Shown here: positions 1 to 64,000 of the stretch, piece after piece
How the letters are laid out: each line of letters starts with the position of its first letter
Position numbering within the stretch: the stretch's first letter is position 1
Source: Alphaproteobacteria bacterium
GTDB lineage: Bacteria > Pseudomonadota > Alphaproteobacteria > Rs-D84
Length of the DNA stretch: 64,000 bases
NCBI GenBank assembly: GCA_009783145.1
Contig: WRHR01000005.1
Coordinates: 194-64,193, forward strand
Reading direction: 5' to 3'
The notes under the pieces: model-generated
What the model saw: the letters and a program-made list of their open reading frames with translations, nothing else
The model's database searches: none
What the model was told of the DNA's origin: nothing
Made by a program: the position numbers and the translations under genes

Positions 1-270
1 CAAAGCAAGACCTTCTATCATGTGTCCCGCAACAATGAGAGCTTCTCGCCCCTTTTTGGATAATATTAAGAAATATATAGCATCAGCAGAATTTGATAGA
101 TTGCAAAACATGTTCATATACATTCTTTGCAATGGAGTGCTTGCGGTTGTTGATTTACAAAGTTTTTTATAATACTTAGCTGATTCACCAACATCTTGAC
201 ATACCCTATCAAGCATATACTTTTGTGCTTTTAAAAACTCTTCGTCATATTTATCTTTTTTTGGGTTCAT
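1..270 (-). CDS. hypothetical protein, N-terminal part (continues beyond left edge)
   Basis: ATG at 270 with GGAG 6 nt upstream; frame open for 90 codons to position 1 (MNPKKDKYDEEFLKAQKYMLDRV...); not in ORF track because no stop in window; visibly AT-rich. Confidence 0.4.
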   Translation of the reverse strand, partial: MNPKKDKYDEEFLKAQKYMLDRVCQDVGESAKYYKKLCKSTTASTPLQRMYMNMFCNLSNSADAIYFLILSKKGREALIVAGHMIEGLAL

Positions 271-337
271 TTCATACTCCGTATATTCGTCTCATATTAT
301 AAAATAGAACTCGCAATTTTCAAGATTATATATTCAG

Positions 338-369
338 TTGCCCGTAGCTCAAGTGGATAGGGCAACCGA
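338..369 (+). pseudogene. tRNA 5' fragment (acceptor strand, D arm, 5' anticodon-stem strand only)
   Basis: TTGCCCG-TA-GCTC-AAGTGGATA-GGGC-A-ACCGA has canonical tRNA 5' layout; no anticodon loop or T arm follows. Confidence 0.35.
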
Positions 370-419
370 TAAGTCGACTATTTTATCCATGTTTTTCCCA
401 TATTTCTGCACAAGCGGAA

Positions 420-458
420 TTAGAAGACTCTTGCTCTATCCGATTGAGCTACCGGGAC
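420..458 (-). pseudogene. tRNA-Arg(TCT) 5' fragment ending at the anticodon loop
   Basis: Reverse complement reads GTCCCGG-TA-GCTC-AATCGGATA-GAGC-A-AGAGT-CTTCTAA; downstream sequence does not complete the anticodon stem and there is no T arm. Confidence 0.4.
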
Positions 459-546
459 ATATAGTTGAGATACAGCGGAATACAGCGAGATATTTTAAGC
501 AACTTACATATTTGCTACATAATTTTTGTAAATAAAATCTTTACAC

Positions 547-575
547 TTGCTAAATGATTGAATACACTCTATAAT
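547..575 (+). promoter_or_regulatory. sigma70-like promoter TTGCTA-17-TATAAT
   Basis: -35 at 547-552, 17-nt spacer, -10 at 570-575; would transcribe the tRNA 3' fragment and the CDS at 658. Confidence 0.4.
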
Positions 576-590
576 TTACAAGGCGGTCAA

Positions 591-639
591 AAGACTTCTA
601 ATCCGTAGGTCAGAGGTTCGAATCATCTCGGGCATGCCA
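591..639 (+). pseudogene. tRNA-Arg(TCT)-like 3' fragment (anticodon loop to CCA)
   Basis: CTTCTAA-TCCGT-AGGTC-AGAGG-TTCGAAT-CATCT-CGGGCAT-G-CCA; T loop canonical, T stem has one mismatch; no D arm upstream. Confidence 0.4.
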
Positions 640-657
640 AAAAGTTAAGGAGAAATT

Positions 658-1293
658 ATGGCAACTGGAATCATATATATTTTGACTAATGATGCTATGT
701 CCGGAATCATTAAAATCGGTATAACTACTGACCTTGAACAAAGAATGAAGACTCTTGATACAACAGGAGTTCCAATGCCTTTCCGTTGCCATTATGCAGT
801 CGAAGTGGATGGTTATGAAAAGAAGGAAAAACACATTCACGACGGATTCTCGGACCACCGAATACGACCGAATAGGGAATTCTTCAAACTATCCCCTGAA
901 CGTGCGGTTTCAATCCTTAAAATGCTTGATGGGCGCGAAATTGTGTCCAACAACGCAATGATCGGAGAAACCGGTGAAATTGAAGAAAATGAAAAAATAG
1001 AAAAAGAAATTCGCCGGGACAAATTCACTTTCTCTTCTGCCGATGTTCCGATTGGCGCGGAAATCATATTTACACGTGATGAAACAAAAAAATGTGTCGT
1101 CGCCAGCGACCAACAGGTCGAATATGAGGGCCGCAGATATTCAATATCCCCAATAGCGCTCCGTTTTCTGAAAGAAGCCGGGTATAACTGGAAATCGGCG
1201 CAAGGCGCAGCATTTTTTACCTATGAAGGCGAATTGCTTGCCGACCGCAGAGATAGGGTTGAAACAGAAAACTCAGAATGTGAAATCGGATAG
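658..1293 (+). CDS. T5orf172 / GIY-YIG-superfamily domain protein with uncharacterised C-terminal domain
   Basis: AAGGAG RBS 7 nt upstream; N-terminus GIIYILTN...IKIGIT...R...L......E..IH..F...R....EFF matches the T5orf172 (MUG113-like) pattern. Confidence 0.7.
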   Translation: MATGIIYILTNDAMSGIIKIGITTDLEQRMKTLDTTGVPMPFRCHYAVEVDGYEKKEKHIHDGFSDHRIRPNREFFKLSPERAVSILKMLDGREIVSNNAMIGETGEIEENEKIEKEIRRDKFTFSSADVPIGAEIIFTRDETKKCVVASDQQVEYEGRRYSISPIALRFLKEAGYNWKSAQGAAFFTYEGELLADRRDRVETENSECEIG

Positions 1294-1297
1294 TTTT

Positions 1298-1606
1298 TTA
1301 GAATAACTTCACGCCCTCGGCATGAAGGAGTTTTTTCTTTGTCTCTATACCGCCGGGGCCGGAATAGCCGCCAAGGGTTCCGTCTGTGCGTATTACTCTG
1401 TGGCATGGAACTTGCGGGGCCAACGGGTTTGCGCCCACTGCATTTGCGACCGCTCGCGTTGCGCTTGGGCGCCCTATTCTCCGTGCCAGTTCCGCATAGC
1501 TGATAACTTGCCCACGCGGGATATTCAGCAATTCGCGCCACACGGTTTTCTGAAATTGGGTGCCGGGTAATTTCTCAGAATTTATTTTAGCCAAATATTT
1601 TTCCAT
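1298..1606 (-). CDS. ogt: methylated-DNA--protein-cysteine methyltransferase (catalytic domain only)
   Basis: Active-site PCHRVI motif and preceding helix-turn-helix (ISYAELARRIG); 102 aa. Confidence 0.85.
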   Translation of the reverse strand: MEKYLAKINSEKLPGTQFQKTVWRELLNIPRGQVISYAELARRIGRPSATRAVANAVGANPLAPQVPCHRVIRTDGTLGGYSGPGGIETKKKLLHAEGVKLF

Positions 1607-2570
1607 AAATCACCTCGTCTATTTCCACCGTCCCGGATGCAAGCGACGCGTTATAATTCTCACGCGCGCGGTCATACGGAAGACGAATCATATCCCCGGG
1701 CTTTGCGCGCGCCGCGCGGATTGCTGCAACAAGAGCCGAGCAATCTTTCTTGAACTTATCCATATCCACAAGAATTTTCGGATCAATCGCAACGATTGCC
1801 GCGCCCCACTCCTTGTCATACGTTTTATTATCAATAAAAGCGCCGTTTGCCAGCGGGCCGGCAAGAAGTTCCGCCAGCATCGCAAAACCCGAAGCTTTGT
1901 ATGAATTCCCGAACGGGGCAAGCGCGCCGTCCTCTATAACGTCCGCAGGATTAGTAGTCGGGTTTCCGTCCTTGTCAAAGGCAATCCCTTCGGGAAGTTT
2001 TTCCCCGCGCGCGTTCGCTATGACGCAGCCATAGAATGTCATAGCCGAAGTGGCGGCGTCGAACACTATCGGATCGCTGGTCGTAGGAAAAGCATAGCCG
2101 ACCGGGTTAGTGCCGAAAATCGGATCAATCGAGCCGAAAGCAACTGCCGTCGAACTGGAGCGGCTGCACATTATGCCGATAAGGTCTTGCTTTGCAATCT
2201 GCTCGACATAATAGCTCTGCGCGCCGTTAGACGATCTGAAATTGTGCGCCGTCACTATGGAAACGCCGGCCTTCTTTGCCTTTTCTATCGCAATATCAGC
2301 TGCTTTTTGAGCAATAAGAATTCCCGGATTGCCCGCGCCATCAAGCAGTGCCGATACGGGGGTTTCCCGCTGAGCCTTAATTTCGCCAGTCGGTATGATA
2401 TCTTGGATGGGCGAACCGCCTGCAAGCTTGGCTATGCCTTGAGTCCCGATTCCTCCGCCGCACATTTCGGCGTAAATAAGATAATCGGCAATGACCTCTC
2501 GTTCCGCTGGTTTTAGATGAATAAAAAGCGGAATTATTTTAGCCTTGAGTTCCTGGATGGATATTTTCAT
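1587..2570 (-). CDS. Ldh_2 family (malate/L-lactate/sulfolactate-type) dehydrogenase
   Basis: FGTNPVGYAFP and HNFRSSNGAQSYY-type motifs of Ldh_2 family; ATG at 2570 preferred (AGAGAGG 8 nt upstream) over the TTG at 2588. Confidence 0.75.
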   Translation of the reverse strand: MKISIQELKAKIIPLFIHLKPAEREVIADYLIYAEMCGGGIGTQGIAKLAGGSPIQDIIPTGEIKAQRETPVSALLDGAGNPGILIAQKAADIAIEKAKKAGVSIVTAHNFRSSNGAQSYYVEQIAKQDLIGIMCSRSSSTAVAFGSIDPIFGTNPVGYAFPTTSDPIVFDAATSAMTFYGCVIANARGEKLPEGIAFDKDGNPTTNPADVIEDGALAPFGNSYKASGFAMLAELLAGPLANGAFIDNKTYDKEWGAAIVAIDPKILVDMDKFKKDCSALVAAIRAARAKPGDMIRLPYDRARENYNASLASGTVEIDEVIYGKIFG

Positions 2571-2592
2571 AAAGAAACCTCTCTTCAAAAAA

Positions 2593-3183
2593 TGTCAGAC
2601 GGGCCGTAAGCCGGATTCTGTTCTATGGCATAATTAATCTGTCGCGGCGGATTACTCCACCGGATCAAGCCCTCTACCCGCCCCCAACGCCAGGCGCGCT
2701 GGGGACCATGTGGAGAAAATATTGCGCGATTTGCGGCAGGGGATTTGAAGCAAGGACGAGGATTTTCGCGCAGACCGTATATTATACGGGCAAGCGGAAA
2801 TCCGAAGTTATTGATTCAAATACGCGCCGTCGCTTTGCGATGCAGCTAAAATCACCCATCGCTTTGTCAGATTGGCTCGATGTATAATATACATTTTCGC
2901 CAATCTTTCGCGCGCTGTGCGATTTTATCTCGCACAAATCGCGCAATATTTTCTCCACATGGCCCCTGGGGGCCTATTTGAAGTTGCACCACATAGAGAT
3001 TGCCCGTTTCACCCGCCTTCGCCAAGGCTACGGCGGGCAAGCCCGTCATGCCTTATTGAAGACGACTCCGTCTCTGTTGCTCTGATCGTCGGGTCGCCCC
3101 GCCGGGCCGTTAGCCCGTATGCTGCCTGGTGGTGTCCGGACTTTCCTCGCCATTTCTGGCGCTATGCCTCGCCCGTCTGACCG
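2593..3183 (-). ncRNA. rnpB: RNase P RNA (bacterial type A core) with large insertion
   Basis: Minus strand contains P4 5' strand GAGGAAAGTCCGGAC (about 3139-3153), P4 3' strand ACAGAATCCGGCTTA (about 2608-2622), P1 pairing GTCAGACGGGC/GCCCGTCTGAC (3171-3181 with 2594-2604), GCAACAGAGA, GGGTGAAAC, CAAATAGG and GGGTAGAGGGC blocks in canonical order. Confidence 0.85.
2706..2962. repeat. 257-nt insertion in rnpB bounded by 28-bp perfect inverted repeat
   Basis: 2706-2733 CCATGTGGAGAAAATATTGCGCGATTTG is the exact reverse complement of 2935-2962; interior holds AT-core palindromes CCGTATATTATACGG and ATGTATAATATACAT. Confidence 0.75.
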
Positions 3184-3235
3184 TTATAAAATACAGCAAA
3201 TTTTCCAAAAATCAATTGATTTTTTCCGCAATAAT

Positions 3236-4516
3236 ATGCACTATGCGTTTGTGTCATTAATTGCCCCAATCTTGAACGAATCCCAACTGCGCGCGTTCGC
3301 GGAGATTGAAAACAGCAACCGCAATATCCTGATTCTGGGGCAAGCCGGAACCGGCAAATCAACCTTTGTGAATTACCTTAAATCGGCCAGTAAAAAGCGT
3401 ATCATCTGCGCCTGCCCAACGGCCGTGTCCGCGCTGAATATCGGCGGGCAGACAATCCATTCCTTGTTCCAAATCCAGCCGCGCGACTTTGTCATGCCGG
3501 ATTTGTTAAAGCTGAAATCTCGCCCGCGAAACATCCTGAATGCCGCGGACTTGCTGATAATCGACGAGGTCTCGATGGTGTCGCCCGACATTCTGGACGC
3601 TATGGATATCCTTAGCCGCTGGGCGAGGAAAAATAACTTGCCCTTTGGCGGGCTGCAGGTCGTCGCAATCGGCGACTTGTTCCAATTGCCGCCTGTGATC
3701 ACCCGCGATGCCGAACAGTTCTATCTGGAATCGTACGGCATGCCGAACGCTTATTTCTTCGACGCGCACGCATACAAGCGCGCTGACTTTAATCGCGCCG
3801 ATTTCGACTTCGTCTATCGTCAAAGCGACGACAATCTGCTGCAGCATTTATTTGATTTAAGAACAGGCGCGGATATCGCGGAGGCGCTGAATTATTTCAA
3901 CAATTTAAAAATCGCGGATGCCGCAAAGCGTGAAAATGCCGTCATTATCACGCCTTTCCGCGCGGTCGCGGATAGAATAAATGCCGACCGCTTGGCGCAA
4001 ATTCCGGCGCCCGAGATAACTTACAAGGGCGAACTGACCGGAAACTTCAACGAAAAAGACGTTCCCGCGCCTATGAACCTGACCTTGAAAATCGGGGCGT
4101 TGGTCGTCTTCGTGAAAAACGGAAACGACTGGCACAACGGCAGCATGGGCATAGTTCGCGAATTGTCGCACAACTTGATAAAGGTCCAACTGCTGGGCGG
4201 CGAACTTGTCGATGTAAAGCCCGACAAATGGGAGAAAATGGAATACGAGCGCGATGAGAAAGACAAGCTGGTTGAAAACGAGGTCGGCAGCTATAAACAA
4301 TTCCCGCTGGCGCTGGGTTATGCGATGACCATTCACAAAGCGCAGGGAAAAACTTTGGATGCAGTCGTTGTGGATATCTCGCGCGGGGCGTTCGCGCACG
4401 GACAGACTTATGTTGCGCTGTCTCGCACGCGGCGCGCGGATGATATGCATATCGCCGCCCCGCTGCGCGGGCGAGATATAATTTTCGATAGACGCGTTTT
4501 GGAATTTGTGGGATAA
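3236..4516 (+). CDS. Pif1/RecD-like superfamily 1 DNA helicase
   Basis: Walker A GQAGTGKST, Walker B IIDEVSMV, GDLFQLPPV, C-terminal TIHKAQGKT...YVALSRTR; ORF-track start 3119 overlaps rnpB so ATG 3236 chosen. Confidence 0.8.
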   Translation: MHYAFVSLIAPILNESQLRAFAEIENSNRNILILGQAGTGKSTFVNYLKSASKKRIICACPTAVSALNIGGQTIHSLFQIQPRDFVMPDLLKLKSRPRNILNAADLLIIDEVSMVSPDILDAMDILSRWARKNNLPFGGLQVVAIGDLFQLPPVITRDAEQFYLESYGMPNAYFFDAHAYKRADFNRADFDFVYRQSDDNLLQHLFDLRTGADIAEALNYFNNLKIADAAKRENAVIITPFRAVADRINADRLAQIPAPEITYKGELTGNFNEKDVPAPMNLTLKIGALVVFVKNGNDWHNGSMGIVRELSHNLIKVQLLGGELVDVKPDKWEKMEYERDEKDKLVENEVGSYKQFPLALGYAMTIHKAQGKTLDAVVVDISRGAFAHGQTYVALSRTRRADDMHIAAPLRGRDIIFDRRVLEFVG

Positions 4517-4528
4517 TCTCTCTGAGAG

Positions 4529-4879
4529 ATGAAATATTTGCGTCAGTTTATGATTATATTGATATTTGTCGCGCTGGGGGAAGCCGCCGCGGCCGTCATT
4601 CCATTGCCCATCGCGGGCAGTATTTATGGTTTAGTATTCTTATTATTGGGATTGCTATTAAAGTTCGTTCATTTATCCGATGTTGAAGACACCGCGGATT
4701 TCTTTCTGGCAATCTTACCCGTGATGTTTGTCGTTCCCGCTGTCGGAATTCTTAAAATCTGGGGCGATGTAAAAACTATTTGGCTGCCCGTGTTGGGCAT
4801 TATAGTTCTGACTTTCCTGGCGGCGATGGCATCAACTGGATGGGTCGCACAATGGCTGGCCGAGAGGCGTAAGAAATGA
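4529..4879 (+). CDS. CidA/LrgA family holin-like membrane protein
   Basis: 116 aa, four hydrophobic segments, translationally coupled (ATGA overlap) to LrgB-like gene. Confidence 0.75.
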   Translation: MKYLRQFMIILIFVALGEAAAAVIPLPIAGSIYGLVFLLLGLLLKFVHLSDVEDTADFFLAILPVMFVVPAVGILKIWGDVKTIWLPVLGIIVLTFLAAMASTGWVAQWLAERRKK

Positions 4880-5571
4880 TCCCGATCCTGACCAATACCA
4901 TTTATTTTGGATTCGCGCTGACATTATTGGTCTATTGGCTGTGCTGGGCGCTGCATCAGAAATTCCGCTCGCCGATTACGACGCCGCTGTTGGTCGCAAC
5001 CTTCGCGGTAATTGCGATTTTGCTGGTTTTTGATATTCCTTATGAGAGCTATAACCTGGGCGCGAAATATCTGGGATATTTTCTGATTCCGGCGACGGTT
5101 TGTTTTGCTGTGCCCATGTATCGCCAGATTCTGCTGTTGAAAGAAAATATGCGGCCGGTACTGATTTCGGTATTCATAGGCTGCGCGGTTTCGGTCTTGA
5201 CCGTGGTCGGGCTAACCTTTGCGTTCGGGCTGGATCAAGTAATCGCAAGGTCGCTGGCGCCCGTTTCCGTCACGACCGCGATAGCGATCGGTATAACCAA
5301 GGAGCTGGGCGGATGGGTAGCCCTGACGGTCTTTGCAGTGGTGATTACGGGGATTTTGGGCGCGGCGACTGGGGGATTGATATGCCGATGGCTCGGCATT
5401 AAAAATAAAATGGCGCAGGGGCTGGCAATTGGAAACTCATCGCATGCGATGGGCACGACCAAGGCGCTGGAAATGGGCGAAATCGAAGGCGCAACCGCAT
5501 CGCTGGCTATTCTGATTTCAGGGTTGATGACGGTTATACTGGGGCCGCTGATTATATGGCTGTTATTGTAA
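4876..5571 (+). CDS. LrgB/CidB family membrane protein
   Basis: 231-aa polytopic membrane protein, conserved pairing with LrgA-like gene. Confidence 0.75.
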   Translation: MIPILTNTIYFGFALTLLVYWLCWALHQKFRSPITTPLLVATFAVIAILLVFDIPYESYNLGAKYLGYFLIPATVCFAVPMYRQILLLKENMRPVLISVFIGCAVSVLTVVGLTFAFGLDQVIARSLAPVSVTTAIAIGITKELGGWVALTVFAVVITGILGAATGGLICRWLGIKNKMAQGLAIGNSSHAMGTTKALEMGEIEGATASLAILISGLMTVILGPLIIWLLL

Positions 5572-5601
5572 AAACAACGGGGGCGCGCCCCCGTTGTTTT
5601 T
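5571..5601. terminator. bidirectional rho-independent terminator
   Basis: AAAACAACGGGGGCGCGCCCCCGTTGTTTTT, GC stem flanked by A and T runs between convergent genes. Confidence 0.65.
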
Positions 5602-5872
5602 ACATTTTGGATTTTGTCCTATTGCTCCAATCTTTGTGCACTCCGCAAGCCTCGTAACAGTCTCGTTTTGCCTGCCATTCGGCATCAGATTTGGTTGCTT
5701 TTTCTTCGCGCGTGAATTTCGGGCAGTTATCCCTTATGCATTCTCTTTGCTGTTCGGTCAAGGACTCCCTCCAAGCGGATTTTCCGCTTGTTCCTTCGCC
5801 TGTGGCAAGCGCCGGCGCCATAACCGCGCCGCCGATCAACAACACAGTTGCAAACAATGTGATTTTCCTCAT
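5600..5872 (-). CDS. small secreted Cys-containing protein
   Basis: Signal peptide MRKITLFATVLLIGGAVMAPALA; 90 aa, 4 Cys. Confidence 0.5.
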   Translation of the reverse strand: MRKITLFATVLLIGGAVMAPALATGEGTSGKSAWRESLTEQQRECIRDNCPKFTREEKATKSDAEWQAKRDCYEACGVHKDWSNRTKSKM

Positions 5873-5945
5873 ATTCTCTCTCCTTTCTTTGACGACTTAT
5901 CGTCTGAAAAGATGATACCACGAGAGGCGCGCGTTTTATAATGGT

Positions 5946-6323
5946 TTATATTCCTTTCCCCATAACCACAGCGTCGATGCCGTCGTAGTATCTGGGGCGG
6001 ATTGAGATTTGCCTGTATCCGTTGCGCTCGTAAAGCTTGCGCGCGGTAGCGTTATTCGCGGCGACTTCCAGAAAGATTTTCTTTACCGATATTTCTTTTT
6101 CCATCAGCTGCAATAAAGCGTCGGCAACCCCTGCGCCGCGGTGTGCAGGATGCACGCCGATTGTGATTATCTCGCATTCGTCCGCAGCGCAGCGCCAGAC
6201 CACGAACCCATTGTCGCTTGCGATAATTTCAGCGCCGCCTCGCTGCAATGACGCGAATTCTTCCGCGTCCCATGGCTTGTTCGGAAAACAGAGCTTATGA
6301 AGATTTGCAAGTTGTTGGAACAT
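5946..6323 (-). CDS. rimI: ribosomal-protein-alanine N-acetyltransferase (GNAT)
   Basis: GNAT motif A VHPAHRGAGVADALL; classical position next to tsaB. Confidence 0.75.
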   Translation of the reverse strand: MFQQLANLHKLCFPNKPWDAEEFASLQRGGAEIIASDNGFVVWRCAADECEIITIGVHPAHRGAGVADALLQLMEKEISVKKIFLEVAANNATARKLYERNGYRQISIRPRYYDGIDAVVMGKGI

Positions 6324-6338
6324 TTTACAAACTTTTTG

Positions 6339-6455
6339 CCACTCCCGCTGGTTTGCTGGCCCCGGCGAAGGCCGGGGCGGGAGTGGGTCTTTAAAACCTT
6401 TGGCTCGCTTCGCTCGCGGTTTATGGGCCCTATTCCTGCCTACGCAGGAATGACA
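6339..6455. repeat. palindromic repeat family B, copy 1
   Basis: Shares core GGTCTTTAARACCTTTGGCTCGCTTCGCTCGCG..GGCCCTATT with 16621-16717; flanked by local hairpins CCACTCCCGC/GCGGGAGTGG and ATTCCTGC/GCAGGAAT. Confidence 0.65.
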
Positions 6456-6480
6456 AAAAATCTTTTTAAGATTTTTTGTT

Positions 6481-7014
6481 TTAATTTTTTATTTCTGCAT
6501 AACTCGGTCTTATATACAATGGAATCACTGGTTCTGCGGATGCAATCAATTTGCGCGCAATAACCGACATGCTATCCGCCAAGTCATACAGTTTATGTCC
6601 GACTGTTTTTGCATAATTAAATTGTTTTGTTTCTACTTCTTCAATAGTCATAATTTCGGGCGGCAAATCTTTTGCGCCGACAAAGAAATCTCCCTTGCCG
6701 GATTCAATTGCAACAAATGCATCCGGATCGCGTTCCAAATAAATCTCAAATTTATTGATTGAGACAACGGGAATATTCAGGCCCAATGCGATGCCTTTGG
6801 CATAAGCAATCCCCAAACGAATCCCGGTAAAACTGCCCGGGCCAACAACAATTCCGATTGTGGTAATATCGCGCCATGCCGCGCCGTTTTCATTCAGAAA
6901 TTTTTCCGTTTCCGTAGGCAGAGAAAGAGATTGCTTTTCAGTTTCAACAAATTTATATTTGCCGTCCAATACAAGACCTATTCCCGAAGAAGATGTATCT
7001 ATAATTAAAATCAT
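6481..7014 (-). CDS. tsaB: tRNA threonylcarbamoyladenosine biosynthesis protein TsaB
   Basis: N-terminus ILIIDTSS, GPGSFTGIRLG motif; short form (177 aa). Confidence 0.8.
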   Translation of the reverse strand: MILIIDTSSSGIGLVLDGKYKFVETEKQSLSLPTETEKFLNENGAAWRDITTIGIVVGPGSFTGIRLGIAYAKGIALGLNIPVVSINKFEIYLERDPDAFVAIESGKGDFFVGAKDLPPEIMTIEEVETKQFNYAKTVGHKLYDLADSMSVIARKLIASAEPVIPLYIRPSYAEIKN

Positions 7015-8778
7015 TTATACTCTGGCCCCGGCGTTGAAGCCTATGCGTTTGGAGATTCCTGCGGATTTGCGAGCTTTCAGCAATTCATCTATTTTATTCG
7101 TAGTGAATTCTGTCGCTGTATCTTCGCCGCCGCCCAGCAATAACTCGCGCCGCAGCATTGCAGTTATGGAGCGCTGTAATTCCCTGACGCCCTGCTCTGC
7201 TGTGTAGTTGCGGATGATATGACGCAGCGCTTCATCGTTGATTTTTATATTTTCCGCATTCCAGCCCGCGTCTTTTGCCGCGCGCTTTATTAAATGCTCG
7301 CGAGCAATATTCAATTTTTCCTCTTCCGAATATCCCGGAATTTCAATAATTTCCATTCTATCTTTTAATGCCGGAGACATATTCAGAGTATTCGCCGTTG
7401 CGATAAACACTACATTGCCCAGGTCAAAATCAACCTCCAAATAATGGTCGCGGAAGCTTTTATTCTGTTCCGGGTCCAGGACTTCCAACAGGGCGCTTTC
7501 CGGATCGCCGCGATGGTCACGGCCCATTTTATCAATCTCGTCCAACACAATCACCGGATTATTCGCGCCGCATCTTTTCAGCGCATCCATAATGCGTCCC
7601 GGCTGGGACCCGATATAAGTCTTGCGATGCCCGCGAAAGTGCGCTTCATCCGATACTCCGCCCAGTGAAATTCTATGATATTTGCGCCCCAGTGCCTTGG
7701 CCACGGATTTGCCGAGACTCGTCTTACCAACACCAGGCGCGCCAACCAAGCACAATATAGTGCCCGAGATATTTCCCGTTTTGCGCATCACCGCGATGTG
7801 TTCCAGAATTCTTTCTTTTATCGGCTGCATTCCGGAATGCTCGGCATCCAGCGCCACGCGTGCCGCGGTCAAATCAATTTTCGCCTTATCCGATTTATCC
7901 CATGGCATTGACAGCAGCTCGTCCAAATAAGTTTTCAACACCGCGCCTTCGGTGCTCATCGCGTTATGGCCGCGCATTCTGCGCCATTCGGACATTGCTT
8001 TGTCTTTCGCCTCTTTCGGCATTGCAGAATTTTCAATCCTGCGCTTTAAACTTTCCGTGTCCATTTCATCGCTGTCTTCGCCCAGCTCTTTCTGAATTGC
8101 TTTCAGCTTTTCCTGCAAGACTATATTGCGATGCCCGCCATCCATTTGCTGTTGCACGCGCTTGGAAATCGATGCGTCTATCTTCGCGATTTCCGCCATC
8201 ACTCCGATCTGTTCCAAAATCAGCACCAGCTTTTCGCGATATGTCCGCGCGCTCAGTATCCTAACCGCCGCCTCGGTCTCCATATTGGTCATCTGAATAA
8301 CGGCATCTATGAACGCCGGCATCGGATAGTTCTGGATTATCGCGTTCAGCTTGTCCATTCTGAACTTTCTCGGCAGCGCCAGAGCCGGCAATTCCGCTGC
8401 AACTTTGTCTCGCAGCGCGGCCGTTTGCTCGAAATTACTGTCATCTATAAAGGGCAGCTCGGCCGGAATACCTGAAAACAAGCCGTCCTCTACCGAAATA
8501 TCGGAAATCGAAACCGCCGCCTTAGTCTGGACTATCGTATGTATGGAGTTATCCGGAAGCCGCAATATCTGAATCACGTCCGCCAGGGTCCCGGTATCGT
8601 ACAGCTCTTCCGGCGCGACCGGATAGTTCCATTTGTGCTGAGGCGCGATTATCACGCGGCGGTTCGCGGCGACGGCCGCCTCCATACACGCGACGGAAAT
8701 CTGGTTATCAAGATAAATCGGAACGGTCAGGCCCGGCTGGACCACCAAATCCTTTAAGGGTAAAATGAATTCTTTCAT
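7015..8778 (-). CDS. Lon-like AAA+ ATPase (LON N-domain + AAA+ module, no S16 protease domain)
   Basis: N-terminal LPLKDLVVQPGLTVPIYL, Walker A GAPGVGKTS, Walker B VIVLDEIDK, Lon-type sensor region; ORF stops right after the AAA+ alpha-subdomain and abuts tsaB start with no gap. Confidence 0.8.
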   Translation of the reverse strand: MKEFILPLKDLVVQPGLTVPIYLDNQISVACMEAAVAANRRVIIAPQHKWNYPVAPEELYDTGTLADVIQILRLPDNSIHTIVQTKAAVSISDISVEDGLFSGIPAELPFIDDSNFEQTAALRDKVAAELPALALPRKFRMDKLNAIIQNYPMPAFIDAVIQMTNMETEAAVRILSARTYREKLVLILEQIGVMAEIAKIDASISKRVQQQMDGGHRNIVLQEKLKAIQKELGEDSDEMDTESLKRRIENSAMPKEAKDKAMSEWRRMRGHNAMSTEGAVLKTYLDELLSMPWDKSDKAKIDLTAARVALDAEHSGMQPIKERILEHIAVMRKTGNISGTILCLVGAPGVGKTSLGKSVAKALGRKYHRISLGGVSDEAHFRGHRKTYIGSQPGRIMDALKRCGANNPVIVLDEIDKMGRDHRGDPESALLEVLDPEQNKSFRDHYLEVDFDLGNVVFIATANTLNMSPALKDRMEIIEIPGYSEEEKLNIAREHLIKRAAKDAGWNAENIKINDEALRHIIRNYTAEQGVRELQRSITAMLRRELLLGGGEDTATEFTTNKIDELLKARKSAGISKRIGFNAGARV

Positions 8779-8823
8779 AGCAAGATATAATATAGAGTAT
8801 TTCTGGGAATAGTCAATAGTCAT

Positions 8824-8850
8824 TAAAAAAACCCGCTTGCGCGGGAATTT
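8824..8850 (-). terminator. rho-independent terminator
   Basis: Minus strand AAATTCCCGCGCAAGCGGGTTTTTTT directly after stop of 8851-9102. Confidence 0.6.
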
Positions 8851-9102
8851 CTAACGACGGTAATTGTTATATCCGCCTTGGTCGCGGTTTCCGGACGCCG
8901 ACCTCTTTGAAAGATAGCGCGCCGCGATAATCGCCAGCCATCCGAAAGGCAGCAATATCCACATAAACAAGTTATATTCCGGTATGCCCCCGCGCGGAAG
9001 CTGTACAAGAATCGCGTATAAAGACCACAAGGCTTGTATGGTAAATGAAATATAGATCAATCCGAACATTCCGTTGAAAAATATTGATTTGATTTTGTTC
9101 AT
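8851..9102 (-). CDS. small membrane protein
   Basis: 83 aa, two hydrophobic helices, basic C-terminal tail. Confidence 0.5.
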   Translation of the reverse strand: MNKIKSIFFNGMFGLIYISFTIQALWSLYAILVQLPRGGIPEYNLFMWILLPFGWLAIIAARYLSKRSASGNRDQGGYNNYRR

Positions 9103-9140
9103 CTTCTCATTCCTTTGTTATTGTTATACAATTTATAAGT

Positions 9141-9718
9141 GCCGGATTCTGGTGCCAGGCTCCGGCGGGCCCCGCATAAGCTAAGCGGGCGTTGCGACAA
9201 TTGCCGCGCGCGCCCTTGTGCCCTTAGGCAGCCAATGCAAGGCGAACATTGCTGTTCGCAGCGATTCTATCGCCATTCAGTTTTTTTCAGCCTTTTTCGG
9301 GAGCAACCCCGGACGCACTCTTTATCTTTCAGCCATTGTCGAGCCTGGTTCACCCCCATGCGCGGCTGCGCCGCGAGAGTGGCGCAAATGCTTCGCATTT
9401 GCTAGAGTAAAGATTCTTCGGCTGCGCCGAAAAATCAGAGTATTCGCTCGCTTCGCTCGCAGAGTAGGAGAGTAAGAGAGTAAAAGAGTAAAAGAGCATC
9501 TAAAACTCTACTACTCTCTTACTCTGCAAATGCGAAGCATTTGCGCTACTCTGCCGGCGAAGCCGGCGTCACTCTGCGCGCGAAGCGCGCGCTACTCTCA
9601 TCCACCATTTCCTATTGCGCCGCAGGCGCAATAGGAAATGGTGGAGGTGCCGGGTACCGCCCCCGGGTCCAAAAAGCCTATTGCATAAAGCATTCAGCAT
9701 CGTCTTCCCCGAAGGGAC
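9141..9718 (-). ncRNA. ssrA: two-piece (circularly permuted) tmRNA gene
   Basis: Acceptor piece ends ...GGACCCGGGGGCGGTACCCGGCACCTCCACCA (CCA at 9639). Coding piece starts GGGGGTGAACCAGGCTCGAC at 9357. GGGGGTG pairs 7/7 with CACCTCC including G3:U70. Tag frame GCT GCG AAC AGC AAT GTT CGC CTT GCA TTG GCT GCC TAA = AANSNVRLALAA. Confidence 0.8.
9358..9638. repeat. ~280-nt tmRNA intervening segment built of AGAGTANN octamers and GCGAAGC-centred mini-hairpins
   Basis: AGAGTAGG AGAGTAAG AGAGTAAA AGAGTAAA on one side and TACTCT units on the other, interspersed with GCAAATGC-GAAG-CATTTGC, GCCGGCGAAGCCGGC, GCGCGCGAAGCGCGCGC, CGCTCGCTTCGCTCGC. Confidence 0.75.
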
Positions 9719-9724
9719 TTACTA

Positions 9725-9752
9725 ATTATAAGGGAAATTTATGAAAAATCAA
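9725..9752 (-). promoter_or_regulatory. sigma70-like promoter TTGATT-16-TATAAT for ssrA
   Basis: Minus strand -35 at 9752-9747, -10 at 9730-9725; predicted start gives an acceptor piece of about 80 nt. Confidence 0.45.
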
Positions 9753-10051
9753 GCGCCTTGCTTTTTCGCCGCAGCCAATGCCGCGCGCAAGGATTTCTCG
9801 GCCAAAACCCGGATTTTCGGCGCAAATGCCCGCATATTCATCGCGTCTGCCACAGAATTCGCGAAAAGCTCTGCTATATAATTAACCTGAGTCGGCGCAA
9901 TCACGAAGACTTCACTGGAAATCTGTTCGGGCCGCAACTTCAATGCGCCCCCCTTCGCTGAAGCTATGGGGGGCAGGCCCGGGGTCGGCCTGTCCGCCGG
10001 AGCCTTGGCGTAGGCGGATTTTTTTATGATGTCTTCTATTGAATTTTCCAT
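9749..10051 (-). CDS. hypothetical protein containing two copies of the GC-hairpin insert
   Basis: 100-aa ORF divergent from secA; residues YAKAPADRPTPGLPPIASAKGG are encoded by hairpin copies at 9948-9973 and 9993-10018. Confidence 0.45.
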   Translation of the reverse strand: MENSIEDIIKKSAYAKAPADRPTPGLPPIASAKGGALKLRPEQISSEVFVIAPTQVNYIAELFANSVADAMNMRAFAPKIRVLAEKSLRAALAAAKKQGA

Positions 10052-10149
10052 ATCCTGGACTATAACATAGCCAAAGGAAGATTTCCATAAATTTATTTGA
10101 CCGCAGCCTGGTTTTTCGCTATGCTCGGCCCTGCAAAAAGGATTTATTT

Positions 10150-12774
10150 ATGATTCAAAGAGCTATTAGTAGAGTTTTAAGGAAAGTTTTGGGTTCCGCA
10201 AACGACCGCGTTGTGCGTTCTTATGACAAAATCGTATCCATAATCAATGATTTAGAGCCGAAATACCACGCAATGTCCGACGAACAGCTGCGCGCGGTAA
10301 CCACCCAATTGCGCCAGAGACTTAGCGACGGGGCCAGCGAGAGAGACATTCGTCCCGACGCTTTCGCCGCCGTGCGCGAGGCCTCGATCCGAACGCTGGG
10401 GATGCGGCACTTCAATGTCCAGCTTATCGGCGGCATGGTCTTGAACAACGGCCAGATTACCGAAATGAAGACCGGCGAAGGAAAAACCCTGGTCGCGACG
10501 CTGGCGCTATATTTGAAAGCCCTGCACGGAAAAGGAGCGCACCTGATTACGGTCAACGACTATCTTGCGTCGCGCGACGCCAATTGGATGGGTGCTATTT
10601 ACAAGTTCCTGGGTTTAACCGTCGGCATTATCCAGCACGATATGACGGACGAGGAGCGCCGCGAGGCATACGCCTGCGACATCACATACGTGACTAATTC
10701 CGAGCTGGGATTCGACTATCTGCGCGACAATATGAAATTCAGCAAGGACCAGCAGGTCTTGCGCCCGTTCTTTTACGGCATCGTCGACGAGGTCGACAGT
10801 ATTCTGATCGACGAGGCGCGCACTCCTCTCATCATTTCCGGACCCGCCGAAGACACCAGCGAGCTTTATAACGCCGTCGACGCGATCGTTGCGAAGTTCT
10901 CGCCCGACGATTATAAAAAAGATGAAAAAGACCGCCATGTCACCCTTACCGACTGCGGCACGGATACGGCAACCGCTATGCTGGCCGAGGCGGGCCTGCT
11001 GACCGGCACAAACCTTTACGCGCCGGAAAACGCCATGCTGGTGATGCATATCCAGCAAGCATTATTGGCTCATCACCTGTTCAAGAAGGAAGTGAATTAC
11101 GTCGTCCGCGGCGGCGAAGTTCTTATCGTCGACGAATTCACCGGGCGCGTTATGACCGGGCGCCGCTTCAGCAAAGGCTTGCACCAGGCGCTGGAGGCCA
11201 AGGAGCATGTAAAGATTCAGCCGGAAAATCAGACCGTATCCAGCATTTCCTATCAGAACCTGTTCCGCCTGTATCCGAAATTGGCGGGTATGACCGGCAC
11301 CGCTATGACCGAAGCCGTGGAATTCGAAGAGATTTACAAGCTGCGCGTCGTATCCATTCCCACTAACCGCCCCGTCGTTCGCGTCGATCATCACGATGAG
11401 ATCTATCGAAACAAGCAGGAAAAATTCGACGCTATAATCGAACAGCTGCGTGATTGCCAGACGCGCAAACAGCCCGTCTTGGTCGGCACGGTATCTATCG
11501 AAAAATCGGAAGAGCTGGCCGAGATTGTTGAGAAACGACTCAAAATCAAGCCCGCCGTCCTTAACGCTAAGCATCACGAATCCGAAGCGAGAATCGTTGC
11601 GCAGGCCGGCGTCCCGGGCCGCATTACCATTGCCACGAACATGGCCGGCCGCGGAACCGATATCAAGCTGGGGGGAAATGCCGAGGAGCTGATTGCGGCG
11701 CTGGACGCGGATGCGCCGGACTTTGAAAAAAAGAAAAAAGAAATTTATGAAAAAATCGAAGCCGACAAAAAAACCGTTCTGGATGCCGGCGGCCTGTACG
11801 TAATCGGAACCGAACGGCACGAGTCCCGCCGCATCGACAACCAGTTGCGCGGACGATCCGGACGCCAGGGCGATCCCGGCGATTCAAAATTCTTCCTTGC
11901 GCTGGACGACGACTTGATGCGCATCTTCGGCGCGGCGCGCCTGGACGGAATGCTGATGACCTTGGGCCTTAAACCGGGAGAAGCCATAAAGCATCCTTGG
12001 ATCACCAAAGCCTTGGAAAAAGCGCAAAAGCGCGTTGAAGCCCGCTATTTCGAATCCCGCAAAGAACTGCTGAAATACGACAATGTTATGAACGACCAAA
12101 GAAACGTGGTGTACAAGCAGCGCGATGATTTGATGACCAGCGATGACTTGACAGGGTTGGCGAAAGAACTGCTGGCGGACGTCGTGGAAAATATTGCGGA
12201 GATGAACATTCCGGAAAAAACGCGACCGGAAGATTGGAACATCGCCGGCATTCATGATGCTATGCAGCGCGTGTTCGGAATGGATATCACGGACCTTGAT
12301 TCTTGGAAGACCGACGAATCCATCACGGAGCAAAAAGCCTATGAATCCCTGCTGCGCCTTGCGCAGAACCGCTATGACCACCAGGCAGAGAGATACGGGC
12401 CCGAGCTGATGCAGACCGCGCAGAAACAAATGATGCTGTCGGCGCTGGACAATACCTGGCGCAAGCACTTACAAGCTATGGACATGCTGCAATCGGGCAT
12501 CGGGCTGCGCGGGTACGCTCAGAAAAATCCGCTTTACGAATATAAGCGCGAAGCGTTCGAATTATTCCGCGGGATGATGAATAACTTCAAGTCAATGTCG
12601 ATGGCATATCTGTGCCGGATGGAATTGTCGCGCGACGATATCGATGCGACCAAGCGCGAGCATGAAGAGCGCGACGCGACGCTGAACACCGCCCCCGGCA
12701 CCACGAACCGCAATGCGCTGTGCCCCTGCGGCAGCGGCCTTAAATACAAGCATTGCTGCGGGAAGCTGAAGTAA
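10150..12774 (+). CDS. secA: preprotein translocase ATPase SecA
   Basis: 874 aa; MKTGEGKT, VDEVDSILIDEARTPLIISG, TNMAGRGTDI, C-terminal zinc motif CPCGSGLKYKHCCG. Confidence 0.97.
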   Translation: MIQRAISRVLRKVLGSANDRVVRSYDKIVSIINDLEPKYHAMSDEQLRAVTTQLRQRLSDGASERDIRPDAFAAVREASIRTLGMRHFNVQLIGGMVLNNGQITEMKTGEGKTLVATLALYLKALHGKGAHLITVNDYLASRDANWMGAIYKFLGLTVGIIQHDMTDEERREAYACDITYVTNSELGFDYLRDNMKFSKDQQVLRPFFYGIVDEVDSILIDEARTPLIISGPAEDTSELYNAVDAIVAKFSPDDYKKDEKDRHVTLTDCGTDTATAMLAEAGLLTGTNLYAPENAMLVMHIQQALLAHHLFKKEVNYVVRGGEVLIVDEFTGRVMTGRRFSKGLHQALEAKEHVKIQPENQTVSSISYQNLFRLYPKLAGMTGTAMTEAVEFEEIYKLRVVSIPTNRPVVRVDHHDEIYRNKQEKFDAIIEQLRDCQTRKQPVLVGTVSIEKSEELAEIVEKRLKIKPAVLNAKHHESEARIVAQAGVPGRITIATNMAGRGTDIKLGGNAEELIAALDADAPDFEKKKKEIYEKIEADKKTVLDAGGLYVIGTERHESRRIDNQLRGRSGRQGDPGDSKFFLALDDDLMRIFGAARLDGMLMTLGLKPGEAIKHPWITKALEKAQKRVEARYFESRKELLKYDNVMNDQRNVVYKQRDDLMTSDDLTGLAKELLADVVENIAEMNIPEKTRPEDWNIAGIHDAMQRVFGMDITDLDSWKTDESITEQKAYESLLRLAQNRYDHQAERYGPELMQTAQKQMMLSALDNTWRKHLQAMDMLQSGIGLRGYAQKNPLYEYKREAFELFRGMMNNFKSMSMAYLCRMELSRDDIDATKREHEERDATLNTAPGTTNRNALCPCGSGLKYKHCCGKLK

Positions 12775-12800
12775 AAAAATCCGGCGCTGCCGGATTTTTA
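12775..12800 (+). terminator. rho-independent terminator after secA
   Basis: AAAAATCCGGCGCTGCCGGATTTTT. Confidence 0.65.
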
Positions 12801-12920
12801 AATTAGCGATTAGCAATTATCAATTAGCGGTTAAACGCAACATAAACATTGTCCATTATAATGGACATCGTTATTCACACACTCTAAATCGCTAATCGCT
12901 AATTGATAATTGCTAATTTA
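12801..12920. repeat. heptamer-arm hairpin element H1 with TGTCCATTATAATGGACA core
   Basis: Left arm ATTAGCG ATTAGCA ATTATCA ATTAGCG (12802-12829), core palindrome 12850-12867, right arm CGCTAAT CGCTAAT TGATAAT TGCTAAT (12889-12916); right arm runs into dnaE stop codon. Confidence 0.8.
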
Positions 12921-15900
12921 TTCTATCGTAACTCTCACCCCAAGCGCGGAAAGGTCGTCCGCGATTGTTGGTGTCAGAGCCACAGCGCGGGGCAATGCCA
13001 ATGTCGTCGCCTTACCGTTCGCGCCAATGCTCAGAAATACCTTCGCCCTTCCGTTCGGCAGCGAATCTATCAATTGCTTTATATCCGCCAATCGCTCTTG
13101 CGCCTTCATCTCCAATGTAATTTTTTGCGCGACGGACGCTATCCACTGGGTCAATGGAATAACGCTGTCCACGAATAATGAAACTCTATCGTCGCGAACG
13201 TTTACCCTGCCCCGCAGCAAAACTATGCTCTCGTTCTGCAACACCTGCATAACGCCGTAAATCGTATCGCCGAAGCACACCGCGTCGACGCTGCCGGAAC
13301 TGTCCGCCGCATTGATGGACATCATTAATTTCCCCGTCTTGGTCGTGCGGCGGTTGAACGAGTTCACGCTGACCGCAATCATCACGTTTTCGCGGTCGCG
13401 CTTTGCGGGAAGCGTGGCGCTGGTCGTCAGCCTTTCTCGCTTTATCAGATTCTTGTACTGGTCCATCGGATGCGCCGAGATATAGAAGCCGACCGCGCTA
13501 AGCTCATTCTCCATTCTTTCGCCGAAGTTCCACGCCGGCGTCGCATTCATATTTTTTGCAAGTCTGTTTTCCGCTATGTCGTCCTGGGCGGTATTCGCGA
13601 ACAAGGAAAGAGAATTCGCGCTGTCTTTCTGCTTTGCCGCATAACCTAAAATCACGTCCGCGTTCATGAATATCTTCGCGCGGTTCGGCTCCAGCCCGTC
13701 CAGCGCGCCGACTTTCGCGAACGCTTCCAGCACTCGCTTGTTTATAATCCCTGCCGTGCGCTTCGCAAAATCCGTGATATTTTTGAACTTTCCATCAGCG
13801 TTTCGCTGGGCGATAATCGCGTCCGTCGCGACCTTGCCAATGCCCTTTATCGCGGCAAGCGCGAATATGATTTTATTGTCCCGCACCGTGAAAAGGCTTT
13901 CCGAAGAATTTATATCCGGCGGCAGAATTTCCAAACTAAAATTCGTTTTCGCGTCGTCCATATAAAGAGCTAGCTGGTCGGAATCATTCAGCTCCGACGA
14001 CATCGCCGCGGCCAGGAACTGGGCCGGATAATGAGCCTTAATATACGCGCATTGCGCCGCGATGACGGAATACGCGACCGAGTGCGATTTATTAAACGCG
14101 TATTCCGCGAACTTTATAAACTGAGTCCACAGAGCCTGGGCGTCGCCCAGCGACAAGGTTTTTTCCCGCTCGCACCCTTCGTAAAATTTCGGCTCCAGCT
14201 TGTCCAGCACTTCCTTGATTTTCTTGCCCATCGCCTTGCGGACGGTGTCGGATTCGCCCCGCGTGAATCCCGCCAGGGCGCGCACCAGCTGCATAACCTG
14301 CTCTTGATACACGATGATGCCGTATGTTTCTTTGAGTATTTCTTCCGCTTTTGGATGAGGATAGCTGACGTCTTCCTCGCCATGCATTCTGGCGATGTAT
14401 TGTGGAATGTACGCGATCGGCCCCGGGCGGTTCAAAGCGTTCAGCGCAACGATATTCGCAAAACTGGTGGGCTGCATCTTTTTCAAGGTCTGCTGAACGA
14501 ACGGGGCTTCGTATTGGAAAATTCCGATTGTCTTGCCGGCGCGCCACAGCTCGAAAGTCTTATCATCTTCCAGCGGAATCTTGTCCAGATCCAGATTCAC
14601 CCCAACCGTTTTCTTTACCAGCTCCACCGCGTATTTCAAAATAGCCAAGGTTTCCAAACCCAAAAAATCAAACTTTATCAGTCCCACGGATTCCAAATAA
14701 TGCCCGTCGAATTGACAAGACGGCATTTCGTTGGACGGGTCCCGATAAACCGGCGCGATCGCCGTCGTGGCGCGATCGCCGATAACCACTCCGCATGCGT
14801 GCTGGCCCAGATTGCGGAAGGCGCCTTCTATCTCCATCGATACATCTACGACTTTTTTAAGGTCGGCGTCGTTGTCCAGCGCTTCCTGAATATCATCAGA
14901 CTTTCGCACCGCGTCCGCGATTTTCTTCGCATCCATCGGTATCAATTTGGCGAATCTATCCGTCTTGGAATAAGGCATCCCGTAAACCCGCCCTATATCG
15001 CGTATCGCGCCGCGCGCCTGCAAGCTGCCGAAAGTGATAATCCTGCAAATATGGTCGGCGCCGTATCTCTTGCAAATATATTCCATCAGGCGCGGCAGGC
15101 CTTCGGGTTCGAAATCCACGTCAAAGTCCGGCATGGAAATTCGGTCTGGGTTTAAGAAACGCTCGAACAGCAAGCCATATGCCAGCGGATTCACATTCGT
15201 GATGCCCAGCGCCCACGAGACTACGCTGCCCGCGCCCGAACCGCGGCCCGGCCCCACCAGAACATCGTTCTTGCGGCACCAGCCTATGTAATCCGCGACT
15301 ATCAAGAAATACCCCGGAAAGCCCATCTTGATAATGACGTCACATTCAAATTCCAGTTGATCGAAGTATTGCTTTTGGTCGGCGTCCGGGATTTTTTCCT
15401 CGGCCATGCGCCGGTCCAGTCCAGCGCGCGCGTCATCGCGCAGCATCTGGCACTCGGCATCCAGATCATCGCCAAATTTGGGCAGCAAAGGCTTTGACCG
15501 AGTATTCACCATAAACGCGCAGCGGCGTGAAATCGCAACCGTGTTTTCAATCGCTTCGGGCAGGTCGCTGAAGATTTCCGCCATTTCATCGGGCGATTTG
15601 AAGTATTGCTCGGCATTTTTGCGCTTGCGGTCGGGATCTATGACCTTGGTCTGCTGCAGGACGCAACCCAGCGCGTCCGCCGCCTCATAATTATCTTGCG
15701 CCGCGAAGCACGCGTCGTTAGTCGCGACAATCGGAATGTTCATGCTTTGCGCCAGGCGCAGGAATTCGGGCTCCGTCTTGATTTCTTCTTCCAGGCCATG
15801 GCGCTGGATTTCCATATAAAACCGCCCTTCGCCAAGGCTACGGGCGGCAGGGCCGCCGCCGAAAATCTCCAGCAGGCGGCGCGCCAGCATTGAAGCAAAA

Positions 15901-16397
15901 TCCGGCTGGTTATTCAAAATCGCGCGCCCGACCGGCCCCGTATGCCCGCCCGACAGGCAGATTATGCCATCGCTGTGGCCCGCCAATTCATCAAAAGTTA
16001 TGAAAGCGCCCAAGTGCTGATTATCGCCGCGCATATACATCAGCGAGTTCAATTTGCACAGGTTGTTCCACCCTTGCTCGCTCTGCGCCAAAAGGACAAT
16101 CCCGGACAACTGGTCGGCGCGCAGGATTTTCGGGTCGACAGTCGCATGATGGTTTAAAGTCACCGTAATTCCGATAATCGGCTGAATTCCCGCAACGGAG
16201 GCGGCATCGGATAACTCCGCCGTGCCGGACATCAAGTTTGTGTCCGTGATGGCTACGGCCGGCATTCCGAATCCCTTGCAGAGTTTTACCAAGGTGACGC
16301 GATTTGGGTCTTTTTTGGGGTTGGCGTCGATGTAGAGCGTTCCTTCGCCTATGGAATACTTGGTATGCACGCGAAGATGAACGAATTGGCTGGCCAT
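12918..16397 (-). CDS. dnaE: DNA polymerase III alpha subunit
   Basis: PHP domain start FVHLRVHTKYSIGEG, full-length pol III alpha; ORF-track start 16505 reads through the tRNA so ATG 16397 chosen. Confidence 0.95.
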   Translation of the reverse strand: MASQFVHLRVHTKYSIGEGTLYIDANPKKDPNRVTLVKLCKGFGMPAVAITDTNLMSGTAELSDAASVAGIQPIIGITVTLNHHATVDPKILRADQLSGIVLLAQSEQGWNNLCKLNSLMYMRGDNQHLGAFITFDELAGHSDGIICLSGGHTGPVGRAILNNQPDFASMLARRLLEIFGGGPAARSLGEGRFYMEIQRHGLEEEIKTEPEFLRLAQSMNIPIVATNDACFAAQDNYEAADALGCVLQQTKVIDPDRKRKNAEQYFKSPDEMAEIFSDLPEAIENTVAISRRCAFMVNTRSKPLLPKFGDDLDAECQMLRDDARAGLDRRMAEEKIPDADQKQYFDQLEFECDVIIKMGFPGYFLIVADYIGWCRKNDVLVGPGRGSGAGSVVSWALGITNVNPLAYGLLFERFLNPDRISMPDFDVDFEPEGLPRLMEYICKRYGADHICRIITFGSLQARGAIRDIGRVYGMPYSKTDRFAKLIPMDAKKIADAVRKSDDIQEALDNDADLKKVVDVSMEIEGAFRNLGQHACGVVIGDRATTAIAPVYRDPSNEMPSCQFDGHYLESVGLIKFDFLGLETLAILKYAVELVKKTVGVNLDLDKIPLEDDKTFELWRAGKTIGIFQYEAPFVQQTLKKMQPTSFANIVALNALNRPGPIAYIPQYIARMHGEEDVSYPHPKAEEILKETYGIIVYQEQVMQLVRALAGFTRGESDTVRKAMGKKIKEVLDKLEPKFYEGCEREKTLSLGDAQALWTQFIKFAEYAFNKSHSVAYSVIAAQCAYIKAHYPAQFLAAAMSSELNDSDQLALYMDDAKTNFSLEILPPDINSSESLFTVRDNKIIFALAAIKGIGKVATDAIIAQRNADGKFKNITDFAKRTAGIINKRVLEAFAKVGALDGLEPNRAKIFMNADVILGYAAKQKDSANSLSLFANTAQDDIAENRLAKNMNATPAWNFGERMENELSAVGFYISAHPMDQYKNLIKRERLTTSATLPAKRDRENVMIAVSVNSFNRRTTKTGKLMMSINAADSSGSVDAVCFGDTIYGVMQVLQNESIVLLRGRVNVRDDRVSLFVDSVIPLTQWIASVAQKITLEMKAQERLADIKQLIDSLPNGRAKVFLSIGANGKATTLALPRAVALTPTIADDLSALGVRVTIE

Positions 16398-16471
16398 GCC
16401 TGTCTTATAGCCGAATTGGGAATCTTTTGCAAGGCGTTTGAAATTTTTTTTAAATTCTGGGGAACAAATTC

Positions 16472-16548
16472 TGGTGGGTCGGCAGGGACTCGAACCCCGG
16501 ACCAAAGCGTTATGAGCGCTCCGCTCTAACCAACTGAGCTACCGACCC
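16472..16548 (-). tRNA. tRNA with CAT anticodon (elongator Met or lysidine-modified Ile2; not initiator)
   Basis: Reverse complement GGGTCGG-TA-GCTC-AGTTGGTTA-GAGC-G-GAGCG-CTCATAA-CGCTT-TGGTC-CGGGG-TTCGAGT-CCCTG-CCGACCC-A-CCA; G1:C72 pair argues against initiator. Confidence 0.9.
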
Positions 16549-16559
16549 GATAGGTTTGG

Positions 16560-16587
16560 ATTATACAGATTTTTTCCTGAGTTTCAA
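16560..16587 (-). promoter_or_regulatory. sigma70-like promoter TTGAAA-16-TATAAT for the tRNA
   Basis: -35 at 16587-16582, -10 at 16565-16560, 11 nt before tRNA 5' end. Confidence 0.5.
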
Positions 16588-16620
16588 GTGGAAATATTTT
16601 ACAAAATCACAAAGTGATTT

Positions 16621-16717
16621 TGTCATTGCGGCGCAGGCCGCAATAGGGTCTTTAAGACCTTTGGCTCGCTTCGCTCGCGATTCCTAGGCCCTATTGCGGA
16701 CCAAGTCCGCAATGACA
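16621..16717. repeat. palindromic repeat family B, copy 2
   Basis: TGTCATTGCGG..CCGCAATAGGG-core-CCCTATTGCGG..CCGCAATGACA; core matches 6385-6435. Confidence 0.65.
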
Positions 16718-16774
16718 ATTTTCTTTCAGAAAATTGTGAAAAACAAAAAACGCCGCGGATGCGGCGGTTTTTTA

Positions 16775-18046
16775 TTATTTCATAACGCATTCTTGGAAGC
16801 TCTTCTTATCCAAAGAAGTTTGCGCGCAGGCCTCGAACTTCAAGCTGTCAATCACTGTAAGTTTCGCGCAATTAGTTTTACTTGAATCAAATCCGTCCCC
16901 CAGATATTGGCTTGAATCCTTGATATATCCCTGCAAACCGCATTTCACGCAGATATCTTCTATTATCTTTTGATATACCGAGCCATTTCCATGCGCCAAT
17001 GTCGGACAATACTCGGTAGTTGCATTAGTATGCGGTGCAATATATCCATGCCCAGCCGGCAGCGGTATCATGCATAGCGGGCCCCAGCCTTTGCGCCCGG
17101 TAACAGCTTTTTTGCCGGGTTCGCATTGCCTGCAGGTACTGCCGTCCATATATGCCCCGGGTGCCTTGCAAGTCGCTGGGTCCATTTGGCAATCGTTGAG
17201 GGCATCATTAACAATTTTACCCTGCTCGCTACAATCCACACACGATTGTACTCCGGCAACGGTCTTGATGTATTTATATGGCTTTTTGCATTGGTCTGGG
17301 TCAATCACACAGCTATTACCCCCCGCAGTCTTGAAGTTGGGCGGACAAACTTCACATTCCCCACCTATAACCTGACCGTTAGCGTCGGCACATTTTGCCG
17401 GGTCGGCCACACACGATTTACCATCTGAACTCAAAATTTTTGTGCCTTTGGGCTCTAAATCCGCGCATATGACGCACCCTGTGTTATTGGCATTAGGATA
17501 TCCTGTCGGTACTTTGCATGTAGATGGGTCAAATTTACATGTGTTGCTGGCACTGTCATATTTTGTTCCTTTCTTGCAGCTCCATGTCCAACCTTGGTCG
17601 CTCATACCTGTGTCAAGGGTGCTTATATCCGTCGGATGCTTTGATGAATAATTAGGATGTATCCAACCTTTTCCATCGGGGTACAGCATGCACTCGCTCC
17701 ATCTTCCGTCAGCCAATAACGACAGCCCTCCCGTAAACATAACAAAAAAACCGGAGGCGTTACTAACCCCGCACATGCTAAATTTAGGAAAAGTGCATTT
17801 GCTTTTTGACCATTTCTGGCTATAAAAATTCTTTGTTCCGTATGGCTTTTTGACAAGGTCATAATTTTCAGTATCTCTTTTGCAATTACACCCCCAGCCT
17901 TTGTTGCCATCTTGATTTGCTCGAGAAGCCGCCCAATGCCAACCGCCATCTTTCCAATTGTTATCCACGCTACATTTACCAAATGATTCCAGCGGGAGTG
18001 CCAACGCAACAAAAAATAATGTCAAAAAATATATGCATTTCTTCAT
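16775..18046 (-). CDS. secreted Cys-rich repeat protein
   Basis: Signal peptide MKKCIYFLTLFFVALALPLESFG; about 40 Cys; recurring module C-x-x-DP-x-x-C (TCKFDPSTC, SCVADPAKC, SCVIDPDQC, DCQMDPATC). Confidence 0.65.
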   Translation of the reverse strand: MKKCIYFLTLFFVALALPLESFGKCSVDNNWKDGGWHWAASRANQDGNKGWGCNCKRDTENYDLVKKPYGTKNFYSQKWSKSKCTFPKFSMCGVSNASGFFVMFTGGLSLLADGRWSECMLYPDGKGWIHPNYSSKHPTDISTLDTGMSDQGWTWSCKKGTKYDSASNTCKFDPSTCKVPTGYPNANNTGCVICADLEPKGTKILSSDGKSCVADPAKCADANGQVIGGECEVCPPNFKTAGGNSCVIDPDQCKKPYKYIKTVAGVQSCVDCSEQGKIVNDALNDCQMDPATCKAPGAYMDGSTCRQCEPGKKAVTGRKGWGPLCMIPLPAGHGYIAPHTNATTEYCPTLAHGNGSVYQKIIEDICVKCGLQGYIKDSSQYLGDGFDSSKTNCAKLTVIDSLKFEACAQTSLDKKSFQECVMK

Positions 18047-18059
18047 TTTTATTTGTCTT

Positions 18060-20660
18060 TTACTTTATGAAACATTGACCAGTAGAAGCCACCCAAGTTC
18101 CCCCCGGCAGTATCTTGCAAGCTTCTTGCGCATAGCTGCTGTCCAATATGCATCTTGTGCCCGAAGGATCCATATGCGCCAAACCTTGGCCGCCCACTAT
18201 CTCGTCCGCTATCTGGCACGAAACCATAACGGTATTAACCACGCACAGCCCCCAGCCGATAGACCTGTCCGTAGTTCCGCCGGACTGCGGTGAATCTGTC
18301 GCCCTGGCCGCATATTGAACCGACAAATCCTGCGCCGCGCGCGCGGCATTCGCCGGCGTCACGGCCCCGCGAGCCGCCACCGCGCCATATATTGGCTTAT
18401 TCACCATCGCCGCCCTTTCCGCAGCCTGGACGGCCATCGCCTCGTATTTATCCAGCCTTGCGACGCTTGCCCCTGTCTCCATCAGACCGGCGGCCCAAAG
18501 GCTTACCGTTTCTTTCAGCTTCGCCAAACCGCCATAGACTTGGCCGGCGAATACGGGCTCTATCTCCAACTTCCTGCTCTTGCTTTTGTTCGCGAGTTCC
18601 TGCGCGCTGTCCGGATGCATAATCCACACGCCGTTCAAATCATTGCATATATTCTGCAGCTGGTCGCCCAGCTCGGCCCGCAGGCTGTCCATAGCCTTTG
18701 TAACCGCGCTGATCGTGGCCGGATCCAAAGTCGCATCCGGATCGCCCAGGCAGAATGTTTTCGCATACGTCTGCAGGTTCGCTTCCAGCTTTCCCGGCGA
18801 AATCAGGCGGCAGCCGTACGGCACGCTGTTTTCCGAATCTCCGGACGCCGGCGCGCATATTTCTTCTATATAGCTTTCCAGCGCCGCGTCGCAGCCCTCG
18901 GCTATTCTGACCGTATCCACCGTGCTGACGAACGCCAGCAGCTCCTTCAAGCCGCACAGATTCGTCGCGGCGTCGCTGCTGCGCAGATTTCCGATAGTAT
19001 TCGAATCAACCTTTTTGCAGTTCATGTCGTTCGGGTTCGCGTACAAGTTCGCGCAAGCCGCAACCTTGTCCGCGCACATAGCGCGCGTTGCTCGCGCCCC
19101 GACCGCTCCGCTGCGCTGCGACGTGGTGTCATCGAAGTCCTTCAACTGGCCGCCGATCGTGTCATAACATTCCTTCATCGTCGTAACGCAGGTCATCTTG
19201 ATTTCTTCCAGCTTTCTGTCCTGGGCTTGGGCGATTTCTATCAAAGCCTGGCGCTTGAAGGCGTCCCAGACCGCGTTCGCGTCGTCTCGGCAGCTGTCCA
19301 AGGACTCCCGCGCGCGGTTCCTGAACGCATCCAGCCCGTTAAGAAAAGCCTTGTTCTCCGGCGCGTTCGGGTTCTCCAGCTTTATCTGGTTCGCCAGATT
19401 GAACAAAAGCGGGGAATAAATCGGCTCGCCCGTTGTCTGGTTGATATACAATCCCGTAAAGTCAAGGCATCTTTTGAAGTTCGGGCCGCAAGCGTATTCA
19501 TGCAATATATCCGCCTGCACTTTGCCTATGCACTCGTTAACGCTGGCCGAGTTATGCGTGCGGTACTCCTCTAATCTCGCGTCACGCAGCATTTTGTTCG
19601 CCTCGCGCACTTTCTGAGCGACCTGCTCTTTCATTCCGTCGATTTTCTTGGAATACGCCTGGCAGTCCTGGCTGATTACCAGACCATAAGCGCTGCGCAC
19701 CATCTGCAATGTCGCCGCATTCTCGCATTGTGCCTGCGCCATCGATGAGCATTGCCTGTCCACTTCGTCATACAGCGCCTTTCCTTCCAACGCCGTCAAA
19801 TCCTTGCCGCGCCCGCCGCCGCCGAACATATCGTCGCTGCCGCCGCCCCAAATATCATCTATCGCGCTGCCGAAATTCATCAAGTTGCTGAAATCCAATC
19901 TGGTCGGCTGCTGCGCCTGCGACGGCTTTTTCTTGCCGCTTAATAAGTCCCCGATTTCATCCAGCATTTTCGCCGCCGCGGACTTGTCCGTCCGCATCGC
20001 TGCCTCGCCCGCTGTGGCCGTCTGCATCGCGCCGACCTCGGCCGCCGTCAGGTTCACGGCCTCCAAATTATTATCGGCAAAGCTTTGCAGCATTGTTTTC
20101 GCTTGATCCAGCGCCGCTTCCATATCGCCGAAATCGCGGAATTTCTCCGAGCATATGCAGCGCCGGTACGTATCGTTCGCCGCCGCGCAGAACTGGTCCA
20201 TGCATGTATTATAAGCCTCGCGGCAATTGTTATATCCCGTGCCCAGCTTCGACAAGTCCCCGAATACCGCCGTCGCCGCCCTGGCCGGCGTTGCGGAGCG
20301 CGATACGCTTGCGCTGCGCGCAGACGACGCGGCAACCGGCGCCGTTGCCGAACGCGCGGCGACCGCGGACCTCGATTGCTGCGGCGGCGCAATTGCCGGA
20401 GTTCTGGCGCCGACCGTTGCAGAACGCGAAACCGTTCTTGTCGCCGCCGTCCGATTCGTAATTTCCGGCGCAGTTTTTTCCGCGCGCGGAGTCTGCGGCG
20501 CGGCGCGAACGCCGCGCGGGTTAGGCGCCCCCGCGCCGTAAGCAAAAGGCGCGCCAAGCACAAAACACAGGGCACCCGCCTTCGCTAGCAACCCTATGAA
20601 CTTCGTACTACGGACGATAGAGGCTACGGCGGGCAAGCAAGACACGGATAATTTCTTCAT
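18060..20660 (-). CDS. large secreted protein, Ala/Arg/Ser-rich N-region and Cys-containing body
   Basis: 866-aa ORF 13 nt upstream of the Cys-rich gene on the same strand; hydrophobic N-terminal segment GALCFVLGAPFAYG; no motif recognised. Confidence 0.6.
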   Translation of the reverse strand: MKKLSVSCLPAVASIVRSTKFIGLLAKAGALCFVLGAPFAYGAGAPNPRGVRAAPQTPRAEKTAPEITNRTAATRTVSRSATVGARTPAIAPPQQSRSAVAARSATAPVAASSARSASVSRSATPARAATAVFGDLSKLGTGYNNCREAYNTCMDQFCAAANDTYRRCICSEKFRDFGDMEAALDQAKTMLQSFADNNLEAVNLTAAEVGAMQTATAGEAAMRTDKSAAAKMLDEIGDLLSGKKKPSQAQQPTRLDFSNLMNFGSAIDDIWGGGSDDMFGGGGRGKDLTALEGKALYDEVDRQCSSMAQAQCENAATLQMVRSAYGLVISQDCQAYSKKIDGMKEQVAQKVREANKMLRDARLEEYRTHNSASVNECIGKVQADILHEYACGPNFKRCLDFTGLYINQTTGEPIYSPLLFNLANQIKLENPNAPENKAFLNGLDAFRNRARESLDSCRDDANAVWDAFKRQALIEIAQAQDRKLEEIKMTCVTTMKECYDTIGGQLKDFDDTTSQRSGAVGARATRAMCADKVAACANLYANPNDMNCKKVDSNTIGNLRSSDAATNLCGLKELLAFVSTVDTVRIAEGCDAALESYIEEICAPASGDSENSVPYGCRLISPGKLEANLQTYAKTFCLGDPDATLDPATISAVTKAMDSLRAELGDQLQNICNDLNGVWIMHPDSAQELANKSKSRKLEIEPVFAGQVYGGLAKLKETVSLWAAGLMETGASVARLDKYEAMAVQAAERAAMVNKPIYGAVAARGAVTPANAARAAQDLSVQYAARATDSPQSGGTTDRSIGWGLCVVNTVMVSCQIADEIVGGQGLAHMDPSGTRCILDSSYAQEACKILPGGTWVASTGQCFIK

Positions 20661-20690
20661 TCTTTACTTATTTTACCGATTTTTGAAAAT

Positions 20691-21968
20691 TTACGCAAGC
20701 AGATATTCTTTATCCGCGCCAACGATTTTCAAATCGCGCACCGTTCGCGAAGGAATCGGCGCTCCGCTTACCTTTACGGGGATGTCGTCGGGCGTGCGGC
20801 CTATGTTTTTTTCTTCCATCAAAACGCTGGTTGTTTTTCCTATTTGAGACTTCATGAATTCGCGTCGGTTTTGCTGCGCAAGTTCGTTTACAAGCTTTAC
20901 GCGGCGCTTTGATTCCGCGCGGTCCACCTGGTCCGGCATAGTCGCCGCCAAGGTGCCGGGCCTGGGCGAGAACGGAAACGCATGTATATGTATCGGCTTC
21001 AGCTCTTTTATAAGCGCGCAGGTTTCTTCAAACAACTCTGGCGACTCCCCCGGAAATCCGCAGATGATGTCCCAGGAAAAGGTAGGAGGTAGGAGGTAGG
21101 AGGTTGGAGGTGTCATAATTTTCCGCACAATTTCCGCATTATGCCGTCTGCCCATTGCAGAGAGTATTTTATCACTGCCGCTTTGCATTGAAAGATGCAA
21201 GTGCGCCAGCATTCGGGGGTCTCGCGACATCAGCTCGATAATCTTCGCGCATTCGGGGCTGGCCGGATCAACCGAGGACAAGCGCAGGCGCTGCAACTGG
21301 GGGATGTCGTCCAAAAGCCGCCGACACAGGTCGCCAAGCCCCCCGTCCGCGCGATATCCCGCTATATCAACGCCTGTCAAAACAACTTCGGTAAAGCCGT
21401 TCAGGGCCGCGGCGCGGGTTTCGGCCAGAATCCGCTCGTACGGGAAAGAGACGTTTTTCCCACGCAATTTGCTGACTATGCAATACGCGCAGCTGTGATT
21501 GCAGCCGTTCTGGATTTGGATAAAGGCTTTGGATAGCGTTGAGTGTTGAATGTTGAGCGTTGAATTATAAATTTCAGACTTAACTTCACATTTATACGCA
21601 TCAATGTTGAATTTATCCTTATTCGCCACCACTGCCGCGACGCCGGGGATTTTGGCATAGTCTTCGGGAGCGCGGGTCGCGGCGCAGCCCGTGATAAACA
21701 ATGGTACGCCCGGGTGCTCGCTCGGCTTCGCCTGCGCGCATCCTCCTAGTTGCTCGAACTTCGCTACGCTCGTTCTCGCATACTCGGATTCGCGAGCCAG
21801 CTTTCGGATTGCTTGACGGGATTGGCGCTCGGCCTCGGCCGTCACCGCGCAAGTGTTCACTATTATAGCATTTTTGACACCGGCGGCGATAAGCATAGAT
21901 TTGATTTTCTCCGCCTCGACCATATTCAGCCGGCAACCAAACGACAAAAATTTTACTTGATTTTCCAT
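20691..21968 (-). CDS. mtaB: MiaB/MtaB-family radical SAM methylthiotransferase
   Basis: N-terminal FGCRLN...NTCAVT, radical SAM CNHSCAYC, DIICGFPGE, C-terminal TRAM-like region; ATG 21968 chosen because the longer ORF overlaps rpoZ. Confidence 0.8.
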   Translation of the reverse strand: MENQVKFLSFGCRLNMVEAEKIKSMLIAAGVKNAIIVNTCAVTAEAERQSRQAIRKLARESEYARTSVAKFEQLGGCAQAKPSEHPGVPLFITGCAATRAPEDYAKIPGVAAVVANKDKFNIDAYKCEVKSEIYNSTLNIQHSTLSKAFIQIQNGCNHSCAYCIVSKLRGKNVSFPYERILAETRAAALNGFTEVVLTGVDIAGYRADGGLGDLCRRLLDDIPQLQRLRLSSVDPASPECAKIIELMSRDPRMLAHLHLSMQSGSDKILSAMGRRHNAEIVRKIMTPPTSYLLPPTFSWDIICGFPGESPELFEETCALIKELKPIHIHAFPFSPRPGTLAATMPDQVDRAESKRRVKLVNELAQQNRREFMKSQIGKTTSVLMEEKNIGRTPDDIPVKVSGAPIPSRTVRDLKIVGADKEYLLA

Positions 21969-22023
21969 ATATGTTGGGGCATTATAAGCTTCGCTAAAAA
22001 ACATTGCAACAAAGGATTTCCAC

Positions 22024-22416
22024 ATGGCGCGCATAACTAACAGCGATACTATGAAACATGTAGACAGCAAGTACGAGCTGAGCTCGCTGGCCACCCAGCG
22101 CGTCCGCGACCTGAACGGCGGCGCCGAGCCGGTAGTGCCCGCAAACGACGACAAGCCGACCGTGACGGCGCTGCGCGAAATCGCCAGCGGCAAGCTGGAT
22201 ATCGGCAACCTGCGCCATGAATTCGTGCAGTCCTACAAGTCCGTGCCGGTTGCGGATGATTCCGTTAACTCGGTCGAATCCCAGTCCGAAGACCCGCTGT
22301 TGAAAGAGCTGGACGCGGAATTGGAAAACACCCTTATCGAAAACCCGATAGCCGAGGAAGAGCTGGAAGAAGTGCTGGAAGATTCCCTGCCGGAAGAAGC
22401 GGACGACAAGGAATAA
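22024..22416 (+). CDS. rpoZ: RNA polymerase omega subunit (long form with acidic tail)
   Basis: SKYELSSLATQRVRDLNGG and ALREIASGKL motifs; 130 aa. Confidence 0.85.
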   Translation: MARITNSDTMKHVDSKYELSSLATQRVRDLNGGAEPVVPANDDKPTVTALREIASGKLDIGNLRHEFVQSYKSVPVADDSVNSVESQSEDPLLKELDAELENTLIENPIAEEELEEVLEDSLPEEADDKE

Positions 22417-22425
22417 TTTTTTCGA

Positions 22426-22513
22426 GGAGTCGTCGCATAGTGGTCTAGTGCGCTCGCTTGGAAAGCGAGTATACCGCAAGGTATCGAGAGTTCGAATCTC
22501 TCCGACTCCGCCA
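22426..22513 (+). tRNA. tRNA-Ser(GGA)
   Basis: GGAGTCG...CTCGC-TTGGAAA-GCGAG, long variable arm, TTCGAAT T loop, CGACTCC-G-CCA; 88 nt. Confidence 0.9.
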
Positions 22514-22540
22514 TAAATAAAAATTCACGGAGTAAAAGTT

Positions 22541-23074
22541 ATGACAGTCAAAATTACTTTTGAATCCCACTCGACAACTTTTGATAACGAAGAAGGCCGC
22601 GCCAGCGGTTGGTTTGATGCCGACCTTTCTCCGCTTGGCCTAAAACAATCGGAAGAACTGGGCGAACGCCGCCGCGACAAAGGTTATGCCGCCGTATTCT
22701 GCGCCGACCAGCAAAGAGCGTATAAGTCCGCCGCAATAGCTTTTGGGGATACCAATACTCCTATCATCGTAGACTCACGCCTGCGCGAATGCAACTATGG
22801 CGACTATAATATGGGCGACAAAAAATTCGTCGACGGGCAAAGGTTGGACCGCATAGAAACCCCATATCCGAACGGCGAATCCTATATGCAAACTCGCGCC
22901 CGCATGGTAGCGTTCTTGGAATATCTGAAGAAAAATTACGACGGGGAAAAGGTGCTTATCGTCGGCGCTCGCGCGACACAGTTCGGAATCCAGAATTTTA
23001 TTGAAGGCACGCCATATGAAGAGCTTGTCGTTGCTAAATTCACATGGCAACCTGGCTGGGAATATGAATTATAA
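22541..23074 (+). CDS. histidine phosphatase (phosphoglycerate mutase-like) family protein
   Basis: N-terminal FESHSTTFDNEEGR...SG, LSPLGLKQ, later RARATQ-type segment; 177 aa. Confidence 0.6.
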   Translation: MTVKITFESHSTTFDNEEGRASGWFDADLSPLGLKQSEELGERRRDKGYAAVFCADQQRAYKSAAIAFGDTNTPIIVDSRLRECNYGDYNMGDKKFVDGQRLDRIETPYPNGESYMQTRARMVAFLEYLKKNYDGEKVLIVGARATQFGIQNFIEGTPYEELVVAKFTWQPGWEYEL

Positions 23075-23082
23075 GCGTTATA

Positions 23083-23108
23083 ACCCCCGCGCCAAGCGCG
23101 GGGGTTTT
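23083..23108. terminator. bidirectional rho-independent terminator
   Basis: AACCCCCGCGCCAAGCGCGGGGGTTTT between convergent genes. Confidence 0.65.
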
Positions 23109-23126
23109 GTTTGCGTTTAAATCAAA

Positions 23127-23798
23127 TTAAAACGCATATCTTGCGCCCAGCAGGATTTCATGCGAAGTCAAATCGACCTTCGTATTAAACACCAATCCGT
23201 CCAATGCGTTATACCCATTCAGCGAGCCCTTGAACTGTCCATAGTTCGTATAGCGATAACCCGCGTCCAAATCCAGATGCGATGTCAGCGCATATGATAC
23301 GCCCAGCCCGAAGTTCCAATAGAAATTAGTCTCGGTTCCCTTGCCGTAAACGTCGTCGCTGTCCATCGTATAGCTTAGTCTGACCCAGCCGAGACCCGCG
23401 CCTATATAAGGCTTCAGTCCAACCCCGACCTTCAAATCATAGTATATATTCGCGCCGTACGAAAGCGGCCACATGTCGGCTTGCATTGTCAGCGCGGGAT
23501 TCGACTTGTTCGTGGTCGTGAATTTTGCTCTGGAATGAATTCCGAATTCCAGTTCGCCGCGGAACTCGCTCATAATACTGGCGGGATCGAATTGAATTCC
23601 GACCGCGGTGCGGCTGCCGATAGCCCAGTCGTTCTCCTCGGTTCCTTTGATGGTCACGTCGAAAACGGGCTCGTACTGAGTAAGGTTATTAAGTCTGAAA
23701 TGGCCATAGGCCAATTTTTCAGACACATACAATTGCGGCATTGCATTTGCCGTACCGGCAGTCAGAATGACCGCGGAAATGATGATTAGTTTCCTCAT
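23127..23798 (-). CDS. outer-membrane beta-barrel protein
   Basis: AGGAGG RBS, signal peptide MRKLIIISAVILTAGTANA, alternating beta-strand pattern, C-terminal GARYAF. Confidence 0.75.
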   Translation of the reverse strand: MRKLIIISAVILTAGTANAMPQLYVSEKLAYGHFRLNNLTQYEPVFDVTIKGTEENDWAIGSRTAVGIQFDPASIMSEFRGELEFGIHSRAKFTTTNKSNPALTMQADMWPLSYGANIYYDLKVGVGLKPYIGAGLGWVRLSYTMDSDDVYGKGTETNFYWNFGLGVSYALTSHLDLDAGYRYTNYGQFKGSLNGYNALDGLVFNTKVDLTSHEILLGARYAF

Positions 23799-23882
23799 TG
23801 GTTTCCTCCTTGTTGAAGACAACCAATAAAATAAACATCAAATCCGACAAAGTCATTAGGACAATGTTCTCAAATCGTGTAT

Positions 23883-24329
23883 TTATCTCCTGCCGCCGCC
23901 CATGCCGCCGTGGAACCCTCCGCCATGAAAGCCCATACCCATGCCGACCGCCGGAGGTCTGTTCATAATGCCGGATGCGCCGGCGCGATCGCCGGACCGG
24001 ACTTCTTCAAAGTCTCTTGCGTGATCCGTTCTATAGGCGCGCCGCTCGTCCGGGCTTAATCCATGCCAGCGGTCGCGCATATGCGGGTCGCGCCAGCCGT
24101 ACCGGTCGCCCGCCCAATAAAACACCGCGTCGCCGCAATCGCTGTCAAACTCGGAAACGTTAGTCAGCATGCAATCGCCCAGGTTATTCGTCTCGGCACA
24201 ATACTCGTCTATTTCCGGGCCGCACGCGTCGGCCCACGGATACAACCCCGCATCCACGCCCAAGAACGCGTGCGCCGTACCGGCGCAGAGTAGAAGAGCA
24301 AGAGAGTAAAAGAGTAAAAGTTTCTTCAT
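23883..24329 (-). CDS. secreted protein with Gly-rich C-terminus
   Basis: Signal peptide MKKLLLFYSLALLLCAGTAHA (hydrophobic core encoded by an AGAGTANN array), C-terminal GMGMGFHGGGFHGGMGGGRR. Confidence 0.5.
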   Translation of the reverse strand: MKKLLLFYSLALLLCAGTAHAFLGVDAGLYPWADACGPEIDEYCAETNNLGDCMLTNVSEFDSDCGDAVFYWAGDRYGWRDPHMRDRWHGLSPDERRAYRTDHARDFEEVRSGDRAGASGIMNRPPAVGMGMGFHGGGFHGGMGGGRR

Positions 24330-24399
24330 CGGAATTCCTTTTTTAAGTATTTTATGAGAAAAGAACAGATAATGCAGTAAGAAAAAAATCGGCCAATAT

Positions 24400-24623
24400 A
24401 ATGACTAATGACTAATGACTAATGACTAATGACTAATGACATGTCAACTGTCCGCGGTTGTCCAATATATTAGACAACCGATAACGGCCTTTGTTATATA
24501 GTCTTTTTCATCTTTGCTATTCTAGTATACTAGAATAGCAAAGATGAAACAAAATGTCCTTTATAAAGGACAAGCATTAGTATCCATTATCTATTATCCA
24601 TTGGTCATTAGTCATTAGTCATT
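24400..24623. repeat. heptamer-arm hairpin element H3 (AATGACT units) with three internal palindromes
   Basis: AATGACT x6 at 24400-24440; GGTCATTAGTCATTAGTCATT at 24603-24623; internal palindromes about 24467-24488, 24508-24547 (40 nt perfect) and 24555-24572 TGTCCTTTATAAAGGACA. Confidence 0.8.
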
Positions 24624-24624
24624 A

Positions 24625-24660
24625 AAAAATAAAACCGGCAAAAGCCGGTTTTATTTTTTC
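24625..24660 (-). terminator. rho-independent terminator after rplY
   Basis: AAAAAATAAAACCGGCAAAAGCCGGTTTTATTTTTT. Confidence 0.6.
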
Positions 24661-25343
24661 TTCGCGGCCGGTTTGGCGTCCTTTGCCGGAGCTGCCGCAG
24701 CCTTGGCCGGCGCAGCTTTCGCGCCCTTAGCCGGGGCCGCCGCAGCCGTCGCTGCCGCCGGCTTTGCAGCGTCCGCTTCCTCGGCCATCTTGCCGCCGAT
24801 AATCACGAATGCCAACCCTGCCTGGCGCAAGCCCAGTTCAACCCCTTTCGGCAGTTGCAACGCGCTTCCGTGCACCACGTCGCCGATCCCCAGCGCCGCC
24901 AGATCAACCGTGATTTTTTCCGGAATATCATCCACCTTTGCCACAATCGCCACTTTGCGCACCGCAAAGTTCAACGTTCCGCCCATTTTCAGGCCTTTCG
25001 CGGTTTCCGCATTCAGCAGCTCCAACGGCACGACCACGCCGACCGGTTTTGTTATGTCGATGCGCTTAAAGTCCGTATGGATTGGCGTATCGGAAACCGG
25101 ATGATACTGGATATCCATCAGCATCGCGTTTTCCGTGCCTTTTGGCGTTTCTATCTCGAACAACTTCGTTCGCAAGCCCGGTTTCTTGATGAGTTCGCCC
25201 CATTCCTTGCCGTCCAGCTCTATTGCGACGGGGGCCTTCTTGTCGCCGTAGATTACGGCGGGCACTTTCTTGTTGTTGCGGACTGAACGCGCGGCCCCCT
25301 TGCCGGCAACGTTCCGAATTCCTGCTTTGATTTTTATAGACAT
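24651..25343 (-). CDS. rplY: ribosomal protein L25 (Ctc form) with Ala/Lys-rich tail
   Basis: MSIKIKAGIRN...RSVRNNKKVPAVIYG; C-terminal AAKPAAATAAAAPAKGAKAAPAK; internal ATG 25343 chosen. Confidence 0.85.
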   Translation of the reverse strand: MSIKIKAGIRNVAGKGAARSVRNNKKVPAVIYGDKKAPVAIELDGKEWGELIKKPGLRTKLFEIETPKGTENAMLMDIQYHPVSDTPIHTDFKRIDITKPVGVVVPLELLNAETAKGLKMGGTLNFAVRKVAIVAKVDDIPEKITVDLAALGIGDVVHGSALQLPKGVELGLRQAGLAFVIIGGKMAEEADAAKPAAATAAAAPAKGAKAAPAKAAAAPAKDAKPAAKKK

Positions 25344-25453
25344 TTTTAATCCTTTGTTGTTATGCAGCCTCCAAGGGTGCTGCGCGGACGGCATTATTAC
25401 GCAGATTCCGCCAGAAATCAAGAAAAATATACTATATCGCAAAATGCAATACC

Positions 25454-25483
25454 TTTGCTATTCTAGTATACTAGAATGGCAAA
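25454..25483. promoter_or_regulatory. second copy of TTTGCTATTCTAGTATACTAGAATAGCAAA palindrome, candidate operator
   Basis: 29/30 identical to the centre of the 40-nt palindrome at 24508-24547; lies in the divergent rplY / carboxypeptidase promoter region. Confidence 0.4.
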
Positions 25484-25532
25484 TGAAAATGTATAATTGC
25501 ATATTTTGCATTTGTGGTATATAGTAAAAATT

Positions 25533-26747
25533 ATGAAGAAATTACTATCTCTTGCGCTTTGCCTTTTGCCTTTCGCGGCGAACGCCGAGTTCAAAACGAC
25601 CGCGCACAGTGCTTTTCTGATAGACCCGCAATCCGGGACGGAAATTGTTGCGAAAGAAGCCGACACTCTGATGCCGCCCAGCAGCATGCTGAAGCTGATG
25701 ACCCTTGCGGTTGTATTTGATGAGATCAAGGCGGGCAAGCTAAAACTGGACGAAAGGATTGTCGTGCCCGATGCTGCGGATTATAAGAATCCGACTTGGG
25801 CCACGGCCAGCAAGATTTGCCTGGTAAAAGGGCAGAAAATCTCCGTCCGCGATGCCGTCCTGGGCCTGATAGTAATGTCCGGCGGCGACGCTTGTGTCAC
25901 AATGGCCGAGAAAGTTGCCGGCAGCGAACCCGAGATGGTGCGGCGCATGACACAGCGCGCGCGCGAAATCGGAATGGCGCGCTCTACGTTCGGGAATGTC
26001 AGCGGTCTGCCCCATCCCGATAACTTGATGACCAGCCGCGAATTGGCGACATTGGCGCAATACTTCATAAATCGCCACGCGGATCTTTATCCGATGTTCG
26101 CAACAAAACGCTTTGAATTCAGCGAATATCAAACCGAGTGGTGCGCGGAATGGGGGCGGACCAAAACTCTGAATTATAACAAGCTGCTGTTTATCATGCC
26201 GGGCGCCGAGGGGCTGAAAACCGGAAATACGGCCGAGGGCGGGTACGGACTGGTCGCCAGCGCGACGCAAGGCGGACGGCGCCTTGTCGGCGTCATCAAC
26301 GGGTTCAAGGCAAAAAATCACGACGCTTTGGCGGCCGAGATGAAAAAGCTGTTGCAATACGGATTTACGGACACGATCAACAAAACTTTTTACAAGCCCG
26401 GCGATACCATTGTGGAAATTCCTGTATGGTACGGGCGCCGACCCTTTGCCGTCGCGACGGTTGAAAAGCCGTTCGTAATTACCTTACCTGTAGGGGCGAA
26501 ATATCTTTCGCCCCAGGGCGGAAAATATTCCGCCCCTACAAACACCGATAATATTCGCATTCTTGCGCGCTATGCGGAACCCCTGCCCGCCCCGATCCGC
26601 GCCGGGGATAAAATCGGGCTGATCATCGCACAGCAGGATGGGAAAGCCATCGCCAGCGCCGACCTGGTCGCGAAAGAACGCGTCGGTAAAGTCCAATTCT
26701 TCGCCCGCATTTGGAAAAATTTACAAGTGATTTTTGGAATAAAATAA
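25533..26747 (+). CDS. D-alanyl-D-alanine carboxypeptidase (S11, PBP5/6-like)
   Basis: Signal peptide MKKLLSLALCLLPFAANA, SxxK as SSMLKLMT, SGGDA (SxN-like) and KTGNT motifs. Confidence 0.85.
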   Translation: MKKLLSLALCLLPFAANAEFKTTAHSAFLIDPQSGTEIVAKEADTLMPPSSMLKLMTLAVVFDEIKAGKLKLDERIVVPDAADYKNPTWATASKICLVKGQKISVRDAVLGLIVMSGGDACVTMAEKVAGSEPEMVRRMTQRAREIGMARSTFGNVSGLPHPDNLMTSRELATLAQYFINRHADLYPMFATKRFEFSEYQTEWCAEWGRTKTLNYNKLLFIMPGAEGLKTGNTAEGGYGLVASATQGGRRLVGVINGFKAKNHDALAAEMKKLLQYGFTDTINKTFYKPGDTIVEIPVWYGRRPFAVATVEKPFVITLPVGAKYLSPQGGKYSAPTNTDNIRILARYAEPLPAPIRAGDKIGLIIAQQDGKAIASADLVAKERVGKVQFFARIWKNLQVIFGIK

Positions 26748-26770
26748 TCCCGCGCATCTGCGCGGGTTTT
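26746..26770. terminator. bidirectional rho-independent terminator
   Basis: AATCCCGCGCATCTGCGCGGGTTTT. Confidence 0.65.
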
Positions 26771-26771
26771 G

Positions 26772-27173
26772 TTATTTAACTCTGTTCCCAAGATGCCTTT
26801 GCACTTTGGCGGCAAATGTATTCATAGACGGGTCCGTATAAGTCCTTCTATCCAGATGAGCTTTGATTATCGCGACCAGCCCCCTTCCCAAAGCCTTCCC
26901 TTTTTCTTCTCCGACTTTTGCTGCGCGATCGCGTTCTTTTTTTGTCGCCATTTCGCCCCATATTGAACCGATTATATCCGCTTTGATTCCAGGAGCATTA
27001 AGATTTTTTAAGCCTTTCGGAACCATATATTTATTAGCGAAATTAATCACAACTTTAGTTGCTTTCACGGCGTCGAACGATTGAACGTGTAATCTTTTTT
27101 TAATATCGCCTTCGTTTTTCTTTACAAAAGCTGCAGCAGCTTCATTTAAAGTCATGACTTCTCCTTTTGACAA
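26772..27173 (-). CDS. hypothetical protein
   Basis: 133-aa ORF, basic, no motif recognised. Confidence 0.45.
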   Translation of the reverse strand: MSKGEVMTLNEAAAAFVKKNEGDIKKRLHVQSFDAVKATKVVINFANKYMVPKGLKNLNAPGIKADIIGSIWGEMATKKERDRAAKVGEEKGKALGRGLVAIIKAHLDRRTYTDPSMNTFAAKVQRHLGNRVK

Positions 27174-27228
27174 AATAAATTATACTTTATCTTGCGTCCA
27201 AAATCAAATGGTTTATAATGCCGAAACA

Positions 27229-28140
27229 ATGGCACAAAAGAAAACTTCATCTTCGTACAAATTCCCCGCGCCGATCGATAACGGCCAATTGATCGGGCAT
27301 CGCGCTGTTCGGCGCGCGTTTGATGAAGCCTGGGCGCGGCGTAACGAGTATCCCCTGCATCCCGTTTGGATGTTGGCCGGCGCGCGCGGCATCGGCAAGG
27401 CCACAATGGCCTATCAGATTGCTCACCAGGTTTACGGAAATATCGGCGACTTCTTCATAATCGATATGGAGCACAATATCGACAAAGACGGCCGTGCAAA
27501 AACCGACGGCAAGGTCATCAGCGTTTATACCGTCCGCGCAATGATTGAAAAAATGCAGCTTTCCAGCATGTCGGGGGGATGGCGCGTGGTTCTTATCGAC
27601 AGCGTGGACGAGCTGAACACCGCCGCAAGCAACGCGATTTTAAAGTTGCTGGAAGAGCCGCCTGCGAATACTCTGTTCTTGTTGGTTGTGCATCAGTTAA
27701 GCAACGTCTTGCCCACAATCCGCAGCCGCAGCCGCATTGAAAAAATGATGCCTCTGGGCATCTCCGAACTGCGCGAGCTGTGCGCGATGTTCTTGCCCGA
27801 AGAAGAAATCAGCACTGCTACTTTGAGACTCGCCAGCGGAAGCTTTGGAAAAATCGCGAACCTTAAAACTACCGGCGGAGATGATATTTATTCCGAACTG
27901 CTGGAGCTGTTGGAAAACCCGCGCGCGAATTCCGCAGACACGATGCGCCTGGCAAAGAAAATTGCGGCCGAGCCCGCCCTGCACGGAATCCTTTTGGATG
28001 CGATCGCTCACCTTGGCTTGGCGGATTTATATCCGACAGCGACGCGCGATATCGCGAGCATCAGCACAATTTATTTGGAACCCGAGATTGCGATTTTTAA
28101 AGTTATAAATGATATAAAAACTGGATTGCTTCGTCGCTAA
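27229..28140 (+). CDS. holB: DNA polymerase III delta prime subunit
   Basis: LAGARGIGKATMA Walker-like motif, ILKLLEEPP, SRSR sensor; start 27229 chosen because TTGCGT-16-TATAAT (27192-27219) sits just upstream; 27154/27208 remain possible. Confidence 0.75.
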   Translation: MAQKKTSSSYKFPAPIDNGQLIGHRAVRRAFDEAWARRNEYPLHPVWMLAGARGIGKATMAYQIAHQVYGNIGDFFIIDMEHNIDKDGRAKTDGKVISVYTVRAMIEKMQLSSMSGGWRVVLIDSVDELNTAASNAILKLLEEPPANTLFLLVVHQLSNVLPTIRSRSRIEKMMPLGISELRELCAMFLPEEEISTATLRLASGSFGKIANLKTTGGDDIYSELLELLENPRANSADTMRLAKKIAAEPALHGILLDAIAHLGLADLYPTATRDIASISTIYLEPEIAIFKVINDIKTGLLRR

Positions 28141-28234
28141 CGCTCCTCGCAATGACAATCAAGAGTATGTTCGGGGCACACAACCTAAAACAAATACCGA
28201 ATTGTCATTGCGAGGCGAAGCCGAAGCAATCCAG
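28121..28234. repeat. palindromic repeat family D, full copy
   Basis: Left arm CTGGATTGCTTCGTCGCTAACGCTCCTCGCAATGACAAT, right arm ATTGTCATTGCGAGGCGAAGCCGAAGCAATCCAG; right arm is the exact reverse complement of 42213-42246; left arm encodes the last residues and stop of holB. Confidence 0.75.
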
Positions 28235-28255
28235 TAAATAAAGAGATAAAGAGAA

Positions 28256-29029
28256 ATGTTCATAGATACACATTGCCACCTTACGAACAGATACATCCCC
28301 CTTTGCCAAGGCTCCGGGGGACAAGCGAAGAACGCGGACGAAGTAATTGCGCGCGCGGCCGCATCCGGCGTCGGAGCGCTGATTTGCGCTTGCGCGGAAC
28401 CGGGCGACTTTGAGTCCGCAATCGCGTTGGCTGAGAAGCACAAGAATGTTTTCGCGACAATCGGCATTCATCCCGACACTGCGGGGAAAGCAACGCCCGA
28501 TTACGGATATCTGTTGTCACACCCGAAAGTAGTCGGTGTCGGGGAAATCGGCCTTGATTATCACTACAACGCGGAAAATAAAAATCAGCAGATCGAATTA
28601 TTCCGCGCGCAATTGGAAATCGCCCGCTGCGCGAACCTGCCGATTGCCGTGCATTCCCGCGATGTCGAGGAAGATATCGCCGCGGCCCTGGACGGCTCGG
28701 TCGGCGGCGTCATGCACTGCTTTACGGGCAGTTGGGATTTTGCAGCAAAGATGCTGGACCAAGGCTTTTACTTTTCCGCCAGCGGAATAATTACTTTCAA
28801 AAACTCCAATGAATTGCGTGAAGTTTTCGCAAAAATTCCGCTGGACCGGATTGTTATTGAAACCGATGCGCCTTGGTGCGCGCCCGTTCCCTTTCGCGGA
28901 AAGCCTTGCGAGCCGGCAATGGTTGCCCAGACCGCGCGCGTCTTGGCCGAAACCCGGGGCTTGAATTTGCCGGAATTGGAGATTATATTAGAAGAGAATA
29001 CAAAACGGCTATACCCTAAATTAAAATGA
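28256..29029 (+). CDS. tatD: TatD family metal-dependent DNase/hydrolase
   Basis: FIDTHCHL, GEIGLDYHY, HSRD, HCFTG, ETDAPW motifs. Confidence 0.9.
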   Translation: MFIDTHCHLTNRYIPLCQGSGGQAKNADEVIARAAASGVGALICACAEPGDFESAIALAEKHKNVFATIGIHPDTAGKATPDYGYLLSHPKVVGVGEIGLDYHYNAENKNQQIELFRAQLEIARCANLPIAVHSRDVEEDIAAALDGSVGGVMHCFTGSWDFAAKMLDQGFYFSASGIITFKNSNELREVFAKIPLDRIVIETDAPWCAPVPFRGKPCEPAMVAQTARVLAETRGLNLPELEIILEENTKRLYPKLK

Positions 29030-29505
29030 CAAGAGCAATTATTAAATCTGGACAGGTTTCTGAAAATCGCAAAGCGCGGTTCAATTACTCTATCGAAGAC
29101 ACCATAGAGGCTGGCGTTTCGTTGACCGGCGCCGAGGTCAAATCTATCCGATACGGCCTGGTTACGATTGTCGACGGGTTCGTGTCGGCGCGCGATGGAA
29201 ACCTGGTCTTGAAAAACATCGTCGTCCAGCCACTGCCCACCGCCGCAAAGATCGTGCGCTTTGACGAGCGTCGCGGGCGCCAATTACTGCTTCATCAAAA
29301 TCAGATTAACCGCTTGATTGGAAAGCTGTCGGAAAAAGGTGCGACTATTGTCCCGCTGAAATTATATTTCAACTCGCGCGGGAAGCTGAAAGTTTTGCTG
29401 GGAATCGGATACGGCAAGAACCGCACCGACAAGCGCGAGACTATTAAACGCCGCGAATGGGATAAAGAAAAGAGTAGAATTATCAGAGGGAAGAATGTAA
29501 AATGA
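29026..29505 (+). CDS. smpB: SsrA-binding protein
   Basis: ENRKARFNY, GAEVKS, LLLHQ, YGKNRTDKRETIKRREW motifs. Confidence 0.9.
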   Translation: MTRAIIKSGQVSENRKARFNYSIEDTIEAGVSLTGAEVKSIRYGLVTIVDGFVSARDGNLVLKNIVVQPLPTAAKIVRFDERRGRQLLLHQNQINRLIGKLSEKGATIVPLKLYFNSRGKLKVLLGIGYGKNRTDKRETIKRREWDKEKSRIIRGKNVK

Positions 29506-29573
29506 ATTTACGATTTGCGATTTACGATTTGTTGGGAGTGAAATCGTAAATCGCAAATCGTAAATCGTAAATT
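29506..29573. repeat. heptamer-arm hairpin H4 (ATTTRCG units), no AT-rich core
   Basis: ATTTACG ATTTGCG ATTTACG ATTTG / loop TTGGGAGTG / AAATCGT AAATCGC AAATCGT AAATCGT; begins right after the smpB stop. Confidence 0.75.
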
Positions 29574-29590
29574 AAAAAAGGAGTACTCTC

Positions 29591-30145
29591 ATGTGGACAA
29601 CCATCGCAATAGTTGCAGTAATAATTTTATATATCGTCGCGGTTTATAACGGACTTGTCGCGCGGCGCGTGCAAGCTCGCGAGGCTTGGGCAACGATCGA
29701 TACTCAACTGAAACGCAGGTACGATTTGATTCCGAACCTGGTCAATGCCGTTAAAGGCGCGGCAAAGCACGAAAAAGGAACGCTTGAATCCGTAATTGCC
29801 GCGCGCGGGCAGGCGATGAGTGCCAGCGGCGTTGCAGACAAAAGCGTTGCGGAAAATCAACTGACCGGCGCTTTGAAGCATATTTTCGCGTTAAGCGAAA
29901 GCTATCCGGCCCTGCGCGCGAACGAGAACTTTCTGGAACTGCAGCAAGAGCTGACCGACACCGAAACGAAAATCCAGGCCGCGCGGCAATTCTACAACAC
30001 CGTCGTGATGAGCCTGAATACTCAGATCCAGCAATTCCCCAGCAGCATCGTCGCCAGCCTCTTCAAATTCGTGCCGGAAAAGTTTTTCGAGCTGGACGAG
30101 GAAGAGAAAGCCGCCGTCAAAAAAGCGCCCAAAGTTGAGTTCTGA
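29591..30145 (+). CDS. lemA: LemA family membrane protein
   Basis: N-terminal TM helix then YNGLV..R..V...W..ID.QLKRRYDLIPNLV pattern. Confidence 0.85.
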   Translation: MWTTIAIVAVIILYIVAVYNGLVARRVQAREAWATIDTQLKRRYDLIPNLVNAVKGAAKHEKGTLESVIAARGQAMSASGVADKSVAENQLTGALKHIFALSESYPALRANENFLELQQELTDTETKIQAARQFYNTVVMSLNTQIQQFPSSIVASLFKFVPEKFFELDEEEKAAVKKAPKVEF

Positions 30146-30147
30146 GC

Positions 30148-31068
30148 ATGAACAAAACTGTTTATGATCACATTCGCAGCAACAACAGGAAGACCGCTGC
30201 GTTGGTTGCGGCGTTTCCTTTGGTCTTTATTGCCTTGGTTTTTCTGTTTGTATGGATTGTCGCGCCGTTGGAGTTGGCGCTGGAAACGACCGCAATGGTT
30301 GCCGCGCCGACAATCGTTGCATGTTTGGTTTGGATGCTGATTTCTTGGGCTTTTGGTGATTCCATGATGCTATCATCCGCCGGCGCGAAAGAAATTCATG
30401 AAGACGAAAAAGAGTATAAGCAAATTTTCCGCAGCGTGGAAAATGTAGCCTTGGCCGCAGGATTGCCACGCCCCAGAGTTTATATAATTGAAGACGATTC
30501 TTTAAATGCCTTTGCGACCGGGCGCACTCCGAAAGACGCTTCTGTTGCCCTTACCCGCGGGATTATAAACAAGCTGGACCGGCTGGAACTGGAAGGAGTT
30601 ATTGCTCACGAGATGGCGCATATCGGCAATCGTGACATACGCCTTGATATGCTGCTGATTACCGGCGTTGGAGTTACAGTTTTCGCCGCGGATATAATTT
30701 TCCGCATGGCGCTGTCGGGGGGTGGCAAGCGTGACAGCAAGGATAATACCGCAGCGATTTTATTTATGGTTTGGGCTGCGTTTATGGTGTTTAATTTTTT
30801 GATTACCCCGTTGTTGCGCATGGCAATTTCCCGCAAACGCGAATTTGCGGCGGATGCCACCGGCGCGTTTATCACTCGCAATCCGGCCGCGCTGGCGTCC
30901 GCGCTGCGCAAGATTTCCAAGGACTGCCGAGTGGAAGTTTTGGACAAACGCAAATCAATGGCCGCAATGTGCATTGCGAATCCGCTTAGCACGCGCGAGT
31001 TTTTTTCCGAAGCATTCGCGACTCATCCAAAAACTGATGAGCGCATCCGCAGATTGGAATCTATGTAG
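30148..31068 (+). CDS. htpX: M48 family zinc metalloprotease HtpX-like
   Basis: HEMAHIGNRD zinc motif, four TM segments, EFAADATGA. Confidence 0.85.
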   Translation: MNKTVYDHIRSNNRKTAALVAAFPLVFIALVFLFVWIVAPLELALETTAMVAAPTIVACLVWMLISWAFGDSMMLSSAGAKEIHEDEKEYKQIFRSVENVALAAGLPRPRVYIIEDDSLNAFATGRTPKDASVALTRGIINKLDRLELEGVIAHEMAHIGNRDIRLDMLLITGVGVTVFAADIIFRMALSGGGKRDSKDNTAAILFMVWAAFMVFNFLITPLLRMAISRKREFAADATGAFITRNPAALASALRKISKDCRVEVLDKRKSMAAMCIANPLSTREFFSEAFATHPKTDERIRRLESM

Positions 31069-31081
31069 CCCAATAATTATC

Positions 31082-31110
31082 TTGACAAACGCTATATTGG
31101 GCGCTATATT
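31082..31110 (+). promoter_or_regulatory. promoter TTGACA-17-TATATT positioned for a leaderless transcript
   Basis: -10 ends 31110; ATG at 31118 is 8 nt downstream, no room for an SD. Confidence 0.45.
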
Positions 31111-31117
31111 TCTATAT

Positions 31118-31945
31118 ATGACTCAGAAATCTTTATCTTTGCCGGGAAACACTTTGGGCTGCCTCCTTGGGTTAAAAGGCGGATTGACCAAGCATCGCGC
31201 TGCCCTGCCCGAACTCCCGCCGGGGTCGCTGGATTTTATTCAAGAATGGATTCGCGTTTTGCTTGATGTTATAAAAAAATCGGGATATAAAAAGCACACA
31301 AATCTATACGGGCATTTAATCTTACTTCTCCGCGACCCGAAATATGTCGCGAACTTTATTGATTTTGCAGATATATCCCATCGCAGTTTTTACTATGCGC
31401 TCCGATTTGCAAATGCCTATAACTTCGCCGCGGATAAAATTAAACCCGAAGCGGATGTAGCGGATTTTGGCGCGGGATTCTCGCCTTTGCTGCCTTTGCT
31501 TAAACAAAACCATGGTAACATAAACAATTATTCATTGGACAGCAACAGCCTGATTCAAGATATCCGCAGCGATGTGCTGGCCAAATTGGGACTGCCACAA
31601 GAAAAGGCGTTTGACTGGCCACCGCAGAATGACATCTTTTTATCCCTTGGGACATTCGTTTATATACCCGAAGAGCAACAGAAAGAGCTTTTGGCAAAAG
31701 TCAATGAAAACTGCCGTGATTACTATATCGAGTTTGAGCTGAAAAAACCATCAACCGACAAGATACATGTCGAAAAGCAGCATGATAAATATTACCCGTT
31801 GGGAGCGGATGCAGTGAAACAAACTCTCTACAATTGCAATATCAAACTGATGTCAGACGAAGCGGAAGGAAACTCTATCGCGGCATACTCGCGATTGAAA
31901 AAAACACTGCCCCGCGCAACCGAAGCTTTTGTTTATAGCAGATAA
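31118..31945 (+). CDS. putative class I SAM-dependent methyltransferase
   Basis: VADFGAGFSPLLPLL resembles motif I (D/E-x-G-x-G); ORF-track start 30845 overlaps htpX so ATG 31118 chosen. Confidence 0.5.
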   Translation: MTQKSLSLPGNTLGCLLGLKGGLTKHRAALPELPPGSLDFIQEWIRVLLDVIKKSGYKKHTNLYGHLILLLRDPKYVANFIDFADISHRSFYYALRFANAYNFAADKIKPEADVADFGAGFSPLLPLLKQNHGNINNYSLDSNSLIQDIRSDVLAKLGLPQEKAFDWPPQNDIFLSLGTFVYIPEEQQKELLAKVNENCRDYYIEFELKKPSTDKIHVEKQHDKYYPLGADAVKQTLYNCNIKLMSDEAEGNSIAAYSRLKKTLPRATEAFVYSR

Positions 31946-31970
31946 TGAAATCCCGCAGAGGCGGGATTTT

Positions 31971-33473
31971 TTATTTCATCATCGGGAACAGGATTGTGTC
32001 GCGAAGGGTTGGCTGGTCGAAGATTATGCTTGCCAGGCGATCTACGCCGACCCCAACGCCCGAAATCGGCGGAAAGCCATGCTCCATCGCCCTTACGAAA
32101 TCATTATCCGGATTGAACGCTTCTTCCGCTCCTGCCGCTATATCCTTCGCCTGTTCCTCGAACGCCGCAAGCTGTTGTGTCGGATTTACCAGCTCGGAAT
32201 AACCCTTGCACATTTCCGCTCCGCTGGCCAGCAATTGAAACATATCTATTCTGCGTTCATCTTCGTCATTTCTGCGCGCCAGAGGCACCATATACGCCGG
32301 ATAGTTATACATAAACGTTGGCTGAATCAAGTCCGGACGGATTTTCTTTTTATAAACAAAATCCACTATCTCCGGGATGGATACGTAAGGCTCCAGCTCG
32401 TCGCGCGAGAACATCTTCCGGCTCAGCAGTTGCGAGCGCAATTTTTCCGCGTCGTCAAAGTCCAAGATATTGCACCCGAACAGCTCGTTCATTTTCGCCG
32501 TATAATCCAACTTTTCATAAGACGAAAAATCAAGCCTCAATCCCTGGTATTCAATCTGCAGAGTTCCGCGCAATGATTGAATCAGGTGCTGCACCAGCGC
32601 CCAGGTGAATTTTATATTATCGTTGAAATCCCAATACGCCGCATACCATTCCACCATCGTGAATTCCTGCAGATGCATCGCATCCATGCCTTCGTTGCGG
32701 AAATCCTTTGCAACCTCGAACACCCTGTCAAAGCCCGCGCCAATCGCCACCTTTAGCGGAAGCTCCGGCGAAATGCGAAGCTGAAAATCGGTATCCAGCG
32801 CGTTATGGTGCGTCGTAAAGGGGCGCGCCGCCGCGCCGCTGGCCACGTTCTGCAACACCGGCGTTTCGATTTCCATAAAGCCGTGCTTCCACATAAACTC
32901 GCGCCACAAGCGCGTCATTTGAAAGCGCCCCACAATCGCATCGCGCGATTCCTTGTTCGCAATCATGTCCAGATATCGCTGGCGATAGCGCGTTTCCGTG
33001 TCAGACAGCCCGTGAAACTTTTCCGGCAATGGACGCAGCGCCTTGGCCAAAATTTCATACCGCGAGACTTTGATTGTTAATTCTCCGGCGGTGGTGTGAT
33101 AAAGCTCGCCTTCTATACCGATAAAATCACCCATATCAACATTGGCTTTCATAAATTTGTACTGCTCTTCGCCCAGCTCTTCCCGCGACATTGAAAACTG
33201 GATTTCCCCGTCAATGTCATAAATCCGGCCAAACATCAATTTTCCCAGCCAGCGAAGCGCCGTTACGCGGCCCGGCACGCGAACTTTCGCCCCCCCCTTC
33301 GCCAAGGCTTCGGGGGGCAGGCCGTCTGCCAAAGCACGGGTCTCGGCGATTGTGCCTGTGCGTTCGTATCTGTCTTTCCAGACGACGCCGTCGCGCGCGC
33401 GGATGTTCTCCGCTTTCTGCAGGCGCGCTTCCAGCTCGTTAGTTGAAATCTGTGTGTTCGTCTGGTCTGACAT
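31971..33473 (-). CDS. lysS: lysyl-tRNA synthetase, class II
   Basis: OB-fold N-domain, class II motifs (FMEIETPVL, FRNEG, GVGVGVDRL). Confidence 0.95.
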   Translation of the reverse strand: MSDQTNTQISTNELEARLQKAENIRARDGVVWKDRYERTGTIAETRALADGLPPEALAKGGAKVRVPGRVTALRWLGKLMFGRIYDIDGEIQFSMSREELGEEQYKFMKANVDMGDFIGIEGELYHTTAGELTIKVSRYEILAKALRPLPEKFHGLSDTETRYRQRYLDMIANKESRDAIVGRFQMTRLWREFMWKHGFMEIETPVLQNVASGAAARPFTTHHNALDTDFQLRISPELPLKVAIGAGFDRVFEVAKDFRNEGMDAMHLQEFTMVEWYAAYWDFNDNIKFTWALVQHLIQSLRGTLQIEYQGLRLDFSSYEKLDYTAKMNELFGCNILDFDDAEKLRSQLLSRKMFSRDELEPYVSIPEIVDFVYKKKIRPDLIQPTFMYNYPAYMVPLARRNDEDERRIDMFQLLASGAEMCKGYSELVNPTQQLAAFEEQAKDIAAGAEEAFNPDNDFVRAMEHGFPPISGVGVGVDRLASIIFDQPTLRDTILFPMMK

Positions 33474-33611
33474 TATTTTTCCTTTTTATTAAAAACGGGC
33501 ACCAAAAGCGCCCGCAGAGTTTCTTCCTACGTGGCGCAGTTTAACTAAATTTTTTCGTTTGCCCCGACATAGCGTGTATTATGACTAATTTTTTAGAAAA
33601 GTCCAGCATTT

Positions 33612-34535
33612 TTATATTTTATCCGGCAATTTCAGCATTTCGCCCAGTTTAAAGTCCCATTCTTCCGGATGAAATTTCAGCAATCCGCTGCCGGGCGTGA
33701 AAGTCAATTCTCCGATTTTCAGCCCCGTTTTCAGCTTTATGATATTGATGCGCACCAGCGGGAACGGCTCGGCCAATTTTTTGCACAGTTCCAGCATTTC
33801 CTTGAATTCTTTGGGCTTTTTAATGTCGCCCGTAGAACGCCCCATATTTTTCTTGAAAGGCATCCGCTTGAAATTCAAATCAAACTCGTCCGATATATGA
33901 CGACCCTGTTCATCAAACCCGCGCAGCATTATCCATACGGGCTTTCCGTTAAAGCAAAAGAATTCGTACTCGGTGCCGCCCTTATCCATTTCCGGAATAT
34001 ACTTTTCGCATATTATCCGCGGCACGATATTCTTGTACCCCCATTCGAACCCGCGGAAATAGATATTTGCGGCCGGCCGCGTCCATTTCCTCAGTTTTTC
34101 GCGCGCCTTTGCAACATCCAAGTCCTTCTTTGACCGGCAGATTATATTCTGTTTGCAGCCCCAATTGACCTTTAGCACGAATTGTTCGGGCAGCTTATCA
34201 AAGTCTATCTCGTCCGCGCTGCGATATACGCCGATAAGATCGACTAGATACTGCGGGCCGACCGCGTCGGCGATATATTCCCTTGCGCGGTACTTGTCCG
34301 CGCACAAAGTAATCAAAGAATCATGATAGTAAAATTTCAGCCACTGGATTTTCTCGCTGTACGAACGCGGATTATCCAAATTCAAATCATATCCGTGCGC
34401 GCGGCGAAATCTATAGCCCAGGATGAATCTTATGTCCTTTTCGGGCAAGTTTTCATCGATGCGGCGCGCCCGCAGCCGAATATATTTTATAAAATCCGAC
34501 AAGCGGCGCAAAAACGAGGGCTTTTTGATTTGCAT
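33612..34535 (-). CDS. TupA-like ATP-grasp family protein
   Basis: KVNWGCKQNIIC, EYEFFCFNGKP, INIIKLKTGLKIGELTFTPGSG resemble the TupA-like ATP-grasp pattern; start 34535 or 34571. Confidence 0.55.
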   Translation of the reverse strand: MQIKKPSFLRRLSDFIKYIRLRARRIDENLPEKDIRFILGYRFRRAHGYDLNLDNPRSYSEKIQWLKFYYHDSLITLCADKYRAREYIADAVGPQYLVDLIGVYRSADEIDFDKLPEQFVLKVNWGCKQNIICRSKKDLDVAKAREKLRKWTRPAANIYFRGFEWGYKNIVPRIICEKYIPEMDKGGTEYEFFCFNGKPVWIMLRGFDEQGRHISDEFDLNFKRMPFKKNMGRSTGDIKKPKEFKEMLELCKKLAEPFPLVRINIIKLKTGLKIGELTFTPGSGLLKFHPEEWDFKLGEMLKLPDKI

Positions 34536-34672
34536 TGCAACTATTCCTATATTCCGCTCAATTAATAACATTAAAATTGCAAGGTAGCAAGGGTAAAGAA
34601 TTTGTACATTTGGCGAGTTTATTTAAAAAATACTTGCAATCGGCAAAAAACTGTGCAAAAATCCCAACCTGT

Positions 34673-34749
34673 GCGAGCGTAGCTCAGTTGGCTAGAGCGC
34701 AACCTTGCCAAGGTTGAGGTCGAGGGTTCGAGCCCCTTTGCTCGCACCA
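34673..34749 (+). tRNA. tRNA-Gly(GCC)
   Basis: GCGAGCG-TA-GCTC-AGTTGGCTA-GAGC-G-CAACC-TTGCCAA-GGTTG-AGGTC-GAGGG-TTCGAGC-CCCTT-TGCTCGC-A-CCA. Confidence 0.9.
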
Positions 34750-34880
34750 CACTTCGCGTCTGTGACGCTTCGTGTGGCTTCGCCACGCGAAATGCGGAGC
34801 AGCGAAGTCCAACGAAGCCTTGGCGAAGTTGGATGAACGCGAAGTAGTGCCACCCGTAGCCTTGGCGTAGGGTGGCGGAG
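34745..34880. repeat. tRNA-3'-flank repeat, copy 1 (with extra GC-hairpin module)
   Basis: CACCACACTTCGCGTCTGTGACGCTTCGTGTGG..CCACGCGAAATGCGGAGCAG..AACGCGAAGTAGTG..GCCTTGGCG; first 57 nt differ at only a few positions from 53508-53564. Confidence 0.8.
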
Positions 34881-34947
34881 CAGATTATGTGTTGAATTTC
34901 CAGCCATTTTGCTGGATTTTTTCATTTCGACAAAATCCGCAAATAAC

Positions 34948-34975
34948 TTGACAAATGGATATTTTGTTGTAGAAT
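34948..34975 (+). promoter_or_regulatory. promoter TTGACA-16-TAGAAT positioned for a leaderless transcript
   Basis: -10 ends 34975; ATG at 34982 lies exactly 7 nt downstream. Confidence 0.5.
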
Positions 34976-34981
34976 TGTCGC

Positions 34982-37555
34982 ATGTCGGCAAATCTGACCC
35001 AAAATTTTTCCAATTCCGATTCCGCCTTCGCCAAGGCTCCGGCGGACAAGACGCAGCGCAGCGAAGCCGCATTTGCGGCCGCGGTGCGCGACCTGTTGCT
35101 GTTCGGCGGCAGCACCAATCTATTTTCAGATCCCGGGAACCTGGTTTTGAACCTGCCCTATCGCTTTTTCGCGTACACCGCTCCCGCTTGGGCAAAAAAA
35201 GGCTTTTTCGACTTCCATTTTCCATTCCGCTTTTCAAAAGACGGCCCCTCGGAGTTCCTGGACGTTTTCTTCAACACTTTGCACAAAAAGCTGGAAGCCG
35301 TAAAAACGAACAGATTAAAAGCCGTATCTTTAAAAAACGACGCTTGGGAATTCGACGCCGTGTTGAAACTGCTCGCGCCGGAACTGGAATTCGCGGACCC
35401 TTCCGAGAAGCTGGACTTTCTAAAAAACCAATGCAGCCTTAAAGACGAGGGCCACGTTCAATTTGAAGACCAACAAATCTTTCTCTCGCGTTATGCGATG
35501 ATGCTGGTGGCGATAAATATCTCGGCCAGAAAAAACATGTCCAAGGCATTCCAGGACGATTTGAACTCCCCATTGTTCTCAGACGGAAACGACCCGGACG
35601 CCATGCAAAAATCAAAGGCCGACTTCGAATCCGAAATGCGCTTGAGATTCGCTTATTATTACTTCGCGCGTTCCGACATCAACAATGCCGATACGAAAAC
35701 GATCGTCGCCGAGATTTGGAATCATATTCGCGGAAAGCAGCTTAAGGAAGCATACGAATCCGCTATGGCAAAACTGGATTTTACGGCGAAGGCGTTATTA
35801 AGCCCCGAAGACAACAAGAAATTCTTCGGGTTGCTGGGAAAATTCAAGCTGGAATACATTTTCGACATCTTGTTTTCCAAGCGAAAGGGCGATTTCAAGA
35901 CGGAATTCGAAGACGCTTTGAACGACGCGGGCTATGTATTCGAACGGGGCAAATGGCGCAAAGGCAAAGACACGGCGGCGCAATATCCGGGCGGTACATT
36001 CTCGCCGCATATCGGATTTTTCCTTTGCCGGTGCATAAACGCATTCTGCGAATTCATCGAGCAGGAAAAAGAAAACTGTCCCGAAGACAATCGGCAGGAA
36101 TGGCTTGAATCGCTGGCGAAAAACTTCTTCACCGCGGTTCGAAACGAGTATGGCAAAGCGGATAAGGGCGTGGACTTCATCGCCGCGCCGAAATTCGTAA
36201 ACCAGCATCATAAAAACGCGCGCAAGCAAGCGGACGCGGCAGAGGCCGGCTCGGGGCGGACAATCGTCGATAAACTCAGCGGCGAAACGACGCGCGAATC
36301 CCCTGGTTTCATAGACTTGTGCAAATGGCAGACATTGTTCAGCAAAGACACCGAAGCCTGCCTGAATTACAGAAAAGGCGACGAGCGGACATTGGAAAAA
36401 CTGCACGCCCAATTCGCCGCCAATCCTTGTCAAGAAACAGCGGATGAAATCTATGAGGCGGAAAAGGACCTTATAGAACTAAATATGTCGATCTATGGGT
36501 GCAACTGCAACGCGTGGATAAGGATTCCTATGCTGGGACGCGACGGCAAGCCTGTGCCGCGTCCACTGATCGGCGACAAAAAACCCGTCAGAATCGAAAG
36601 TTTTCCGGAACCTGTCAAAAACACTCAGACGACCCTCTTCCCGTTTGTCGTTCCGTATGACATCGATGTCGGCCAAATAGAACTGCCAAATGAACCATTT
36701 GAAAAAATACTTGCCGATTTGCCGGAAATACATTATTCCACGGCAGAAAAATTCCACCGCTTCAAGAAAACGGAAAACGGCTGGCCGCGCATCAAGGACG
36801 GGAACTATGAATGCATCAACGAATTCCTGCATGAAGAATATAATCCGGAAACTTGGACGACTATGGACGGAAAACCGTCGAACACCGGACGCACAAGAAA
36901 GAACTGCAAGCTGAAATACTTTTTATTCGAATGGGATCATCTGGACCCGAAGGAGCAATATAAAAAACTTTTGGCATACGAAAAATATATCGAACGCGCG
37001 GTATGGTCGGCTGGGGAAAATGGTTCCATACATATCAAAATCAAAGCGCTGTATGAACCCATAGTTCTGGAAGAATATGATTGGTTGCGCAGGCATATGC
37101 TTATCAAATTTGGATTCTTTGACAGCGACCCGAATACAAAAGACAACAGCCGCTGCACGCGAGTGCCGAATGCGACAAGCCCAAATACCGGCAAGCCGCA
37201 GAAGTTATTGCATTACAATCCGGACGCATGTTTTTCCGAGAACTGGCGGCCGCTGTTTATGGCCGAAAGAAAAGAAGCCGAAAGGCAGAAAGCATTGGCA
37301 GCGCAACACAAAGCGTCCATGCTATATTATACCGCCGACTCGAACGACAAGTGGCGGAACTATTGGATTGACAGGACGAAAGAAGCGCGCGCAATGCTGA
37401 CGGAAGGAAACCGCACGGCCGCGCTTCCCAAGATAATCAATACCAGTGCAAGCAGCGTTCTCAGCGAGCAAGACTTTATTGATTTGCTAGGCGACCTATT
37501 GGAAAAAGACAATATCAATTATTTAAAAACTTTGTACAAGGCCAACACGCATTAA
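34982..37555 (+). CDS. large hypothetical protein with C-terminal AEP (primase-polymerase)-like motif set
   Basis: 857 aa; YFLFEWD (E650-x-D652), SAGENGSIHIKIK (S682-I-H684), FFDSD and RCTRVPNATSPNTGKPQ (from R724) in the order expected for AEP motifs I-III; N-terminal 600 aa unrecognised. Confidence 0.6.
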   Translation: MSANLTQNFSNSDSAFAKAPADKTQRSEAAFAAAVRDLLLFGGSTNLFSDPGNLVLNLPYRFFAYTAPAWAKKGFFDFHFPFRFSKDGPSEFLDVFFNTLHKKLEAVKTNRLKAVSLKNDAWEFDAVLKLLAPELEFADPSEKLDFLKNQCSLKDEGHVQFEDQQIFLSRYAMMLVAINISARKNMSKAFQDDLNSPLFSDGNDPDAMQKSKADFESEMRLRFAYYYFARSDINNADTKTIVAEIWNHIRGKQLKEAYESAMAKLDFTAKALLSPEDNKKFFGLLGKFKLEYIFDILFSKRKGDFKTEFEDALNDAGYVFERGKWRKGKDTAAQYPGGTFSPHIGFFLCRCINAFCEFIEQEKENCPEDNRQEWLESLAKNFFTAVRNEYGKADKGVDFIAAPKFVNQHHKNARKQADAAEAGSGRTIVDKLSGETTRESPGFIDLCKWQTLFSKDTEACLNYRKGDERTLEKLHAQFAANPCQETADEIYEAEKDLIELNMSIYGCNCNAWIRIPMLGRDGKPVPRPLIGDKKPVRIESFPEPVKNTQTTLFPFVVPYDIDVGQIELPNEPFEKILADLPEIHYSTAEKFHRFKKTENGWPRIKDGNYECINEFLHEEYNPETWTTMDGKPSNTGRTRKNCKLKYFLFEWDHLDPKEQYKKLLAYEKYIERAVWSAGENGSIHIKIKALYEPIVLEEYDWLRRHMLIKFGFFDSDPNTKDNSRCTRVPNATSPNTGKPQKLLHYNPDACFSENWRPLFMAERKEAERQKALAAQHKASMLYYTADSNDKWRNYWIDRTKEARAMLTEGNRTAALPKIINTSASSVLSEQDFIDLLGDLLEKDNINYLKTLYKANTH

Positions 37556-37579
37556 AAACGCGGCGTTCGCCGCGTTTTT

Positions 37580-37581
<2 letters not shown>
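37555..37581. terminator. bidirectional rho-independent terminator
   Basis: AAAAACGCGGCGTTCGCCGCGTTTTTTT between convergent genes. Confidence 0.7.
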
Positions 37582-40645
<3,064 letters not shown>

Positions 40646-40667
40646 TATTTAAATATCTTTACAATTT

Positions 40668-41225
40668 CTACCGCACCGGACAAACCGTTATTCCAATTTT
40701 CTTATCAATCTTAAAACGCCATAGTCCGGCCTCTTCCGCTTCCTTTATATGATTTGGAGAATCATCCATAACTATGAATTCGTCATTCGGATATTTTTCT
40801 TGTATTTCTTTATAAAAACCAAATTTCGATGTGAAAGGTGGAACAAAATCTATTGATGCGAATTTTCCAAATGTTTTGGTCAGAAACTTTTTATATCTTT
40901 CATTTGATTCAGGCGAATAGTCATTAGCCGAGCAGATATGAACCGGATAATCTTTCAAAAGCTGTTTTACATCTTGCACTGCGTCCGGCAGGAAAGGCGT
41001 TTTTATATGCTGGTCGGTTTCATAAAAACGCTTCATAAATCCTTCTTGTTTCGGCGTTAAACTATGATTTTTTAGTTTAAGTTTCACTGCCATAATCGCA
41101 AAATCGAACCAGGTCAGCCTGCCCGCCGCGATTTCTTCTTTGGCAAACCGTTTGAATTGCTTGGAATAATGCTCTTGCACAACACCGTTCAGGTCCAGAA
41201 TAATGCGAAGTTTCGGTTTAGTCAT
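40668..41225 (-). CDS. HAD-superfamily-like hydrolase
   Basis: ILDLNGV (motif I-like), SAN, VMDDSPNH (motif IV-like); ATGA overlap with era. Confidence 0.5.
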   Translation of the reverse strand: MTKPKLRIILDLNGVVQEHYSKQFKRFAKEEIAAGRLTWFDFAIMAVKLKLKNHSLTPKQEGFMKRFYETDQHIKTPFLPDAVQDVKQLLKDYPVHICSANDYSPESNERYKKFLTKTFGKFASIDFVPPFTSKFGFYKEIQEKYPNDEFIVMDDSPNHIKEAEEAGLWRFKIDKKIGITVCPVR

Positions 41226-42112
41226 TTCTTAAACTCCAATCCTTGTTCTTCATAATTCTCCCGCTTGTCTTCCCAATCCTTTTCCACGCGTACGAATAAG
41301 TGTAAGCGGGCATTCACGCCCCATTCGTCTTGTATTTCATGACGCGCGGCGGTGCCGATTTGTTTTAATTGAGCGCCGCCCTTGCCCACTACGATTTTTT
41401 TATGGTTTTCCGATGCGACGACGATTTTCTGATAGATATCCAGCACTCCGTCCGGAGCAGTTTCTACTTTCTCGGTCGCCACGAAAATATGATAAGGCAA
41501 TTCCTGATGCACGAACTTATACACTTTCTCACGCGTGATTTCCGCCAGCCACAATGTATCCGGCACATCCGTCTGATCATGCGGATCAAACAGATACGGG
41601 CCGGTCGGCATTACCGCGGCCAAGGACCCCAGCATAGGCGCGATTCCATCGTTTTTCAGCGCGGAAATCATGAAGATTTCTTTGAATATGCCCGCTTCCG
41701 ACAGCTCCGCCGCAATCGGCAAAAGTTTCGGCTTTGGCACCGCATCGGTTTTGTTTATTACGGCGAAAATGGACTCACCTTTCAACTTCGCGATTATGTC
41801 CCTGGTCGTTTTCGTAATCCCATGAGTCGCGTCAATCAGCAACAGCACCGCGTCCGAGTCCCCCAGCGCGTCAAAAGCCGCGCCCACCATAGCCCGATCC
41901 AGGCGCCGCGCGGGTTTAAACACCCCCGGAGTATCCACAAATATCAATTGCGCGTCACCAACCATCTTTACCGCACGCAGGCGCGTGCGCGTAGTTTGGA
42001 CCTTGTGCGACACTGCCGACACCTTGCGCCCCATAATCTGGTTCAACAAAGTGCTCTTTCCCGCGTTAGTCGGGCCAATAATCGCGACAAAGCCAGAATG
42101 TGTGTTTTTCAT
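41222..42112 (-). CDS. era: GTPase Era
   Basis: G1 GPTNAGKST, G3 DTPG, G4 NKTD, C-terminal KH domain VGKGG. Confidence 0.95.
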   Translation of the reverse strand: MKNTHSGFVAIIGPTNAGKSTLLNQIMGRKVSAVSHKVQTTRTRLRAVKMVGDAQLIFVDTPGVFKPARRLDRAMVGAAFDALGDSDAVLLLIDATHGITKTTRDIIAKLKGESIFAVINKTDAVPKPKLLPIAAELSEAGIFKEIFMISALKNDGIAPMLGSLAAVMPTGPYLFDPHDQTDVPDTLWLAEITREKVYKFVHQELPYHIFVATEKVETAPDGVLDIYQKIVVASENHKKIVVGKGGAQLKQIGTAARHEIQDEWGVNARLHLFVRVEKDWEDKRENYEEQGLEFKK

Positions 42113-42155
42113 AAAGGAAATGATAGCAGAGGAAAATTGGAAATAAAGAGAAAAA

Positions 42156-42286
42156 AATGACTAATGACCAATGACTAATTAATGGGTTCGCTTTCGCTCA
42201 CAAGTTCATCGACTGGATTGCTTCGGCTTCGCCTCGCAATGACAATTTAGCGTGGATTGGTAATTAGTCATTGGTCATTAGTCATT
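42156..42286. repeat. heptamer-arm hairpin H5 (AATGACT/AATGACC units) carrying a family D half-element as core
   Basis: 42156-42181 is the exact reverse complement of 42261-42286 (26 bp); interior 42213-42246 equals the family D arm. Confidence 0.8.
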
Positions 42287-42311
42287 AAAAAACGCCCTTT
42301 CGGGCGTTTTT
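42287..42311 (-). terminator. rho-independent terminator after rlpA
   Basis: AAAAAACGCCCTTTCGGGCGTTTTT. Confidence 0.6.
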
Positions 42312-43170
42312 AGATAGAATCGGCGTTTATCCATCTTCCGTCTTTCAACAAGCCCGGGGACATCGCTTCGTTATGGCGCAGCGTATCAATCGTCCTGCGC
42401 GCTGTCGGCGCGTCCAAGCCCACTACGCGGACTTTATGCATTCCGCCTTCGTTATCAACCCGGACATTGCCCAGATTGCTTATGCGGCGTGCAAGCGCCT
42501 GTGCGCTGTCTTCACTGTAAAACGCCGCTACCTGCACCGTGTACGGCCCAGTGCCGCCGGTTGCCGCCGGTTGAGGTTGCGGTGCCGGACGATATTCAGG
42601 CTCTTCCGCGGTCATTCCTCCCACACCAAGCGTTGCGTTCTTTACCGCCAAGCTCTGTTCCGCCAAGACCTGGACCTGGACCTTGGTCTGGCCCGTCATG
42701 CCCAGCTTTTTCGCCGCCGCGGTCGAAACGTCCATAATCCGAGAGTTCACGAACGGACCGCGGTTATTCACGCGCAGCACCGCCGAGTTGCCGTTATCCA
42801 GGTTAGTAACCCGCACGATCGACGGCAAAGGCAAGACCTTGGATGTGGCGACCAGTTGCTCCGAGTTGAAGACTTCGCCATTCGTCGTCTTCGTTCCGTT
42901 CAGGTCGTTCGGTATTATGCCCGCTATGCCCGTTTGATTATAGGACATATCTTCCATAGGCGTGTATTGTATGTCATCCACCTTGTACGCCGATCCGACA
43001 TGATACTTCGGCGCCGGCGCCAGCAGATACGAATTATTGTCGTAACTCGCGCCGCTTAGGCTTTCTTCGGTCATCTCGCCATAGCCGCCGTACTTGTCCT
43101 TGTTCGTGGTATCCGAGCAAGCGGCCAGCGCAAGCGGCAAAATTAAAAACGGTATATAATACAACTTCAT
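42310..43170 (-). CDS. rlpA: septal ring lytic transglycosylase RlpA family lipoprotein with C-terminal SPOR domain
   Basis: AGGAGG RBS, lipobox LALAAC, DPBB core (ATSKVLPLPSIVRVTNLDNGNSAVLRVNNRGPF), SPOR-like YTVQVAAFYSEDSAQALA. Confidence 0.85.
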   Translation of the reverse strand: MKLYYIPFLILPLALAACSDTTNKDKYGGYGEMTEESLSGASYDNNSYLLAPAPKYHVGSAYKVDDIQYTPMEDMSYNQTGIAGIIPNDLNGTKTTNGEVFNSEQLVATSKVLPLPSIVRVTNLDNGNSAVLRVNNRGPFVNSRIMDVSTAAAKKLGMTGQTKVQVQVLAEQSLAVKNATLGVGGMTAEEPEYRPAPQPQPAATGGTGPYTVQVAAFYSEDSAQALARRISNLGNVRVDNEGGMHKVRVVGLDAPTARRTIDTLRHNEAMSPGLLKDGRWINADSI

Positions 43171-43232
43171 GGATTTCCTCCTTCCATTCTTAACAAACAT
43201 TTTATCATAAAAAAAAGCGAGATGCAAACGGG

Positions 43233-43304
43233 AAAAGTAGAAAGTAGCAAGTAGAAAGTAGAAAATATATACCCCCTACTTCCTACTTTCTACTTGCTAC
43301 TTTT
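43233..43304. repeat. heptamer-arm hairpin H6 (GTAGAAA/GTAGCAA units)
   Basis: AGTAGCAAGTAGAAAGTAG in left arm pairs with CTACTTTCTACTTGCTACT in right arm; right arm covers the last four codons (KSSK) and stop of murJ. Confidence 0.75.
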
Positions 43305-44795
43305 ATTAATAATCCACGCGCACGGAAGATATAAAATCCCATACATTCCGATTGCCGCGAACAGCTTGAAGATATTATCGATCGGAACAAACCAGATCCC
43401 GACCGCCAGAACGGCGGAAAGCACCGCAAAGCCCGCCACCGCGCGCTTGGTTCCCGGCAGAATCCTGAACAAATCCCGTTTGCGGCATTCGCGCAGCAGC
43501 AACAGGTTCTTCACATAGCCCCCGACCACGATCCCGACAGGAATCGCAAGATACCCAATGAACGCGAACAGACCCAGATACAGCCCGCTGGATACAATCA
43601 GCCCAATCACCGAAGTTCGCACCGGAGTCTTTACATCTTGCGCCGCGTACAGAGTTTTGGAATAAATCTGACTTGTCGTCATTACCGGCAGAACCAGCGC
43701 TTGTATCATAATCGCCGCCGCAACCGCCAATGTGCTTTCATGAGTCCAGGCGCCATGCTCGAACAAAAACTGCATTATCGGCTTCGCCAATGCTATCAAC
43801 CCTGCCATACAAGGCAGCGTCAGCATCAGGCTTTGCCTCATCGCCGCGTTCTGCTGGACATACACACGCGTCATATTTTTTTCCGCCAGCGCATTCGAAA
43901 TGCTGGTCAGCAGCACCGTCCCCGCCGCAAGCCCTATGATGGCAAACGGCAGCTGCACCATCCGGTCGGAATAGAAAAGCCAGGTAACCGCGCCGGCTTG
44001 AAAGGACGCGACCATAGTCCCGATGATTATATTCAACTGATAAAATCCGCTGCCCACCAGCCCCACGCCCAGACGTCGGAATGCCGTCCTTATCTGACCG
44101 TTCCATTTCGGGCGCATCAGCCGCAGCCCGAACTTTCGCGCGCGCAGCCGCCCCCACAAGACCGACATTTGGACCACTCCCGACAGCACCACCGCCGCGG
44201 ACAGGATATACAGCGTGCCGGTTTCCGCATTCAGGCGCATGGCAAGCACCAGCGCCCCGATAGAAAACAAATTGAACAGCACGGGCATGCTCGCGACCAG
44301 GGCGAATTCGGAAAAAGCGTTCAATATACTGCCCAGAAATGCCGACCCGCATATGAAAATCAAATACAAGAACAGCCAGCGGCCGATTTCCACCGTCATC
44401 TGCATCTTGCCCGGATCGTCCGCGAATCCCGGCGCCAGAATCCAGATTATAATCGGCATCGCTATCAAGCCGATAATCGTAATCCCCAGCAAAACCGCCA
44501 TCAGCCAAGAAAAGAAATTATTGGCGAAACGTCCCGCGGCGTTTTCGTCGCCTTTTCTCTGCTGTGCAAACATCGGCACGAATACCGCGGACAGCGCGCC
44601 TTCTCCCAACAGATCGCGGAATAGATTCGGCAATTTAAACGCCGCAAGAAAAATATCGGACAGGCGCCCCGCCCCCAGCACGTTAGCAATCAGAACGTCG
44701 CGCACGAAACCCAGGATGCGGCTGACCGCCGTCCAGCCCCCTACTTTGAAAATATGTTTGCCAAGCTTCACGAAAGAGATTATACTTCCAAACAC
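43290..44795 (-). CDS. murJ: lipid II flippase MurJ
   Basis: 501-aa polytopic protein, N-terminal AVSRILGFVRDVLIANVLGAG signature. Confidence 0.9.
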   Translation of the reverse strand: MFGSIISFVKLGKHIFKVGGWTAVSRILGFVRDVLIANVLGAGRLSDIFLAAFKLPNLFRDLLGEGALSAVFVPMFAQQRKGDENAAGRFANNFFSWLMAVLLGITIIGLIAMPIIIWILAPGFADDPGKMQMTVEIGRWLFLYLIFICGSAFLGSILNAFSEFALVASMPVLFNLFSIGALVLAMRLNAETGTLYILSAAVVLSGVVQMSVLWGRLRARKFGLRLMRPKWNGQIRTAFRRLGVGLVGSGFYQLNIIIGTMVASFQAGAVTWLFYSDRMVQLPFAIIGLAAGTVLLTSISNALAEKNMTRVYVQQNAAMRQSLMLTLPCMAGLIALAKPIMQFLFEHGAWTHESTLAVAAAIMIQALVLPVMTTSQIYSKTLYAAQDVKTPVRTSVIGLIVSSGLYLGLFAFIGYLAIPVGIVVGGYVKNLLLLRECRKRDLFRILPGTKRAVAGFAVLSAVLAVGIWFVPIDNIFKLFAAIGMYGILYLPCAWIINKSSK

Positions 44796-44807
44796 GAAGG
44801 AAAATCT

Positions 44808-45524
44808 ATGAAAAAATTTGTGATGTTATCAATGTTGGCGGCGGTGCTTGCCGGGTGCGGCGGGACATCGACGGAGCCCGAGAAGACCTTGCCGGAAATT
44901 TATGAAACCGCTTATGCGAAGTTCAATAAAGAAAACTATAAGCAAGCCGCCGAGGAATTCATCAAAGCGGAATCGCAATTCCCAGCAAGCCCTTGGGCGT
45001 CCGACGCCCTGATTATGGCGGCTTATTCGCAATACCTGGACGGCGATTTCGCAGGCACTTTGCTGACGACCGACCGCTTTATGCGCTTTCACCCGGGACA
45101 CAACGATGTCGCGTATGTCCTGTACCTGCGCGGAATGAGCTATTACCGCCAAGTGTCCGATGTACGCCGCGAGCCCGGAATGTCCGCATACGCGCTGAAC
45201 ACTTTCCAGCAACTGGTTACCCGATTCCCGAACTCCCCGTATGCCGAAAACGCGCGCAATAAAATCATGATTCTGAAAAACTATATCGCCGGCAAGGTAA
45301 TGTATTCGGCGCGCCGCGATATGAATAAGAAAAACTGGACCAGCGCTATTAACCGCTTGCAATCGATCGTCACCGGAGGCCAGGAAACCGTTATGACGGC
45401 GGAAGCTATGTTCAGACTGACCGAGGCTTATACCGCCATCGGCATGTCCGAACAAGCCGCAGGATACGCCGAGATGTTAAAGTTGAACTTCCCCGATAAT
45501 GAATGGACAAAGAAGTTGAAATAA
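44808..45524 (+). CDS. bamD: outer membrane protein assembly factor BamD
   Basis: Lipobox LAGCGG, TPR-like repeats, YAENARNKI region. Confidence 0.85.
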   Translation: MKKFVMLSMLAAVLAGCGGTSTEPEKTLPEIYETAYAKFNKENYKQAAEEFIKAESQFPASPWASDALIMAAYSQYLDGDFAGTLLTTDRFMRFHPGHNDVAYVLYLRGMSYYRQVSDVRREPGMSAYALNTFQQLVTRFPNSPYAENARNKIMILKNYIAGKVMYSARRDMNKKNWTSAINRLQSIVTGGQETVMTAEAMFRLTEAYTAIGMSEQAAGYAEMLKLNFPDNEWTKKLK

Positions 45525-45614
45525 AAAATCCCGCCATTTGGCGGATTTTTTATTTGCAAGACATATTGACAAACGCCACTGACATGGTATTATTCCCCGA
45601 AAGAGACATTAATA

Positions 45615-46031
45615 ATGCCAGAAACAAAATGGTCTTGTGCGCAATGCGGTAAATGCTGTCAAGAAGCCGTGATATTTAATACCCGTCAAAAGGACGCGAT
45701 TTCTGCACGATATCCAGGTCTGAAATGGATTCATGCCATGGATGCCGAAGGTGACTCGTTTTATTACGAAGCTAAATCCTTTGCATTGGGCAAATGTCAG
45801 TTTCTGCGCCCAACCGTTGACGGAAAATACGAATGCGATGTTTATGACCTGCGCGGACCGGTATGCCACGCATTTGGCGACCACGAATACGTTTTGTATG
45901 TGTGCCATACAAACCCCAGGTTTGACCCAGATGAATACGAGGAAGAGAACATGCTGGTCGATATGAGGAACCCGGATGCATTGGCATGGTACAATCACGT
46001 TAACGAAACAATCCTGGGCAAATACAAATAA
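45615..46031 (+). CDS. YkgJ family (UPF0153) Cys-cluster protein
   Basis: CAQCGKCC motif near N-terminus plus downstream Cys pairs. Confidence 0.65.
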   Translation: MPETKWSCAQCGKCCQEAVIFNTRQKDAISARYPGLKWIHAMDAEGDSFYYEAKSFALGKCQFLRPTVDGKYECDVYDLRGPVCHAFGDHEYVLYVCHTNPRFDPDEYEEENMLVDMRNPDALAWYNHVNETILGKYK

Positions 46032-46057
46032 AAAATCCCGCTTTCGCGGGATTTTTT
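46030..46057. terminator. bidirectional rho-independent terminator
   Basis: AAAAAATCCCGCTTTCGCGGGATTTTTT. Confidence 0.7.
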
Positions 46058-46688
46058 ATCTGGAATAGAATTCAACGACCAGTTCCGGTTGCATTTGCAC
46101 CGGGTACGGAACGTCCGACAACTCCGGAATGCGTACGAATGTCGCGACGAAGTTCGTGCTGTCTACTTTCACATAGTCCGCAAACGGTCTTTCCGCCGAC
46201 TCCAGCGCAAGCACCACCAGCGGCATTTGCTTCGCTTTTTCGCCGACAGTAATCTCATCGCCTGGCTTTACCTGGTAAGACGAGATTTTCACTCTCTTTC
46301 CATTCACCAATACATGTCCGTGACTGACCAACTGGCGCGCGCTGAACACCGTCGGCGCCAATTTCGCGCGATATATCACCGCGTCCAGGCGGCGCTCCAG
46401 CAATCCGATCAGATTCTCGGAAGCGTTGCCTTTCATATTATTGGCTTCATCATAGTATTTATGGAATTTCTTTTCGCCGATGTTGCCGTAATAGCCCTTT
46501 AACATCTGCTTTGCCCTATGCTGTTTCGCATAGTCGGAGTTATTTCCGCCGCGGCTGGTCGGACCATGCTGGCCCGGCTTGTATTTTCTTTTATTAAACG
46601 GAGACTTCGCCTGACCCCACAGATTCACGCCCAAGCGGCGGGAGATCTTCAATTTTCTTGTGCTGCGCTTCGCGCCGTCACGTGCCAT
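46056..46688 (-). CDS. rpsD: ribosomal protein S4
   Basis: [13 protein letters not shown]4 RNA-binding domain [11 protein letters not shown]. Confidence 0.95.
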
Positions 46689-46854
46689 TTTTTATCCTTT
46701 TGGTTTTTCGGTGCCGGCATAATTGCAGAATCCTTATCGCGAATGAGACCAAAAGACATCATTGCTTAATCAGTTCTGGCGCGCCAGCGGGGCGTATATT
46801 ACAGGGAATTTTTGCGGAAGTCAAGAAAAAGGGCACAATTATGTGCCCTTACTA

Positions 46855-47166
46855 TTAATACGAAACGCAAGGTTTCTTGCATTCGCGCACTATGCGGGTT
46901 TCGGTCATGGTTCCGCGCGGCTCGTAAATCAGAACCGGCTGGTACACTTGATAATGTTCCGTGATTTCAGTATGAGTCTTCACACGGACCTGTTGGCCGC
47001 AGTTCTTTTTGCAAGGAACGTTCCAAGCAGGGTTGGCTTCGCGAACTTCGCGAACCGGATAATAGCCGCCGCGATAATCAGGCGTGGAATAATCCCAAGC
47101 CCCGTCACTGGCAGCCGCAGTGCCCATAATTCCAGCAAATACTGCAGATAAGATAACTTTCTTCAT
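46855..47166 (-). CDS. small secreted protein
   Basis: Signal peptide MKKVILSAVFAGIMGTAAA; 103 aa, 4 Cys. Confidence 0.5.
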   Translation of the reverse strand: MKKVILSAVFAGIMGTAAASDGAWDYSTPDYRGGYYPVREVREANPAWNVPCKKNCGQQVRVKTHTEITEHYQVYQPVLIYEPRGTMTETRIVRECKKPCVSY

Positions 47167-47281
47167 AGATAACTCCTTTAGGGTTGACAGAAATATAGCG
47201 CAAATTTTGGAGTTGTCAAGATTTATTTTGGGAGATAATTACAGGGGCGGGAAAACCCGCCCCCATAAACCAACAATCCAT

Positions 47282-49210
47282 TTATTTCATCACAAAATGC
47301 ACGTGGATTGACGGGCTTTTGCGATCGCCCAGCATCGGACGGATGACCTTTTTTACCGCCGCATCAACGGATTGCCGCAATGCATCCTGCGATTTTCGCT
47401 CCCCTTTGCCCAGGTCCTTTATCAGATTCGTGATTTCGATTTGGATTTGGCGCTTCGCGTAGCCCGTAGCGTCGGATTCGAACAATCCCGCGCTGGAGAC
47501 CTCGGGCACGTCTTTCAGGTATCCCCTTTTATCCACCGACAAGGTCACGAACACCGCTCCTTCGGTCGAAAGCTTTTTCCGGGTTTTCAGCACCGGATCG
47601 TCGCCGCTGCGCTCCGTTTCGCCTTCCATCACTATAAACCCGGCCTTGAAGCTTTCCGTCACATACGGCTCTTCGCCCTTGCGCAGCGCCACGATGTCGC
47701 CGTTATGCACCAGCATCATCGACTTGGCCCCGCCGCGCTCCATCGCCATCTTCGCGTTCAACATTTCCGTAACGTATTCGCCATGCATAGGGATGATTAC
47801 CTGCGGATGGACTATGTCATAGAACTTTTCATATTCCGGCCGGCCCGCGTGTCCGTTCGCGTGCAATTTCGCCGTGTCGAAAATGGTCTTCGTAGTAATG
47901 CCCATTTTCGCCAGCTTGTTATACAAGAACGATACCGCCGATTCCCGGCTGGGGATTATAATCGCGCTGAACACCACGGTATCCGTCGGCATCAGCTTCA
48001 GCTCTTTTACATGTCCGCGGCAAAGGCGCGTCAGCATGGCGTATTTCTCGCCCTGCGAGCCAGTCAGGTATATCGCCTGCTTTTCGGCCGGCAAGTCCTT
48101 GACCTCGCTGTGCAGCATTATATCTTTTGGCACATAGCCCAGCTCTATCCCCAGCTCGCGAAATTCCGGCAAGCCCACGAACGGCACGGGTTTGGGGTTG
48201 CTGCGCTCCTTTATGCAAGGCACGCGGCCGGCGGCCAATGCCGCCTTTGTGAATCCGTCCATGCGCGCCATACTGCGCGAGTATCCGGTGACCAGCACCC
48301 GCCCTGGAGCATTCTTCATTATATCTTCCAGAGTCTCGGCGACCTCCAGCTCCGTCGTCTGGACGGGTTGGCGCGTGATTTCCGTCGAATCATTGACGCA
48401 AGCCAGCAAGTCCGGATCGCTGCCTATCTCGCGCAATCTGGCGTAATTCGTCGGGCTTTCGATCGGAATCCCGTCGTTAAAGGTCCAGTCGCCGGTATGC
48501 AGTATTTTTCCCGCGCCGGTTTTTATCACCAGCATCTGCGCTTCGGGTATCGAATGGCTGACGTGAAAGTTTTCTATATCGAACGGGCCGACTTTGAACT
48601 GGGAGCCTTCGTGGTCTATGACAACGAAGTCGCTTGGCTTGTAATCGATTTCCAGCCCGTCGAATGTCCGCTTCATGAATTTTGCCACGAACCGAGTGCA
48701 ATAAATCGGGCACTTGAACTTGGGCCAGATATATTTAAGCGCGCCGACATGGTCTTCGTGTCCATGAGTGATAACTATTCCGACTATATCTTTCTTGCGC
48801 TTTTCCAAGTACTCCGTGTCGCTGTACTTCACGTCCTCGCCGCCGACATCCGCGTCCAAGAATCCCATTCCGCAATCGACGATCAGGTACTTGCCCTTGT
48901 ACTTATAGACGTACATATTCTGGCCGACGTGTTCCAGCCCGCCCATAGCGAAGAAGTAAATCACATCGTCGGGGTCGTCGGATTTTTGATTTACGATTTG
49001 CGATTTACGATTTGATTCCCCGGTTTTAGAGTTTTTAGTTTTTCCTTTGGCGATAGCAGCATCGGCGGCGGCAATCGCCACACCCTTGCCGTCATCCGAA
49101 AAAGGATCCGTAATATCCACATCGTCTTCCGTGTCATAATCGCCGTTATGCAAGAACGGCAAGTTGGCTATTTTGTCGTTCTCGTTTTTCTGTTTTTTAA
49201 GTTTTACCAT
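47282..49210 (-). CDS. rnj: ribonuclease J with ~85-aa N-terminal extension
   Basis: Metallo-beta-lactamase HGHEDHVGAL, beta-CASP region, RNase J C-terminal domain. Confidence 0.9.
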   Translation of the reverse strand: MVKLKKQKNENDKIANLPFLHNGDYDTEDDVDITDPFSDDGKGVAIAAADAAIAKGKTKNSKTGESNRKSQIVNQKSDDPDDVIYFFAMGGLEHVGQNMYVYKYKGKYLIVDCGMGFLDADVGGEDVKYSDTEYLEKRKKDIVGIVITHGHEDHVGALKYIWPKFKCPIYCTRFVAKFMKRTFDGLEIDYKPSDFVVIDHEGSQFKVGPFDIENFHVSHSIPEAQMLVIKTGAGKILHTGDWTFNDGIPIESPTNYARLREIGSDPDLLACVNDSTEITRQPVQTTELEVAETLEDIMKNAPGRVLVTGYSRSMARMDGFTKAALAAGRVPCIKERSNPKPVPFVGLPEFRELGIELGYVPKDIMLHSEVKDLPAEKQAIYLTGSQGEKYAMLTRLCRGHVKELKLMPTDTVVFSAIIIPSRESAVSFLYNKLAKMGITTKTIFDTAKLHANGHAGRPEYEKFYDIVHPQVIIPMHGEYVTEMLNAKMAMERGGAKSMMLVHNGDIVALRKGEEPYVTESFKAGFIVMEGETERSGDDPVLKTRKKLSTEGAVFVTLSVDKRGYLKDVPEVSSAGLFESDATGYAKRQIQIEITNLIKDLGKGERKSQDALRQSVDAAVKKVIRPMLGDRKSPSIHVHFVMK

Positions 49211-49335
49211 TTTATATTTTTCCTTTTTTGGTATTGAACATTACCCAAAGCGGGAAATTCATTGCGAATAAACAAACAAATTGAGTTTAGGAAATTTATT
49301 TGTAGTGAATCTCCGCCCTGGGCGGTACGAATGCA

Positions 49336-49364
49336 ATTCTACCATTCATTCGAAGCTGTGTCAA
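49336..49364 (-). promoter_or_regulatory. promoter TTGACA-17-TAGAAT upstream of rnj (5' UTR about 120 nt)
   Basis: -35 at 49364-49359, -10 at 49341-49336 on minus strand. Confidence 0.45.
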
Positions 49365-49389
49365 GAGGGACGGAATTCCGCCCCCACAA

Positions 49390-51150
49390 TCAGCCAATCG
49401 TCGCTTTTATACGGCGGACGCCGGCGGCGCTGGATTCTTCTTTTTGGATTTTGAATTTGCCCAAGTCGGCCGTATTCGCAGCATGCGGACCGCCGCAGAT
49501 TTCTTTCGAATAATCGCCTATCGTATAAACTTTTACCAGCTCGCCATATTTGCTTTCAAACACTCCCATAGCACCCGCCGCCTTGGCATCCGCGACCGTC
49601 ATTTCTTCGCACATCACCGGCAATCCGGCCGCGATTGCTTCATTAACTATTTGTTCCACTTGTGCCAGCTCTGCGGGTTCCATGCGCCGATCGAACGAAA
49701 AGTCAAAACGAAGGCGCTCGGCCGTGATATTCGCGCCTTTTTGAAAAACCGTATCGCCCAAGACCCTGCGCAATGCCGCCTGTAACAAATGCGCCGCGGT
49801 ATGCAGCTTTGTCGTTTCCTCGCTGTTATCGGCCAGGCCTCCTTTAAACTTATTTTCCGCCCCTGCCCTGGATTTTTCCTGATGCTCTGCATATAAACGA
49901 TGAAAGCCGTCCGTATCGACTTTGACACCGCGCTCGGTCGCCAGTTCCTGCGTGAATTCCAGCGGAAAGCCGTAAGTATCATAAAGCCGGAACGCGTCCG
50001 CCGCCGCCAGCTTTTTATCCGTCGCCGCGTCCAAGTATTTCGTTGCGATTTTCATCCCAGCGTCCAATGCCCGTCCGAACAATTCTTCCTCGCGATTCAG
50101 GTTCTTTATTATGAATTCCCGGTTGCGTTCCAATTCCGGATATACGTCCCTATAATTATCGACCACAACCTGCGCCACCGCCGACATAGCCTTTGCCGGA
50201 GCGCCCAGCCCGCTCAGATACCGATACGCCCTGCGAATCAGACGGCGCAATATATAGCCTTGATCCACATTCGACGGCATAATCCCCTTGTCGTCGCCAA
50301 GTATAAACGTCGAAGCCCGAAGGTGGTCGGCAACGATTCTGTATGCTTTGATATTAGGCTGGGCATATTTAGTTCCCGTCATCTCTTCTATTTTTTTAAT
50401 AATCGGCTGAAACAACTCCGTCTCGAAAACACTGGCCACGCCGTTCATCACGCAGAGCGTGCGTTCCAATCCCATTCCCGTATCAACATTTTGCTGTGAC
50501 AGGGGGGTATACTTGCCTTCCTTGTCCTTGTTATACTGCATAAAGACATTATTCCAGATTTCCAAATATTTGCCGCAGTTGCACGCCGGGCCGCAATCAG
50601 GTCCGCACTTTGGTTGGCCGTTGTCATAAAATATCTCTGTGTCCGGTCCGCAAGGCCCGGTTACCAGCCCCCACCAGTTTTCTTTTTTCGGATAAAAGAA
50701 AATACGCTCGTCCGGATAGCCCAGCGCGCGCCAAGCGTCCGCCGCCTCGTTATCGCGCGGAGCGTCCTGGTCCCCGGCAAAGCAAGTCACGGTTATTCTT
50801 TCCTGCGGGATTTTCAGGATTTGCGTCAAAAACTCGTGGCTGAACGCGATGGATTCTTTCTTGAAATAGTCCCCCAGAGACCAATTGCCCAGCATTTCAA
50901 AGAAGGTCAAATGACTGGCATCGCCGACTTCGTCGATATCGCCCGTGCGCAGGCACTTTTGAAAATCGACCAAACGGCGCCCCAACGGGTGTTTTTCTCC
51001 CAAAAGATACGGCAGCAGCGGATGCATGCCAGCCGTCGTGAAAAGTACTGACGGATCGTTTTCCGGCATCAAGGATGCCGACGGGATTTGTTTATGTCCG
51101 CGTTCGATGAAAAAATTTATAAAAAGCTGCCGCAGTTCGTTTGCTGTCAT
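49390..51150 (-). CDS. alaS: alanyl-tRNA synthetase, short form (586 aa)
   Basis: Class II catalytic core (FTTAGMHP, FEMLGNWS), editing-site HTAAHLL and CGGPH; ends right after AAGVRRIKA. Confidence 0.9.
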   Translation of the reverse strand: MTANELRQLFINFFIERGHKQIPSASLMPENDPSVLFTTAGMHPLLPYLLGEKHPLGRRLVDFQKCLRTGDIDEVGDASHLTFFEMLGNWSLGDYFKKESIAFSHEFLTQILKIPQERITVTCFAGDQDAPRDNEAADAWRALGYPDERIFFYPKKENWWGLVTGPCGPDTEIFYDNGQPKCGPDCGPACNCGKYLEIWNNVFMQYNKDKEGKYTPLSQQNVDTGMGLERTLCVMNGVASVFETELFQPIIKKIEEMTGTKYAQPNIKAYRIVADHLRASTFILGDDKGIMPSNVDQGYILRRLIRRAYRYLSGLGAPAKAMSAVAQVVVDNYRDVYPELERNREFIIKNLNREEELFGRALDAGMKIATKYLDAATDKKLAAADAFRLYDTYGFPLEFTQELATERGVKVDTDGFHRLYAEHQEKSRAGAENKFKGGLADNSEETTKLHTAAHLLQAALRRVLGDTVFQKGANITAERLRFDFSFDRRMEPAELAQVEQIVNEAIAAGLPVMCEEMTVADAKAAGAMGVFESKYGELVKVYTIGDYSKEICGGPHAANTADLGKFKIQKEESSAAGVRRIKATIG

Positions 51151-51195
51151 TTTTCTTTACCTTTTATTGTTCCGCGATTTTAAAACAACAAATTT

Positions 51196-51440
51196 CAAGT
51201 AGCAAGTAGAAAGTAGGAAGTAGGAGGTAGGAGGTAGGAAGTAGGAAGTAGGAGGTAGGAAGTAGGAAGTAGGAGGTAGGAGGTAGGAGGTAGGAGGTAT
51301 AAAAGGGCCGATAGTAATCTTTACCATACTAGTATGATAAGTATAAAATGCTTTGTTCGTTATATTCGTTATAATGGACATCATATTTATAACCTCCTAC
51401 TTCCTACTTCCTACCTCCTACTTCCTACTTTCTACTTCCT
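51196..51440. repeat. heptamer-arm hairpin H7 (GTAGGAA/GTAGGAG units), largest copy
   Basis: About 15 tandem GTAGNAR units at 51196-51300; complementary CCTCCTAC/TTCCTAC units at 51392-51440; interior has CATACTAGTATG palindrome (51325-51336) and core half-site GTTATAATGGACA (51368-51380). Confidence 0.8.
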
Positions 51441-51463
51441 ATCTTTTATGCTATAATTCAACT

Positions 51464-51949
51464 ATGAAGCCTGGATTGATGTTTCCCATTCTCGCCATTA
51501 TCGCGATTATTGTCGCGTCCAGTTTCGGGCTGCATATTTTCCCCACCGCGCCGATTCACAATCTCCCCGATTCGGCCCTTAACATCGCCCTGTTCGTCTG
51601 CCCGGAGGCGAACGAGACCTTTGACCTGATCGCGCAACAGCTATCTTATATCCAGGGCTCGCTGACTATCGTTTTCTTCTTCGTTTTCATGATATGGATC
51701 GCGATGCTGGGCTGGGCGCTGTATCAGAACCTGCTGCAGGATAAGTTTGTGGAGAAAAACTGGCAAAGCATTATGTTTCTGGGGAAAACTCTGTTCTGGA
51801 TAACGATAATCATCACGCTGCTGATGCACAGTCCGAACCACTTTCGGCGTGTGAATCTGCGCGGGGCGACCGGAGATTTCGTACTGTGCGAATCCAATAA
51901 TCCCGCATCCCGTCCGGTGCGCGCCGAGGCGGTATCCATAGCGCCTTAA
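51464..51949 (+). CDS. membrane protein
   Basis: Start moved to MKPGLMFPILAIIAIIV because upstream codons are translated heptamer repeats; three hydrophobic segments. Confidence 0.5.
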   Translation: MKPGLMFPILAIIAIIVASSFGLHIFPTAPIHNLPDSALNIALFVCPEANETFDLIAQQLSYIQGSLTIVFFFVFMIWIAMLGWALYQNLLQDKFVEKNWQSIMFLGKTLFWITIIITLLMHSPNHFRRVNLRGATGDFVLCESNNPASRPVRAEAVSIAP

Positions 51950-52042
51950 AAAAGCCCTTGACCTTTTCTCGCAAATTCTTCTATTATTTAAGCATACCAA
52001 GCAGATGCAAGGTAGGAATCAACCCTTCTAAAGGAGAAAAAT

Positions 52043-52315
52043 ATGAACAAAATGGAATTGATCGAAGCGATTGCTAACGAAACCGGCGCGACCAAAGCGA
52101 TGACCGGCGAATTTTTGGATGCGTTCCTCAACACCGTCACCAAAGTTCTGAAAAAGAAAGGCGAAGTCCGCCTGGTCGGATTCGGCACCTTTACAACCGC
52201 AAAGCGCAAAGCGACCACCGGCCGCAACCCGCAGACCGGCGCCGCCATCAAAATCCCGGCGTCGACCCAGCCGAAGTTCAAAGCTGGCAAAGCCTTGAAA
52301 GATGCGCTGAATTAA
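52043..52315 (+). CDS. hup: DNA-binding protein HU
   Basis: MNKMELIEAIA..., GFGTF, RKATTGRNPQTG, 90 aa. Confidence 0.95.
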   Translation: MNKMELIEAIANETGATKAMTGEFLDAFLNTVTKVLKKKGEVRLVGFGTFTTAKRKATTGRNPQTGAAIKIPASTQPKFKAGKALKDALN

Positions 52316-52330
52316 TAGCATCGTATTTTT

Positions 52331-52360
52331 AAAAAAACCGCCCGATCGGGCGGTTTTTTT
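52331..52360 (+). terminator. rho-independent terminator after hup
   Basis: AAAAAAACCGCCCGATCGGGCGGTTTTTTT. Confidence 0.7.
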
Positions 52361-52459
52361 GTTGTTCGCGATAACGGAAAATATTCCATCTGTACTTTTC
52401 TCCTTGCGAACTCTTGTATTTTCTAATATAATATTCTTACCAAACTAGGAGGAAATAAA

Positions 52460-52858
52460 ATGCCAATGAAAAAAACAACTAAAAAAACCGTCCACGCTAA
52501 AGCTCCGGCGGGCAAGGCGCCTGTGGCGGCAACGATGCCGGCCGCGCCAACCTGCGGATGCGGATGCCACGGCGGGCATTTCTGGAAAAAGCTGATAATC
52601 CTGATTATCGTTTTCGCGGCGGGCTTCGCGGTATGCAAATGCACCTGCCACCACAAGGGCTTTGAGGGCAAGCGCATGAATAAAGCCACGTTCGTGGACG
52701 GCTGTCTGGACTTGTCCAAAATAAACCGCCCGGCGATGGTTGAAAAAATGCTTCAGGCGGATCTGGACGGCGACGGCTGCATCACCAAGGAAGAACTGAA
52801 AGTCTTCTGGAAGGAAAAGCGCGGCATGGCCGATTCTGACACGGAAATCGAAGAATAA
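52460..52858 (+). CDS. membrane-anchored protein with one EF-hand-like loop
   Basis: DLDGDGCITKEEL matches the EF-hand calcium loop; CGCGCHGGH and CKCTCHH Cys/His clusters flank a TM helix. Confidence 0.55.
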   Translation: MPMKKTTKKTVHAKAPAGKAPVAATMPAAPTCGCGCHGGHFWKKLIILIIVFAAGFAVCKCTCHHKGFEGKRMNKATFVDGCLDLSKINRPAMVEKMLQADLDGDGCITKEELKVFWKEKRGMADSDTEIEE

Positions 52859-52886
52859 AAAATCCGCCGAACGGCGGATTTTTTTA
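52857..52886. terminator. bidirectional rho-independent terminator
   Basis: AAAAAATCCGCCGAACGGCGGATTTTTTT. Confidence 0.7.
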
Positions 52887-52908
52887 TAAGAATTTACTGC
52901 GCAAATTC

Positions 52909-53301
52909 TTAGGACGCTTTCTTCCAAAAACCCCAGCCGGATTTTTTATCGCCGTCATCGCGGCGCGGGCGGCGGTCGCCGTATCCGCGGTTTCCGTCGC
53001 GGTCGCCACGGTTTCCACGATCCCCGCGGTCCCCGAAAGACGAACGGCGATCTTGAAACGCCTTGGCGCTTGCCTCGTCGCGCTGGACCAATTTCAAAGT
53101 CGTGACCGACAGCTTGCCGTTGCGGACTTCATCATCAAACTCCACTACGTCGTTTTCGTTCAGGAACCTGATGTCCGCCGCGCGCAATGCGGACGAATGA
53201 ACGAACACGTCTTCCTTGTTTCCGGCCTCGTTAGCAGTATCCGGAGAAATAAACCCGAAACACTTTTTGCCGTTGTACCATTTTACTTTACCTGTACGCA
53301 T
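52909..53301 (-). CDS. cspA: cold-shock domain protein with Arg/Gly/Asp-rich tail
   Basis: GKVKWYNGKKCFGFISP (RNP1-like), VFVHSS (RNP2-like); tail DRGDRGNRGDRDGNRGYGDRRPRRDD; ATG 53301 chosen. Confidence 0.85.
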   Translation of the reverse strand: MRTGKVKWYNGKKCFGFISPDTANEAGNKEDVFVHSSALRAADIRFLNENDVVEFDDEVRNGKLSVTTLKLVQRDEASAKAFQDRRSSFGDRGDRGNRGDRDGNRGYGDRRPRRDDGDKKSGWGFWKKAS

Positions 53302-53436
53302 AACTTTACCTTTTTTTATGCTTGTTGCAGCTCGGCGACGCCGAACCTTTCGGCATTGTGCTATATGCGGTTCCACAAATCAAGAAAAATAAAATTGGGT
53401 TGCGTTTTGCCGCTGGGTATGTATAATTGCCCAGTT

Positions 53437-53512
53437 GCCGGTTTAGCTCATCTGGTAGAGCGGCTGATTTGTAATCAGCAGGTAGTTGGTTCGAGTCCGA
53501 CAACCGGCACCA
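53437..53512 (+). tRNA. tRNA-Thr(TGT)
   Basis: GCCGGTT-TA-GCTC-ATCTGGT-AGAGC-G-GCTGA-TTTGTAA-TCAGC-AGGTA-GTTGG-TTCGAGT-CCGAC-AACCGGC-A-CCA. Confidence 0.9.
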
Positions 53513-53625
53513 CACTTCGCGTCTGCGACGCTTCGTGTGGCAAGCCACGCGAAATGCGGAGCAGTGCAACGCGAAGTAGTGTCGCCCGAAGCCTTGGCGA
53601 AGGGGGACCGGCAAGCCACCAAAAA
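53508..53625. repeat. tRNA-3'-flank repeat, copy 2
   Basis: Same modules and order as 34745-34880, starting at the last acceptor-stem nucleotide of the tRNA. Confidence 0.8.
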
Positions 53626-53631
53626 TTACTT

Positions 53632-54465
53632 TTATTTCTTAAACAACAATATATACTCGTGTTTAAACACGTAATAGTCAGATGACAGTGCGCGATAGCG
53701 CCAAATATCGGTTTTCCCCTGTTTCGCCCGCGAACCGTCCATATTCTTGACCACTATGCTCTTCAGCGTCAGCCCCGCGTTCATGCACTCCTGCATGCAA
53801 TAGAAACCCAATGGCAGCCACCGGCCCCGCGCGTACTTATCCCCTATCACCACCGCCAGATGCCGGTCGTCCTCCAGCACTTCCATACAATTTCTGACCA
53901 CTTGGCCGAATTTTTCCACAAAGTCCGCCAATGTCTTCGCGTTGGATAAATCCGACGGCGCATCGCTGAACTTCAATATATCGAAATAAGGCGGATGAAG
54001 TATCACTAGCTGGACTTTCTCGCGGGCCTCATGGGCCAATCCTTCGCGCACCAGGTCGTACATTTCCGGCGCCGTGCTGTCCCCCGTCAGAAGCAATGAA
54101 AAAGTATTCTTCGGGCCGTCCAATGGCAAAGACGGCTGACCCAGCAGCCTTTGTCCTACATAATCAACTATATCCTGTTTTATATCGATCCCGATGAAAT
54201 TCCGACCCAATGTTTCGCACTCGTAAGCCGTGGTTCCGCCGCCCATAAACGGGTCAAGCACCGTATCGCCGGGCTTGGTAAATCTTTTTATAAACTGGCG
54301 CGGGATTTGCGGTATGAAATTTCCGTGGTATCCGCCTTCGTGTTTTCCGGAGTTGTCGCGCCTATCAATCAGCCACAGGCTGTCCGTTTCTATGTCGGAG
54401 AGAAGGCGCCATTCCTTCATATCAAAATCGTTGAACTTAGGCACAAGGGAAGTGTAAGACACCAA
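53632..54465 (-). CDS. N6/N4 DNA methyltransferase-like protein (orphan)
   Basis: YHGNFIPQIPRQFIKRFTKPGDTVLDPFMGGGTT (SAM-binding motif I block) followed about 80 aa later by ILHPPYF (motif IV). Confidence 0.7.
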   Translation of the reverse strand: MVSYTSLVPKFNDFDMKEWRLLSDIETDSLWLIDRRDNSGKHEGGYHGNFIPQIPRQFIKRFTKPGDTVLDPFMGGGTTAYECETLGRNFIGIDIKQDIVDYVGQRLLGQPSLPLDGPKNTFSLLLTGDSTAPEMYDLVREGLAHEAREKVQLVILHPPYFDILKFSDAPSDLSNAKTLADFVEKFGQVVRNCMEVLEDDRHLAVVIGDKYARGRWLPLGFYCMQECMNAGLTLKSIVVKNMDGSRAKQGKTDIWRYRALSSDYYVFKHEYILLFKK

Positions 54466-54515
54466 TTTTCAAAAGTCCAGTTTATTTTAAAGCGGATTTA
54501 TTATATAATAAAAGT

Positions 54516-55370
54516 ATGAAACGAGTTTTTCTCGCTGCTTTTTATTGCTTGTTTTTCGGCGGAGCCTTGGCCGTTGATTTTCCGGCAGTACAACAAGACA
54601 CCACGTTGCGCGCGGCGGGCTTTCCGGAATCGAAATTCGATTACTCATTCACCGAGCGGGTTGCCGCAATGCGTGAGGGCTACGCTCCGTTCGAAACCCA
54701 ATACGACGCCAACGGCAATTGCGTATCCGGATGCGCTTATCAGGGAATGAATATCGACACCGAAGCCCGGCGTCTGGAGCGCGACATCGCCATAACTCAG
54801 CAAAAAATAGCTGATTACCGCGCCTTGCACCCAGAGGTGTCGGGGTCGGCGCAAGAATATGCACAGCAACCGAACGTGACAACCGCACCGACACTTACAC
54901 CGGCACCAACAACGCCAACGGCGGCGGCGCGATGCCAGCCCCTGAATTCGGCGATTCCGAATCTGCAGACTATACCGCTGGGGCTGCCTTTATTGGGCGC
55001 GCCGCGGATTACATCCGGCTTTCAGCCGGCCAGAAAGAATCCCGTGGACGGTAAGGTTCGCGACCATAACGGCATCGATTTTGCCGCCCCACAGGGCACG
55101 CTGATCTTTTCGCCCGCAAGCGGAACCGCAGAGCGCGTGTTTCAGGACTCTGCCTGCGGCAAAGGCGTCATTATAAAGCACGGCGAGGGCTTTTCGACCC
55201 TTTACTGCCACTTGTCGGACAACAGCATAGTGCGCCAAGGCGAAGCGGTCGGCGCCGGGTGTCTTGTCGCAAAAACCGGAAATACGGGGCGGTCCACCGG
55301 CCCGCACTTGCACTATGGCATTTATCTGAACGGATTATTTGTTCCGCCGGAGAATTTTATTTCAAGGTAA
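54516..55370 (+). CDS. M23 family metallopeptidase
   Basis: Signal peptide; HNGIDFAAP and GNTGRSTGPHLHYGIY zinc-binding motifs. Confidence 0.85.
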   Translation: MKRVFLAAFYCLFFGGALAVDFPAVQQDTTLRAAGFPESKFDYSFTERVAAMREGYAPFETQYDANGNCVSGCAYQGMNIDTEARRLERDIAITQQKIADYRALHPEVSGSAQEYAQQPNVTTAPTLTPAPTTPTAAARCQPLNSAIPNLQTIPLGLPLLGAPRITSGFQPARKNPVDGKVRDHNGIDFAAPQGTLIFSPASGTAERVFQDSACGKGVIIKHGEGFSTLYCHLSDNSIVRQGEAVGAGCLVAKTGNTGRSTGPHLHYGIYLNGLFVPPENFISR

Positions 55371-55374
55371 GGTA

Positions 55375-55492
55375 TTCCCCTCCTGTGGAGGGGTGGATGC
55401 GAACGAAGTGAGCAGACGGGGTGGTTTGTTTAATGTTCATAGATTACAAGAACCACCCCGCCCCTTCGGGGCACCCCTCCACAGGAGGGGAA
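55375..55492. repeat. palindromic repeat family C, copy 1
   Basis: TTCCCCTCCTGTGGAGGGGTG ... AACCACCCCGCCCCTTCGGGGCACCCCTCCACAGGAGGGGAA; termini are inverted repeats. Confidence 0.75.
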
Positions 55493-55516
55493 CCGCGACT
55501 CCGCCGATATAGTTTA

Positions 55517-56146
55517 TTACTGTAAAATTTTAAGGAGTTCCGTTGCGGCGGCCGAGGTGGCGGATTTTTTTGACGCGCCCGACCCCAATGCGCTTTGCCC
55601 CAGCGCAGATACGCGTACTTTGAACACAGGGCTGTGCGATTTTCCGTCCTCGTCAATAAATTCATATTCCGGCAGCGCGCCGCCGCCGTTCTTCTGCACG
55701 AATTCCTGCAACGCCGTTTTGGAATCTTTTGGCGGAATCGCATCCCTTGCCGCCAGGTCGCGCCAGATTCGCGTCACTTCCGCGCTGGCCGCTGGAAATC
55801 CGCCGTCCAGAAATATCGCGCCCAAGACCGATTCCATCGCGTTTGCCGCGATGTGATTCATCTTGCCAGCGGTCATATGTCCGTGCCGGATTTTTTTATC
55901 AAAGCCCAGCTCTTTCGCAACCTCGGCCAGTGTTTCGGTAGAGACCAATACTGCATGGCGCCGCGCAAGGTCTCCCTCTGTCTCCGATGGAAACATTTCG
56001 TACAGCAGCGCGGCAACGGACAGGCCCAGTACGCGGTCGCCGATGAATTCCAGACGCTCGTTATTATTAACCGCATCCGCGCCGCTCTGCGTCAGCGCCA
56101 GCGCGAACAACTTTTCATCCACGAATTTGTATCTTAACTTCTTCAT
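55517..56146 (-). CDS. rnc: ribonuclease III
   Basis: ERLEFIGDRVLGL catalytic signature, C-terminal dsRBD; ATGA overlap with lepB stop. Confidence 0.95.
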   Translation of the reverse strand: MKKLRYKFVDEKLFALALTQSGADAVNNNERLEFIGDRVLGLSVAALLYEMFPSETEGDLARRHAVLVSTETLAEVAKELGFDKKIRHGHMTAGKMNHIAANAMESVLGAIFLDGGFPAASAEVTRIWRDLAARDAIPPKDSKTALQEFVQKNGGGALPEYEFIDEDGKSHSPVFKVRVSALGQSALGSGASKKSATSAAATELLKILQ

Positions 56147-57027
56147 TTGATACCCAGACCAAATCTGTCCCATCTCATCTTATCCAGCCAGTTCCACACC
56201 AGCGGCATCCATGAATAGTAATTGTGGCTGTACCACACGAACCAGACTTTGCCCATTATATTATCCCTTGGAACCATGCCCATTTCAGAACGGCTGTCCG
56301 CGGACCAGTCGCGGTCGTCGCCCATAAAGAAATAGTATCCTTCGGGCACCTTGAATAACTGCGTGTTATCATATCTTTCGTTGTCGCTGCGTTCTATAAT
56401 CTGATGTCTGGTGCCATCGGGCAGTACTTCCGTCCATTCGGTCAGCTCATCAATTCCGCCCTCGGCGCAAATCGGCGACATCATGCATTCTCTGCGCGTT
56501 TTGTACTCTATCGTATAGTTAAAGTTCGCGGGCTGGTTGTCTATGAACAGCTTATTGCCTTTAATAGAAATATCGCCCTTATAGAATCCCACGCTGCGGA
56601 TATCGGTCGGCAAGTGCGCGATTATATAGCGGCGCGGGTTTTCGCGTTCTGCCTGCTGCCCGTTTATATACAGCCGGCCGTTTATCATCTGCACCGTGTC
56701 GCCCGGCTTGCCTATCAATCTTTTCACATAATCCAGCGATTCATTCACCGGGTTGCGGAAGACTATGACGTCGCCCACCTTTGGCTCGGACGCCATAAAC
56801 CGACCGTTCCACAGGCGCCAGCTGCCGAACGGAAAGCTATACCTGCTGTATCCGTACGACCATTTCTGGATGAATATATGGTCGCCTACATGCAATGTCG
56901 GAATCATGCTGCCGGACGGGATATTAAAAGGCTCTAGCAGTAGGCTGCGGAAAATTATCGCGATAAGCCCCGCCCAAAATAAAGTATTGACCCATTCGCG
57001 CGTCGTGGATGTATATTTCTTTGCCAT
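56143..57027 (-). CDS. lepB: signal peptidase I
   Basis: IPSGSMIPTL (catalytic Ser), VKRLIG (catalytic Lys), GDDRDWSADSR. Confidence 0.95.
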   Translation of the reverse strand: MAKKYTSTTREWVNTLFWAGLIAIIFRSLLLEPFNIPSGSMIPTLHVGDHIFIQKWSYGYSRYSFPFGSWRLWNGRFMASEPKVGDVIVFRNPVNESLDYVKRLIGKPGDTVQMINGRLYINGQQAERENPRRYIIAHLPTDIRSVGFYKGDISIKGNKLFIDNQPANFNYTIEYKTRRECMMSPICAEGGIDELTEWTEVLPDGTRHQIIERSDNERYDNTQLFKVPEGYYFFMGDDRDWSADSRSEMGMVPRDNIMGKVWFVWYSHNYYSWMPLVWNWLDKMRWDRFGLGIK

Positions 57028-57118
57028 TTATGATCCTCTTTATATTTCGCCGGCATTTTAGCCCTTGAATTAAATCCGCGCAAGCTTTATTATTCCCGCG
57101 TTATAATCGGATGTAGGA

Positions 57119-58642
57119 ATGATTTCTTTGAACTCTTTGATTTTTAACGGGCTGGATGCAACGCGCATAGAAGTTCAGGTTCAGCTGGGCGGAATGGGCA
57201 AGCAAGAATTCAACATAATCGGACTTGCCGACCGCGCGGTCAAAGAGTCCGCCGAGCGCGTGCGCAACGCCATGATAGCGCTGAACCTTTCCATGCCCAG
57301 TAAGAAACTTACCGTGAATCTTGCGCCCAGCGACGTTGAAAAATCCGGCTCGCATTTCGATCTGCCGATACTTTGCGGAATTTTATGCGCCATGGGAATC
57401 TTGCCAGAAGAGGCTCTTTCAAAGTATGTGATAATGGGCGAGATAGGCCTGAACGGCGCGATTCAAAAATCAAACGGCATTCTGCCCGCCAGCGTTTGGG
57501 CGAACAAAAACGGACTTGGCATTATCTGTCCCGCGGAAAACGGGCCCGAAGCGCGTTGGGCCGGACACACGGACATTCTGGCGCCCGCGCATATTCTGGA
57601 CCTTATAAACCATTTTCGCGGAACGCAGGTTCTGCCCGTGCCAAGCGCAATGACGCCAAAACATAATGCCGCGGCAGCGGGAGATTTATCAGAAGTGCAC
57701 GGCCAGGCGGCCGCTAAACGAGCCTTGGAAATCGCGGCTGCAGGCGGGCACGCAATGCTGATGGTCGGACCGCCCGGCTCGGGTAAAACTATGCTGGCGT
57801 CGCGCTTGGCCGGAATTCTGCCGGAGATGACCCCCGGCGAAATTCTGGAAGCATCAATGATTTATTCGGTCGCGGGGCAATTGAACGCGCAATCCTTGGT
57901 CTCGGTGCGCCCGTTCCGCAGCGTGCATCATACGGCCAGCGCGGTCGCGCTGGCGGGCGGAGGAGCGGACGCAAAGCCCGGCGAGATTTCGCTGGCCCAT
58001 TCCGGGATTCTATTCTTGGACGAGCTGCCCGAGTTCCAACGCGGCACCCTGGAAATTCTGCGCCAGCCGATGGAGCTGGGTAAAATTATGATTTCGCGGG
58101 CAAAGCGCACCGTGGCCTATCCCGCGCGCTTTCAGCTGATTGCGGCGATGAACCCTTGCCCTTGCGGGCATCTTGGCAATGCGGCCCTGGCTTGCAGCAA
58201 AGCTCCCCGCTGCGCTGAAGCATATCAGAATAAAATTTCCGGGCCTCTGTTGGATCGCATAGATTTGCATGTCGATGTGGATGCGGTGAATCCTTGGGAA
58301 ATGTCGGCCGTCACCCCGGCGGAGGCCGGGGCGCGCGAATCCAGCGCGACTGTTCGTGCGCGCGTTGTCGCCGCGCGTGAAAAGCAGTTGCACCGCCAAG
58401 GAAAAATGAACGCTCATCTGGATGGAAAAGAACTTGACGCGGCCGTTGCGTTGAATACCGAACTGACCGAATTTCTGAACAATGCCGCCGAGAAAATGGG
58501 AATGTCTGCGCGCGGATACCAACGCATAAAACGCATCGCGCGCACTATCGCGGACTTGCGCGGAAGCGATGCGGTCGAAATGCCCGATCTGGCAGAAGCG
58601 ATTTCATACAGGCCCATCAAGCGTGGAAAATACGGGGTATAG
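57119..58642 (+). CDS. comM: YifB/ComM family Mg-chelatase-like ATPase
   Basis: Lon-protease-like N-domain, Walker A GPPGSGKT, Walker B FLDELPEF, C-terminal ChlI-associated domain. Confidence 0.9.
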   Translation: MISLNSLIFNGLDATRIEVQVQLGGMGKQEFNIIGLADRAVKESAERVRNAMIALNLSMPSKKLTVNLAPSDVEKSGSHFDLPILCGILCAMGILPEEALSKYVIMGEIGLNGAIQKSNGILPASVWANKNGLGIICPAENGPEARWAGHTDILAPAHILDLINHFRGTQVLPVPSAMTPKHNAAAAGDLSEVHGQAAAKRALEIAAAGGHAMLMVGPPGSGKTMLASRLAGILPEMTPGEILEASMIYSVAGQLNAQSLVSVRPFRSVHHTASAVALAGGGADAKPGEISLAHSGILFLDELPEFQRGTLEILRQPMELGKIMISRAKRTVAYPARFQLIAAMNPCPCGHLGNAALACSKAPRCAEAYQNKISGPLLDRIDLHVDVDAVNPWEMSAVTPAEAGARESSATVRARVVAAREKQLHRQGKMNAHLDGKELDAAVALNTELTEFLNNAAEKMGMSARGYQRIKRIARTIADLRGSDAVEMPDLAEAISYRPIKRGKYGV

Positions 58643-58646
58643 GGGA

Positions 58647-59615
58647 TTAAAATTCAAACCTGACCCCGACCATCGCGGTGCCGTAAAACACGTTATGCGC
58701 GCTGAAAATGTCCTTGGTCTTGTATCCCGTCACGCTCTCCACAGGCTCGTTATTAAGCGCCCACTTGATTTGCGGTATCCACATCAGCCTGAAACTCAAA
58801 TCCAAAAATATACTTTCCGCCAGGCCGTATGAAAAGCCCACCGCTCCCGACAGAGCCACATTATTGGTCGAAGTTTTGGAAGTGTAAAAAGTAAGCACTC
58901 CCGTTCCCAAATCCTCGCCGAAATCCTGCATCGACGCCTGGTCGGACAAGTCCCCGTAAAGGTCGATCAGATTCAGCACCGTCGTTGAATCCGCATAACC
59001 CAAACCAAAACCTAGATACGGGATAAACGCCTTTAACGGCTTGTACAGCCCGTCGAAGAAATCGTAATAGACCATCGCGGAATATACGTCCGTCGTAACA
59101 TTGGATTGGACGCCGGTGGATTCCACTTCTAACACATAGCCCTCCGTCGACACCACGTCGCCCCTGAACATCGGCAATGCGTTGTAATCAGACCTGGTTA
59201 TGCGGTCCCAGGACGCTTCCAGCCGCCACTGCGGCGAATACGGCAGAGTCAAGCCCACCGCGACGCCCCCGGCGAAAGAAAATGGCTGGAACTTCTTCGC
59301 CGCAGGCAAATCCCCAATATTAATCTGGCCGATGGGTATAAATCCGGCCTCGAGACATGGGAGGTACCCGCCGCACCAACTCTCCGTAAATACGCCTATG
59401 TCGGGGTCGTACCAATAGGGTTCCGGTATCAGCGAGCCCAAATCATTCTCGACCCTGCCCGTTCCAAAAGCCATCCCGCCGCGCGCCGTAATCGTTATCC
59501 GGCTTCCGTCGTCGCCCAAATACCCGCCCGGAGCATAGTATTCCCAGTTGGCTTGCGCAGGCGCAAGCCAGAGCATAGAGCACAGAGCACAGATAACAGA
59601 CTTTGTGAATTTCAT
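58647..59615 (-). CDS. outer-membrane beta-barrel protein
   Basis: Signal peptide MKFTKSVICALCSMLWLAPAQA, aromatic-rich alternating strands, C-terminal VGVRFEF. Confidence 0.7.
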   Translation of the reverse strand: MKFTKSVICALCSMLWLAPAQANWEYYAPGGYLGDDGSRITITARGGMAFGTGRVENDLGSLIPEPYWYDPDIGVFTESWCGGYLPCLEAGFIPIGQINIGDLPAAKKFQPFSFAGGVAVGLTLPYSPQWRLEASWDRITRSDYNALPMFRGDVVSTEGYVLEVESTGVQSNVTTDVYSAMVYYDFFDGLYKPLKAFIPYLGFGLGYADSTTVLNLIDLYGDLSDQASMQDFGEDLGTGVLTFYTSKTSTNNVALSGAVGFSYGLAESIFLDLSFRLMWIPQIKWALNNEPVESVTGYKTKDIFSAHNVFYGTAMVGVRFEF

Positions 59616-59670
59616 ATAGAATATTATATCATAAAAAGGAGTGAAATAAAAATGGGAATATAGGGATAGT

Positions 59671-59816
59671 GGCGGGGCGGTGTTCCCCTCCTGTGGAGGA
59701 GTGGCGCATCAGCGCCGGGGTAGTTCGGGTAATGTTCGTATATTGTTATAAATGCTCGCGCATTACACAAACCACCCCGCCCCTTCGGGGCACCCCTCCA
59801 CAGGAGGGGAACACCT
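59671..59816. repeat. palindromic repeat family C, copy 2
   Basis: GTGTTCCCCTCCTGTGGAGGAGTGG ... AACCACCCCGCCCCTTCGGGGCACCCCTCCACAGGAGGGGAACAC; 42-nt right block identical to copy 1. Confidence 0.75.
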
Positions 59817-59831
59817 CATCGCGAATTATGG

Positions 59832-61616
59832 TTAATTTTGCAAAAACCCGCCGGATTGCATTTTCCACAGCCGGGCATATATTCCGCCCTTTTTGCGCAG
59901 CAGCTGTTGGTGCGTGCCCTGCTCGGCTATATGCCCGTCCTCCATAACCACTATCCTGTCCATATGGCGCAACGTGGACAAGCGGTGCGCAATCGCAATA
60001 GTCGTGCGGCCATGCGACAATTCTTCGAACGATTTCTGGATTGCCGCCTCGGTCTCGGAGTCCAGAGCGCTGGTCGCCTCGTCCAATATCAATATCGGCG
60101 CGTCTTTCAAGAACGCCCTGGCGATCGCTATGCGCTGGCGCTGGCCGCCGGACAGTTTGATTCCGCGGTCGCCGACCAAGCTGTCATACTTCTTTTCCGT
60201 GTCCATTATAAACTTGTCAGCTTGAGCCTTCTTCGCTGCGTTGTGGATCTCTTTATCGCTTGCATCCGCGCGGCCATACCCTATGTTTTCTTTCAAGGTC
60301 CGATTGAACATAGTTGGTTCTTGCGGGATGAACGCGATATTTTCGCGCAAGGAATCCTGCGTAACCTCTCGTATACCCTGTCCGTCTATAAATATCGCGC
60401 CCTTGGTCGGGTCGTAAAACCGCATAAGCAGATTCACAAGCGTAGTCTTGCCCGCACCGGAACTGCCGACCAACCCAACCTTTTCGCCCGGTTTGATGTT
60501 CAAAGAAAAGTTATCCAGAACATTTTTGCGTTTGTATTTGAATGAAACGCTGCGTAATTCCACCGACCCACGAGGCACACGCAATGCCGGCGCATCCGGG
60601 GCATCTCGTACGTCTATCGGTTTAACCATTTCTTCGTAAGACTTTTGCGCGCTTCCGATAACGTCCACCACGTCAGGAATGCGTTGAACGATATTCGATA
60701 TAGCGCTGAGGACGCTGAAATAAACGGAAATTGTAAACACTATCTCGGATATTTTCATTTCGCCGGATACAAAAAGCACGACGCATAGATAATAAATCAC
60801 GCCCATCAGCAAAGTGTAAACAATTGACGGCAACGCCCAAAACCACCGCTGCATATAAGTCGCATATATGCGCTTGCCGACTTGTTCTGTCCGCGGCTTT
60901 TCCATGTGCCTCTTTTCAAAGTTCGCGCCGGCAAACAATTTAACTATGTTAAAATTCGATACGCTATCTATAAGCTTCCCCGACAAGGTTGACGACGAGT
61001 CCGCCGCATCCTTTGACGCTTTGTTCATAGGTTTTACGCGCGCCCAAGAATATGCAACGCGAAATGCCAAAGTACCGATTAATATCGCCGCAATCTTCCA
61101 ATTTATGCCCAGAACCAATCCCATATTCACGATCACGACTATGAGAGCCGCAAACATCAATAAAAAATCCCATAATGTCCGAAACCCACCGGACACATAA
61201 TTTATCTGCGTATTGATTTTACCGGGCATGCGCGCGGTGAAATATGACATGGATTGAGAATGAACATAATCGTTCAAAACCTCGGAAATGCGATTTTGTA
61301 TCCGTGGCTGCCAGCGACCCGATAATGTGGCGGAGGTTACTTCCAAAATATCACATACAAGAATTATTCCGACAATCAGCAAAATCGTCGGCAATGCGAA
61401 CGCGACAAAATTCATGCCGGGGAACATCGTCGTTTCAAATAACTGTATAAACCACCTTTCGGACAGAGGGCCAAATACGCCATACCCGACACGCATGGCA
61501 ATAAAAGTTATTGCCCATAAAATCAAGATGCGCGCGTAAGGCCGTGCGCCATAGCGTATATAAAACCCCAATAAAGTCTTGGGAAATTGCGAAGATTGCG
61601 TGTTGTTATCAGTCAT
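59832..61616 (-). CDS. ABC transporter, fused permease/ATPase (MsbA-like exporter)
   Basis: Six-TM domain, Walker A GSSGAGKTT, signature LSGGQRQR, Walker B ILILDEATS. Confidence 0.9.
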   Translation of the reverse strand: MTDNNTQSSQFPKTLLGFYIRYGARPYARILILWAITFIAMRVGYGVFGPLSERWFIQLFETTMFPGMNFVAFALPTILLIVGIILVCDILEVTSATLSGRWQPRIQNRISEVLNDYVHSQSMSYFTARMPGKINTQINYVSGGFRTLWDFLLMFAALIVVIVNMGLVLGINWKIAAILIGTLAFRVAYSWARVKPMNKASKDAADSSSTLSGKLIDSVSNFNIVKLFAGANFEKRHMEKPRTEQVGKRIYATYMQRWFWALPSIVYTLLMGVIYYLCVVLFVSGEMKISEIVFTISVYFSVLSAISNIVQRIPDVVDVIGSAQKSYEEMVKPIDVRDAPDAPALRVPRGSVELRSVSFKYKRKNVLDNFSLNIKPGEKVGLVGSSGAGKTTLVNLLMRFYDPTKGAIFIDGQGIREVTQDSLRENIAFIPQEPTMFNRTLKENIGYGRADASDKEIHNAAKKAQADKFIMDTEKKYDSLVGDRGIKLSGGQRQRIAIARAFLKDAPILILDEATSALDSETEAAIQKSFEELSHGRTTIAIAHRLSTLRHMDRIVVMEDGHIAEQGTHQQLLRKKGGIYARLWKMQSGGFLQN

Positions 61617-61713
61617 TGCGCGTAAGTCTTTATGATATTTGACGAACGCAACCATAGCATATAAACATCCGAAATCCAGCGCTTTTTTAATATTGACGAG
61701 AGTTTTGTTTATA

Positions 61714-63513
61714 TTACTTCACAATATCTTTGAAAATCTCTGCCGGCACGGTGCCGCCGGTTATTTTGCTATCCATCGGTGAATTGTCGTCATTTCCCGC
61801 CCAGACGCCCAATACCAAATCTTCAACCGCGCCCACAAACCAAGCGTCCCTATTATCATTGCTGGTGCCGGTTTTTCCCCCCAGTACGCCCGGCGCCGCG
61901 GCGCGCGCGCCAGTGCCGCCAGCTTTTATAACCGCGCCCATCAACTGATGCATTTCCGCAACGGTCTGCCAATCCAGCAGCTGTTCTGGCTGTGACGGAT
62001 TGCGTTCGTATAAGGTCTTTCCCGACGGCGTCATTATCTTTTCAATCCCGTACGGGCGCACCGTTCTTCCGTCGTTCCAAATCACCGCGTTCATCGCCGT
62101 CAATTCCAGCAGCGACATTTCGCACGCTCCCAGCACCGTCGAATACTCGCGCTTTAGCTTTGCCCCCACGCCCAGGCGCCCCGCCATTTTCAGTACCGCG
62201 CTTATCCCGTATTTCTCGGTCAATTTCAAAGGTACGGAATTCACGCTTTTTGCAAACGCCGTCGTCAGCGTTATGTCTCCATAATATTTCTCGTTGTAAT
62301 TCTTAGGCTTGTAATTTCCAATCGCAAAGCGGCTGTCATTCACTATATCGTCCGGGCTCATACCTTTTTCCAGCGCCACCAGATACACCACAGGCTTGAA
62401 CGCGCTTCCGGGCTGGCGCAGGGCGGTCGCGCGGTTGAACTGCGATTCCTGGTAATTGGTTCCGCCCACCATCGCGCGCACGGCCCCATCCGTCGTCATC
62501 GCGACAACCGCGCCTTGGCCCACGTTGCTGTCTTTCGCTTCCCTTACATGACGGCGCGTCACGGCCGCTGCATGCTCGTGCAAGTCCTGATCCAATGTAG
62601 TATACACCAGCAGGTCGCTGTCTATCTCGTCCCCCAAACGCGATGCGATTTCTTCGCTAACAAAGTCCGTCCAATACCTGAAGATATTCGTATCGGCCGG
62701 CGGCGTCACCGCATACAATTCTGTCGCCGCTTTGCGCGCCGCGTCCAAGGTTATATAATCCTGGCGCACCATTTCTTTCAGAATTATCCTTGCCCGCAAT
62801 ATATTCCTTTCCGAATTTCGAACAGGGCTGTACGCCGTAGGGGCCTTCAGCATCGCCGCAATCTGCGCGGACTCCGCAATCGTAAGCTCGTTCGCCGTCT
62901 TTTGAAACAAGTCGCGCGCCGCCGCATCGATTCCCCTCATCCCCCGCACCAGCGACACCCTGTTCATATACAAGTCCAAAATCTGCTCTTTCGTAAATTT
63001 GTTTTCCAGCCAGTATGAAAGTATGACTTCCTGGACCTTGCGTTTTACCGTCCTGGCCGGCGACAAGAAGATATTTTTCGCCGCCTGCTGCGTCAACGAC
63101 GATCCGCCCGCCGCAATACGCCCCGCCCGCAGATTGGAAACCAGCGCGCGCGTCGTTCCCCTGAAATCTATCGCGCCGTGATTGAAAAAACGCTTGTCCT
63201 CTATCGCTATTATCGCCTGCCACACGTGCGGCGGCAAGCCGGCAACCGATACCGGCGTTCCCATAATCTTATTATAGCTGCGTATTTCATAGCCGTCTTT
63301 ATCGATGAAAGTTATCGCGGGCGGCCTTGTCTCGCGCAGCATGGAATCCAACCCCGGCATCTGCAAAAACACTATCAAGACATACGCGGCGATTGCGGCC
63401 AGCCCCAGCAGCATCGCGGATATCAGCCAGGCGAGCGCCCGCCATTTCCAAGAAATAGGTTTCTTTTCTTCCGTTTTCTCTGTTGGAATATTTTTTTCCG
63501 GGGCTTCTTTCAT
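61714..63513 (-). CDS. mrcA: class A penicillin-binding protein (glycosyltransferase + transpeptidase)
   Basis: GT51 motifs EDKRFFNHGAIDFRG and RKVQE; transpeptidase SAFKP, SVN, KTGTS. Confidence 0.9.
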   Translation of the reverse strand: MKEAPEKNIPTEKTEEKKPISWKWRALAWLISAMLLGLAAIAAYVLIVFLQMPGLDSMLRETRPPAITFIDKDGYEIRSYNKIMGTPVSVAGLPPHVWQAIIAIEDKRFFNHGAIDFRGTTRALVSNLRAGRIAAGGSSLTQQAAKNIFLSPARTVKRKVQEVILSYWLENKFTKEQILDLYMNRVSLVRGMRGIDAAARDLFQKTANELTIAESAQIAAMLKAPTAYSPVRNSERNILRARIILKEMVRQDYITLDAARKAATELYAVTPPADTNIFRYWTDFVSEEIASRLGDEIDSDLLVYTTLDQDLHEHAAAVTRRHVREAKDSNVGQGAVVAMTTDGAVRAMVGGTNYQESQFNRATALRQPGSAFKPVVYLVALEKGMSPDDIVNDSRFAIGNYKPKNYNEKYYGDITLTTAFAKSVNSVPLKLTEKYGISAVLKMAGRLGVGAKLKREYSTVLGACEMSLLELTAMNAVIWNDGRTVRPYGIEKIMTPSGKTLYERNPSQPEQLLDWQTVAEMHQLMGAVIKAGGTGARAAAPGVLGGKTGTSNDNRDAWFVGAVEDLVLGVWAGNDDNSPMDSKITGGTVPAEIFKDIVK

Positions 63514-63570
63514 GCTTGAATTATATCATAAATTTGGTTATAATTCACGCATCATCACAAAGGAGAGGAG

Positions 63571-63757
63571 ATGAAAAAACTTGCTTTAATTGGAATTTTC
63601 GCACTGCTGCCGTTCGTGGCAAGTGCCGATGATGCTGCTCCGGTCGACACCGTCGAAGAAGTGGTCGTTGTGGAAACTGTCGAAGAATCCACCATCCAGG
63701 CTCCGGACGAAGCCGTCATCGTGGAAGAAGTTTCTTTCGAAGTCCCGGCCGAAGAAT

Positions 63758-63759
<2 letters not shown>
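63571..63759 (+). CDS. small acidic secreted protein
   Basis: GGAGAGGAG RBS; signal peptide MKKLALIGIFALLPFVASA; Glu/Val-rich mature part. Confidence 0.5.

Positions 63760-64000
<241 letters not shown>

Follow-up and report, generated by a model that had tools for sequence, protein, structure and literature searches.

The window, by which we mean the whole 64-kb stretch of DNA analysed here, carries an rnpB gene for a bacterial class A RNase P RNA (Table 1). cmscan aligned it to RF00010 over model positions 1-367 with a score of 168 bits against a cut-off of 100 and E = 2e-52, a score over the full model that assigns the RNA to class A. The P4 strands GAGGAAAGUCCGG and ACAGAAUCCGGCUUA and the L15 sequence CGGGUA (containing GGU) are present and unchanged among relatives, and alignment with these relatives showed all of the universally conserved RNase P RNA blocks to be intact. 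The P6 pseudoknot that characterizes class A, in which the P17 loop pairs with a strand 3' of P5, is likewise present. Helices P13/P14, which are typical of class A RNase P RNA without being universal, are missing, with 43 model positions deleted in this gene and in all relatives in the cmscan alignments.

Homologues of the SecA protein encoded in the window (10150-12774) are 80-87% identical to it; the labels they carry, where there is a name, are Rickettsiales bacterium, Candidatus Enterousia intestinigallinarum and, for one of them, Muribaculaceae. Candidatus Enterousia is classified as Alphaproteobacteria incertae sedis, and the host, a gut alphaproteobacterium with a small genome, is related to this group. 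Membership of the CPR/Patescibacteria was considered and rejected, since SecA and helicase homologues bear the names Alphaproteobacteria, Rickettsiales and Candidatus Enterousia and the tmRNA is of the two-piece alpha type. The gene order of the window, comprising SecA, tmRNA, a Lon-like gene, TsaB, RimI and a PIF1-like helicase, is kept on contigs carrying the SecA homologues. Three of these relatives (L085, L086 and L090; SecA 85-86% identical) have a 284-nt rnpB scoring 208-212 bits, located upstream of and divergent from the PIF1-like helicase gene as in the window. Two others (L093 and L094; SecA 80% identical, genomes of about 1 Mb) have a 336-nt rnpB that is not syntenic, and look-ups of helicase homologues in three further relatives found no rnpB beside the helicase. 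A neighbouring Ldh_2 gene is patchily distributed, with best matches labelled Saccharibacteria or Alphaproteobacteria; the locus of its nearest homologue (63% identical) is without rnpB, and Rfam and motif scans of 80 loci with Ldh_2 homologues found no rnpB nearby.

Table 1 Features of rnpB, its two insertions and the rnc gene in the window.
Feature	Position	Strand	Remarks
rnpB, RNase P RNA, bacterial class A	2591..3180	(-)	590 nt; RF00010 match
P15 3' strand GAGG	2671-2674	(-)	
L15 3' strand CGGGUA with CCA-binding GGU	2675-2680	(-)	
P16 3' strand GGGGG	2681-2685	(-)	
P17 AGCGC/GCGUU	2696-2700 / 2686-2690	(-)	cmscan alignment, sequence, fold, pair counts
P17 loop GCCUG, 3' strand of P6	2691-2695	(-)	
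Inserted palindromic element	2701..2966	(-)	266 nt; no counterpart in five relatives
Terminal stem, 3' arm (RNA sense)	2702..2733	(-)	32 bp; perfect over 28 nt, 2706-2733
Sub-hairpin B, tip palindrome CCGTATATTATACGG (2775-2789)	2734..2829	(-)	96 nt; minimum-free-energy fold
Central hairpin UCGCAAAGCGA	2830..2840	(-)	11 nt; minimum-free-energy fold
Sub-hairpin A, tip palindrome ATGTATAATATACAT (2880-2894)	2841..2934	(-)	94 nt; minimum-free-energy fold
Terminal stem, 5' arm (RNA sense)	2935..2966	(-)	32 bp; perfect over 28 nt, 2935-2962
Bulged A after P16 5' strand	2967	(-)	cmscan alignment, sequence, pair counts
P16 5' strand CCCCC	2968-2972	(-)	cmscan alignment, sequence, pair counts
L15 5' strand AAAUAGG	2973-2979	(-)	cmscan alignment, sequence, pair counts
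P15 5' strand CUUC	2980-2983	(-)	cmscan alignment, sequence, pair counts
P12 insertion, the second in the gene (about 39 extra nt)	3004..3053	(-)	repeat families D2/D4; motif search; absent from relatives
P6 5' strand CAGGC, complement of P17 loop GCCUG	3124-3128	(-)	
rnc, RNase III	55517..56173	(-)	218 aa; candidate stem-trimming enzyme

The gene is interrupted by a segment bounded by a long inverted repeat. The 28-nt arm CCATGTGGAGAAAATATTGCGCGATTTG has exactly two occurrences in the 64-kb window, at 2706-2733 (+) and 2935-2962 (-), and the match was reproduced in 0 of 100 dinucleotide shuffles. Allowing one G-U pair (A/C in DNA) lengthens each arm to 32 nt (2702-2733 / 2935-2966), and the arms then enclose 201 nt. 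A perfect 28-bp inverted repeat enclosing AT-core palindromes, and lying between the CAAAUAGG and CGGGUAGAGGGC blocks, was what the original prediction had described, and it held in each respect: the repeat is exact, the palindromes are those at the tips of the two sub-hairpins in Table 1, and the segment lies between the two blocks, inside the RF00010 match. The element, read in RNA sense from 2966 to 2701, begins GGGGCCAUGUGG and ends CCACAUGGUCCCC, and its GC content is 47.5% compared with 60.3% for the rnpB core.

Folding of the segment gave an energy of -133.4 kcal/mol against -82.4 +/- 4.8 kcal/mol for shuffled sequences (z = -10.6). Taken alone, the element is predicted to form a four-way junction in which the 32-bp stem meets hairpins of 94, 11 and 96 nt with zero unpaired junction bases. 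The two DNA strands of the element fold about equally well, at -129.8 and -125.6 kcal/mol, indicating that the palindromy belongs to the DNA itself rather than reflecting selection on the RNA; selection for an RNA-sense structure was rejected on this ground.

The element was then compared with the relatives' genes, namely the five full-length rnpB sequences of L085, L086, L090, L093 and L094 (284-336 nt). The alignment of six sequences places the 266-nt block in the window only, all 5 relatives being without it, and the 39-nt block in P12 is likewise confined to the window. In a further relative (L099/L100), which has the same P6 strand CAGGC as the window, the contig ends in P12 after 119 nt of rnpB, so that the P16/P17 region lies outside it. 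The sequence was also 100% identical in three independent assemblies from separate samples (L081 and L082, from two ENA samples, and L084, from a Logan run), so the element is not an assembly artefact. The organism occurs in the metagenomes ERZ27257305, ERZ27257320, SRR5248970 and SRR6220664. A helix native to the clade, or an error of assembly, is thus refuted by five relatives without the element and three identical assemblies, and retains practically no probability; the segment is an insertion.

The cmscan alignment assigns about 275 extra nt to the P16/P17 hairpin. In RNA sense the order is P15, the L15 5' strand, P16, A, the element, P17 with its loop, P16, the L15 3' strand and P15, and deletion of 2701-2966, which would shorten the RNA to 324 nt, gives CCCCC-A-AGCGC-GCCUG-GCGUU-GGGGG, the junction of this empty-site allele reading …CCCCCAAGCGC…. 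The counterparts are CCCCC-AUU-GGCGU-AUCCC-GCGUC-GGGGG in L085 and CCCCC-UUU-GACGU-GUCCC-GCGUU-GGGGG in L086, and the element-deleted sequence matches the relatives' P16-P17 hairpin in every column, from which it follows that the insertion point corresponds to a 3-5-nt unpaired bulge. Sequence and alignment therefore place the element in the catalytic domain, in the bulge separating P16 from P17, and not in the specificity domain near P13/P14, as had been proposed; those helices are missing here and in the relatives. CCCCA stands on both flanks of this single-copy element, either as a target duplication or as the tips of the 32-bp repeat. From its sequence a 5-nt duplication is possible, and the element would then measure 261 nt. 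Six base pairs lie between the element and the CCA-binding L15 loop, a distance at which some steric cost to substrate binding is conceivable.

Despite its size, the element is predicted to leave the core of the ribozyme undisturbed. For the 313-nt P15-P17 region, the structure of minimum free energy (-147.3 kcal/mol) retains P15, P16 and P17 and sets the element on a three-way junction; a fold constrained to the native helices is less favourable by 0.4 kcal/mol. The same three helices are kept in the predicted fold of the full 590 nt. These models show the element as an independent domain projecting from a three-way junction, with P15, L15, P16, P17 and the P17-loop/P6 pseudoknot still able to form, in agreement with the earlier expectation of a helix extension rather than a disruption of the core.

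The alignment likewise supports an intact core. With the element trimmed, RNAalifold analysis of the six rnpB sequences recovered P1, P3, P5, P7-P9, P12 and P15-P18. Compensatory changes affect 24 of the 74 pairs in the consensus, and several of these changes, in P3 and P18, occur in the window alone. In P6 and P15-P17, 94.7% of cells are paired, compared with about 50% when the partners are slid, and the cells left unpaired reflect a shift of L094 by 2 columns in the alignment. In P6, both bases differ at four of the five pairs, the helix reading CAGGC/GCCUG here and GGGAU/AUCCC or GGGAC/GUCCC in relatives. These compensatory changes are evidence for a working rnpB and carry no date for the insertion. 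Since the core is intact, rnpB is, judged from its sequence, most likely functional.

That the interrupted gene is dying or dead, and that the cell obtains its RNase P from a further rnpB or a protein-only enzyme encoded elsewhere, is by comparison improbable. Two insertions in one small gene, a score of 168 bits against 208-212 bits in relatives, and a visible genome of only about 72 kb would all be compatible with such a decayed copy, and redundancy can accompany oddities of P RNA in Thermodesulfatator indicus (PMC9945441). Against this, the conserved blocks are all intact, where P1, P3, P6 and P18 differ from those of relatives the changes are compensatory, the gene occupies the syntenic locus, and the two insertions by themselves account for the drop in score.

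Searches for the identity of the element gave no family. A permissive cmscan of 2696-2967 returned no Rfam family, the best E value of 3.6 being at chance level, and a self-splicing intron or other curated RNA was rejected accordingly. The ORFs within the element, of 58 and 59 aa, have no family match, and a coding element was rejected. Neither strand of the element contains a promoter-like site and the sole terminator-like site is antisense, on which grounds a split gene with an internal promoter or terminator was also rejected. Neither the element nor its arms had a further copy in the 64-kb window or in 1.08 Mb of fetched loci. A 21-mer from the arm gave one single-arm match in JGI metagenome contigs (L095), without flanking similarity and consistent with chance, and zero matches in IMG/VR. 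A blastn search with the complete element likewise found nothing among PLSDB plasmids or in phage genomes.

The architecture of the element recalls two classes of inserted DNA. Bacterial MITEs comprise Correia, ERIC, RUP and similar elements. The element resembles them in being small (266 nt) and non-coding, and in its long terminal inverted repeats (32-bp arms) and hairpin-forming sequence. A short target duplication, as in MITEs, is one of the two readings of the flanking CCCCA. The element differs in that no other copy or parent IS was found in the window, the fetched loci or the metagenome, viral, plasmid and phage sequences, about 72 kb of its own genome being readable; its terminal repeats are also unusually long and perfect, and its interior consists entirely of palindromes. 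No transposase genes were found in the 64-kb window, and it is the architecture of the element that suggests mobility.

Intervening sequences (IVS) of 23S rRNA, which are processed by RNase III in Alphaproteobacteria, offer the second comparison. They are sporadic inserts of 100-400 nt in a helix of an essential RNA, with ends that pair into a long stem cut by RNase III without religation, and the element is alike in form, being absent from 5 relatives and closed by its 32-bp stem. Bacterial 23S rRNA carries them, for example, in helices 9, 25 and 45 (PMC4990558, Coxiella). Unlike these, the element is hosted by rnpB and not by 16S or 23S rRNA, has no ORF with family support, and is only a candidate for excision. 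It may act like an IVS while standing outside the described rRNA sets.

The element is not the only palindromic DNA in this genome, which is full of such sequence missing from its nearest sequenced relatives. The P12 insert is a copy of a dispersed palindromic repeat, CCnCC-TTCGCCAAGGCTnC-GGnGG-CAGGCC, of which the 64 kb contain at least a dozen copies (D2/D4), several within ORFs. The copy in dnaE is an in-frame insert of 10-11 residues that is absent from L085, L086 and L087. The 266-nt element contains no motif matching the consensus CCnCC-TTCGCCAAGGCTnC-GGnGG. The tmRNA gene, of the alpha type and in two pieces, measures 619 nt compared with 307-389 nt in relatives. Its 280-nt insertion (9359-9638) lies between the acceptor and coding pieces, in the segment discarded on maturation. 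Long hairpins with heptamer-repeat arms occupy intergenic spacers of the window, and the SecA-dnaE spacer is 143 nt here against 26 nt in L086 and L089. Such hairpins are present in L091, a co-occurring relative, and absent from L085, L086, L087, L090 and L094.

The element had been described as similar in style to these heptamer-arm elements. The likeness holds for the architecture, a long stem with AT-rich palindromic sub-hairpins, and does not extend to sequence: no similarity was found between them, and the arms of the element are not built from heptamers. A heptanucleotide, TGTGGAG, is common to the arm and to the CCCCTCCTGTGGAGGGG hairpins (59672-59822 and 55432-55493) and looks coincidental.

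The segment could also have grown in place by local palindrome generation, through hairpin-primed or template-switch replication, as the heptamer-arm hairpins may have done. We regard this origin as unlikely. It would fit a genome full of unique long hairpins with locus-specific arms, an element that is single-copy wherever searched, and the seamless nesting of its palindromes with zero unpaired junction bases. Growth out of rnpB sequence agrees less well with arms that are complex, non-repetitive and unlike the flanking gene, with a GC content of 47.5% against 60.3% in the gene, and with sharp boundaries whose removal restores the relatives' hairpin exactly.

Palindromic or repetitive DNA that enters functional genes is known in other bacteria. 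Rickettsia palindromic elements are palindromic selfish DNA of a reduced-genome alphaproteobacterium, and the functional genes in which they settle are not destroyed. In its behaviour, the small D2/D4 repeat in dnaE and in P12 of rnpB is like them, whereas the 266-nt element shows no family. In heterocyst-forming cyanobacteria, STRR heptamer repeats were reportedly described within P12 of RNase P RNA by Vioque in 1997, a work cited in PMC2858038. The 39-nt P12 insert is a direct analogue, as a genome-wide repeat tolerated in rnpB as a helix extension; the large element differs from STRR in being non-tandem, single-copy and outside P12.

Taking these observations together, we consider it likely that the locus represents a palindromic insertion in the P16/P17 bulge of a functional ribozyme, probably trimmed by RNase III. 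In the proposed pathway, 266 nt of non-coding palindromic DNA would have entered rnpB of this lineage and settled in the unpaired P16/P17 bulge of the catalytic domain. The ribozyme would have stayed functional, the element being a newly born expansion segment. RNase III would then cut the 32-bp stem, as with rRNA intervening sequences, and the two resulting pieces of RNase P RNA would stay joined through the stub of the stem and through P1, P2, P4, P6, P15 and P16. The source of the element may be the same palindrome-proliferating process that gave rise to the P12 repeat, the 280 nt in tmRNA, the intergenic hairpins and the in-frame protein repeats.

The rnc gene in the window encodes a canonical RNase III, with matches to the Pfam families Ribonuclease_3 (1.8e-19), Ribonucleas_3_3 (1.9e-23) and dsrm (1.1e-11) and the signature NERLEFIGD. 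Because the transcript would contain a near-perfect 32-bp duplex and this enzyme is encoded, we lean slightly towards cleavage of the transcript in the stem, by analogy with known substrates. There is a serious possibility, somewhat short of an even chance, that the element is instead kept in the mature RNA and that a single 590-nt chain works without cleavage. The predicted fold, with its intact core and the element as a side domain, would suit such an RNA. Large unprocessed extensions, including in P15, occur in the RNase P RNAs of CPR bacteria (PMC8172020), and the accretion model treats independent folding units as a normal mode of growth of the RNase P RNA (RPR; PMC12974513). What tells against retention is the stem itself, with rnc present in the same genome. 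Long near-perfect duplexes are generic substrates of RNase III, and Alphaproteobacteria routinely excise comparable stems from 23S rRNA.

A precedent for such processing is the P12 segment of T. indicus, which is excised in vivo and in E. coli to give a fragmented, functional P RNA (PMC9945441). Like the element, that segment is a lineage-specific extra helix in a type A RNA and is absent from the closest relative (PMC9945441). With about 70 nt, however, it is much shorter than the 266-nt element, and its place is in the specificity domain, in P12, whereas the element occupies the catalytic domain at P16/P17, by L15 and P6; unlike it, the element is a perfect DNA palindrome, and its processing is something we infer. 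The element also resembles the lengthened helices in the RNase P RNAs of CPR bacteria (PMC8172020) and the expansion segments of the RPR accretion model (PMC12974513), as an independent folding unit added at a junction with the core undisturbed. The difference is that here the states before and after the addition occur in genomes about 10-15% apart in SecA, and that the added unit is recognisably palindromic.

The suggestion that an insertion of this kind in an essential ribozyme is unusual is tempered by these cases, since P12 repeat inserts, an excised segment (PMC9945441) and CPR extensions (PMC8172020) are already known. The element is another repeat-derived or intervening expansion segment of RNase P RNA, of a kind already known, and what sets it apart is the doubled size of the RNA, a catalytic-domain site beside L15 and P6, and near relatives with the empty site. 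The P16/P17 junction, next to the CCA-binding loop and the P6 pseudoknot, is an unprecedented site for a large insert, and nature has here put to the test how bulky an addition the catalytic domain can bear.

RNase P RNA is a model for the growth of ancient ribozymes by independent helical modules. In this clade, genomes whose SecA proteins are about 85-90% identical show the RNA both as it was before the addition, at 284 nt one of the smallest of type A, and as it is afterwards, at 590 nt. The added module is recognisable as palindromic selfish DNA, which ties repeat proliferation to the birth of expansion segments. If RNase III does trim the stem, this would be the second bacterial RNase P RNA to be naturally fragmented, and the first with its break in the catalytic domain. 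More tentatively, and below an even chance, two propositions may hold jointly: that RNase III removes the element to leave a two-piece ribozyme split at P16/P17, and that the element represents an undescribed class of palindromic DNA favouring hairpin loops and bulges. The sites of that putative class would be the P12 loop, the P16/P17 bulge, the intervening loop of tmRNA, terminators and in-frame sites in proteins, and the locus would then be a live example of the birth of expansion segments in essential RNAs.

Insertions of this type also depress covariance-model scores and generate spurious ORFs, so that rnpB may be missed or mis-called in annotation. In the window, a spurious ORF of 102 aa at 2872-3180 overlaps rnpB.

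The P12 helix of the RNase P RNA encoded in the window is 39 nt longer than that of its relatives, owing to one copy of a dispersed palindromic repeat of ~35-40 nt with the consensus CCnCC-TTCGCCAAGGCTnC-GGnGG-CAGGCC. Copies of this repeat are also found within the ORFs dnaE, tatD, lysS and queA. In dnaE, the copy forms an in-frame insertion of 10-11 aa (GGPAARSLGE) that is missing in three relatives. This behaviour is similar to that of Rickettsia palindromic elements. In the close relatives, RNase P RNA lacks P13/P14 and has a P12 of 4-5 bp; at 284 nt, it is among the smallest type A RNAs. Coordinates of these and the other features are listed in the table.

Coordinates of repeats, RNA genes and protein genes (window positions unless a relative's locus is named)
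Feature	Position	Strand	Remark
Dispersed palindromic repeat, copy in rnpB P12	3004-3053		
Dispersed palindromic repeat, further copies	near 9952, 10001, 15826, 28300, 33296, 34816, 34858, 35025, 40234, 53590		
Second hairpin repeat family	55432-55493, 59672-59822; L091:1521-1691		motifs CCCCTCCTGTGGAGGGG / CCCCGCCCCTTCGGGGC
tRNA-linked hairpin loci (two)	34717-34778 and 53480-53541; 34782-34802 and 53544-53564		
Heptamer-arm hairpins	12809-12917, 24399-24624, 29506-29565, 42156-42286, 43241-43303, 51197-51448, 63758-63877		long, intergenic
RNase P RNA of close relatives	L085:3091-3374, L086:4567-4850, L090:491-774		284 nt
tmRNA gene	9138-9756	(-)	two-piece, alpha-type, permuted; insertion 9359-9638
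rnc (RNase III)	55517-56173	(-)	adjoins lepB
lepB	56143-57027	(-)	adjoins rnc
Lon-like protein	7015-8823	(-)	602 aa
Alanine-tRNA ligase, short	49390-51150	(-)	586 aa; NCBIfam PRK01584

The tmRNA gene spans 619 nt in the window, compared with 307-389 nt in relatives. The insertion places 280 extra nt between the acceptor piece (ending in CCACCA) and the coding piece, that is, in the intervening segment, which measures 8-11 nt at this site in relatives. It is composed of GC hairpins with UUCG loops, separated by AGAGUA-type octamers.

The arms of the long intergenic hairpins are formed by tandem heptamers whose unit differs from locus to locus, and their cores contain AT-rich palindromes. These hairpins are missing in five relatives. 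They occur at 1813-1878 of L091; this relative is present in the same sample and also shares the second hairpin family with the window. The SecA-dnaE spacer is 143 nt in the window versus 26 nt in two relatives (L086 and L089). Downstream of each of two tRNA genes lie the same ~35-nt hairpin (CACCACACTTCGCGTCTGTGACGCTTCGTGTGGC) and an identical 21-mer.

Spurious ORFs span rnpB and its palindromic element (2872-3180 and 3119-3235, both on the plus strand). One of them (2872-3180), of 102 aa and with a TTG start, lies antisense to rnpB. In one assembly the helicase is called 39 aa longer, and consequently overlaps rnpB; the ATG at 3236 is likely the true helicase start.

Among the other protein genes, rnc encodes an RNase III with both the NERLEFIGD signature and the dsRBD. 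The Lon-like protein contains substrate-binding, AAA and lid domains, with no match to the Lon protease domain, and the same form (585-590 aa) is conserved among relatives. The alanine-tRNA ligase lacks the C-terminal part found in the canonical enzyme.

Follow-up and report, generated by a model that had tools for sequence, protein, structure and literature searches.

Intervening sequences in the 23S rRNA genes of bacteria are excised by RNase III without religation. Tandem 7-nt units, the STRR heptamers, are scattered through the genomes of heterocystous cyanobacteria, and the Foldback transposons of eukaryotes have inverted arms built of tandem short repeats.

According to the account of Ogata et al. 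2002 given in PMC2229807, Rickettsia palindromic elements (RPEs) sit in the genes for tmRNA and RNase P RNA as well as in protein-coding genes, and R. bellii provides an RPE precedent as well (PMC1458961). The longest known tmRNA gene, that of HGM16780 sp944390355 with 1152 bp, carries a repetitive element in its intervening sequence (PMC11915505). REP, BIME and REPIN elements are thought to act as single-stranded DNA (PMC3733652, PMC3116915). Among short motifs, d(GCGNAGC) is documented as an extraordinarily stable DNA mini-hairpin with a Tm of about 76.5 C (PMC13037366), which agrees with the stability that the initial annotation of the present locus had ascribed to d(GCGAAGC). Known natural examples are phage and plasmid priming and promoter sites (Kimoto and Hirao 2026, PMC13037366). 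Hairpins with a GCA loop are likewise GNA triloops, so that the point about stability applies to both (PMC3201870).

We analysed 64 kb (64,000 nt, in the following called the window) of contig WRHR01000005.1 from an alphaproteobacterium. The initial annotation had described a segment of about 280 nt in this window as the intervening piece of a permuted tmRNA gene. Its size is exactly 281 nt, and its assignment is supported by Rfam. The gene, its parts and the genes expected to act with it are:

9138-9756, minus strand: permuted two-piece ssrA (tmRNA) gene, 619 nt with the insert and 338 nt without it
9725-9752, minus strand: ssrA promoter of the sigma-70 type, TTGATT-16 nt-TATAAT (promoter scan, 10 of 12 matches)
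9639-9701, minus strand: acceptor piece (tRNA-like 3' part) with the encoded CCA end at 9639 (cmscan alignment)
9358-9638, minus strand: intervening segment of 281 nt, 53% GC, between the CCA (9639) and the 5' end of the coding piece (9357)
9138-9357, minus strand: coding piece, beginning with GGGGGUG, the 5' strand of the acceptor stem (cmscan alignment, coordinate check)
9224-9262, minus strand: tag reading frame AANSNVRLALAA plus stop (translation)
29026-29505, plus strand: smpB, the protein partner of tmRNA (Pfam SmpB, 1.1e-47)
55517-56173, minus strand: RNase III gene, candidate enzyme for cutting long helices of the insert (Pfam Ribonuclease_3 and dsrm)
2591-3180, minus strand: RNase P RNA, the expected maker of the coding-piece 5' end (Rfam RF00010, 168 bits)

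Two Rfam models match the gene over their full length, RF01849 (alpha_tmRNA) with 143.8 bits (gathering threshold 50) and RF04321 (tmRNA_permuted) with 104.9 bits (gathering threshold 47), and the score lies inside the range of the relatives (129-167 bits). The cmscan alignment shows the base-paired tRNA-like domain, places both pieces within a single gene with the acceptor piece upstream, and leaves the segment 9358-9638 as one single unaligned insertion. On the minus strand CACCUCCACCA terminates at 9639 and GGGGGUG begins at 9357. The tag frame shows the hydrophobic tail of the ...LAA type followed by a stop codon that is expected of a tmRNA, and its sequence AANSNVRLALAA equals the tag of the nearest relative (L013), where it was called by ARAGORN. 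After removal of the insert both genes share 90.7% identity. The acceptor stem differs by a compensatory change (GGGGGUG/CACCUCC in the window, GGGGCUG/CAGCUCC in L013), and the promoter (TTGAT/TTTGC and TATAAT) is kept in an alignment with five relatives. Judged from its sequence, the ssrA gene of the window therefore looks functional: tag, acceptor stem and promoter are intact and SmpB is encoded nearby. ARAGORN made no tmRNA call in the window. This is uninformative about the insert because the program also missed four of the five compact relatives, and it exemplifies how ssrA genes of such build can be missed or truncated by gene finders. Three plus-strand ORFs overlapping the segment (9139-9405, 9218-9475 and 9541-9744) were judged spurious, since they overlap conserved tmRNA sequence.

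We compared the spacer with that of sixteen related ssrA sequences from 15 loci. Between the CCA and the coding piece all sixteen carry 7-12 nt (11 nt in L013), in line with the claim of the initial annotation that the segment is abnormally long. The ancestral spacer TTTCTAT is present in L003/L017 and in L006. The host belongs to a gut-associated clade; by SecA, its best named relatives are 'Candidatus Enterousia' and a 'Rickettsiales bacterium' MAG. Furthermore, the insert was found to be identical in ENA contigs of two samples (ERZ27257305 and ERZ27257320, 0 mismatches in 420 nt), the second of which was reached by an exact-protein look-up of the neighboring 100-aa ORF. This look-up yielded no variant alleles of the insert, and when metagenomes were scanned for the lineage-specific acceptor sequence, the L013 contig was the sole match.

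The segment itself is a hairpin of hairpins, as had been proposed. Its folding energy is -183.8 kcal/mol compared to -113.4 +/- 5.5 in shuffles (z = -12.8), and the minimum free energy (MFE) structure has about 80% of the bases in pairs, including a perfect helix of 21 bp. The arms consist of AGAGTRNN/ACTCT octamers, to which seven perfect mini-hairpins are added. Tandem repeats finder (TRF) detected arrays with a period of 8 nt (9461-9496) and 23 nt (9543-9598). Compared to an expectation of 7.6 +/- 2.7 copies for the whole 64-kb window, AGAGTA occurs 26 times in it, 10 of these within the segment. The elements of the segment, given without strand, are:

9601-9645: H0, perfect 21-bp hairpin with a GCA/UGC triloop (inverted-repeat and helix listing)
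9576-9592: h1, GCGCGC-GAA-GCGCGC (9576-9590) on the plus strand, UUC loop in the RNA (hairpin search)
9553-9567: h2, GCCGGC-GAA-GCCGGC (hairpin search)
9526-9544: h3, GCAAATGC-GAA-GCATTTGC (inverted repeat, hairpin search)
9461-9525: central foldback of AGAGTANN octamers (4.5 copies, 9461-9496) opposite ACTCT units (9505-9525), with the apical loop between them (TRF, inverted repeats)
9445-9460: CGCTCGCTTCGCTCGC, direct 9-nt repeat containing GCTTCGC (DNA minimum free energy 0)
9412-9436: h5, GATTCTTCGGC-TGC-GCCGAAAAATC, 11 bp with G-U pairs in the RNA and a 6-bp core at 9417-9431
9384-9402: h6, GCAAATGC-TTC-GCATTTGC, mirror copy of h3 (repeats, hairpin search)
9361-9375: h7, CGCGGC-TGC-GCCGCG, 3 nt off the 5' end of the coding piece (hairpin search)

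In the MFE structure the central foldback forms one helix of 15 bp and one of 5 bp, and CGCTCGCTTCGCTCGC pairs with the h1 region. This sequence, listed initially as one of the mini-hairpins, is only a direct 9-nt repeat; the others are real and have perfect stems. A 15-mer of this region, GCTCGCTTCGCTCGC, recurs at positions 6403 and 16664. The junctions of the insert read ...TTTCCTAT|TGCGCC... and ...GCGCAT|GGGGG, with no target-site duplication on its flanks. When the segment was scanned against Rfam with a permissive cutoff, the only hits were generic long hairpins (miRNA precursors) far below gathering; neither a tRNA, an intron, a riboswitch nor another known RNA was detected inside it. 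Readings as a CRISPR, a retron or an integron attC site were dropped, because the units are only 8 nt long and neither a spacer structure nor a reverse transcriptase or integrase is present.

All seven perfect mini-hairpins of the segment carry a C-GNA-G triloop or its complement C-TNC-G. Within 9361-9592, GCGAAGC/GCTTCGC is found at the tips five times and GCGCAGC twice. Hairpins of the C-GNA-G type with a stem of at least 6 bp number seven in the 64-kb window, all of them in the segment, where 0.65 +/- 0.73 are expected for 64 kb (100 shuffles, highest count 3). The bare GCGAAGC motif is not enriched, with 26 occurrences in the window compared to 20.9 +/- 4.5 in shuffles; stems centred on it are the more meaningful measure. 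Reducing the stem to at least 5 bp adds six hairpins outside the segment, which is a mild excess, as approximately 2.3 would be expected in the window as a whole; two repeat families account for four of these hairpins. The centre does recur in other families of repeats, as claimed initially, but weakly: outside the segment GCGAAGC sits in stems of 2-5 bp only. Regarding strand bias, the GNA loops inside the segment are split 4:4 across the strands because the entire segment is a palindrome; all six weaker hairpins outside carry GNA on the minus strand. It should be noted that nearest-neighbour DNA folding omits the special stability of GCGNAGC mini-hairpins (PMC13037366).

The insert is not an isolated case in this genome but one of many palindromes and arrays made of 7-8-nt tandem units that occur genome-wide. 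In the window we counted 22 arrays with a period of 7 or 8 nt (3.4 per 10 kb), many arranged as inverted arms and some located in frame within protein genes. The RNase P RNA bears a palindromic insert of its own of about 265 nt (2702-2966), seen as a 230-nt unaligned block in the Rfam alignment, with 32-nt arms that are 97% complementary. In array-poor relatives (no array in about 90 kb; one in L011) the ssrA gene is compact. The only other array-rich relative, L006, also contains a palindromic element at this point of ssrA, directly after CCA-TTTCTAT, but a different one; its acceptor piece is followed by the repeat and then by a transketolase gene, and no coding piece is found there. One dispersed module is a paralog of a part of the insert:

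24271-24320, no strand given: TGCGCCG-TAC-CGGCGCA mini-hairpin followed by an AGAGTA octamer array (blastn-short E = 2e-10)

Positions 9458-9494 of the insert match 24284-24320 in 35 of 37 nt (95% identity). Read on the minus strand, the module encodes the signal peptide LLLFYSLALLLCAGTAHA of the ORF 23883-24329. In the closest relative the ortholog has non-repetitive codons of equal length at this site, which indicates that the module is derived there. Based on this match, part of the insert is either a recent copy of a module at another place in the genome or the source of one.

Taken together, we consider it probable that the segment is a lineage-specific passenger, a foldback repeat residing in the disposable spacer of ssrA and removed during normal maturation. 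By its position the insert appears to have arisen or landed in the one part of the permuted gene that is discarded, and its growth was most likely harmless to ssrA. One arm of H0 consists of the tmRNA's own UCCACCA plus the ancestral spacer, UUUCCUAU (15 nt), and the other arm is the inverted copy. Since H0 inverts the 3' end of the tmRNA together with the ancestral spacer, at least this part of the insert was made in place by fold-back or template-switch copying. For maturation we envisage that the conserved promoter drives transcription of the whole 619-nt precursor and that the insert folds upon itself into a branched rod. RNase III would then cleave the long perfect helices, chiefly the 21-bp H0 that otherwise locks the CCA end. 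Next, RNase P would generate the GGGGG 5' end and 3' exonucleases would trim to the CCA, with a normal two-piece tmRNA as the outcome. In this scheme the insert would be a neutral or slightly costly passenger without a function of its own. A purely neutral passenger model does not account for the finding that all seven loops are uniformly of the C-GNA-G type.

This uniformity speaks for a different reading, in which the modules are elements acting as single-stranded DNA and the segment is not a random expansion but a REP/BIME-like cluster. The GCGNAGC hairpins, formed on exposed single strands, would then be recognition sites for a REP/RAYT-like or IS200/IS605-like enzyme, or nuclei for a snap-back priming that builds palindromes. 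The loops (five of the GCGAAGC type, two GCGCAGC plus CCGCAGG) are far in excess of the 0.65 hairpins expected, and the GNA motif is exceptionally stable as DNA and ordinary as RNA (PMC13037366, PMC3201870). Stems vary among the units yet remain perfect, inverted units build larger hairpins as in REPINs (PMC3733652), and templated inverted copying is evident in H0. AGAGTRN trails each hairpin on the same strand, and AGAGTAG, with the GTAG tag inside it, precedes two, a layout that is reminiscent of REP elements. REPs carry a conserved GTAG (or CGTC) tag beside an imperfect palindrome of 20-40 nt; here GTAG is present in the flank of just two of the seven units, the others having GTGA, GTGG, GTAA and GTAT. 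Moreover, a Pfam scan of the approximately 58 ORFs of the window detected no Y1 (HUH) transposase or RAYT (PF01797), no other transposase, no integrase and no reverse transcriptase, and no enzyme able to spread or build the repeats was identified among them. A single high-copy palindrome family was not seen within 64 kb either; as C-GNA-G stems of at least 6 bp are confined to the segment, these hairpins do not form a dispersed high-copy family here. The missing strand bias within the segment also speaks against this reading; of the six weaker hairpins outside, all with GNA on the minus strand, four come from just two families. As one condition under which its claim falls, the initial annotation had named absence of the segment from all related ssrA loci combined with a non-functional copy. 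The absence is what we observed; a loss of function is not apparent. Overall we regard a role as single-stranded DNA elements as unlikely.

A broader proposal concerns the origin of the repeats. The host and L006, which come from the same sample, might carry an undescribed class of bacterial 'foldback' repeats built by hairpin-templated (snap-back or template-switch) copying and possibly nucleated by GCGNAGC DNA mini-hairpins. This process would write 7-8-nt tandem units and perfect palindromes into intergenic DNA, into stable-RNA genes and even over coding sequence of equal length, e.g. signal peptides. We put this forward as a speculation with a small chance of being correct. If true, the ssrA spacer would be a fossil record of several rounds of copying.

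A thermodynamic fold of the full precursor predicts that the insert captures both strands of the acceptor stem: the 21-bp H0 locks up UCCACCA, and an 8-bp pairing with CACUCUCG takes up GGGGGUG. If H0 stays uncut, this could hinder maturation. The fold allows for a working RNA device that times or throttles tmRNA maturation, comparable to the processing stems and intervening sequences of rRNA. H0 would hide the CCA end and CACUCUCG the GGGGG end, so that the tRNA-like domain forms only after RNase III cleavage. The perfect helix around UCCACCA, the paired 5' end of the coding piece, the fold z-score of -12.8, the RNase III gene in the window and the identical insert in two samples all fit such a device. 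On the other hand, any palindrome-making process gives perfect stems without a need for selection, and repeats of the same kind occur at many places without such a role. In addition, the insert is carried by one lineage only, and the sixteen related sequences from 15 loci work with a loop of 7-12 nt. A regulatory function is therefore quite improbable.

The same predicted capture of both acceptor-stem strands would also fit an inactivation of ssrA by the insertion, leaving a young pseudogene in an organism that has another ssrA, possibly beyond the 64 kb covered here, or relies on alternative rescue systems. L006, with a repeat and the transketolase gene in place of the coding piece, demonstrates that ssrA can be disrupted at the spacer site, and h5 in the window (9412-9436) was flagged as weakly terminator-like. 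Here, however, we found no decay elsewhere in the gene: the tag with its stop codon, the tRNA-like domain and the promoter are all undamaged, and the gene scores normally in Rfam. Furthermore, smpB is intact, and the insertion site is exactly the discarded spacer. We consider inactivation very unlikely. A chimeric or fold-back misassembly would be in keeping with the short-read metagenome origin of the assembly and with two Logan contigs from other runs that end just ahead of the insert, but it is hardly credible, as unitig-style assemblies are expected to break at repeats, and the insert lies in the middle of long contigs with the two correct halves of a single gene on either side. Moreover, two samples that were assembled separately show it unchanged, as does another, longer assembly.

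The insertion event as such is not new, because invasion of stable-RNA genes by repeats is known in Rickettsia and a repeat in the spacer of a permuted tmRNA has been reported once. The architecture is unusual, with arms of tandem units, uniform GNA-triloop palindromes and an outer hairpin that duplicates the 3' end of the gene itself, and it might reveal by which mutational process repeats of this sort arise. The passenger reading makes the locus a natural experiment in which the spacer of a two-piece tmRNA tolerates an approximately 25-fold expansion (from about 10 to 281 nt) into a very stable rod. As this rod sequesters both strands of the acceptor stem, the maturation pathway (RNase III, RNase P, 3' trimming) becomes testable.

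Compared with the systems described at the outset, the insert resembles the 23S rRNA intervening sequences in that a long helix replaces a short loop of a stable-RNA gene (281 nt instead of 7-12 nt), sporadically among close relatives, and the product is fragmented yet functional. In contrast to them, cleavage by RNase III is here a prediction, and no new fragmentation results because the two-piece tmRNA is already cut at this site. The scattered tandem 7-nt units recall the STRR heptamers, and the inverted arms of tandem short units recall Foldback transposons, with other organisms and other sequences involved in both cases. Like REP, BIME and REPIN elements, the segment combines small palindromes with a short conserved flank, placed in opposite orientations so that larger hairpins arise (PMC3733652, PMC3116915). 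It differs from them by the lack of a RAYT in the window, by unit stems that differ instead of forming one high-copy family and by the embedding in octamer arrays. The exact d(GCGNAGC) motif is found at the tips of the side hairpins (GCGAAGC five times, GCGCAGC twice), where, unlike at the known sites, it caps longer stems in a spacer predicted to be transcribed. RPEs share with the repeats an alphaproteobacterial host and the presence of short palindromes in the tmRNA and RNase P RNA genes and, in frame, within protein genes, apparently without destroying them. This likeness is one of behaviour, namely dispersal and tolerance. The architecture differs, as here the arms consist of tandem 7-8-nt units with GNA-triloop mini-hairpins; in addition, the host clade is gut-associated, and the insert occupies that spacer of the tmRNA gene which is discarded. 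The permuted tmRNA gene of HGM16780 sp944390355 carries its element at the same site, the intervening sequence that is absent from the mature tmRNA, and the insert of the window, with 281 nt, is the shorter of the two.

Rfam placed the permuted tmRNA gene (ssrA) of the window as follows, with scores of 143.8 bits (RF01849) and 104.9 bits (RF04321):

9138-9756, minus strand: permuted alphaproteobacterial tmRNA gene

The alignment contains a single long unaligned block between the acceptor and coding pieces. On the minus strand, position 9639 is the end of CACCUCCACCA and 9357 the start of GGGGGUG, so that the intervening segment spans 9358-9638 (281 nt), exactly as delimited in the initial annotation. 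Within ssrA this spacer is the sole part changed. The tag frame is intact (AANSNVRLALAA-stop), the Rfam score falls within the relatives' range (129–167 bits), and the perfect 7-bp acceptor stem differs from that of the nearest ssrA relative (L013, WRCA01000018.1) by one compensatory pair, G-C vs C-G. The promoter (TTGATT-16-TATAAT) is conserved, smpB is intact 20 kb from ssrA, and the window also encodes RNase III and RNase P RNA. ARAGORN called the permuted tmRNA neither in the window nor in four of five relatives tested (L002, L003, L004, L009); Rfam detects all.

The gene order at the locus (Lon-like AAA protease, small ORF, ssrA, small ORF, SecA, DnaE) is kept in relatives with 83–87% SecA identity. 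For comparison we used five syntenic loci plus eight contigs of GTDB genomes in which an invariant 25-nt part of the acceptor piece recurs. They belong to MAGs from termite and other guts that carry the label Alphaproteobacteria or Rickettsiales. All complete ssrA genes in this set measure 307–351 nt and have 7–12 nt from CCA to GGGG (e.g. ATTTCTAT, ATAAATTTTAT), compared with 281 nt in the window. The spacer, suspected to be unusually long from the window alone, is thus long against its relatives too, which makes the insert a derived feature specific to this lineage. L013 has an 11-nt spacer, the same tag and 90.7% identity over the 338 nt left after removal of the insert.

The insert is composed of arrays and hairpins:

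9461-9496: 8-nt array (TRF)
9543-9598: 23-nt array (TRF)
9361-9375, 9384-9402, 9412-9436, 9526-9544, 9553-9567, 9576-9590, 9601-9645 (21-bp): seven perfect side hairpins

The previously described arms of octamers and TACTCT-type units are real: besides the TRF arrays, AGAGTA has 26 copies in the window (7.6 ± 2.7 expected), 10 of them inside the segment, and a repeat finder detected AGAGTANN opposite ACTCT units as well as a 40-nt outer inverted repeat (9363-9402 vs 9526-9565, 90% complementary). Mini-hairpins had also been proposed; seven perfect ones are present, but CGCTCGCTTCGCTCGC is a direct 9-nt repeat that does not fold alone. All seven carry on one strand a C-GNA-G loop, i.e. a GNA trinucleotide closed by C/G (GAA in four, GCA in three); outside this set, none in the 64 kb has a stem of at least 6 bp (shuffles 0.65 ± 0.73, maximum 3). 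With stems of at least 5 bp, six lie outside the segment, where about 2.3 would be expected in the entire window; two repeat families account for four of the six. The bare heptamer GCGAAGC shows no enrichment across the window (26 vs 20.9 ± 4.5), and outside the segment it is the centre of 2-5-bp stems only. Folding of the region as RNA yields −183.8 kcal/mol vs −113.4 ± 5.5 for shuffled sequences (z = −12.8), with about 80% of the insert bases paired.

One arm of the outermost hairpin H0 (9601-9645), a perfect 21-bp palindrome, consists of the tmRNA's UCCACCA plus UUUCCUAU, which matches the ancestral spacer in the related loci L003 and L017 (ATTTCTAT) and L006 (TTTCTAT). Since this arm combines the tmRNA 3' end with the ancestral spacer, the opposite arm must be a copy of the gene made on the spot, as in fold-back or template-switch synthesis, and not the end of a pre-formed element that arrived there. 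Further inside, 9458-9494 is identical to 24284-24320 at 35 of 37 positions (E = 2e-10), which indicates a recent common source of both copies. In the latter region a mini-hairpin and an octamer array code for MKKLLLFYSLALLLCAGTAHA, which is the signal peptide of a small secreted protein. The nearest relative's ortholog has MKRILLWTICSLMFAFPAGA, encoded by non-repetitive DNA of almost equal length with a single TTTTACT. Therefore the array in this gene is also derived, and the repeat-forming process can replace sequence, not just lengthen it.

The ssrA insert is one case of a genome-wide habit of forming arrays and palindromes. In the 64-kb window, 22 tandem arrays have a period of 7 or 8 (3.4 per 10 kb), many of them paired arms of a palindrome, with a unit differing per palindrome:

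51197-51448: AGGTAGG palindrome arms
24399-24624 and 42156-42286: TAATGAC palindrome arms
12801-12918: AATTAGC palindrome arms
63758-63877: AATTAAC palindrome arms
29506-29572: ATTTACG palindrome arms
43234-43303: AAGTAGA palindrome arms
21080-21111, 48988-49014, 59569-59600, 24284-24320: in-frame coding arrays

The first three coding sites are also heptamer arrays; taken with those at 29506-29572, 42156-42286, 43234-43303 and 51197-51448, they are mostly inverted pairs. In-frame arrays lie in genes for a MiaB-like (radical-SAM) enzyme, RNase J (encoding SNRKSQIVNQ near the N-terminus) and two signal peptides, where they encode both hydrophobic cores. The palindromes at 12801-12918, 24399-24624 and 63758-63877 have the core GTCCWTTATAAWGGAC in common (3 matches vs 0.04 expected), and their arms (AATTAGC, TAATGAC, AATTAAC) are unlike between copies and complementary within each copy. 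Period-7/8 arrays are essentially missing from relatives with compact ssrA (none in about 90 kb; one in the related locus L011).

Several other repeats were observed. With respect to the L25 gene, the gene for the small secreted protein has opposite orientations in the window and in the nearest relative (window 23883-24651 vs 1501-1957 of L019), and the TAATGAC palindrome occupies the 320-nt gap at the inversion breakpoint, where the nearest relative has 25 nt. Two nested palindromic elements of about 140 nt (55360-55500 and 59672-59822; TTCCCCTCCTGTGGAGGGG ... GCCCCTTCGGGGC ... CCCCTCCACAGGAGGGGAA) belong to a family also found in the L006 ssrA spacer. The same nested-hairpin repeat, CACTTCGCGTCTGYGACGCTTCGTGTGGC..GCCACGCGAAATGCGGAGCAG (about 70 nt), directly follows the CCA of both tRNA-Gly and tRNA-Thr (34750-34830, 53513-53580). 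GCTCGCTTCGCTCGC with the common flank CCTTTGGCTC has two further copies (6403-6417 and 16664-16678), and ATTGTCATTGCGAGGCGAAGCCGAAGCAATCCAGT, which resembles a widespread small bacterial repeat, is present as two copies in opposite orientations (28201-28235 and 42212-42246).

Insertions were also found in the RNase P RNA gene and in ssrA of L006 (SecA 83%, same sample), the only other array-rich relative:

2591-3180, minus strand: RNase P RNA (168 bits), insert at 2702-2966
L006 about 1500-1800, minus strand: acceptor piece and palindromic element

The palindromic RNase P RNA insert (about 265 nt; 32-nt arms, 97% complementary) lies in a peripheral helix and has no sequence relationship with the ssrA insert. 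A second, smaller insert of about 27 nt is located further upstream. In L006 a different palindromic element (CCCCTCC...GGAGGGG family) sits at the same point of ssrA, right after CCA-TTTCTAT. It includes GCCAGC-GAA-GCTGGC, and the transketolase gene comes next. No ssrA coding piece was found in the 8.9-kb L006 locus; either this ssrA is broken or its pieces are divided over separate loci.

The position and structure of the insert, its absence from relatives, the integrity of the gene and the genomic context are established directly; transcription, rod folding and processing are inferred. The whole precursor would be transcribed, with the insert folded into a branched rod. The thermodynamic fold predicted for the full precursor has the CCA end captured in H0 and CACUCUCG paired with the GGGGGUG end; with both ends sequestered, the rod would have to be cut before the tRNA-like domain could form. 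RNase III would find natural substrates in the perfect 21-bp helix and in another helix of 15 bp, and after cleavage RNase P and 3' trimming would generate normal ends. The insert is thus probably a tolerated passenger. A single-stranded-DNA element or mechanism, as hinted at in the initial annotation, is unlikely: the GNA triloops, uniform across the side hairpins and exceptionally stable as DNA (PMC3201870, PMC13037366), speak for it, but within the window neither an enzyme nor dispersal nor strand bias supports this reading. Slightly less likely again is a genuine processing or regulatory role of the sequestering rod. We consider it improbable that the insertion inactivated ssrA, whose tag frame and acceptor stem are preserved. 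An assembly artefact is very unlikely, as the insert is identical in a second-sample ENA contig (ERZ27257320, over the 420 nt compared) and contig ERZ27257305 equals the window exactly over 8.6 kb, the window running past the contig end.

Rickettsia palindromic elements are described in tmRNA, RNase P RNA and protein genes (PMC2229807, PMC1458961). Like these, the window repeats occupy both the tmRNA and the RNase P RNA gene, and repeat insertion in such genes is an already familiar event. Unlike REP/REPIN sequences, the insert hairpins (stem at least 6 bp) are not dispersed across the 64-kb window; no REP/REPIN-type transposase was found among the window ORFs scanned, and a REP-type GTAG tag stands next to two of the seven hairpin units. 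As far as the literature we found goes, the tandem-unit arms, the GNA-triloop palindromes and the outer arm that copies the gene's own sequence are new. Because the event is familiar and its building blocks are not, we regard the ssrA insert as a variation on the known insertion of repeats into stable-RNA genes.

Follow-up and report, generated by a model that had tools for sequence, protein, structure and literature searches.

Inverted tandem-heptamer elements and a recurrent 20-nt palindrome in DNA of a probable Rs-D84 alphaproteobacterium

Inverted heptamer elements in the window

The window, by which we mean the whole 64-kb stretch of DNA analysed here, contains seven loci at which short tandem arrays of 7-nt units face one another as inverted arms, a large hairpin inside a stable-RNA gene, and solo heptamer arrays. 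They are listed here with the labels used below; the "core" is a small palindrome that is treated in the next section.

12799..12920, element A1 (12801 to 12920 in the initial annotation): left arm 12799-12832 with 4.5 ATTAGCG-type units; core 12850-12867 with a spacer on either side; right arm 12887-12920
63758..63877, element A2: arms 63758-63790 and 63846-63877; core 63809-63826
24399..24624, element B1: left arm 24399-24440, a perfect (TAATGAC)x6; right arm 24581-24624
42156..42287, element B2: arms of the B1 family, AATGACT AATGACC AATGACT in exact mirror image; 26 nt each, 100% complementary
43233..43304, element C1: (AAGTAG-N) arms, 9-nt loop, no core; between murJ and rlpA
51196..51441, element C2: arms of the C1 family, 23 nt identical; about 15 units in the left arm and 7 in the right
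29506..29573, element D: (ATTTACG/ATTTGCG) arms of 25 nt, 100% complementary; 10-nt loop; no core
~9360..9630, minus strand, tmRNA-spacer hairpin: 272 nt, branched, fold z = -14.3
8808..8822, solo array (AATAGTC)x2, directly beside a terminator (8825-8845)
48988..49013, minus strand, solo array of heptamers that shares 25 identical nt with the element D arm
21080..21111, minus strand, solo array (AGGTAGG)x4.6 within a MiaB-like coding sequence

The neighbours of element A1 are the secA terminator (12773-12799) on one side and the stop codon of dnaE (12918-12920) on the other. A2 is built of AATTAAC units, with the variant AGATAAC as the third unit of both arms (the repeat finder reports 60-nt arms that are 82% complementary), and it lies between convergent genes, the right-hand one of which takes its stop codon from an outer unit. 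The right arm of B1 has three good and three degenerate units, and its interior consists of three palindromes (24458-24477, TTGTCCAATATATTAGACAA; 24509-24546, of the TCTAGTATACTAGA family; and the core at 24555-24572); the element adjoins the terminator of the L25 gene (24624-24659). B2 has no core in its interior. It contains a unit resembling REP sequences (42215-42245; minus-strand sequence TTGTCATTGCGAGG...GCAATCC) and is placed inside the T-run of the rlpA terminator, which reads GTTTTTT, element, TTTTTC in the window and GTTTTTTATTT in L238. The outer units of C1 code for the final residues and the stop codon of murJ. C2 occupies a divergent intergenic region; its left arm is enlarged via a 21-nt super-unit, and its interior holds a palindrome (51323-51338) as well as half of a core. 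Element D fills the smpB-lemA spacer from stop codon to ribosome-binding site and is identical in an independent assembly (L118). Overall, outer units frequently provide the last codons and stop codon of the adjacent gene, and a terminator T-run marks the start of A1, B1, and the solo array at 8808. The latter looks like a remnant or seed of a B-type arm.

Two further solo arrays are translated. The one at 48988 falls within the variable, K-rich N-terminal linker of RNase J, where its G variant avoids an in-frame stop. The one at 21080 adds ~6-7 residues (~21 nt, or three units) to the MiaB-like protein relative to L121, and its AGGTAGG unit is also the unit of C2, 30 kb away.

The initial annotation of this DNA had described eight intergenic elements. 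The content described is present at all eight places, as judged by TRF, the repeat finder, and a tmRNA model match, and the unit sequences proved correct as listed once the arms had been written out unit by unit. Seven of the eight are heptamer-arm loci; the eighth (9358-9638) is not intergenic but sits within a two-piece (permuted) tmRNA gene (9138-9756, minus strand), where the hairpin is inserted in the excised intervening spacer. It is made of 8-nt AGAGTANN stem units and GC-rich side hairpins with CUUCG loops, and lacks a core. The building principle is that of the heptamer elements, with other units. At gathering score, Rfam recognizes only RNase P, tmRNA, and tRNAs in the window, and the sub-threshold matches at permissive E-values are generic hairpins far below the cut-off.

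Several tests indicate that the inverted arrays are not chance features of low-complexity sequence. With TRF, period-7 arrays flank both sides of seven of the eight loci, and 17 such arrays reach a score of at least 40 in the 64 kb, more than for any other period. The repeat finder pairs the arrays into inverted arms that are 25-71 nt long and 82-100% complementary. A custom detector found six inverted period-7 pairs in the window and none in each of 20 Markov shuffles, so the complementarity of the arms exceeds chance. Applied to other periods, the same detector returned no pairs for 5, 8, 9, and 10, one for 6, and seven for 4, the last among 463 low-stringency arrays that we take as noise. 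Folding of each locus, proposed as a check along with the original description, placed all of them well beyond dinucleotide shuffles (z = -6.5 to -14.3), both as DNA and as RNA.

It should be noted that the source is a metagenome and that some Logan contigs end within arrays, as might be expected if the elements were chimeric inverted or collapsed repeats generated during amplification or assembly. Against this, ENA, Logan, and NCBI assemblies made independently from several samples agree over the elements at 99.94-100% identity; therefore, these are not assembly artefacts. In addition, an orthologous element exists in another species (L167, see below) and the architecture recurs in many unrelated assemblies. 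We regard an artefact as very improbable. The organism of the window is on record as one strain, to which all of these assemblies belong, and each flanking protein forms a singleton cluster.

Arm anatomy and the palindromic core

When each arm is spelled out unit by unit from the outside inwards, variant units of an element are found to recur in both arms in identical order. The left and right arms match exactly in B2 and A2, and differ by one extra unit in D, A1, and C1. More unequal pairs occur at C2 (15 versus 7 units) and at B1 (6 versus 3 good units). The combination of mirrored variants and whole-unit differences implies that the arms are inverted duplicates of an already heterogeneous array, which later changed unit by unit. 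We read the whole-unit differences as a signature of slippage, and further clear marks of it are the perfect six-unit run of B1 and the 21-nt super-unit expansion of C2. Changes in 7-nt steps are also seen outside the elements, in the MiaB-like gene, in the RNase J linker, and in L238, which has (AATTGAT)3.6 at a place where L239 and L240 each have one AATTGAT.

The unit sequences are diverse. The window alone has no fewer than five A/T-rich units. A larger sample has 33 canonical units among 37 elements, with pairwise distances barely below those of random 7-mers, and on this ground we reject common ancestry of all units. The view that the arms are unrelated thus largely holds over the whole sample. 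It does not hold within the window, where families exist. B1 and B2 share an 18-19-nt stretch that includes the AATGACC variant unit, C1 and C2 share 23 nt of arm, and D shares 25 nt with the array in the RNase J gene. A1 and A2 share an entire 120-nt design (the core, an 18-nt spacer to its left and a 19-nt spacer to its right, and 4.5 units beyond each spacer), each with a variant third unit; these are the only two elements that align throughout, and they are paralogues, unit for unit. Outside the window, ATTTACG-type units also occur at non-orthologous sites in L236 and L168, as does the TAGTCAT unit in L220, of which L186 has a one-substitution variant. From the shared arm segments and the recurrence of units at non-orthologous sites it follows that copying occurs. 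The initial annotation had argued that this architecture is not what copy-paste propagation produces, an argument that the three locus pairs with shared 18-25-nt arm segments and the common design of A1 and A2 contradict. Its alternative, that arms are built de novo by slippage and fold-back copying, agrees with the whole-unit differences and mirrored variants and fails to account for the variant-bearing segments common to separate loci.

A purely local origin is nevertheless a serious rival. Each element would have arisen when a 7-mer beside a palindrome or terminator was amplified by slippage and then copied across by fold-back, with no transposition involved. The near-random diversity of units (33 classes in 37 elements) fits well with this, as do the L238 microsatellite, born in place from a single-copy AATTGAT, and the sequence that follows murJ in relatives (AAAAAAGTT, GAAAGTT), which resembles the AAAGTAG unit at this place in the window. 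In-frame heptamer expansions within coding sequences fit transposition poorly. Moreover, the 64 kb contain no gene for a transposase, RAYT, or reverse transcriptase, and no consistent target-site duplication was found at four filled-versus-empty comparisons, where the one possible case is a T-run repeat at B2. What local birth does not explain is the presence at separate loci of 18-25-nt stretches carrying an identical rare variant unit, the whole layout common to A1 and A2, the recurrence of units at non-orthologous sites in other genomes, and the match between the AGGTAGG array of the MiaB-like gene and the distant C2 element. On balance, we consider it doubtful that local events account for the elements by themselves.

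The second component is the core. The 18-mer TGTCCWTTATAAWGGACA reported initially is indeed present at 12850, 24555, and 63809, and had no match in 100 shuffles with 2 mismatches allowed; the half-site reported within C2 is present as well (51372-51380). The palindrome is conserved, as claimed, but it is 20 nt rather than 18 nt long and is not tied to the arms. Its full form is the perfect palindrome TTGTCCWTTATAAWGGACAA (TTGTCC...GGACAA). An extended covarying stem around it was suggested by 29 copies. Given 150 unique copies, complementarity beyond the 20 nt falls to near the permutation background (only slightly above it past ±1), and we reject such a stem. Symmetric variant subfamilies recur, namely TGTCTATTATAATAGACA (nine times), TGTCCAATATATTGGACA, TGTCTAATATATTAGACA, and TGTCTACTATAGTAGACA. 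In short, the core is a 20-nt palindrome with sharp limits, found repeatedly at the borders of genes on contigs related to a little-known gut order.

The core lies inside 8 of 22 further armed elements and elsewhere is mostly found without arms. Interiors can be unrelated within one arm family, and the arms around the core can differ entirely from copy to copy; therefore, the elements are mosaics of separable modules. We attribute the constancy of the 20-nt palindrome to its being a module of its own, with a specific sequence.

Regarding what the core does, its gene contexts (33 convergent, 38 tandem, and 15 divergent) show a bias towards 3' ends. In front of a gene in L205 it forms a promoter-like TTGTCC-17 nt-TATAAT arrangement. 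Despite this spacing, a role as a simple promoter or operator is rejected given that convergent contexts are over-represented and divergent ones depleted. Two of the cores in the window pass a loose terminator scan with only three G-C pairs. A-left/T-right flanks are present in a minority of the 150 copies, and there are textbook cases resembling bidirectional terminators (e.g., L112). GC-rich terminators adjoin the elements of the window, and the core is therefore not the main terminator there. On some contigs the core brackets single accessory genes (antitoxin-like, Zeta toxin, Nmad3, GDSL lipase, and serine hydrolase). The core probably serves as a sequence-specific site for a protein or, alternatively, as a hairpin that terminates transcription weakly in both directions.

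Other identities for the core were considered and set aside. It is not an uptake sequence of the DUS/USS kind, as half-sites are not enriched on their own (2 solo half-sites in the window versus 0.57 expected, and 3 solo versus 15 full palindromes at the Hm464_bin176 loci). It is not an integron attC site, which spans 57-141 nt from RYYYAAC to GTTRRRY; the core is 20 nt and by inspection has no GTTRRRY. Derivation of the heptamer unit from the 7-nt stem of the core was also discarded; only the degenerate inner units at 24581-24601 resemble this stem, and they are on the wrong side. Phage and plasmid collections gave no BLAST match, which speaks against a phage or plasmid origin, and IMG/VR yielded only one core match.

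Relatives and orthologous sites

SecA of the window shows 80% identity to its Candidatus Enterousia counterpart and 83-87% identity to MAG proteins. Enterousia is a member of Rs-D84, an uncultured order of gut alphaproteobacteria whose genomes measure ~1 Mb (PMC12306168). The host is an uncultured gut alphaproteobacterium, probably of this order, and its genome is probably reduced.

A scan of species-representative genomes for the core gave scattered single matches and multiple matches in termite-gut alphaproteobacterial MAGs, where the cores are again flanked by inverted heptamer arms, yet with other units. Scanning metagenomes with the 20-mer led mostly to termite-gut contigs, from which we obtained the 22 further inverted heptamer pairs (8 with the core inside). 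The related termite-gut contigs display the same architecture with ~30 other unit sequences. The density of period-7 arrays is 26.6 per 100 kb in the window, 38-89 in some termite contigs, and 2.7 in relatives with SecA identities of 80-87%; thus, heptamer load is patchy among lineages.

Four orthologous sites in relatives are empty. Element-free spacers are found between secA and dnaE (27 nt in L122), between murJ and rlpA (~50 nt), between rlpA and era, and upstream of the tRNA-synt_2c gene; where the window has C2, relatives have 74-81 nt. The 272-nt insertion in the tmRNA gene is absent from L122, L123, and L124, and the RNase P gene of L122 lacks the ~277-nt insertion. Stable-RNA genes (tmRNA, RNase P) of a probably reduced genome can evidently tolerate insertions of several hundred nucleotides.

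One site is filled in another species. Positions 1126-1280 of L167, a termite-gut contig, hold the orthologue of A2 between the same flanking genes (72-76% identity), with the layout seen in the window, core included. The window has ATTAACA units with GATAACA as the variant, and L167 has ACTAACA units with GCTAACA. In all ~7 comparable units of both arms the difference therefore falls at one and the same position of the unit, and the place of the third-unit variant and the core are retained. The chance of seven independent changes at one unit position is ~(1/7)^6. As judged from this one orthologous pair, the arms appear to have changed in concert, which could be the outcome of homogenisation, both inside each arm and from arm to arm; parallel mutation of one hypermutable (e.g., methylated) position is less likely. 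Concerted unit change of this kind would explain how copies end up with unrelated yet self-complementary arms.

Retention of the layout at an orthologous site across such deep divergence might also be attributed to selection on structure, and this has to be weighed. The stem-loops could be kept as RNA or DNA devices, be it as stabilisers in 3'-UTRs, RNase III processing sites, terminators or insulators between convergent genes, or binding arrays for a heptamer-recognizing protein (e.g., one with a cold-shock domain), with selection for pairing causing the arms to co-vary. The folds are very stable on both strands, the core prefers gene 3' ends, and the window has genes for RNase III and for a protein with a cold-shock domain; binding of CspB to heptamer repeats has been reported (discussed in PMC4679880). 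As seen by eye in the sequence, most units contain a stop triplet, so that an array halts translation in all three frames within 21 nt. On the other hand, four orthologous sites in close relatives are without elements, and the positions are mixed (convergent, tandem, and divergent intergenic regions, an operon spacer, coding sequences, and loops of RNA genes). Arm lengths can be strongly unequal (15 versus 7 and 6 versus 3 units), and GC-rich terminators are already present beside the elements. We think it unlikely that selection on structure is the principal explanation.

Sister genomes differ tenfold in heptamer load, orthologous sites are available in filled and empty states, and one element has changed concertedly. 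This amounts to a natural experiment, and it makes the origin and concerted evolution of hairpin repeats directly testable.

A candidate origin and comparable repeats

The explanation that we favour, with a probability of roughly 0.5, is that the elements are foldback-type mosaic repeats, which spread as copies, lengthen through slippage by 7 nt at a time, and retain their complementarity because one arm templates the other. Each would consist of two kinds of module, inverted tandem-heptamer arrays forming the stem and small palindromes at the tip, the commonest of which is the 20-nt core. In a first step, whole elements or arm segments would be copied into new A/T-rich sites, either directly after terminators and stop codons or in dispensable loops of stable-RNA genes. 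The arms then lengthen and shorten in 7-nt steps by replication slippage, for which the evidence is direct. Occasional intrastrand template switching over the hairpin would then copy one arm onto the other, and variant units and unit substitutions would therefore come to lie in both arms. Finally, the arms of separate copies would drift to unrelated units with self-complementarity kept. The core, for its part, is used lineage-wide at gene boundaries, mostly at 3' ends and sometimes as a -35-like promoter element.

Arm-to-arm templating is the same process as the correction of quasi-palindromes by intrastrand template switching; we infer it here from the mirrored variants and from the concerted change in one orthologue. 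The 64 kb encode no transposase, RAYT, or reverse transcriptase, which counts against the copying step. In addition, because interiors are unrelated within an arm family, extra events such as nested insertion or replacement would be needed. Most likely, the elements are selfish or neutral and tolerated where a long stem-loop is harmless.

A more radical proposal is that the arms are more than passive microsatellites, and that certain Rs-D84 lineages alone have a dedicated process, templated by the hairpin, through which a palindrome extends itself symmetrically on either side in 7-nt steps. The core would serve this process as nucleation or recognition site, and would also be a boundary or recombination site of single-gene accessory cassettes. 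If true, bacteria would have a novel way of generating repeats de novo. We consider it improbable.

Parts of the architecture have precedents. Tandem GGGAATC arrays occur between genes in Xanthomonas, in part as inverted pairs with stem-loop or cruciform potential, at 70-75 pairs per genome; their length varies between species and the singular or paired type is usually preserved (Rehm et al. 2015, PMC4692102). As in those pairs, two neighbouring arrays of one unit lie on opposite strands in our elements, of which there are 6-7. Xanthomonas has one G-rich unit genome-wide, with G-quadruplex potential, whereas here there are at least five unrelated A/T-rich units in 64 kb and ~30 across relatives, often with a conserved palindrome at the tip and with variant units mirrored between arms. 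Detailed literature on heptamer repeats was scarce as of 2015 (PMC4692102). More generally, among long simple-sequence repeats heptamers rank first in most bacterial genomes, according to a survey summarised in PMC4679880. In Beggiatoaceae, TAACTGA arrays are intergenic, mostly direct and upstream of start codons, with one inverted case reported in the genome, and are ascribed to polymerase slippage; they are also known in cyanobacteria (PMC4679880). Like such short tandemly repeated and long simple-sequence repeats, the arrays described here are head-to-tail, with at least three copies of a 7-nt unit, and mostly intergenic.

For the cyanobacterial STRR heptamers, which Mazel in 1990, Vioque in 1997, and Elhai in 2008 are said to have treated, a genome reportedly holds several units, and very small palindromic repeats are embedded in the arrays. 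The Vioque study of 1997 is also said to have placed STRR heptamers inside the cyanobacterial RNase P RNA gene. Compared with these, the present repeats belong to another phylum and have other units, and the RNase P insertion seen here is not itself a heptamer array.

Inverted arms of tandem sub-repeats, variable in length and enclosing a heterogeneous middle, characterize the eukaryotic foldback transposons FB, Galileo, and Tetris (PMC4079207, PMC3573991). The likeness extends to the unequal length of sub-repeat arms, the variable middle, and the modular design. Foldback transposons are eukaryotic and kilobase-sized, with 8-10 bp target-site duplications and Mutator- or P-type transposases; in the window, neither duplication nor transposase was found. 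The elements are MITE-like in that inverted repeats of 25-71 nt bound a short non-coding element, and unlike MITEs in having no fixed-length target-site duplication (four comparisons) and no whole-length consensus among copies. A parent insertion sequence with matching ends is not present in the 64 kb.

REP/BIME and the GTAG/CGTC-tagged repeats, including Rickettsia palindromic elements, are mosaics of short palindromes, mainly extragenic with a 3'-end bias and sometimes intragenic, and the CGTC class is common in alphaproteobacteria without a dedicated transposase (PMC3733652, PMC3116915). The unit at 42215-42245 within B2, with a TGTC tag, a stem starting with AT, and a CCA tail, resembles this class (PMC3733652). 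The 20-nt core differs from REP sequences in being a perfect palindrome without GTAG/CGTC tag or tail, and REP families are without tandem-heptamer stems. The initial annotation recognized no described repeat family in these elements; this was too strong, given the inverted heptamer pairs of Xanthomonas (PMC4692102), the heptamer arrays of cyanobacteria and Beggiatoaceae (PMC4679880), and the fact that inverted arms of tandem repeats define eukaryotic foldback elements (PMC4079207). None of the systems compared is known to bring together a multitude of unrelated units, variants mirrored between arms, a conserved palindrome at the tip, and units that change in concert.

There is also a practical side for genome annotation, as the elements break short-read assemblies and give rise to spurious small ORFs.

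Structured insertions in two RNA genes

Two RNA genes of the window are longer than their counterparts in the relative L122, and the stretch around them carries the following features:

658-1293, T5orf172/MUG113-domain gene
2591-3180, minus strand, RNase P RNA gene
2691-2967, insertion within this minus-strand gene
3119-4516, PIF1-like helicase gene, adjoining the RNase P gene and also found in the relatives L121 and L122
9138-9756, minus strand, two-piece (permuted) tmRNA gene

The RNase P RNA gene measures 590 nt compared with 284 nt in L122, with ~277 nt extra in the window. The insertion is built of inverted arms of 32 nt each (2702-2733 and 2935-2966) that enclose a 203-nt interior, and this interior is 78.5% identical to L226:11446-11650 and 73.5% identical to L136:4941-5144. 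Both homologues lie immediately 5′ of small secreted-protein genes. They are also bounded by inverted arms (~33 nt), most of whose columns, when aligned column by column, are unlike the arms in the window. The consensus fold has 111 pairs, with compensatory changes at 20 of them, and a search against Rfam gave no match to the insertion. We consider that it may be a mobile structured RNA element.

In the case of the tmRNA gene (619 nt in the window and 347 nt in L122), the length difference is wholly due to a 272-nt hairpin block within the excised spacer. Directly after the CCA end comes a hairpin that pairs with the acceptor 3′ end.

The G+C content of the window is 51%, compared with 38-47% in the closest relatives by SecA and RlpA (L121, L122, and L238-L240), a large compositional shift between near neighbors. 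A high density of period-7 arrays (heptamer load) goes together with this shift.

Smaller palindromic units and a gene start

Palindromic units of two further kinds occur in the window:

42215-42245, REP-like unit inside the heptamer-armed hairpin element at 42156, tagged with TGTC and composed of a stem whose first bases are AT and a CCA tail
55375-55494 and 59682-59812, two copies of a dispersed palindromic repeat of ~120-130 nt

The REP-like unit reads TTGTCATTGCGAGG...GCAATCCA, and its head, TGTCATT, is similar to the arm unit AGTCATT of the same element. Several further copies were found 3′ of rlpA in the comparison locus L241 (4400-4560; compare the palindromic repeats of PMC3733652). 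The dispersed repeat has arms at 59672-59703 and 59791-59822, carries a CCCCTCCACAGGAGGGG motif, and is 72-77% identical to part of a termite-gut MAG contig (L067:1917-2022).

To the right of the hairpin element at 51196, inspection of 51445-51470 places the apparent ATG start of the adjacent gene at ~51463-51467. Because a TATAAT lies just ~7 nt upstream of this ATG, the sequence suggests a leaderless or near-leaderless transcript. The ORF start listed at 51353 falls within the element and is probably spurious.

The core palindrome in other genomes

In termite-gut contigs, single accessory genes are closely flanked by the 20-nt core palindrome (TTGTCC...GGACAA), a cassette-like layout:

L171:1700-3031
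L198:1813-2880
L205:930-1857
L168:2274-3060
L143:2224-2998
L172:18-746

The genes bracketed in these six contigs are an HI1420-type antitoxin, Zeta toxin, Nmad3, an AAA kinase-like protein, a GDSL lipase, and a serine hydrolase; an antitoxin-like gene between cores was found in three termite-gut contigs.

The identical 18-mer TGTCCTTTATAAAGGACA, the form in which the core was first noticed, is common in MAGs of Saccharibacteria and other Patescibacteria among loci L001-L114 (e.g., L005, L007, L023, L034, L046, and L090). There it looks like an origin-region motif, because DnaA-box-like TTATCCACA motifs and additional GTAAAGGACA half-sites adjoin it. In Hm464_bin176, the core is accompanied by GC-rich palindromes similar to the ~120-130-nt repeat.

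Follow-up and report, generated by a model that had tools for sequence, protein, structure and literature searches.

The described elements closest in kind to the one reported here are the Rickettsia palindromic elements (RPEs), the REP sequences and the mitochondrial GC clusters. REPs are normally extragenic, species-specific sequences of 20-40 nt with a GTAG tail, paired with an HUH Y1 transposase, and RPEs insert into RNA genes in addition to protein genes. Also relevant to the comparison are the byp elements, which are bypassed by the ribosome, SegB, encoded within the tRNA cluster of T4, and I-TevI, which represses its own expression via an operator resembling its target. RPEs, described from Rickettsia, comprise ten families of palindromic repeats of ~150 bp, found in frame in unrelated housekeeping genes whose products they modify (PMC10969869). 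The yeast GC clusters (GC42) are GC-rich hairpins of 30-50 bp in an AT-richer genome, with a functionally constrained stem; they merge, nest and transfer horizontally, a putative AG target duplication has been described for them, and organelle endonucleases were proposed as helpers (PMC4478555).

The window analyzed here, i.e. the whole stretch of 64 kb of DNA from an alphaproteobacterium, contains ~13 copies of a unit with the consensus (T/C)CCNCC-TTCGCCAAGGCT-NC-GGNGG-RCARG, compared to ~0.05 expected (Table 1). The copies were collected by scanning with a 29-nt consensus at up to 9 mismatches, which returned 0.05 copies per shuffled sequence. The 12-mer core has 7 exact matches in the window and 17 at up to 2 mismatches, while the shuffles had a mean of 7.9 and never reached 17. 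Thus, the recurrence of the module in unrelated genes, as proposed in the earlier note from the sequence alone, is upheld; its length, given there as ~28 nt, is 30 nt according to three DNA alignments, and the protein segments, given as 9-11 residues, are 10 residues each in four protein alignments. The edges of the unit are sharp, with the information content of 121 copies from other genomes limited to 30 positions and no conserved target tetranucleotide beside them.

Read on the strand that carries GAA, the unit has a 4-nt tail, CYTG, and then a hairpin of 26 nt in which an outer stem of 6 bp leads through a symmetric GWA/GWA internal loop to an inner stem of 2 bp, capped by CUUG; the dnaE copy, for instance, reads CCGCCC-TTCGCCAAGGCTAC-GGGCGG-CAGG. 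A structural scan (stem-GWA-hairpin-GWA-stem) found 8-9 matches among the window units and 0-1 in shuffles. In 211 copies the stem pairs covary: 76% have a Watson-Crick middle pair, with 34% expected (chi-square p 1e-57), and the sixth pair is T:A in 106 and C:G in 66 copies (p 1e-72). Fold prediction is in agreement; the fold z-scores (-0.05 to -2.3) are unconvincing by themselves, and the case for the structure stands on covariation. No match to an Rfam covariance model was obtained, by gathering or by E-value threshold, for the units of the window or for the 20 GIY-YIG loci scanned (see below), leaders included. The window copies differ in stem sequence, with compensated pairs, as would be unexpected of recent copies descended from a single master. 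Eight of the 9 solo copies in the window lie on one strand, whichever strand the gene uses; a replication-strand bias was considered and rejected, as the orientation was unrelated to local GC skew in 178 other loci (80 vs 98, p 0.2).

Table 1. Copies of the 30-nt unit and related hairpins in the 64-kb window.
Feature	Position	Strand	Scan match	Context
rnpB unit	3012..3041	+ (rnpB 2591-3180, minus)	3013	tip of helix P12 of RNase P RNA; GAA strand in RNA
Inverted doublet	9948..10018		9949, 9989	9948-9977 forward, loop CGCTGAAGCT; 9989-10018 reverse; ~11 nt apart
dnaE unit	15822..15851	+ (gene on minus)	15823	GGPAARSLGE(G), PHP domain, between IFG and RFYMEIQRHG
Expanded variant	20576..20632	-	counted in addition	CCGCC-GTA-[41-nt inner part]-GAA-GGCGG, signal-peptide region of 866-aa ORF
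TatD/YchF-family gene unit	28296..28325	+ (gene on plus)	28297	IPLCQGSGGQ directly past HCHL metal site
lysS unit	33291..33320	+ (gene on minus)	33293	LPPEALAKGG, between N-terminal helix and anticodon-binding domain
tRNA-Gly(GCC) trailer	34748..34875	+	34804, 34846	sister hairpin, then two units, 34804-34833 and 34846-34875; family D14
857-aa ORF unit	35021..35050	+ (ORF on plus)	35022	consensus copy, N-terminus, 10 residues
queA unit	40230..40259	+ (gene on minus)	40231	10-residue insert, 30 nt
ORF 52460-52858 unit	52488..52516	+ (ORF on plus)	52488	sister-loop copy CGCTAAAGCT, N-terminus, TVHAKAPAGK
tRNA-Thr(UGU) trailer	53511..53607	+	53578	layout as tRNA-Gly: sister hairpin 53511-53539, unit 53578-53607

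At least 8 of the ~13 copies lie within ORFs, and the host products identified by NCBIfam are DnaE, a TatD/YchF-family hydrolase, LysRS and QueA. The 10-residue inserts of DnaE, TatD and QueA are unique among 16 sequences, 12 relatives and 28 QueA sequences, respectively. Distant solved structures, taken as orthologues, are devoid of the inserted residues in these three proteins, and relatives at 60-85% protein identity (the closest relatives of the window genes being labeled as Alphaproteobacteria or Rickettsiales MAGs) lack the inserts in all four, in agreement with the earlier proposal that the segments are lineage-specific insertions. At the DNA level, dnaE is exactly 30 nt longer than in a relative (L286), queA is exactly 30 nt longer than in a syntenic 21-kb relative (L121), with a junction ambiguity of 1 nt, and exactly 30 nt of lysS are missing from L121, which has zero copies where the window has seven. 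The readable junctions (queA and lysS) reveal neither a target-site duplication nor a common target sequence. LysRS aligns gap-free to solved structures, yet the comparison with L121 shows a clean 30-nt insertion. In the 857-aa ORF the N-terminus of the relative is shorter, but too divergent for the junction to be located. The idea that the stems arose as P-nucleotides from the target flanks was discarded, as they mismatch the flanks at queA and lysS. In the AlphaFold model of QueA (mean pLDDT 61, low confidence) the insert appears only as coil, with strand 120-126 before it and helix 137-147 after it.

The unit is nearly free of stop codons, being open in five or six reading frames; together with its length of 30 nt this explains how the reading frame of the host gene is kept. 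The earlier note had claimed that the module is read in at least three frames and both orientations with the ORFs unbroken; the ORFs are indeed intact, while the number of frames used is four of six. The inserted peptides are rich in Ala, Gly, Lys and Pro, and the two Arg/Pro-rich frames are avoided, a pattern suggestive of selection on the peptide. The surviving copies are mostly found near N-termini or between conserved blocks. dnaE, lysS and queA transcribe the GAA strand, and tatD, the 857-aa ORF and ORF 52460 the TTC strand. Near-identical DNA is shared by unrelated genes across frames and strands. The pair of copies noted earlier in the 100-aa ORF 9749-10051 (minus) forms an inverted doublet, encoding SAYAKAPADR...LPPIASAKGG, and the copy in the 866-aa gene does lie in the signal region, as stated there, but is a variant with an enlarged inner part and not the plain module. 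Taken together, the units were added whole to dnaE, lysS, queA and tatD after the split from relatives at 60-85% protein identity, and very probably represent recent insertions of a mobile unit that are translated with their host genes.

The earlier note had also placed copies in rnpB and both tRNA flanks, and all of these were recovered. The RNA carries the GAA strand both in the P12 helix of rnpB and in the two tRNA trailers, where the two units behind tRNA-Gly(GCC) have GAA in the tRNA sense. The sister hairpin that precedes them (34748-34776) has the form CACAC-TTC-GCGTC..GACGC-TTC-GTGTG, and no GIY-YIG ORF follows this trailer.

Outside the window, an exact 20-base pattern was used to search genomes and viral contigs. 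It was found in at least 120 genome stretches from many phyla (Verrucomicrobiota, Acidobacteriota, Patescibacteria, Bacteroidota, Planctomycetota, Alphaproteobacteria and others), with ~1 chance match expected, and in 82 stretches of viral contigs. Complete genomes with the pattern include OZ245814.1, OZ245751.1, OY969415.1, OY820905.2 and NZ_CP120691.1. Long open frames hold ~26% of the genome copies and 54% of the viral ones. The hairpin thus spans phyla and phage contigs and is not lineage-specific. In Bradyrhizobium and others, longer palindromes that are specific to the genome carry the units at their tips, and nested units were found in one further locus (L062) and in the window (20576-20632). 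A search of PLSDB with a 30-mer returned 18 records with weak partial matches, none of them full-length at high identity; given so few and weak matches, classical plasmids can be discounted as the carrier. In the ORF clustering of 200 module loci, the unit had no transposase, integrase or reverse transcriptase as a recurrent neighbor. We found no prior description of the unit in Rfam or in the searchable literature, using its sequence, the translated peptides, and GIY-YIG/COG2827/YhbQ as queries.

The only family recovered by clustering of ORFs from the ~200 module loci was a mini GIY-YIG nuclease of ~80 residues, which corresponds to the catalytic domain alone, without a DNA-binding domain, and has at least 524 relatives in metagenomes. 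Its gene is present in only 6 of these loci. A set of 80 GIY-YIG loci was gathered independently of the module. The exact core, in the sense of the gene, lies upstream in 18 of 74 (~0.4 expected), and the stem-GWA-hairpin-GWA-stem architecture is found upstream in 55 of 74 and downstream in 6 of 73. A tRNA or tmRNA gene is located 100-250 nt upstream on the same strand in 45 of 60 loci. The unit belongs to a family of hairpins in which a variable inner hairpin is flanked on either side by GWA and then by the outer stem. These hairpins are positioned 5-15 nt before the start codon of the nuclease gene, itself downstream of the tRNA/tmRNA gene; the 3' arm of these leaders, GGAGG or GGCGG, falls 5-15 nt from the start codon. 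A CTGY tail was present in one register in 17 of 45 leaders, others being offset by one base, as judged by eye. The window units show the build of the leader hairpins (outer GC stem, GWA, inner hairpin, GWA, with CTGY before), and its tRNA-Gly and tRNA-Thr trailers carry a hairpin series as in the GIY-YIG cassettes. On these grounds, the unit and the GIY-YIG leader hairpins probably have a common origin.

In the window itself no unit combines a tRNA or tmRNA gene upstream with a GIY-YIG ORF 5-60 nt downstream, the copies in coding sequences are solo units, and no gene of the mini GIY-YIG family was found within the window or L121. The window gene 658-1293 (T5orf172), the sole member of the GIY-YIG clan there, was considered as a candidate and rejected, since it belongs to a different family with weak similarity (hhalign probability 19%). 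Two GIY-YIG loci (L232 and L278) share their metagenome of origin with L121, but belong to another organism than that of the window. In viral contigs the mini GIY-YIG is rare (3 loci), though solo units are common there.

The interpretation that we favor, and hold with about even confidence, is that the unit is a REP-like, miniature, non-autonomous mobile hairpin derived from the tRNA-linked GIY-YIG cassette, whose nuclease perhaps moves it. The tRNA-hairpin-GIY-YIG cassette would be the horizontally moving source that carries the hairpin between phyla, and the solo units would be copies that left it and entered their sites as DNA, most likely in the form of single-stranded hairpins. Cutting could be due to the GIY-YIG nuclease or to another structure-specific host enzyme, and the ends would be sealed by host repair or ligation. 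That the GIY-YIG protein is the mobilizing enzyme is a tentative suggestion, and we know of no covalent intermediates of the transposase type for GIY-YIG enzymes. The association with the cassette is one of position and not of mechanism, and mobilization is inferred; tRNA trailers and leaders may be no more than safe places to land. With similar reserve we speculate that there might exist a pan-bacterial nuclease-plus-hairpin pair, in which a GIY-YIG enzyme reduced to its catalytic domain and encoded behind tRNA/tmRNA genes recognizes and mobilizes the 30-nt GWA/GWA hairpin.

The strongest competitor, although rather unlikely, is a mechanism of the REP/RAYT type, in which an HUH Y1 transposase (RAYT or IS200/IS605-like) moves the units as single-stranded hairpins and the link to GIY-YIG is incidental. 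In anatomy the units are like REPs, with an imperfect palindrome behind a short conserved tail at the 5' end, the insertions in queA and lysS without target duplication are as expected, the inverted doublet at 9948-10018 resembles a REPIN, and the position of units at the tips of genome-specific palindromes in Bradyrhizobium and others would fit as well. However, no Y1 transposase was identified among the 40 window proteins scanned or among the recurrent ORF families of the 200 module loci, the tail is CYTG instead of GTAG, and the units lack a conserved target tetranucleotide beside them. Moreover, REP families are normally species-specific and extragenic, whereas this unit crosses phyla and enters genes.

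Somewhat less probable still is that the unit is a structured RNA kept by selection, for example as a signal for processing or stability or as an operator of translation, with the cross-phylum identity reflecting a conserved binding partner. The strong stem covariation, the conserved purine-rich GWA/GWA internal loop around a variable inner helix and the agreement of the predicted fold speak for such a role, as do the proximity of the GGAGG/GGCGG arm to the start codon in the GIY-YIG leaders and the transcription of the GAA strand in rnpB P12, both tRNA trailers, dnaE, lysS and queA. Nonetheless, tatD, the 857-aa ORF and ORF 52460 transcribe the opposite strand, ribosomes would unfold copies inside coding sequences, the fold z-scores reach only -1 to -2.3, no Rfam family matches, and function leaves unexplained the insertion into unrelated essential genes in one lineage only. 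A function in the leader and selfish solo copies can, in any case, coexist.

Copying by RNA or by templated repair, in which the hairpin RNA of a tRNA trailer or its cDNA is captured at breaks or gaps with no dedicated nuclease, is improbable in our opinion. It would agree with the units in co-transcribed tRNA/tmRNA trailers and with the lack of both target duplication and target motif, and a similar proposal has been made for the yeast mitochondrial GC clusters (PMC4478555); yet no reverse transcriptase was found in the window or as a recurrent neighbor, and the very sharp edges of the unit are not expected from random capture. There is very little to recommend the idea that the units in coding sequences escape translation by ribosome bypass, an analogy to the mitochondrial byp elements or T4 gene 60 suggested by their short GC-rich bypassed inserts and by the glycine codons beside some units, as every verified insert is exactly 30 nt long, in frame and free of stops in the frame used, queA has no matching take-off and landing codons, and the avoidance of Arg/Pro-rich frames suggests selection on the peptide. 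Finally, native low-complexity sequence or chance similarity, for which only the gap-free alignment of LysRS to solved structures could be invoked, can practically be dismissed in the face of the absence of the segments from close relatives in all four genes, the near-identical DNA in unrelated genes, frames and strands, and the ~0.05 copies in shuffles.

If the mobile hairpin derived from the GIY-YIG cassette is real, selfish in-frame palindromes in essential genes would be not a curiosity of Rickettsia but one end of a family of tiny hairpins that crosses phyla, and a source of short lineage-specific protein loops as well as of helices added to RNase P RNA and to tRNA trailers. Owing to its length of 30 nt and its lack of stop codons, the unit could seed 10-residue loops in essential proteins and helix tips of RNase P RNA across phyla and phages. 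To our knowledge, a 30-nt unit, if mobile, would rank with the smallest mobile DNA units described so far. The units may also explain some of the peptide motifs, such as ..EALAKEG.. and ..SFGGQ.., that recur in hypothetical proteins of metagenome assemblies, and would serve as a marker of recent insertions while being a source of alignment artefacts. The results suggest a role for a widespread, uncharacterized family of small GIY-YIG proteins and offer a testable pair of an 80-residue nuclease and a 30-nt hairpin; a pan-bacterial system of this kind, if true, would be an analogue of RAYT/REP built on another enzyme fold.

Compared to the known systems, the units differ from byp elements in being in frame and stop-free, and from MITEs in the absence of target duplication (queA, lysS) and of a neighboring IS or transposase. 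With T4 Seg and I-TevI the cassette shares a small GIY-YIG gene in an intergenic slot beside tRNA genes, and the operator-based self-repression of I-TevI would be paralleled by a hairpin overlapping the ribosome-binding site; the mini GIY-YIG, however, has ~80 residues and comprises the catalytic domain alone, and homing needs flanking homology, whereas the solo units occupy unrelated sites without it. The GC clusters are similar as GC-rich hairpin elements of 30-50 bp in an AT-richer genome, with a constrained stem, horizontal transfer and merged and nested forms (nested here in L062 and at 20576-20632), but they are confined to fungal mitochondria, and the unit generates no duplication (queA, lysS). 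REPs and REPINs resemble the unit in size class, the conserved short 5' tetranucleotide tail, the imperfect GC-rich hairpin, the occasional inverted doublets, the absence of target duplication and a hairpin-flanked gene of nuclease type; in contrast to them, the unit occurs inside coding sequences, retains one sequence across phyla and has a CYTG tail, and the only gene found associated with it encodes a GIY-YIG nuclease behind tRNA genes, with no RAYT seen in the 40 window proteins or the 200 module loci. The likeness to RPEs, pointed out in the earlier note together with their several-fold greater length, holds on both counts: the unit is found in frame in housekeeping genes (dnaE, lysS, queA, tatD and three further ORFs) and in P12 of rnpB of an alphaproteobacterium, but is 30 nt long and encodes 10 aa, whereas RPEs have about 100-150 bp and encode a peptide of tens of residues. 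It further differs from RPEs in its unrelated build, its presence in many phyla and phage contigs and its tie to the GIY-YIG cassette, and this spread over many phyla argues against a Rickettsia-restricted family.

The GC-rich hairpin module described in the earlier note is indeed recurrent: a scan with the 29-nt consensus (<=9 mismatches) found ~13 copies in the 64-kb window, compared to 0.05 in shuffled sequences. The copy at the dnaE site reads CCGCCC-TTCGCCAAGGCTAC-GGGCGG-CAGG. The central 12-mer TTCGCCAAGGCT, represented in the window by 7 exact copies and by 17 copies at <=2 mismatches (shuffle mean 7.9, with 17 never attained), is almost invariant, and the arms vary between copies with compensation (CCGCC/GGCGG, CCCCC/GGGGG, CCAAC/GTTGG, CACCC/GGGTG, CGCCC/GGGCG), a structure-preserving pattern that is visible directly. 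The window has a GC content of ~50% and a permuted, two-piece tmRNA, and its closest relatives carry labels of Alphaproteobacteria or Rickettsiales MAGs. The GAA strand of the unit is found on the minus strand in 8 of the 9 solo copies of the window, irrespective of the strand of the host gene; the plus-strand GC skew is negative over the entire window.

Units are hosted by the genes of DnaE, a TatD/YchF-family hydrolase, LysRS and QueA. Alignment of their orthologues revealed relatives devoid of the 10-residue segments, which are unique or missing among close relatives (see the table), in agreement with the in-frame insertion proposed from the sequence. Moreover, a precise gain of 30 nt is observed directly: queA and lysS are each exactly 30 nt shorter at the unit site in L121, a syntenic contig of a relative (72-84% nucleotide identity over aligned segments), and exactly 30 nt are missing from dnaE in a second relative, L286. 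The queA and lysS junctions exhibit neither a target duplication (ambiguity <=1 nt) nor a common motif in their flanks; at dnaE, divergence of the flanks precludes an exact placement of the junction. The units in these genes are insertions of a single discrete 30-nt unit. No copies were found in 21 kb of L121 vs 7 in the corresponding part of the window; thus, the expansion occurred later than the split from L121. Relatives of QueA and TatD contain different short insertions elsewhere in the protein (e.g. NQFPSGRGVARSAGVSFFRV in the aligned relative P0002), and some QueA homologues of 490-540 aa possess DUF559 (PF04480)/MTES_1575 (PF18741) endonuclease domains (alignments and L121 10001-11047). 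Judging from the alignments, housekeeping genes of this clade seem to be commonly invaded in frame.

Hairpin units and other features of the window
Feature	Position	Strand	Observation
dnaE	15822-15851 (unit)	plus	gap vs solved structures: 10 residues (Thermus), 6 (E. coli); GGPAARSLGE unique among close relatives (n=16 sequences)
queA			gap vs solved structures: 9 residues; 10-residue segment unique among close relatives (n=28 sequences)
tatD			gap vs solved structures: 6-9 residues; IPLCQGSGGQ unique among close relatives (n=12 sequences)
lysS			gap vs solved structures: 0; syntenic relative without LPPEALAKGG
857-aa ORF			unit read as 10-residue segment
ORF	52460-52858	plus	unit read as TVHAKAPAGK
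100-aa ORF	9749-10051		two units as inverted doublet
866-aa ORF, signal region			expanded unit variant
RNase P RNA	2591-3180	minus	590 nt vs 367-position model; tip of P12 is a non-coding unit copy
RNase P RNA inverted repeats	2702-2733 / 2935-2966		32 nt, 97% complementary
tRNA-Gly and tRNA-Thr			trailers hold non-coding unit copies; tRNA-Gly inverted in L121 relative to the window
tmRNA (two-piece, permuted)	9138-9756	minus	619 nt vs 355-position model
T5orf172/MUG113 ORF	658-1293		211 aa
T5orf172 region	575-1293		43.5% GC over 1-2000
Lon-like ORF	7015-8823	minus	602 aa; N-terminal substrate domain, AAA module, lid
Region with TupA-like ATP-grasp gene (33612-34571, minus)	33556-34749		~1,060 bp missing in L121
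Regions bracketed by tandem arrays	51183-51308 / 51378-51448; 24395-24438 / 24585-24629; 42151-42179 / 42263-42292; 29506-29572 / 48975-49020; 63758-63877
62-nt GC-rich repeat with CCCCGCCCCTTCGGGGCACCCCTCCACAGGAGGGG	55432-55493 and 59751-59812
43-nt GC-rich inverted pair with GTCATTGCGAGGCGAAGCCGAAGCAATCC	28200-28242 and 42205-42247

The reading frame is kept because the unit is 30 nt long, and all six frames of its sequence are open, with the exception of the GCTACGG variant, which contains one TAG. The coding copies of the window employ four of these frames (..ALAK.. and ..AFAKAPADK.. three times each, ..SLGE.. and ..CQGSGGQ.. once each), and none of them employs the two Arg/Pro-rich ones. 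Six of eight coding copies fall within the first 60 residues and the remainder between conserved blocks; in an AlphaFold model of low confidence, the QueA insert lies in coil flanked by a strand and a helix. Copies lie inside long open frames in ~26% of cases in other genomes (61% for random positions) and in 54% in viral contigs (63% for random positions); coding insertion is therefore counter-selected, yet a general phenomenon.

The unit is not restricted to one lineage. The pattern CCTTCGCCAAGGCTNCGGNGG has 20 fixed bases, hence ~1 chance match is expected in 596 Gb, where an exact search reported at least 120 genome stretches, from Verrucomicrobiota, Acidobacteriota, Patescibacteria, Bacteroidota, Planctomycetota, Kiritimatiellia, Nitrospirota, Armatimonadota, Elusimicrobiota and Alphaproteobacteria, including isolates of Bradyrhizobium, Niastella, Brevifollis, Cerasicoccus and Aquisalinus. 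Presence in phages is likewise observed directly, with 82 stretches in IMG/VR viral contigs; plasmids are nearly devoid of the unit. The matches are homologous rather than due to chance, because there is conservation outside the pattern (limited to the 30-nt frame, with sharp edges), the free stem positions covary (middle pair Watson-Crick in 76% vs 34% expected; 172/211 copies with T:A or C:G as a sixth pair), and merged and nested units are also found. No Rfam family covers the unit, and no published description was found in the open-access literature.

Clustering of ORFs around 200 unit-bearing loci identified a sole recurrent neighbour, a ~80-residue GIY-YIG protein (PF01541), whose gene is preceded by the unit (5-15 nt before the start codon) and, farther upstream, by a tRNA gene. 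This positional link was also directly observed among 80 loci of the family gathered from metagenomes irrespective of unit presence: the identical core occurs upstream, in gene sense, in 18 of 74 loci (~0.4 expected) and downstream in 2-3 of 73, and the arrangement outer GC stem-G(A/U/G)A-inner hairpin-G(A/U/G)A-outer stem occurs upstream in 55/74 and downstream in 6/73. The inner helix of these leaders varies in length and sequence (C(CUUG)G, CCC-GNA-GGG, UCGC-GAA-GCGA and others), and 45 of 60 loci have a same-strand tRNA or tmRNA gene 100-250 nt upstream. GGCUG(C/U)C stands in front of many leaders and corresponds to the tail (CYTG) of solo units (17/45 in the same register, the rest by eye). 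The unit of the window is thus the C(CUUG)G member of this leader family, and the trailers of its tRNA-Gly and tRNA-Thr genes represent this cassette minus the ORF.

We propose that the cassette is the vehicle that carries the unit between phyla, and that solo units are released and then integrate as DNA, probably in the form of single-stranded hairpins. The GIY-YIG nuclease, or else a different structure-specific enzyme, would make the cuts, and host repair would seal the ends. The link to the nuclease is correlational, and this model is weakened because no gene of the mini GIY-YIG family was found in the window or L121, the family is rare among viral contigs, the compensated stem is different in every window copy, and the strand bias of solo copies is absent among 178 loci of other genomes. 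A REP/RAYT-type mechanism would suit the anatomy of the unit, but no Y1 transposase turned up among 40 proteins of the window or in the ORF clusters around the 200 unit-bearing loci. A function purely at the RNA level would suit the GIY-YIG leaders, but does not suit the antisense copies in tatD and two other ORFs.

The window also encodes a T5orf172/MUG113 protein that belongs to the GIY-YIG clan, in a family other than the mini GIY-YIG. Its ORF begins ~18 nt past a putative tRNA 3' fragment (by eye; end ...GGTTCGAATCATCTCGGGCATGCCA), at which ARAGORN called no tRNA. The layout resembles tRNA-then-GIY-YIG, and this low-GC region resembles the border of an integrated element. The RNase P RNA carries, besides the P12 unit, an extra insertion of ~230-275 nt between inverted repeats; it may represent an additional long helix or, alternatively, an insert of MITE type. 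The intervening region of the tmRNA gene is a long imperfect palindrome with GCTTCGC/GCGAAGC mini-hairpins and AGAGTA-type 8-nt tandem repeats, and inverted arrays of 7-8-nt tandem repeats (AGGTAGG, TAATGAC, ATTTACG, AATTAAC) bracket several intergenic regions. Comparable short arrays flank the unit in other phyla (e.g. unit-bearing loci L002, L010, L026, L055, L113 and L117). Motifs like those of the 62-nt and 43-nt repeats may be widespread in other bacteria. The Lon-like ORF, in which Pfam matched no protease domain, may be truncated or split.

The wider context of the unit (phyla, phages, GIY-YIG cassette) is more unusual than was apparent from the window alone. The initial view of a mobile in-frame module that behaves like Rickettsia palindromic elements is supported; those elements are longer (~150 bp, PMC10969869) than the 30-nt unit. 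REP sequences are alike in anatomy, but the unit differs from them in breadth, location and partner gene. Yeast mitochondrial GC clusters are similar in size, nesting and the suspected help of an endonuclease, but feature a target duplication (PMC4478555), unlike the queA and lysS junctions.
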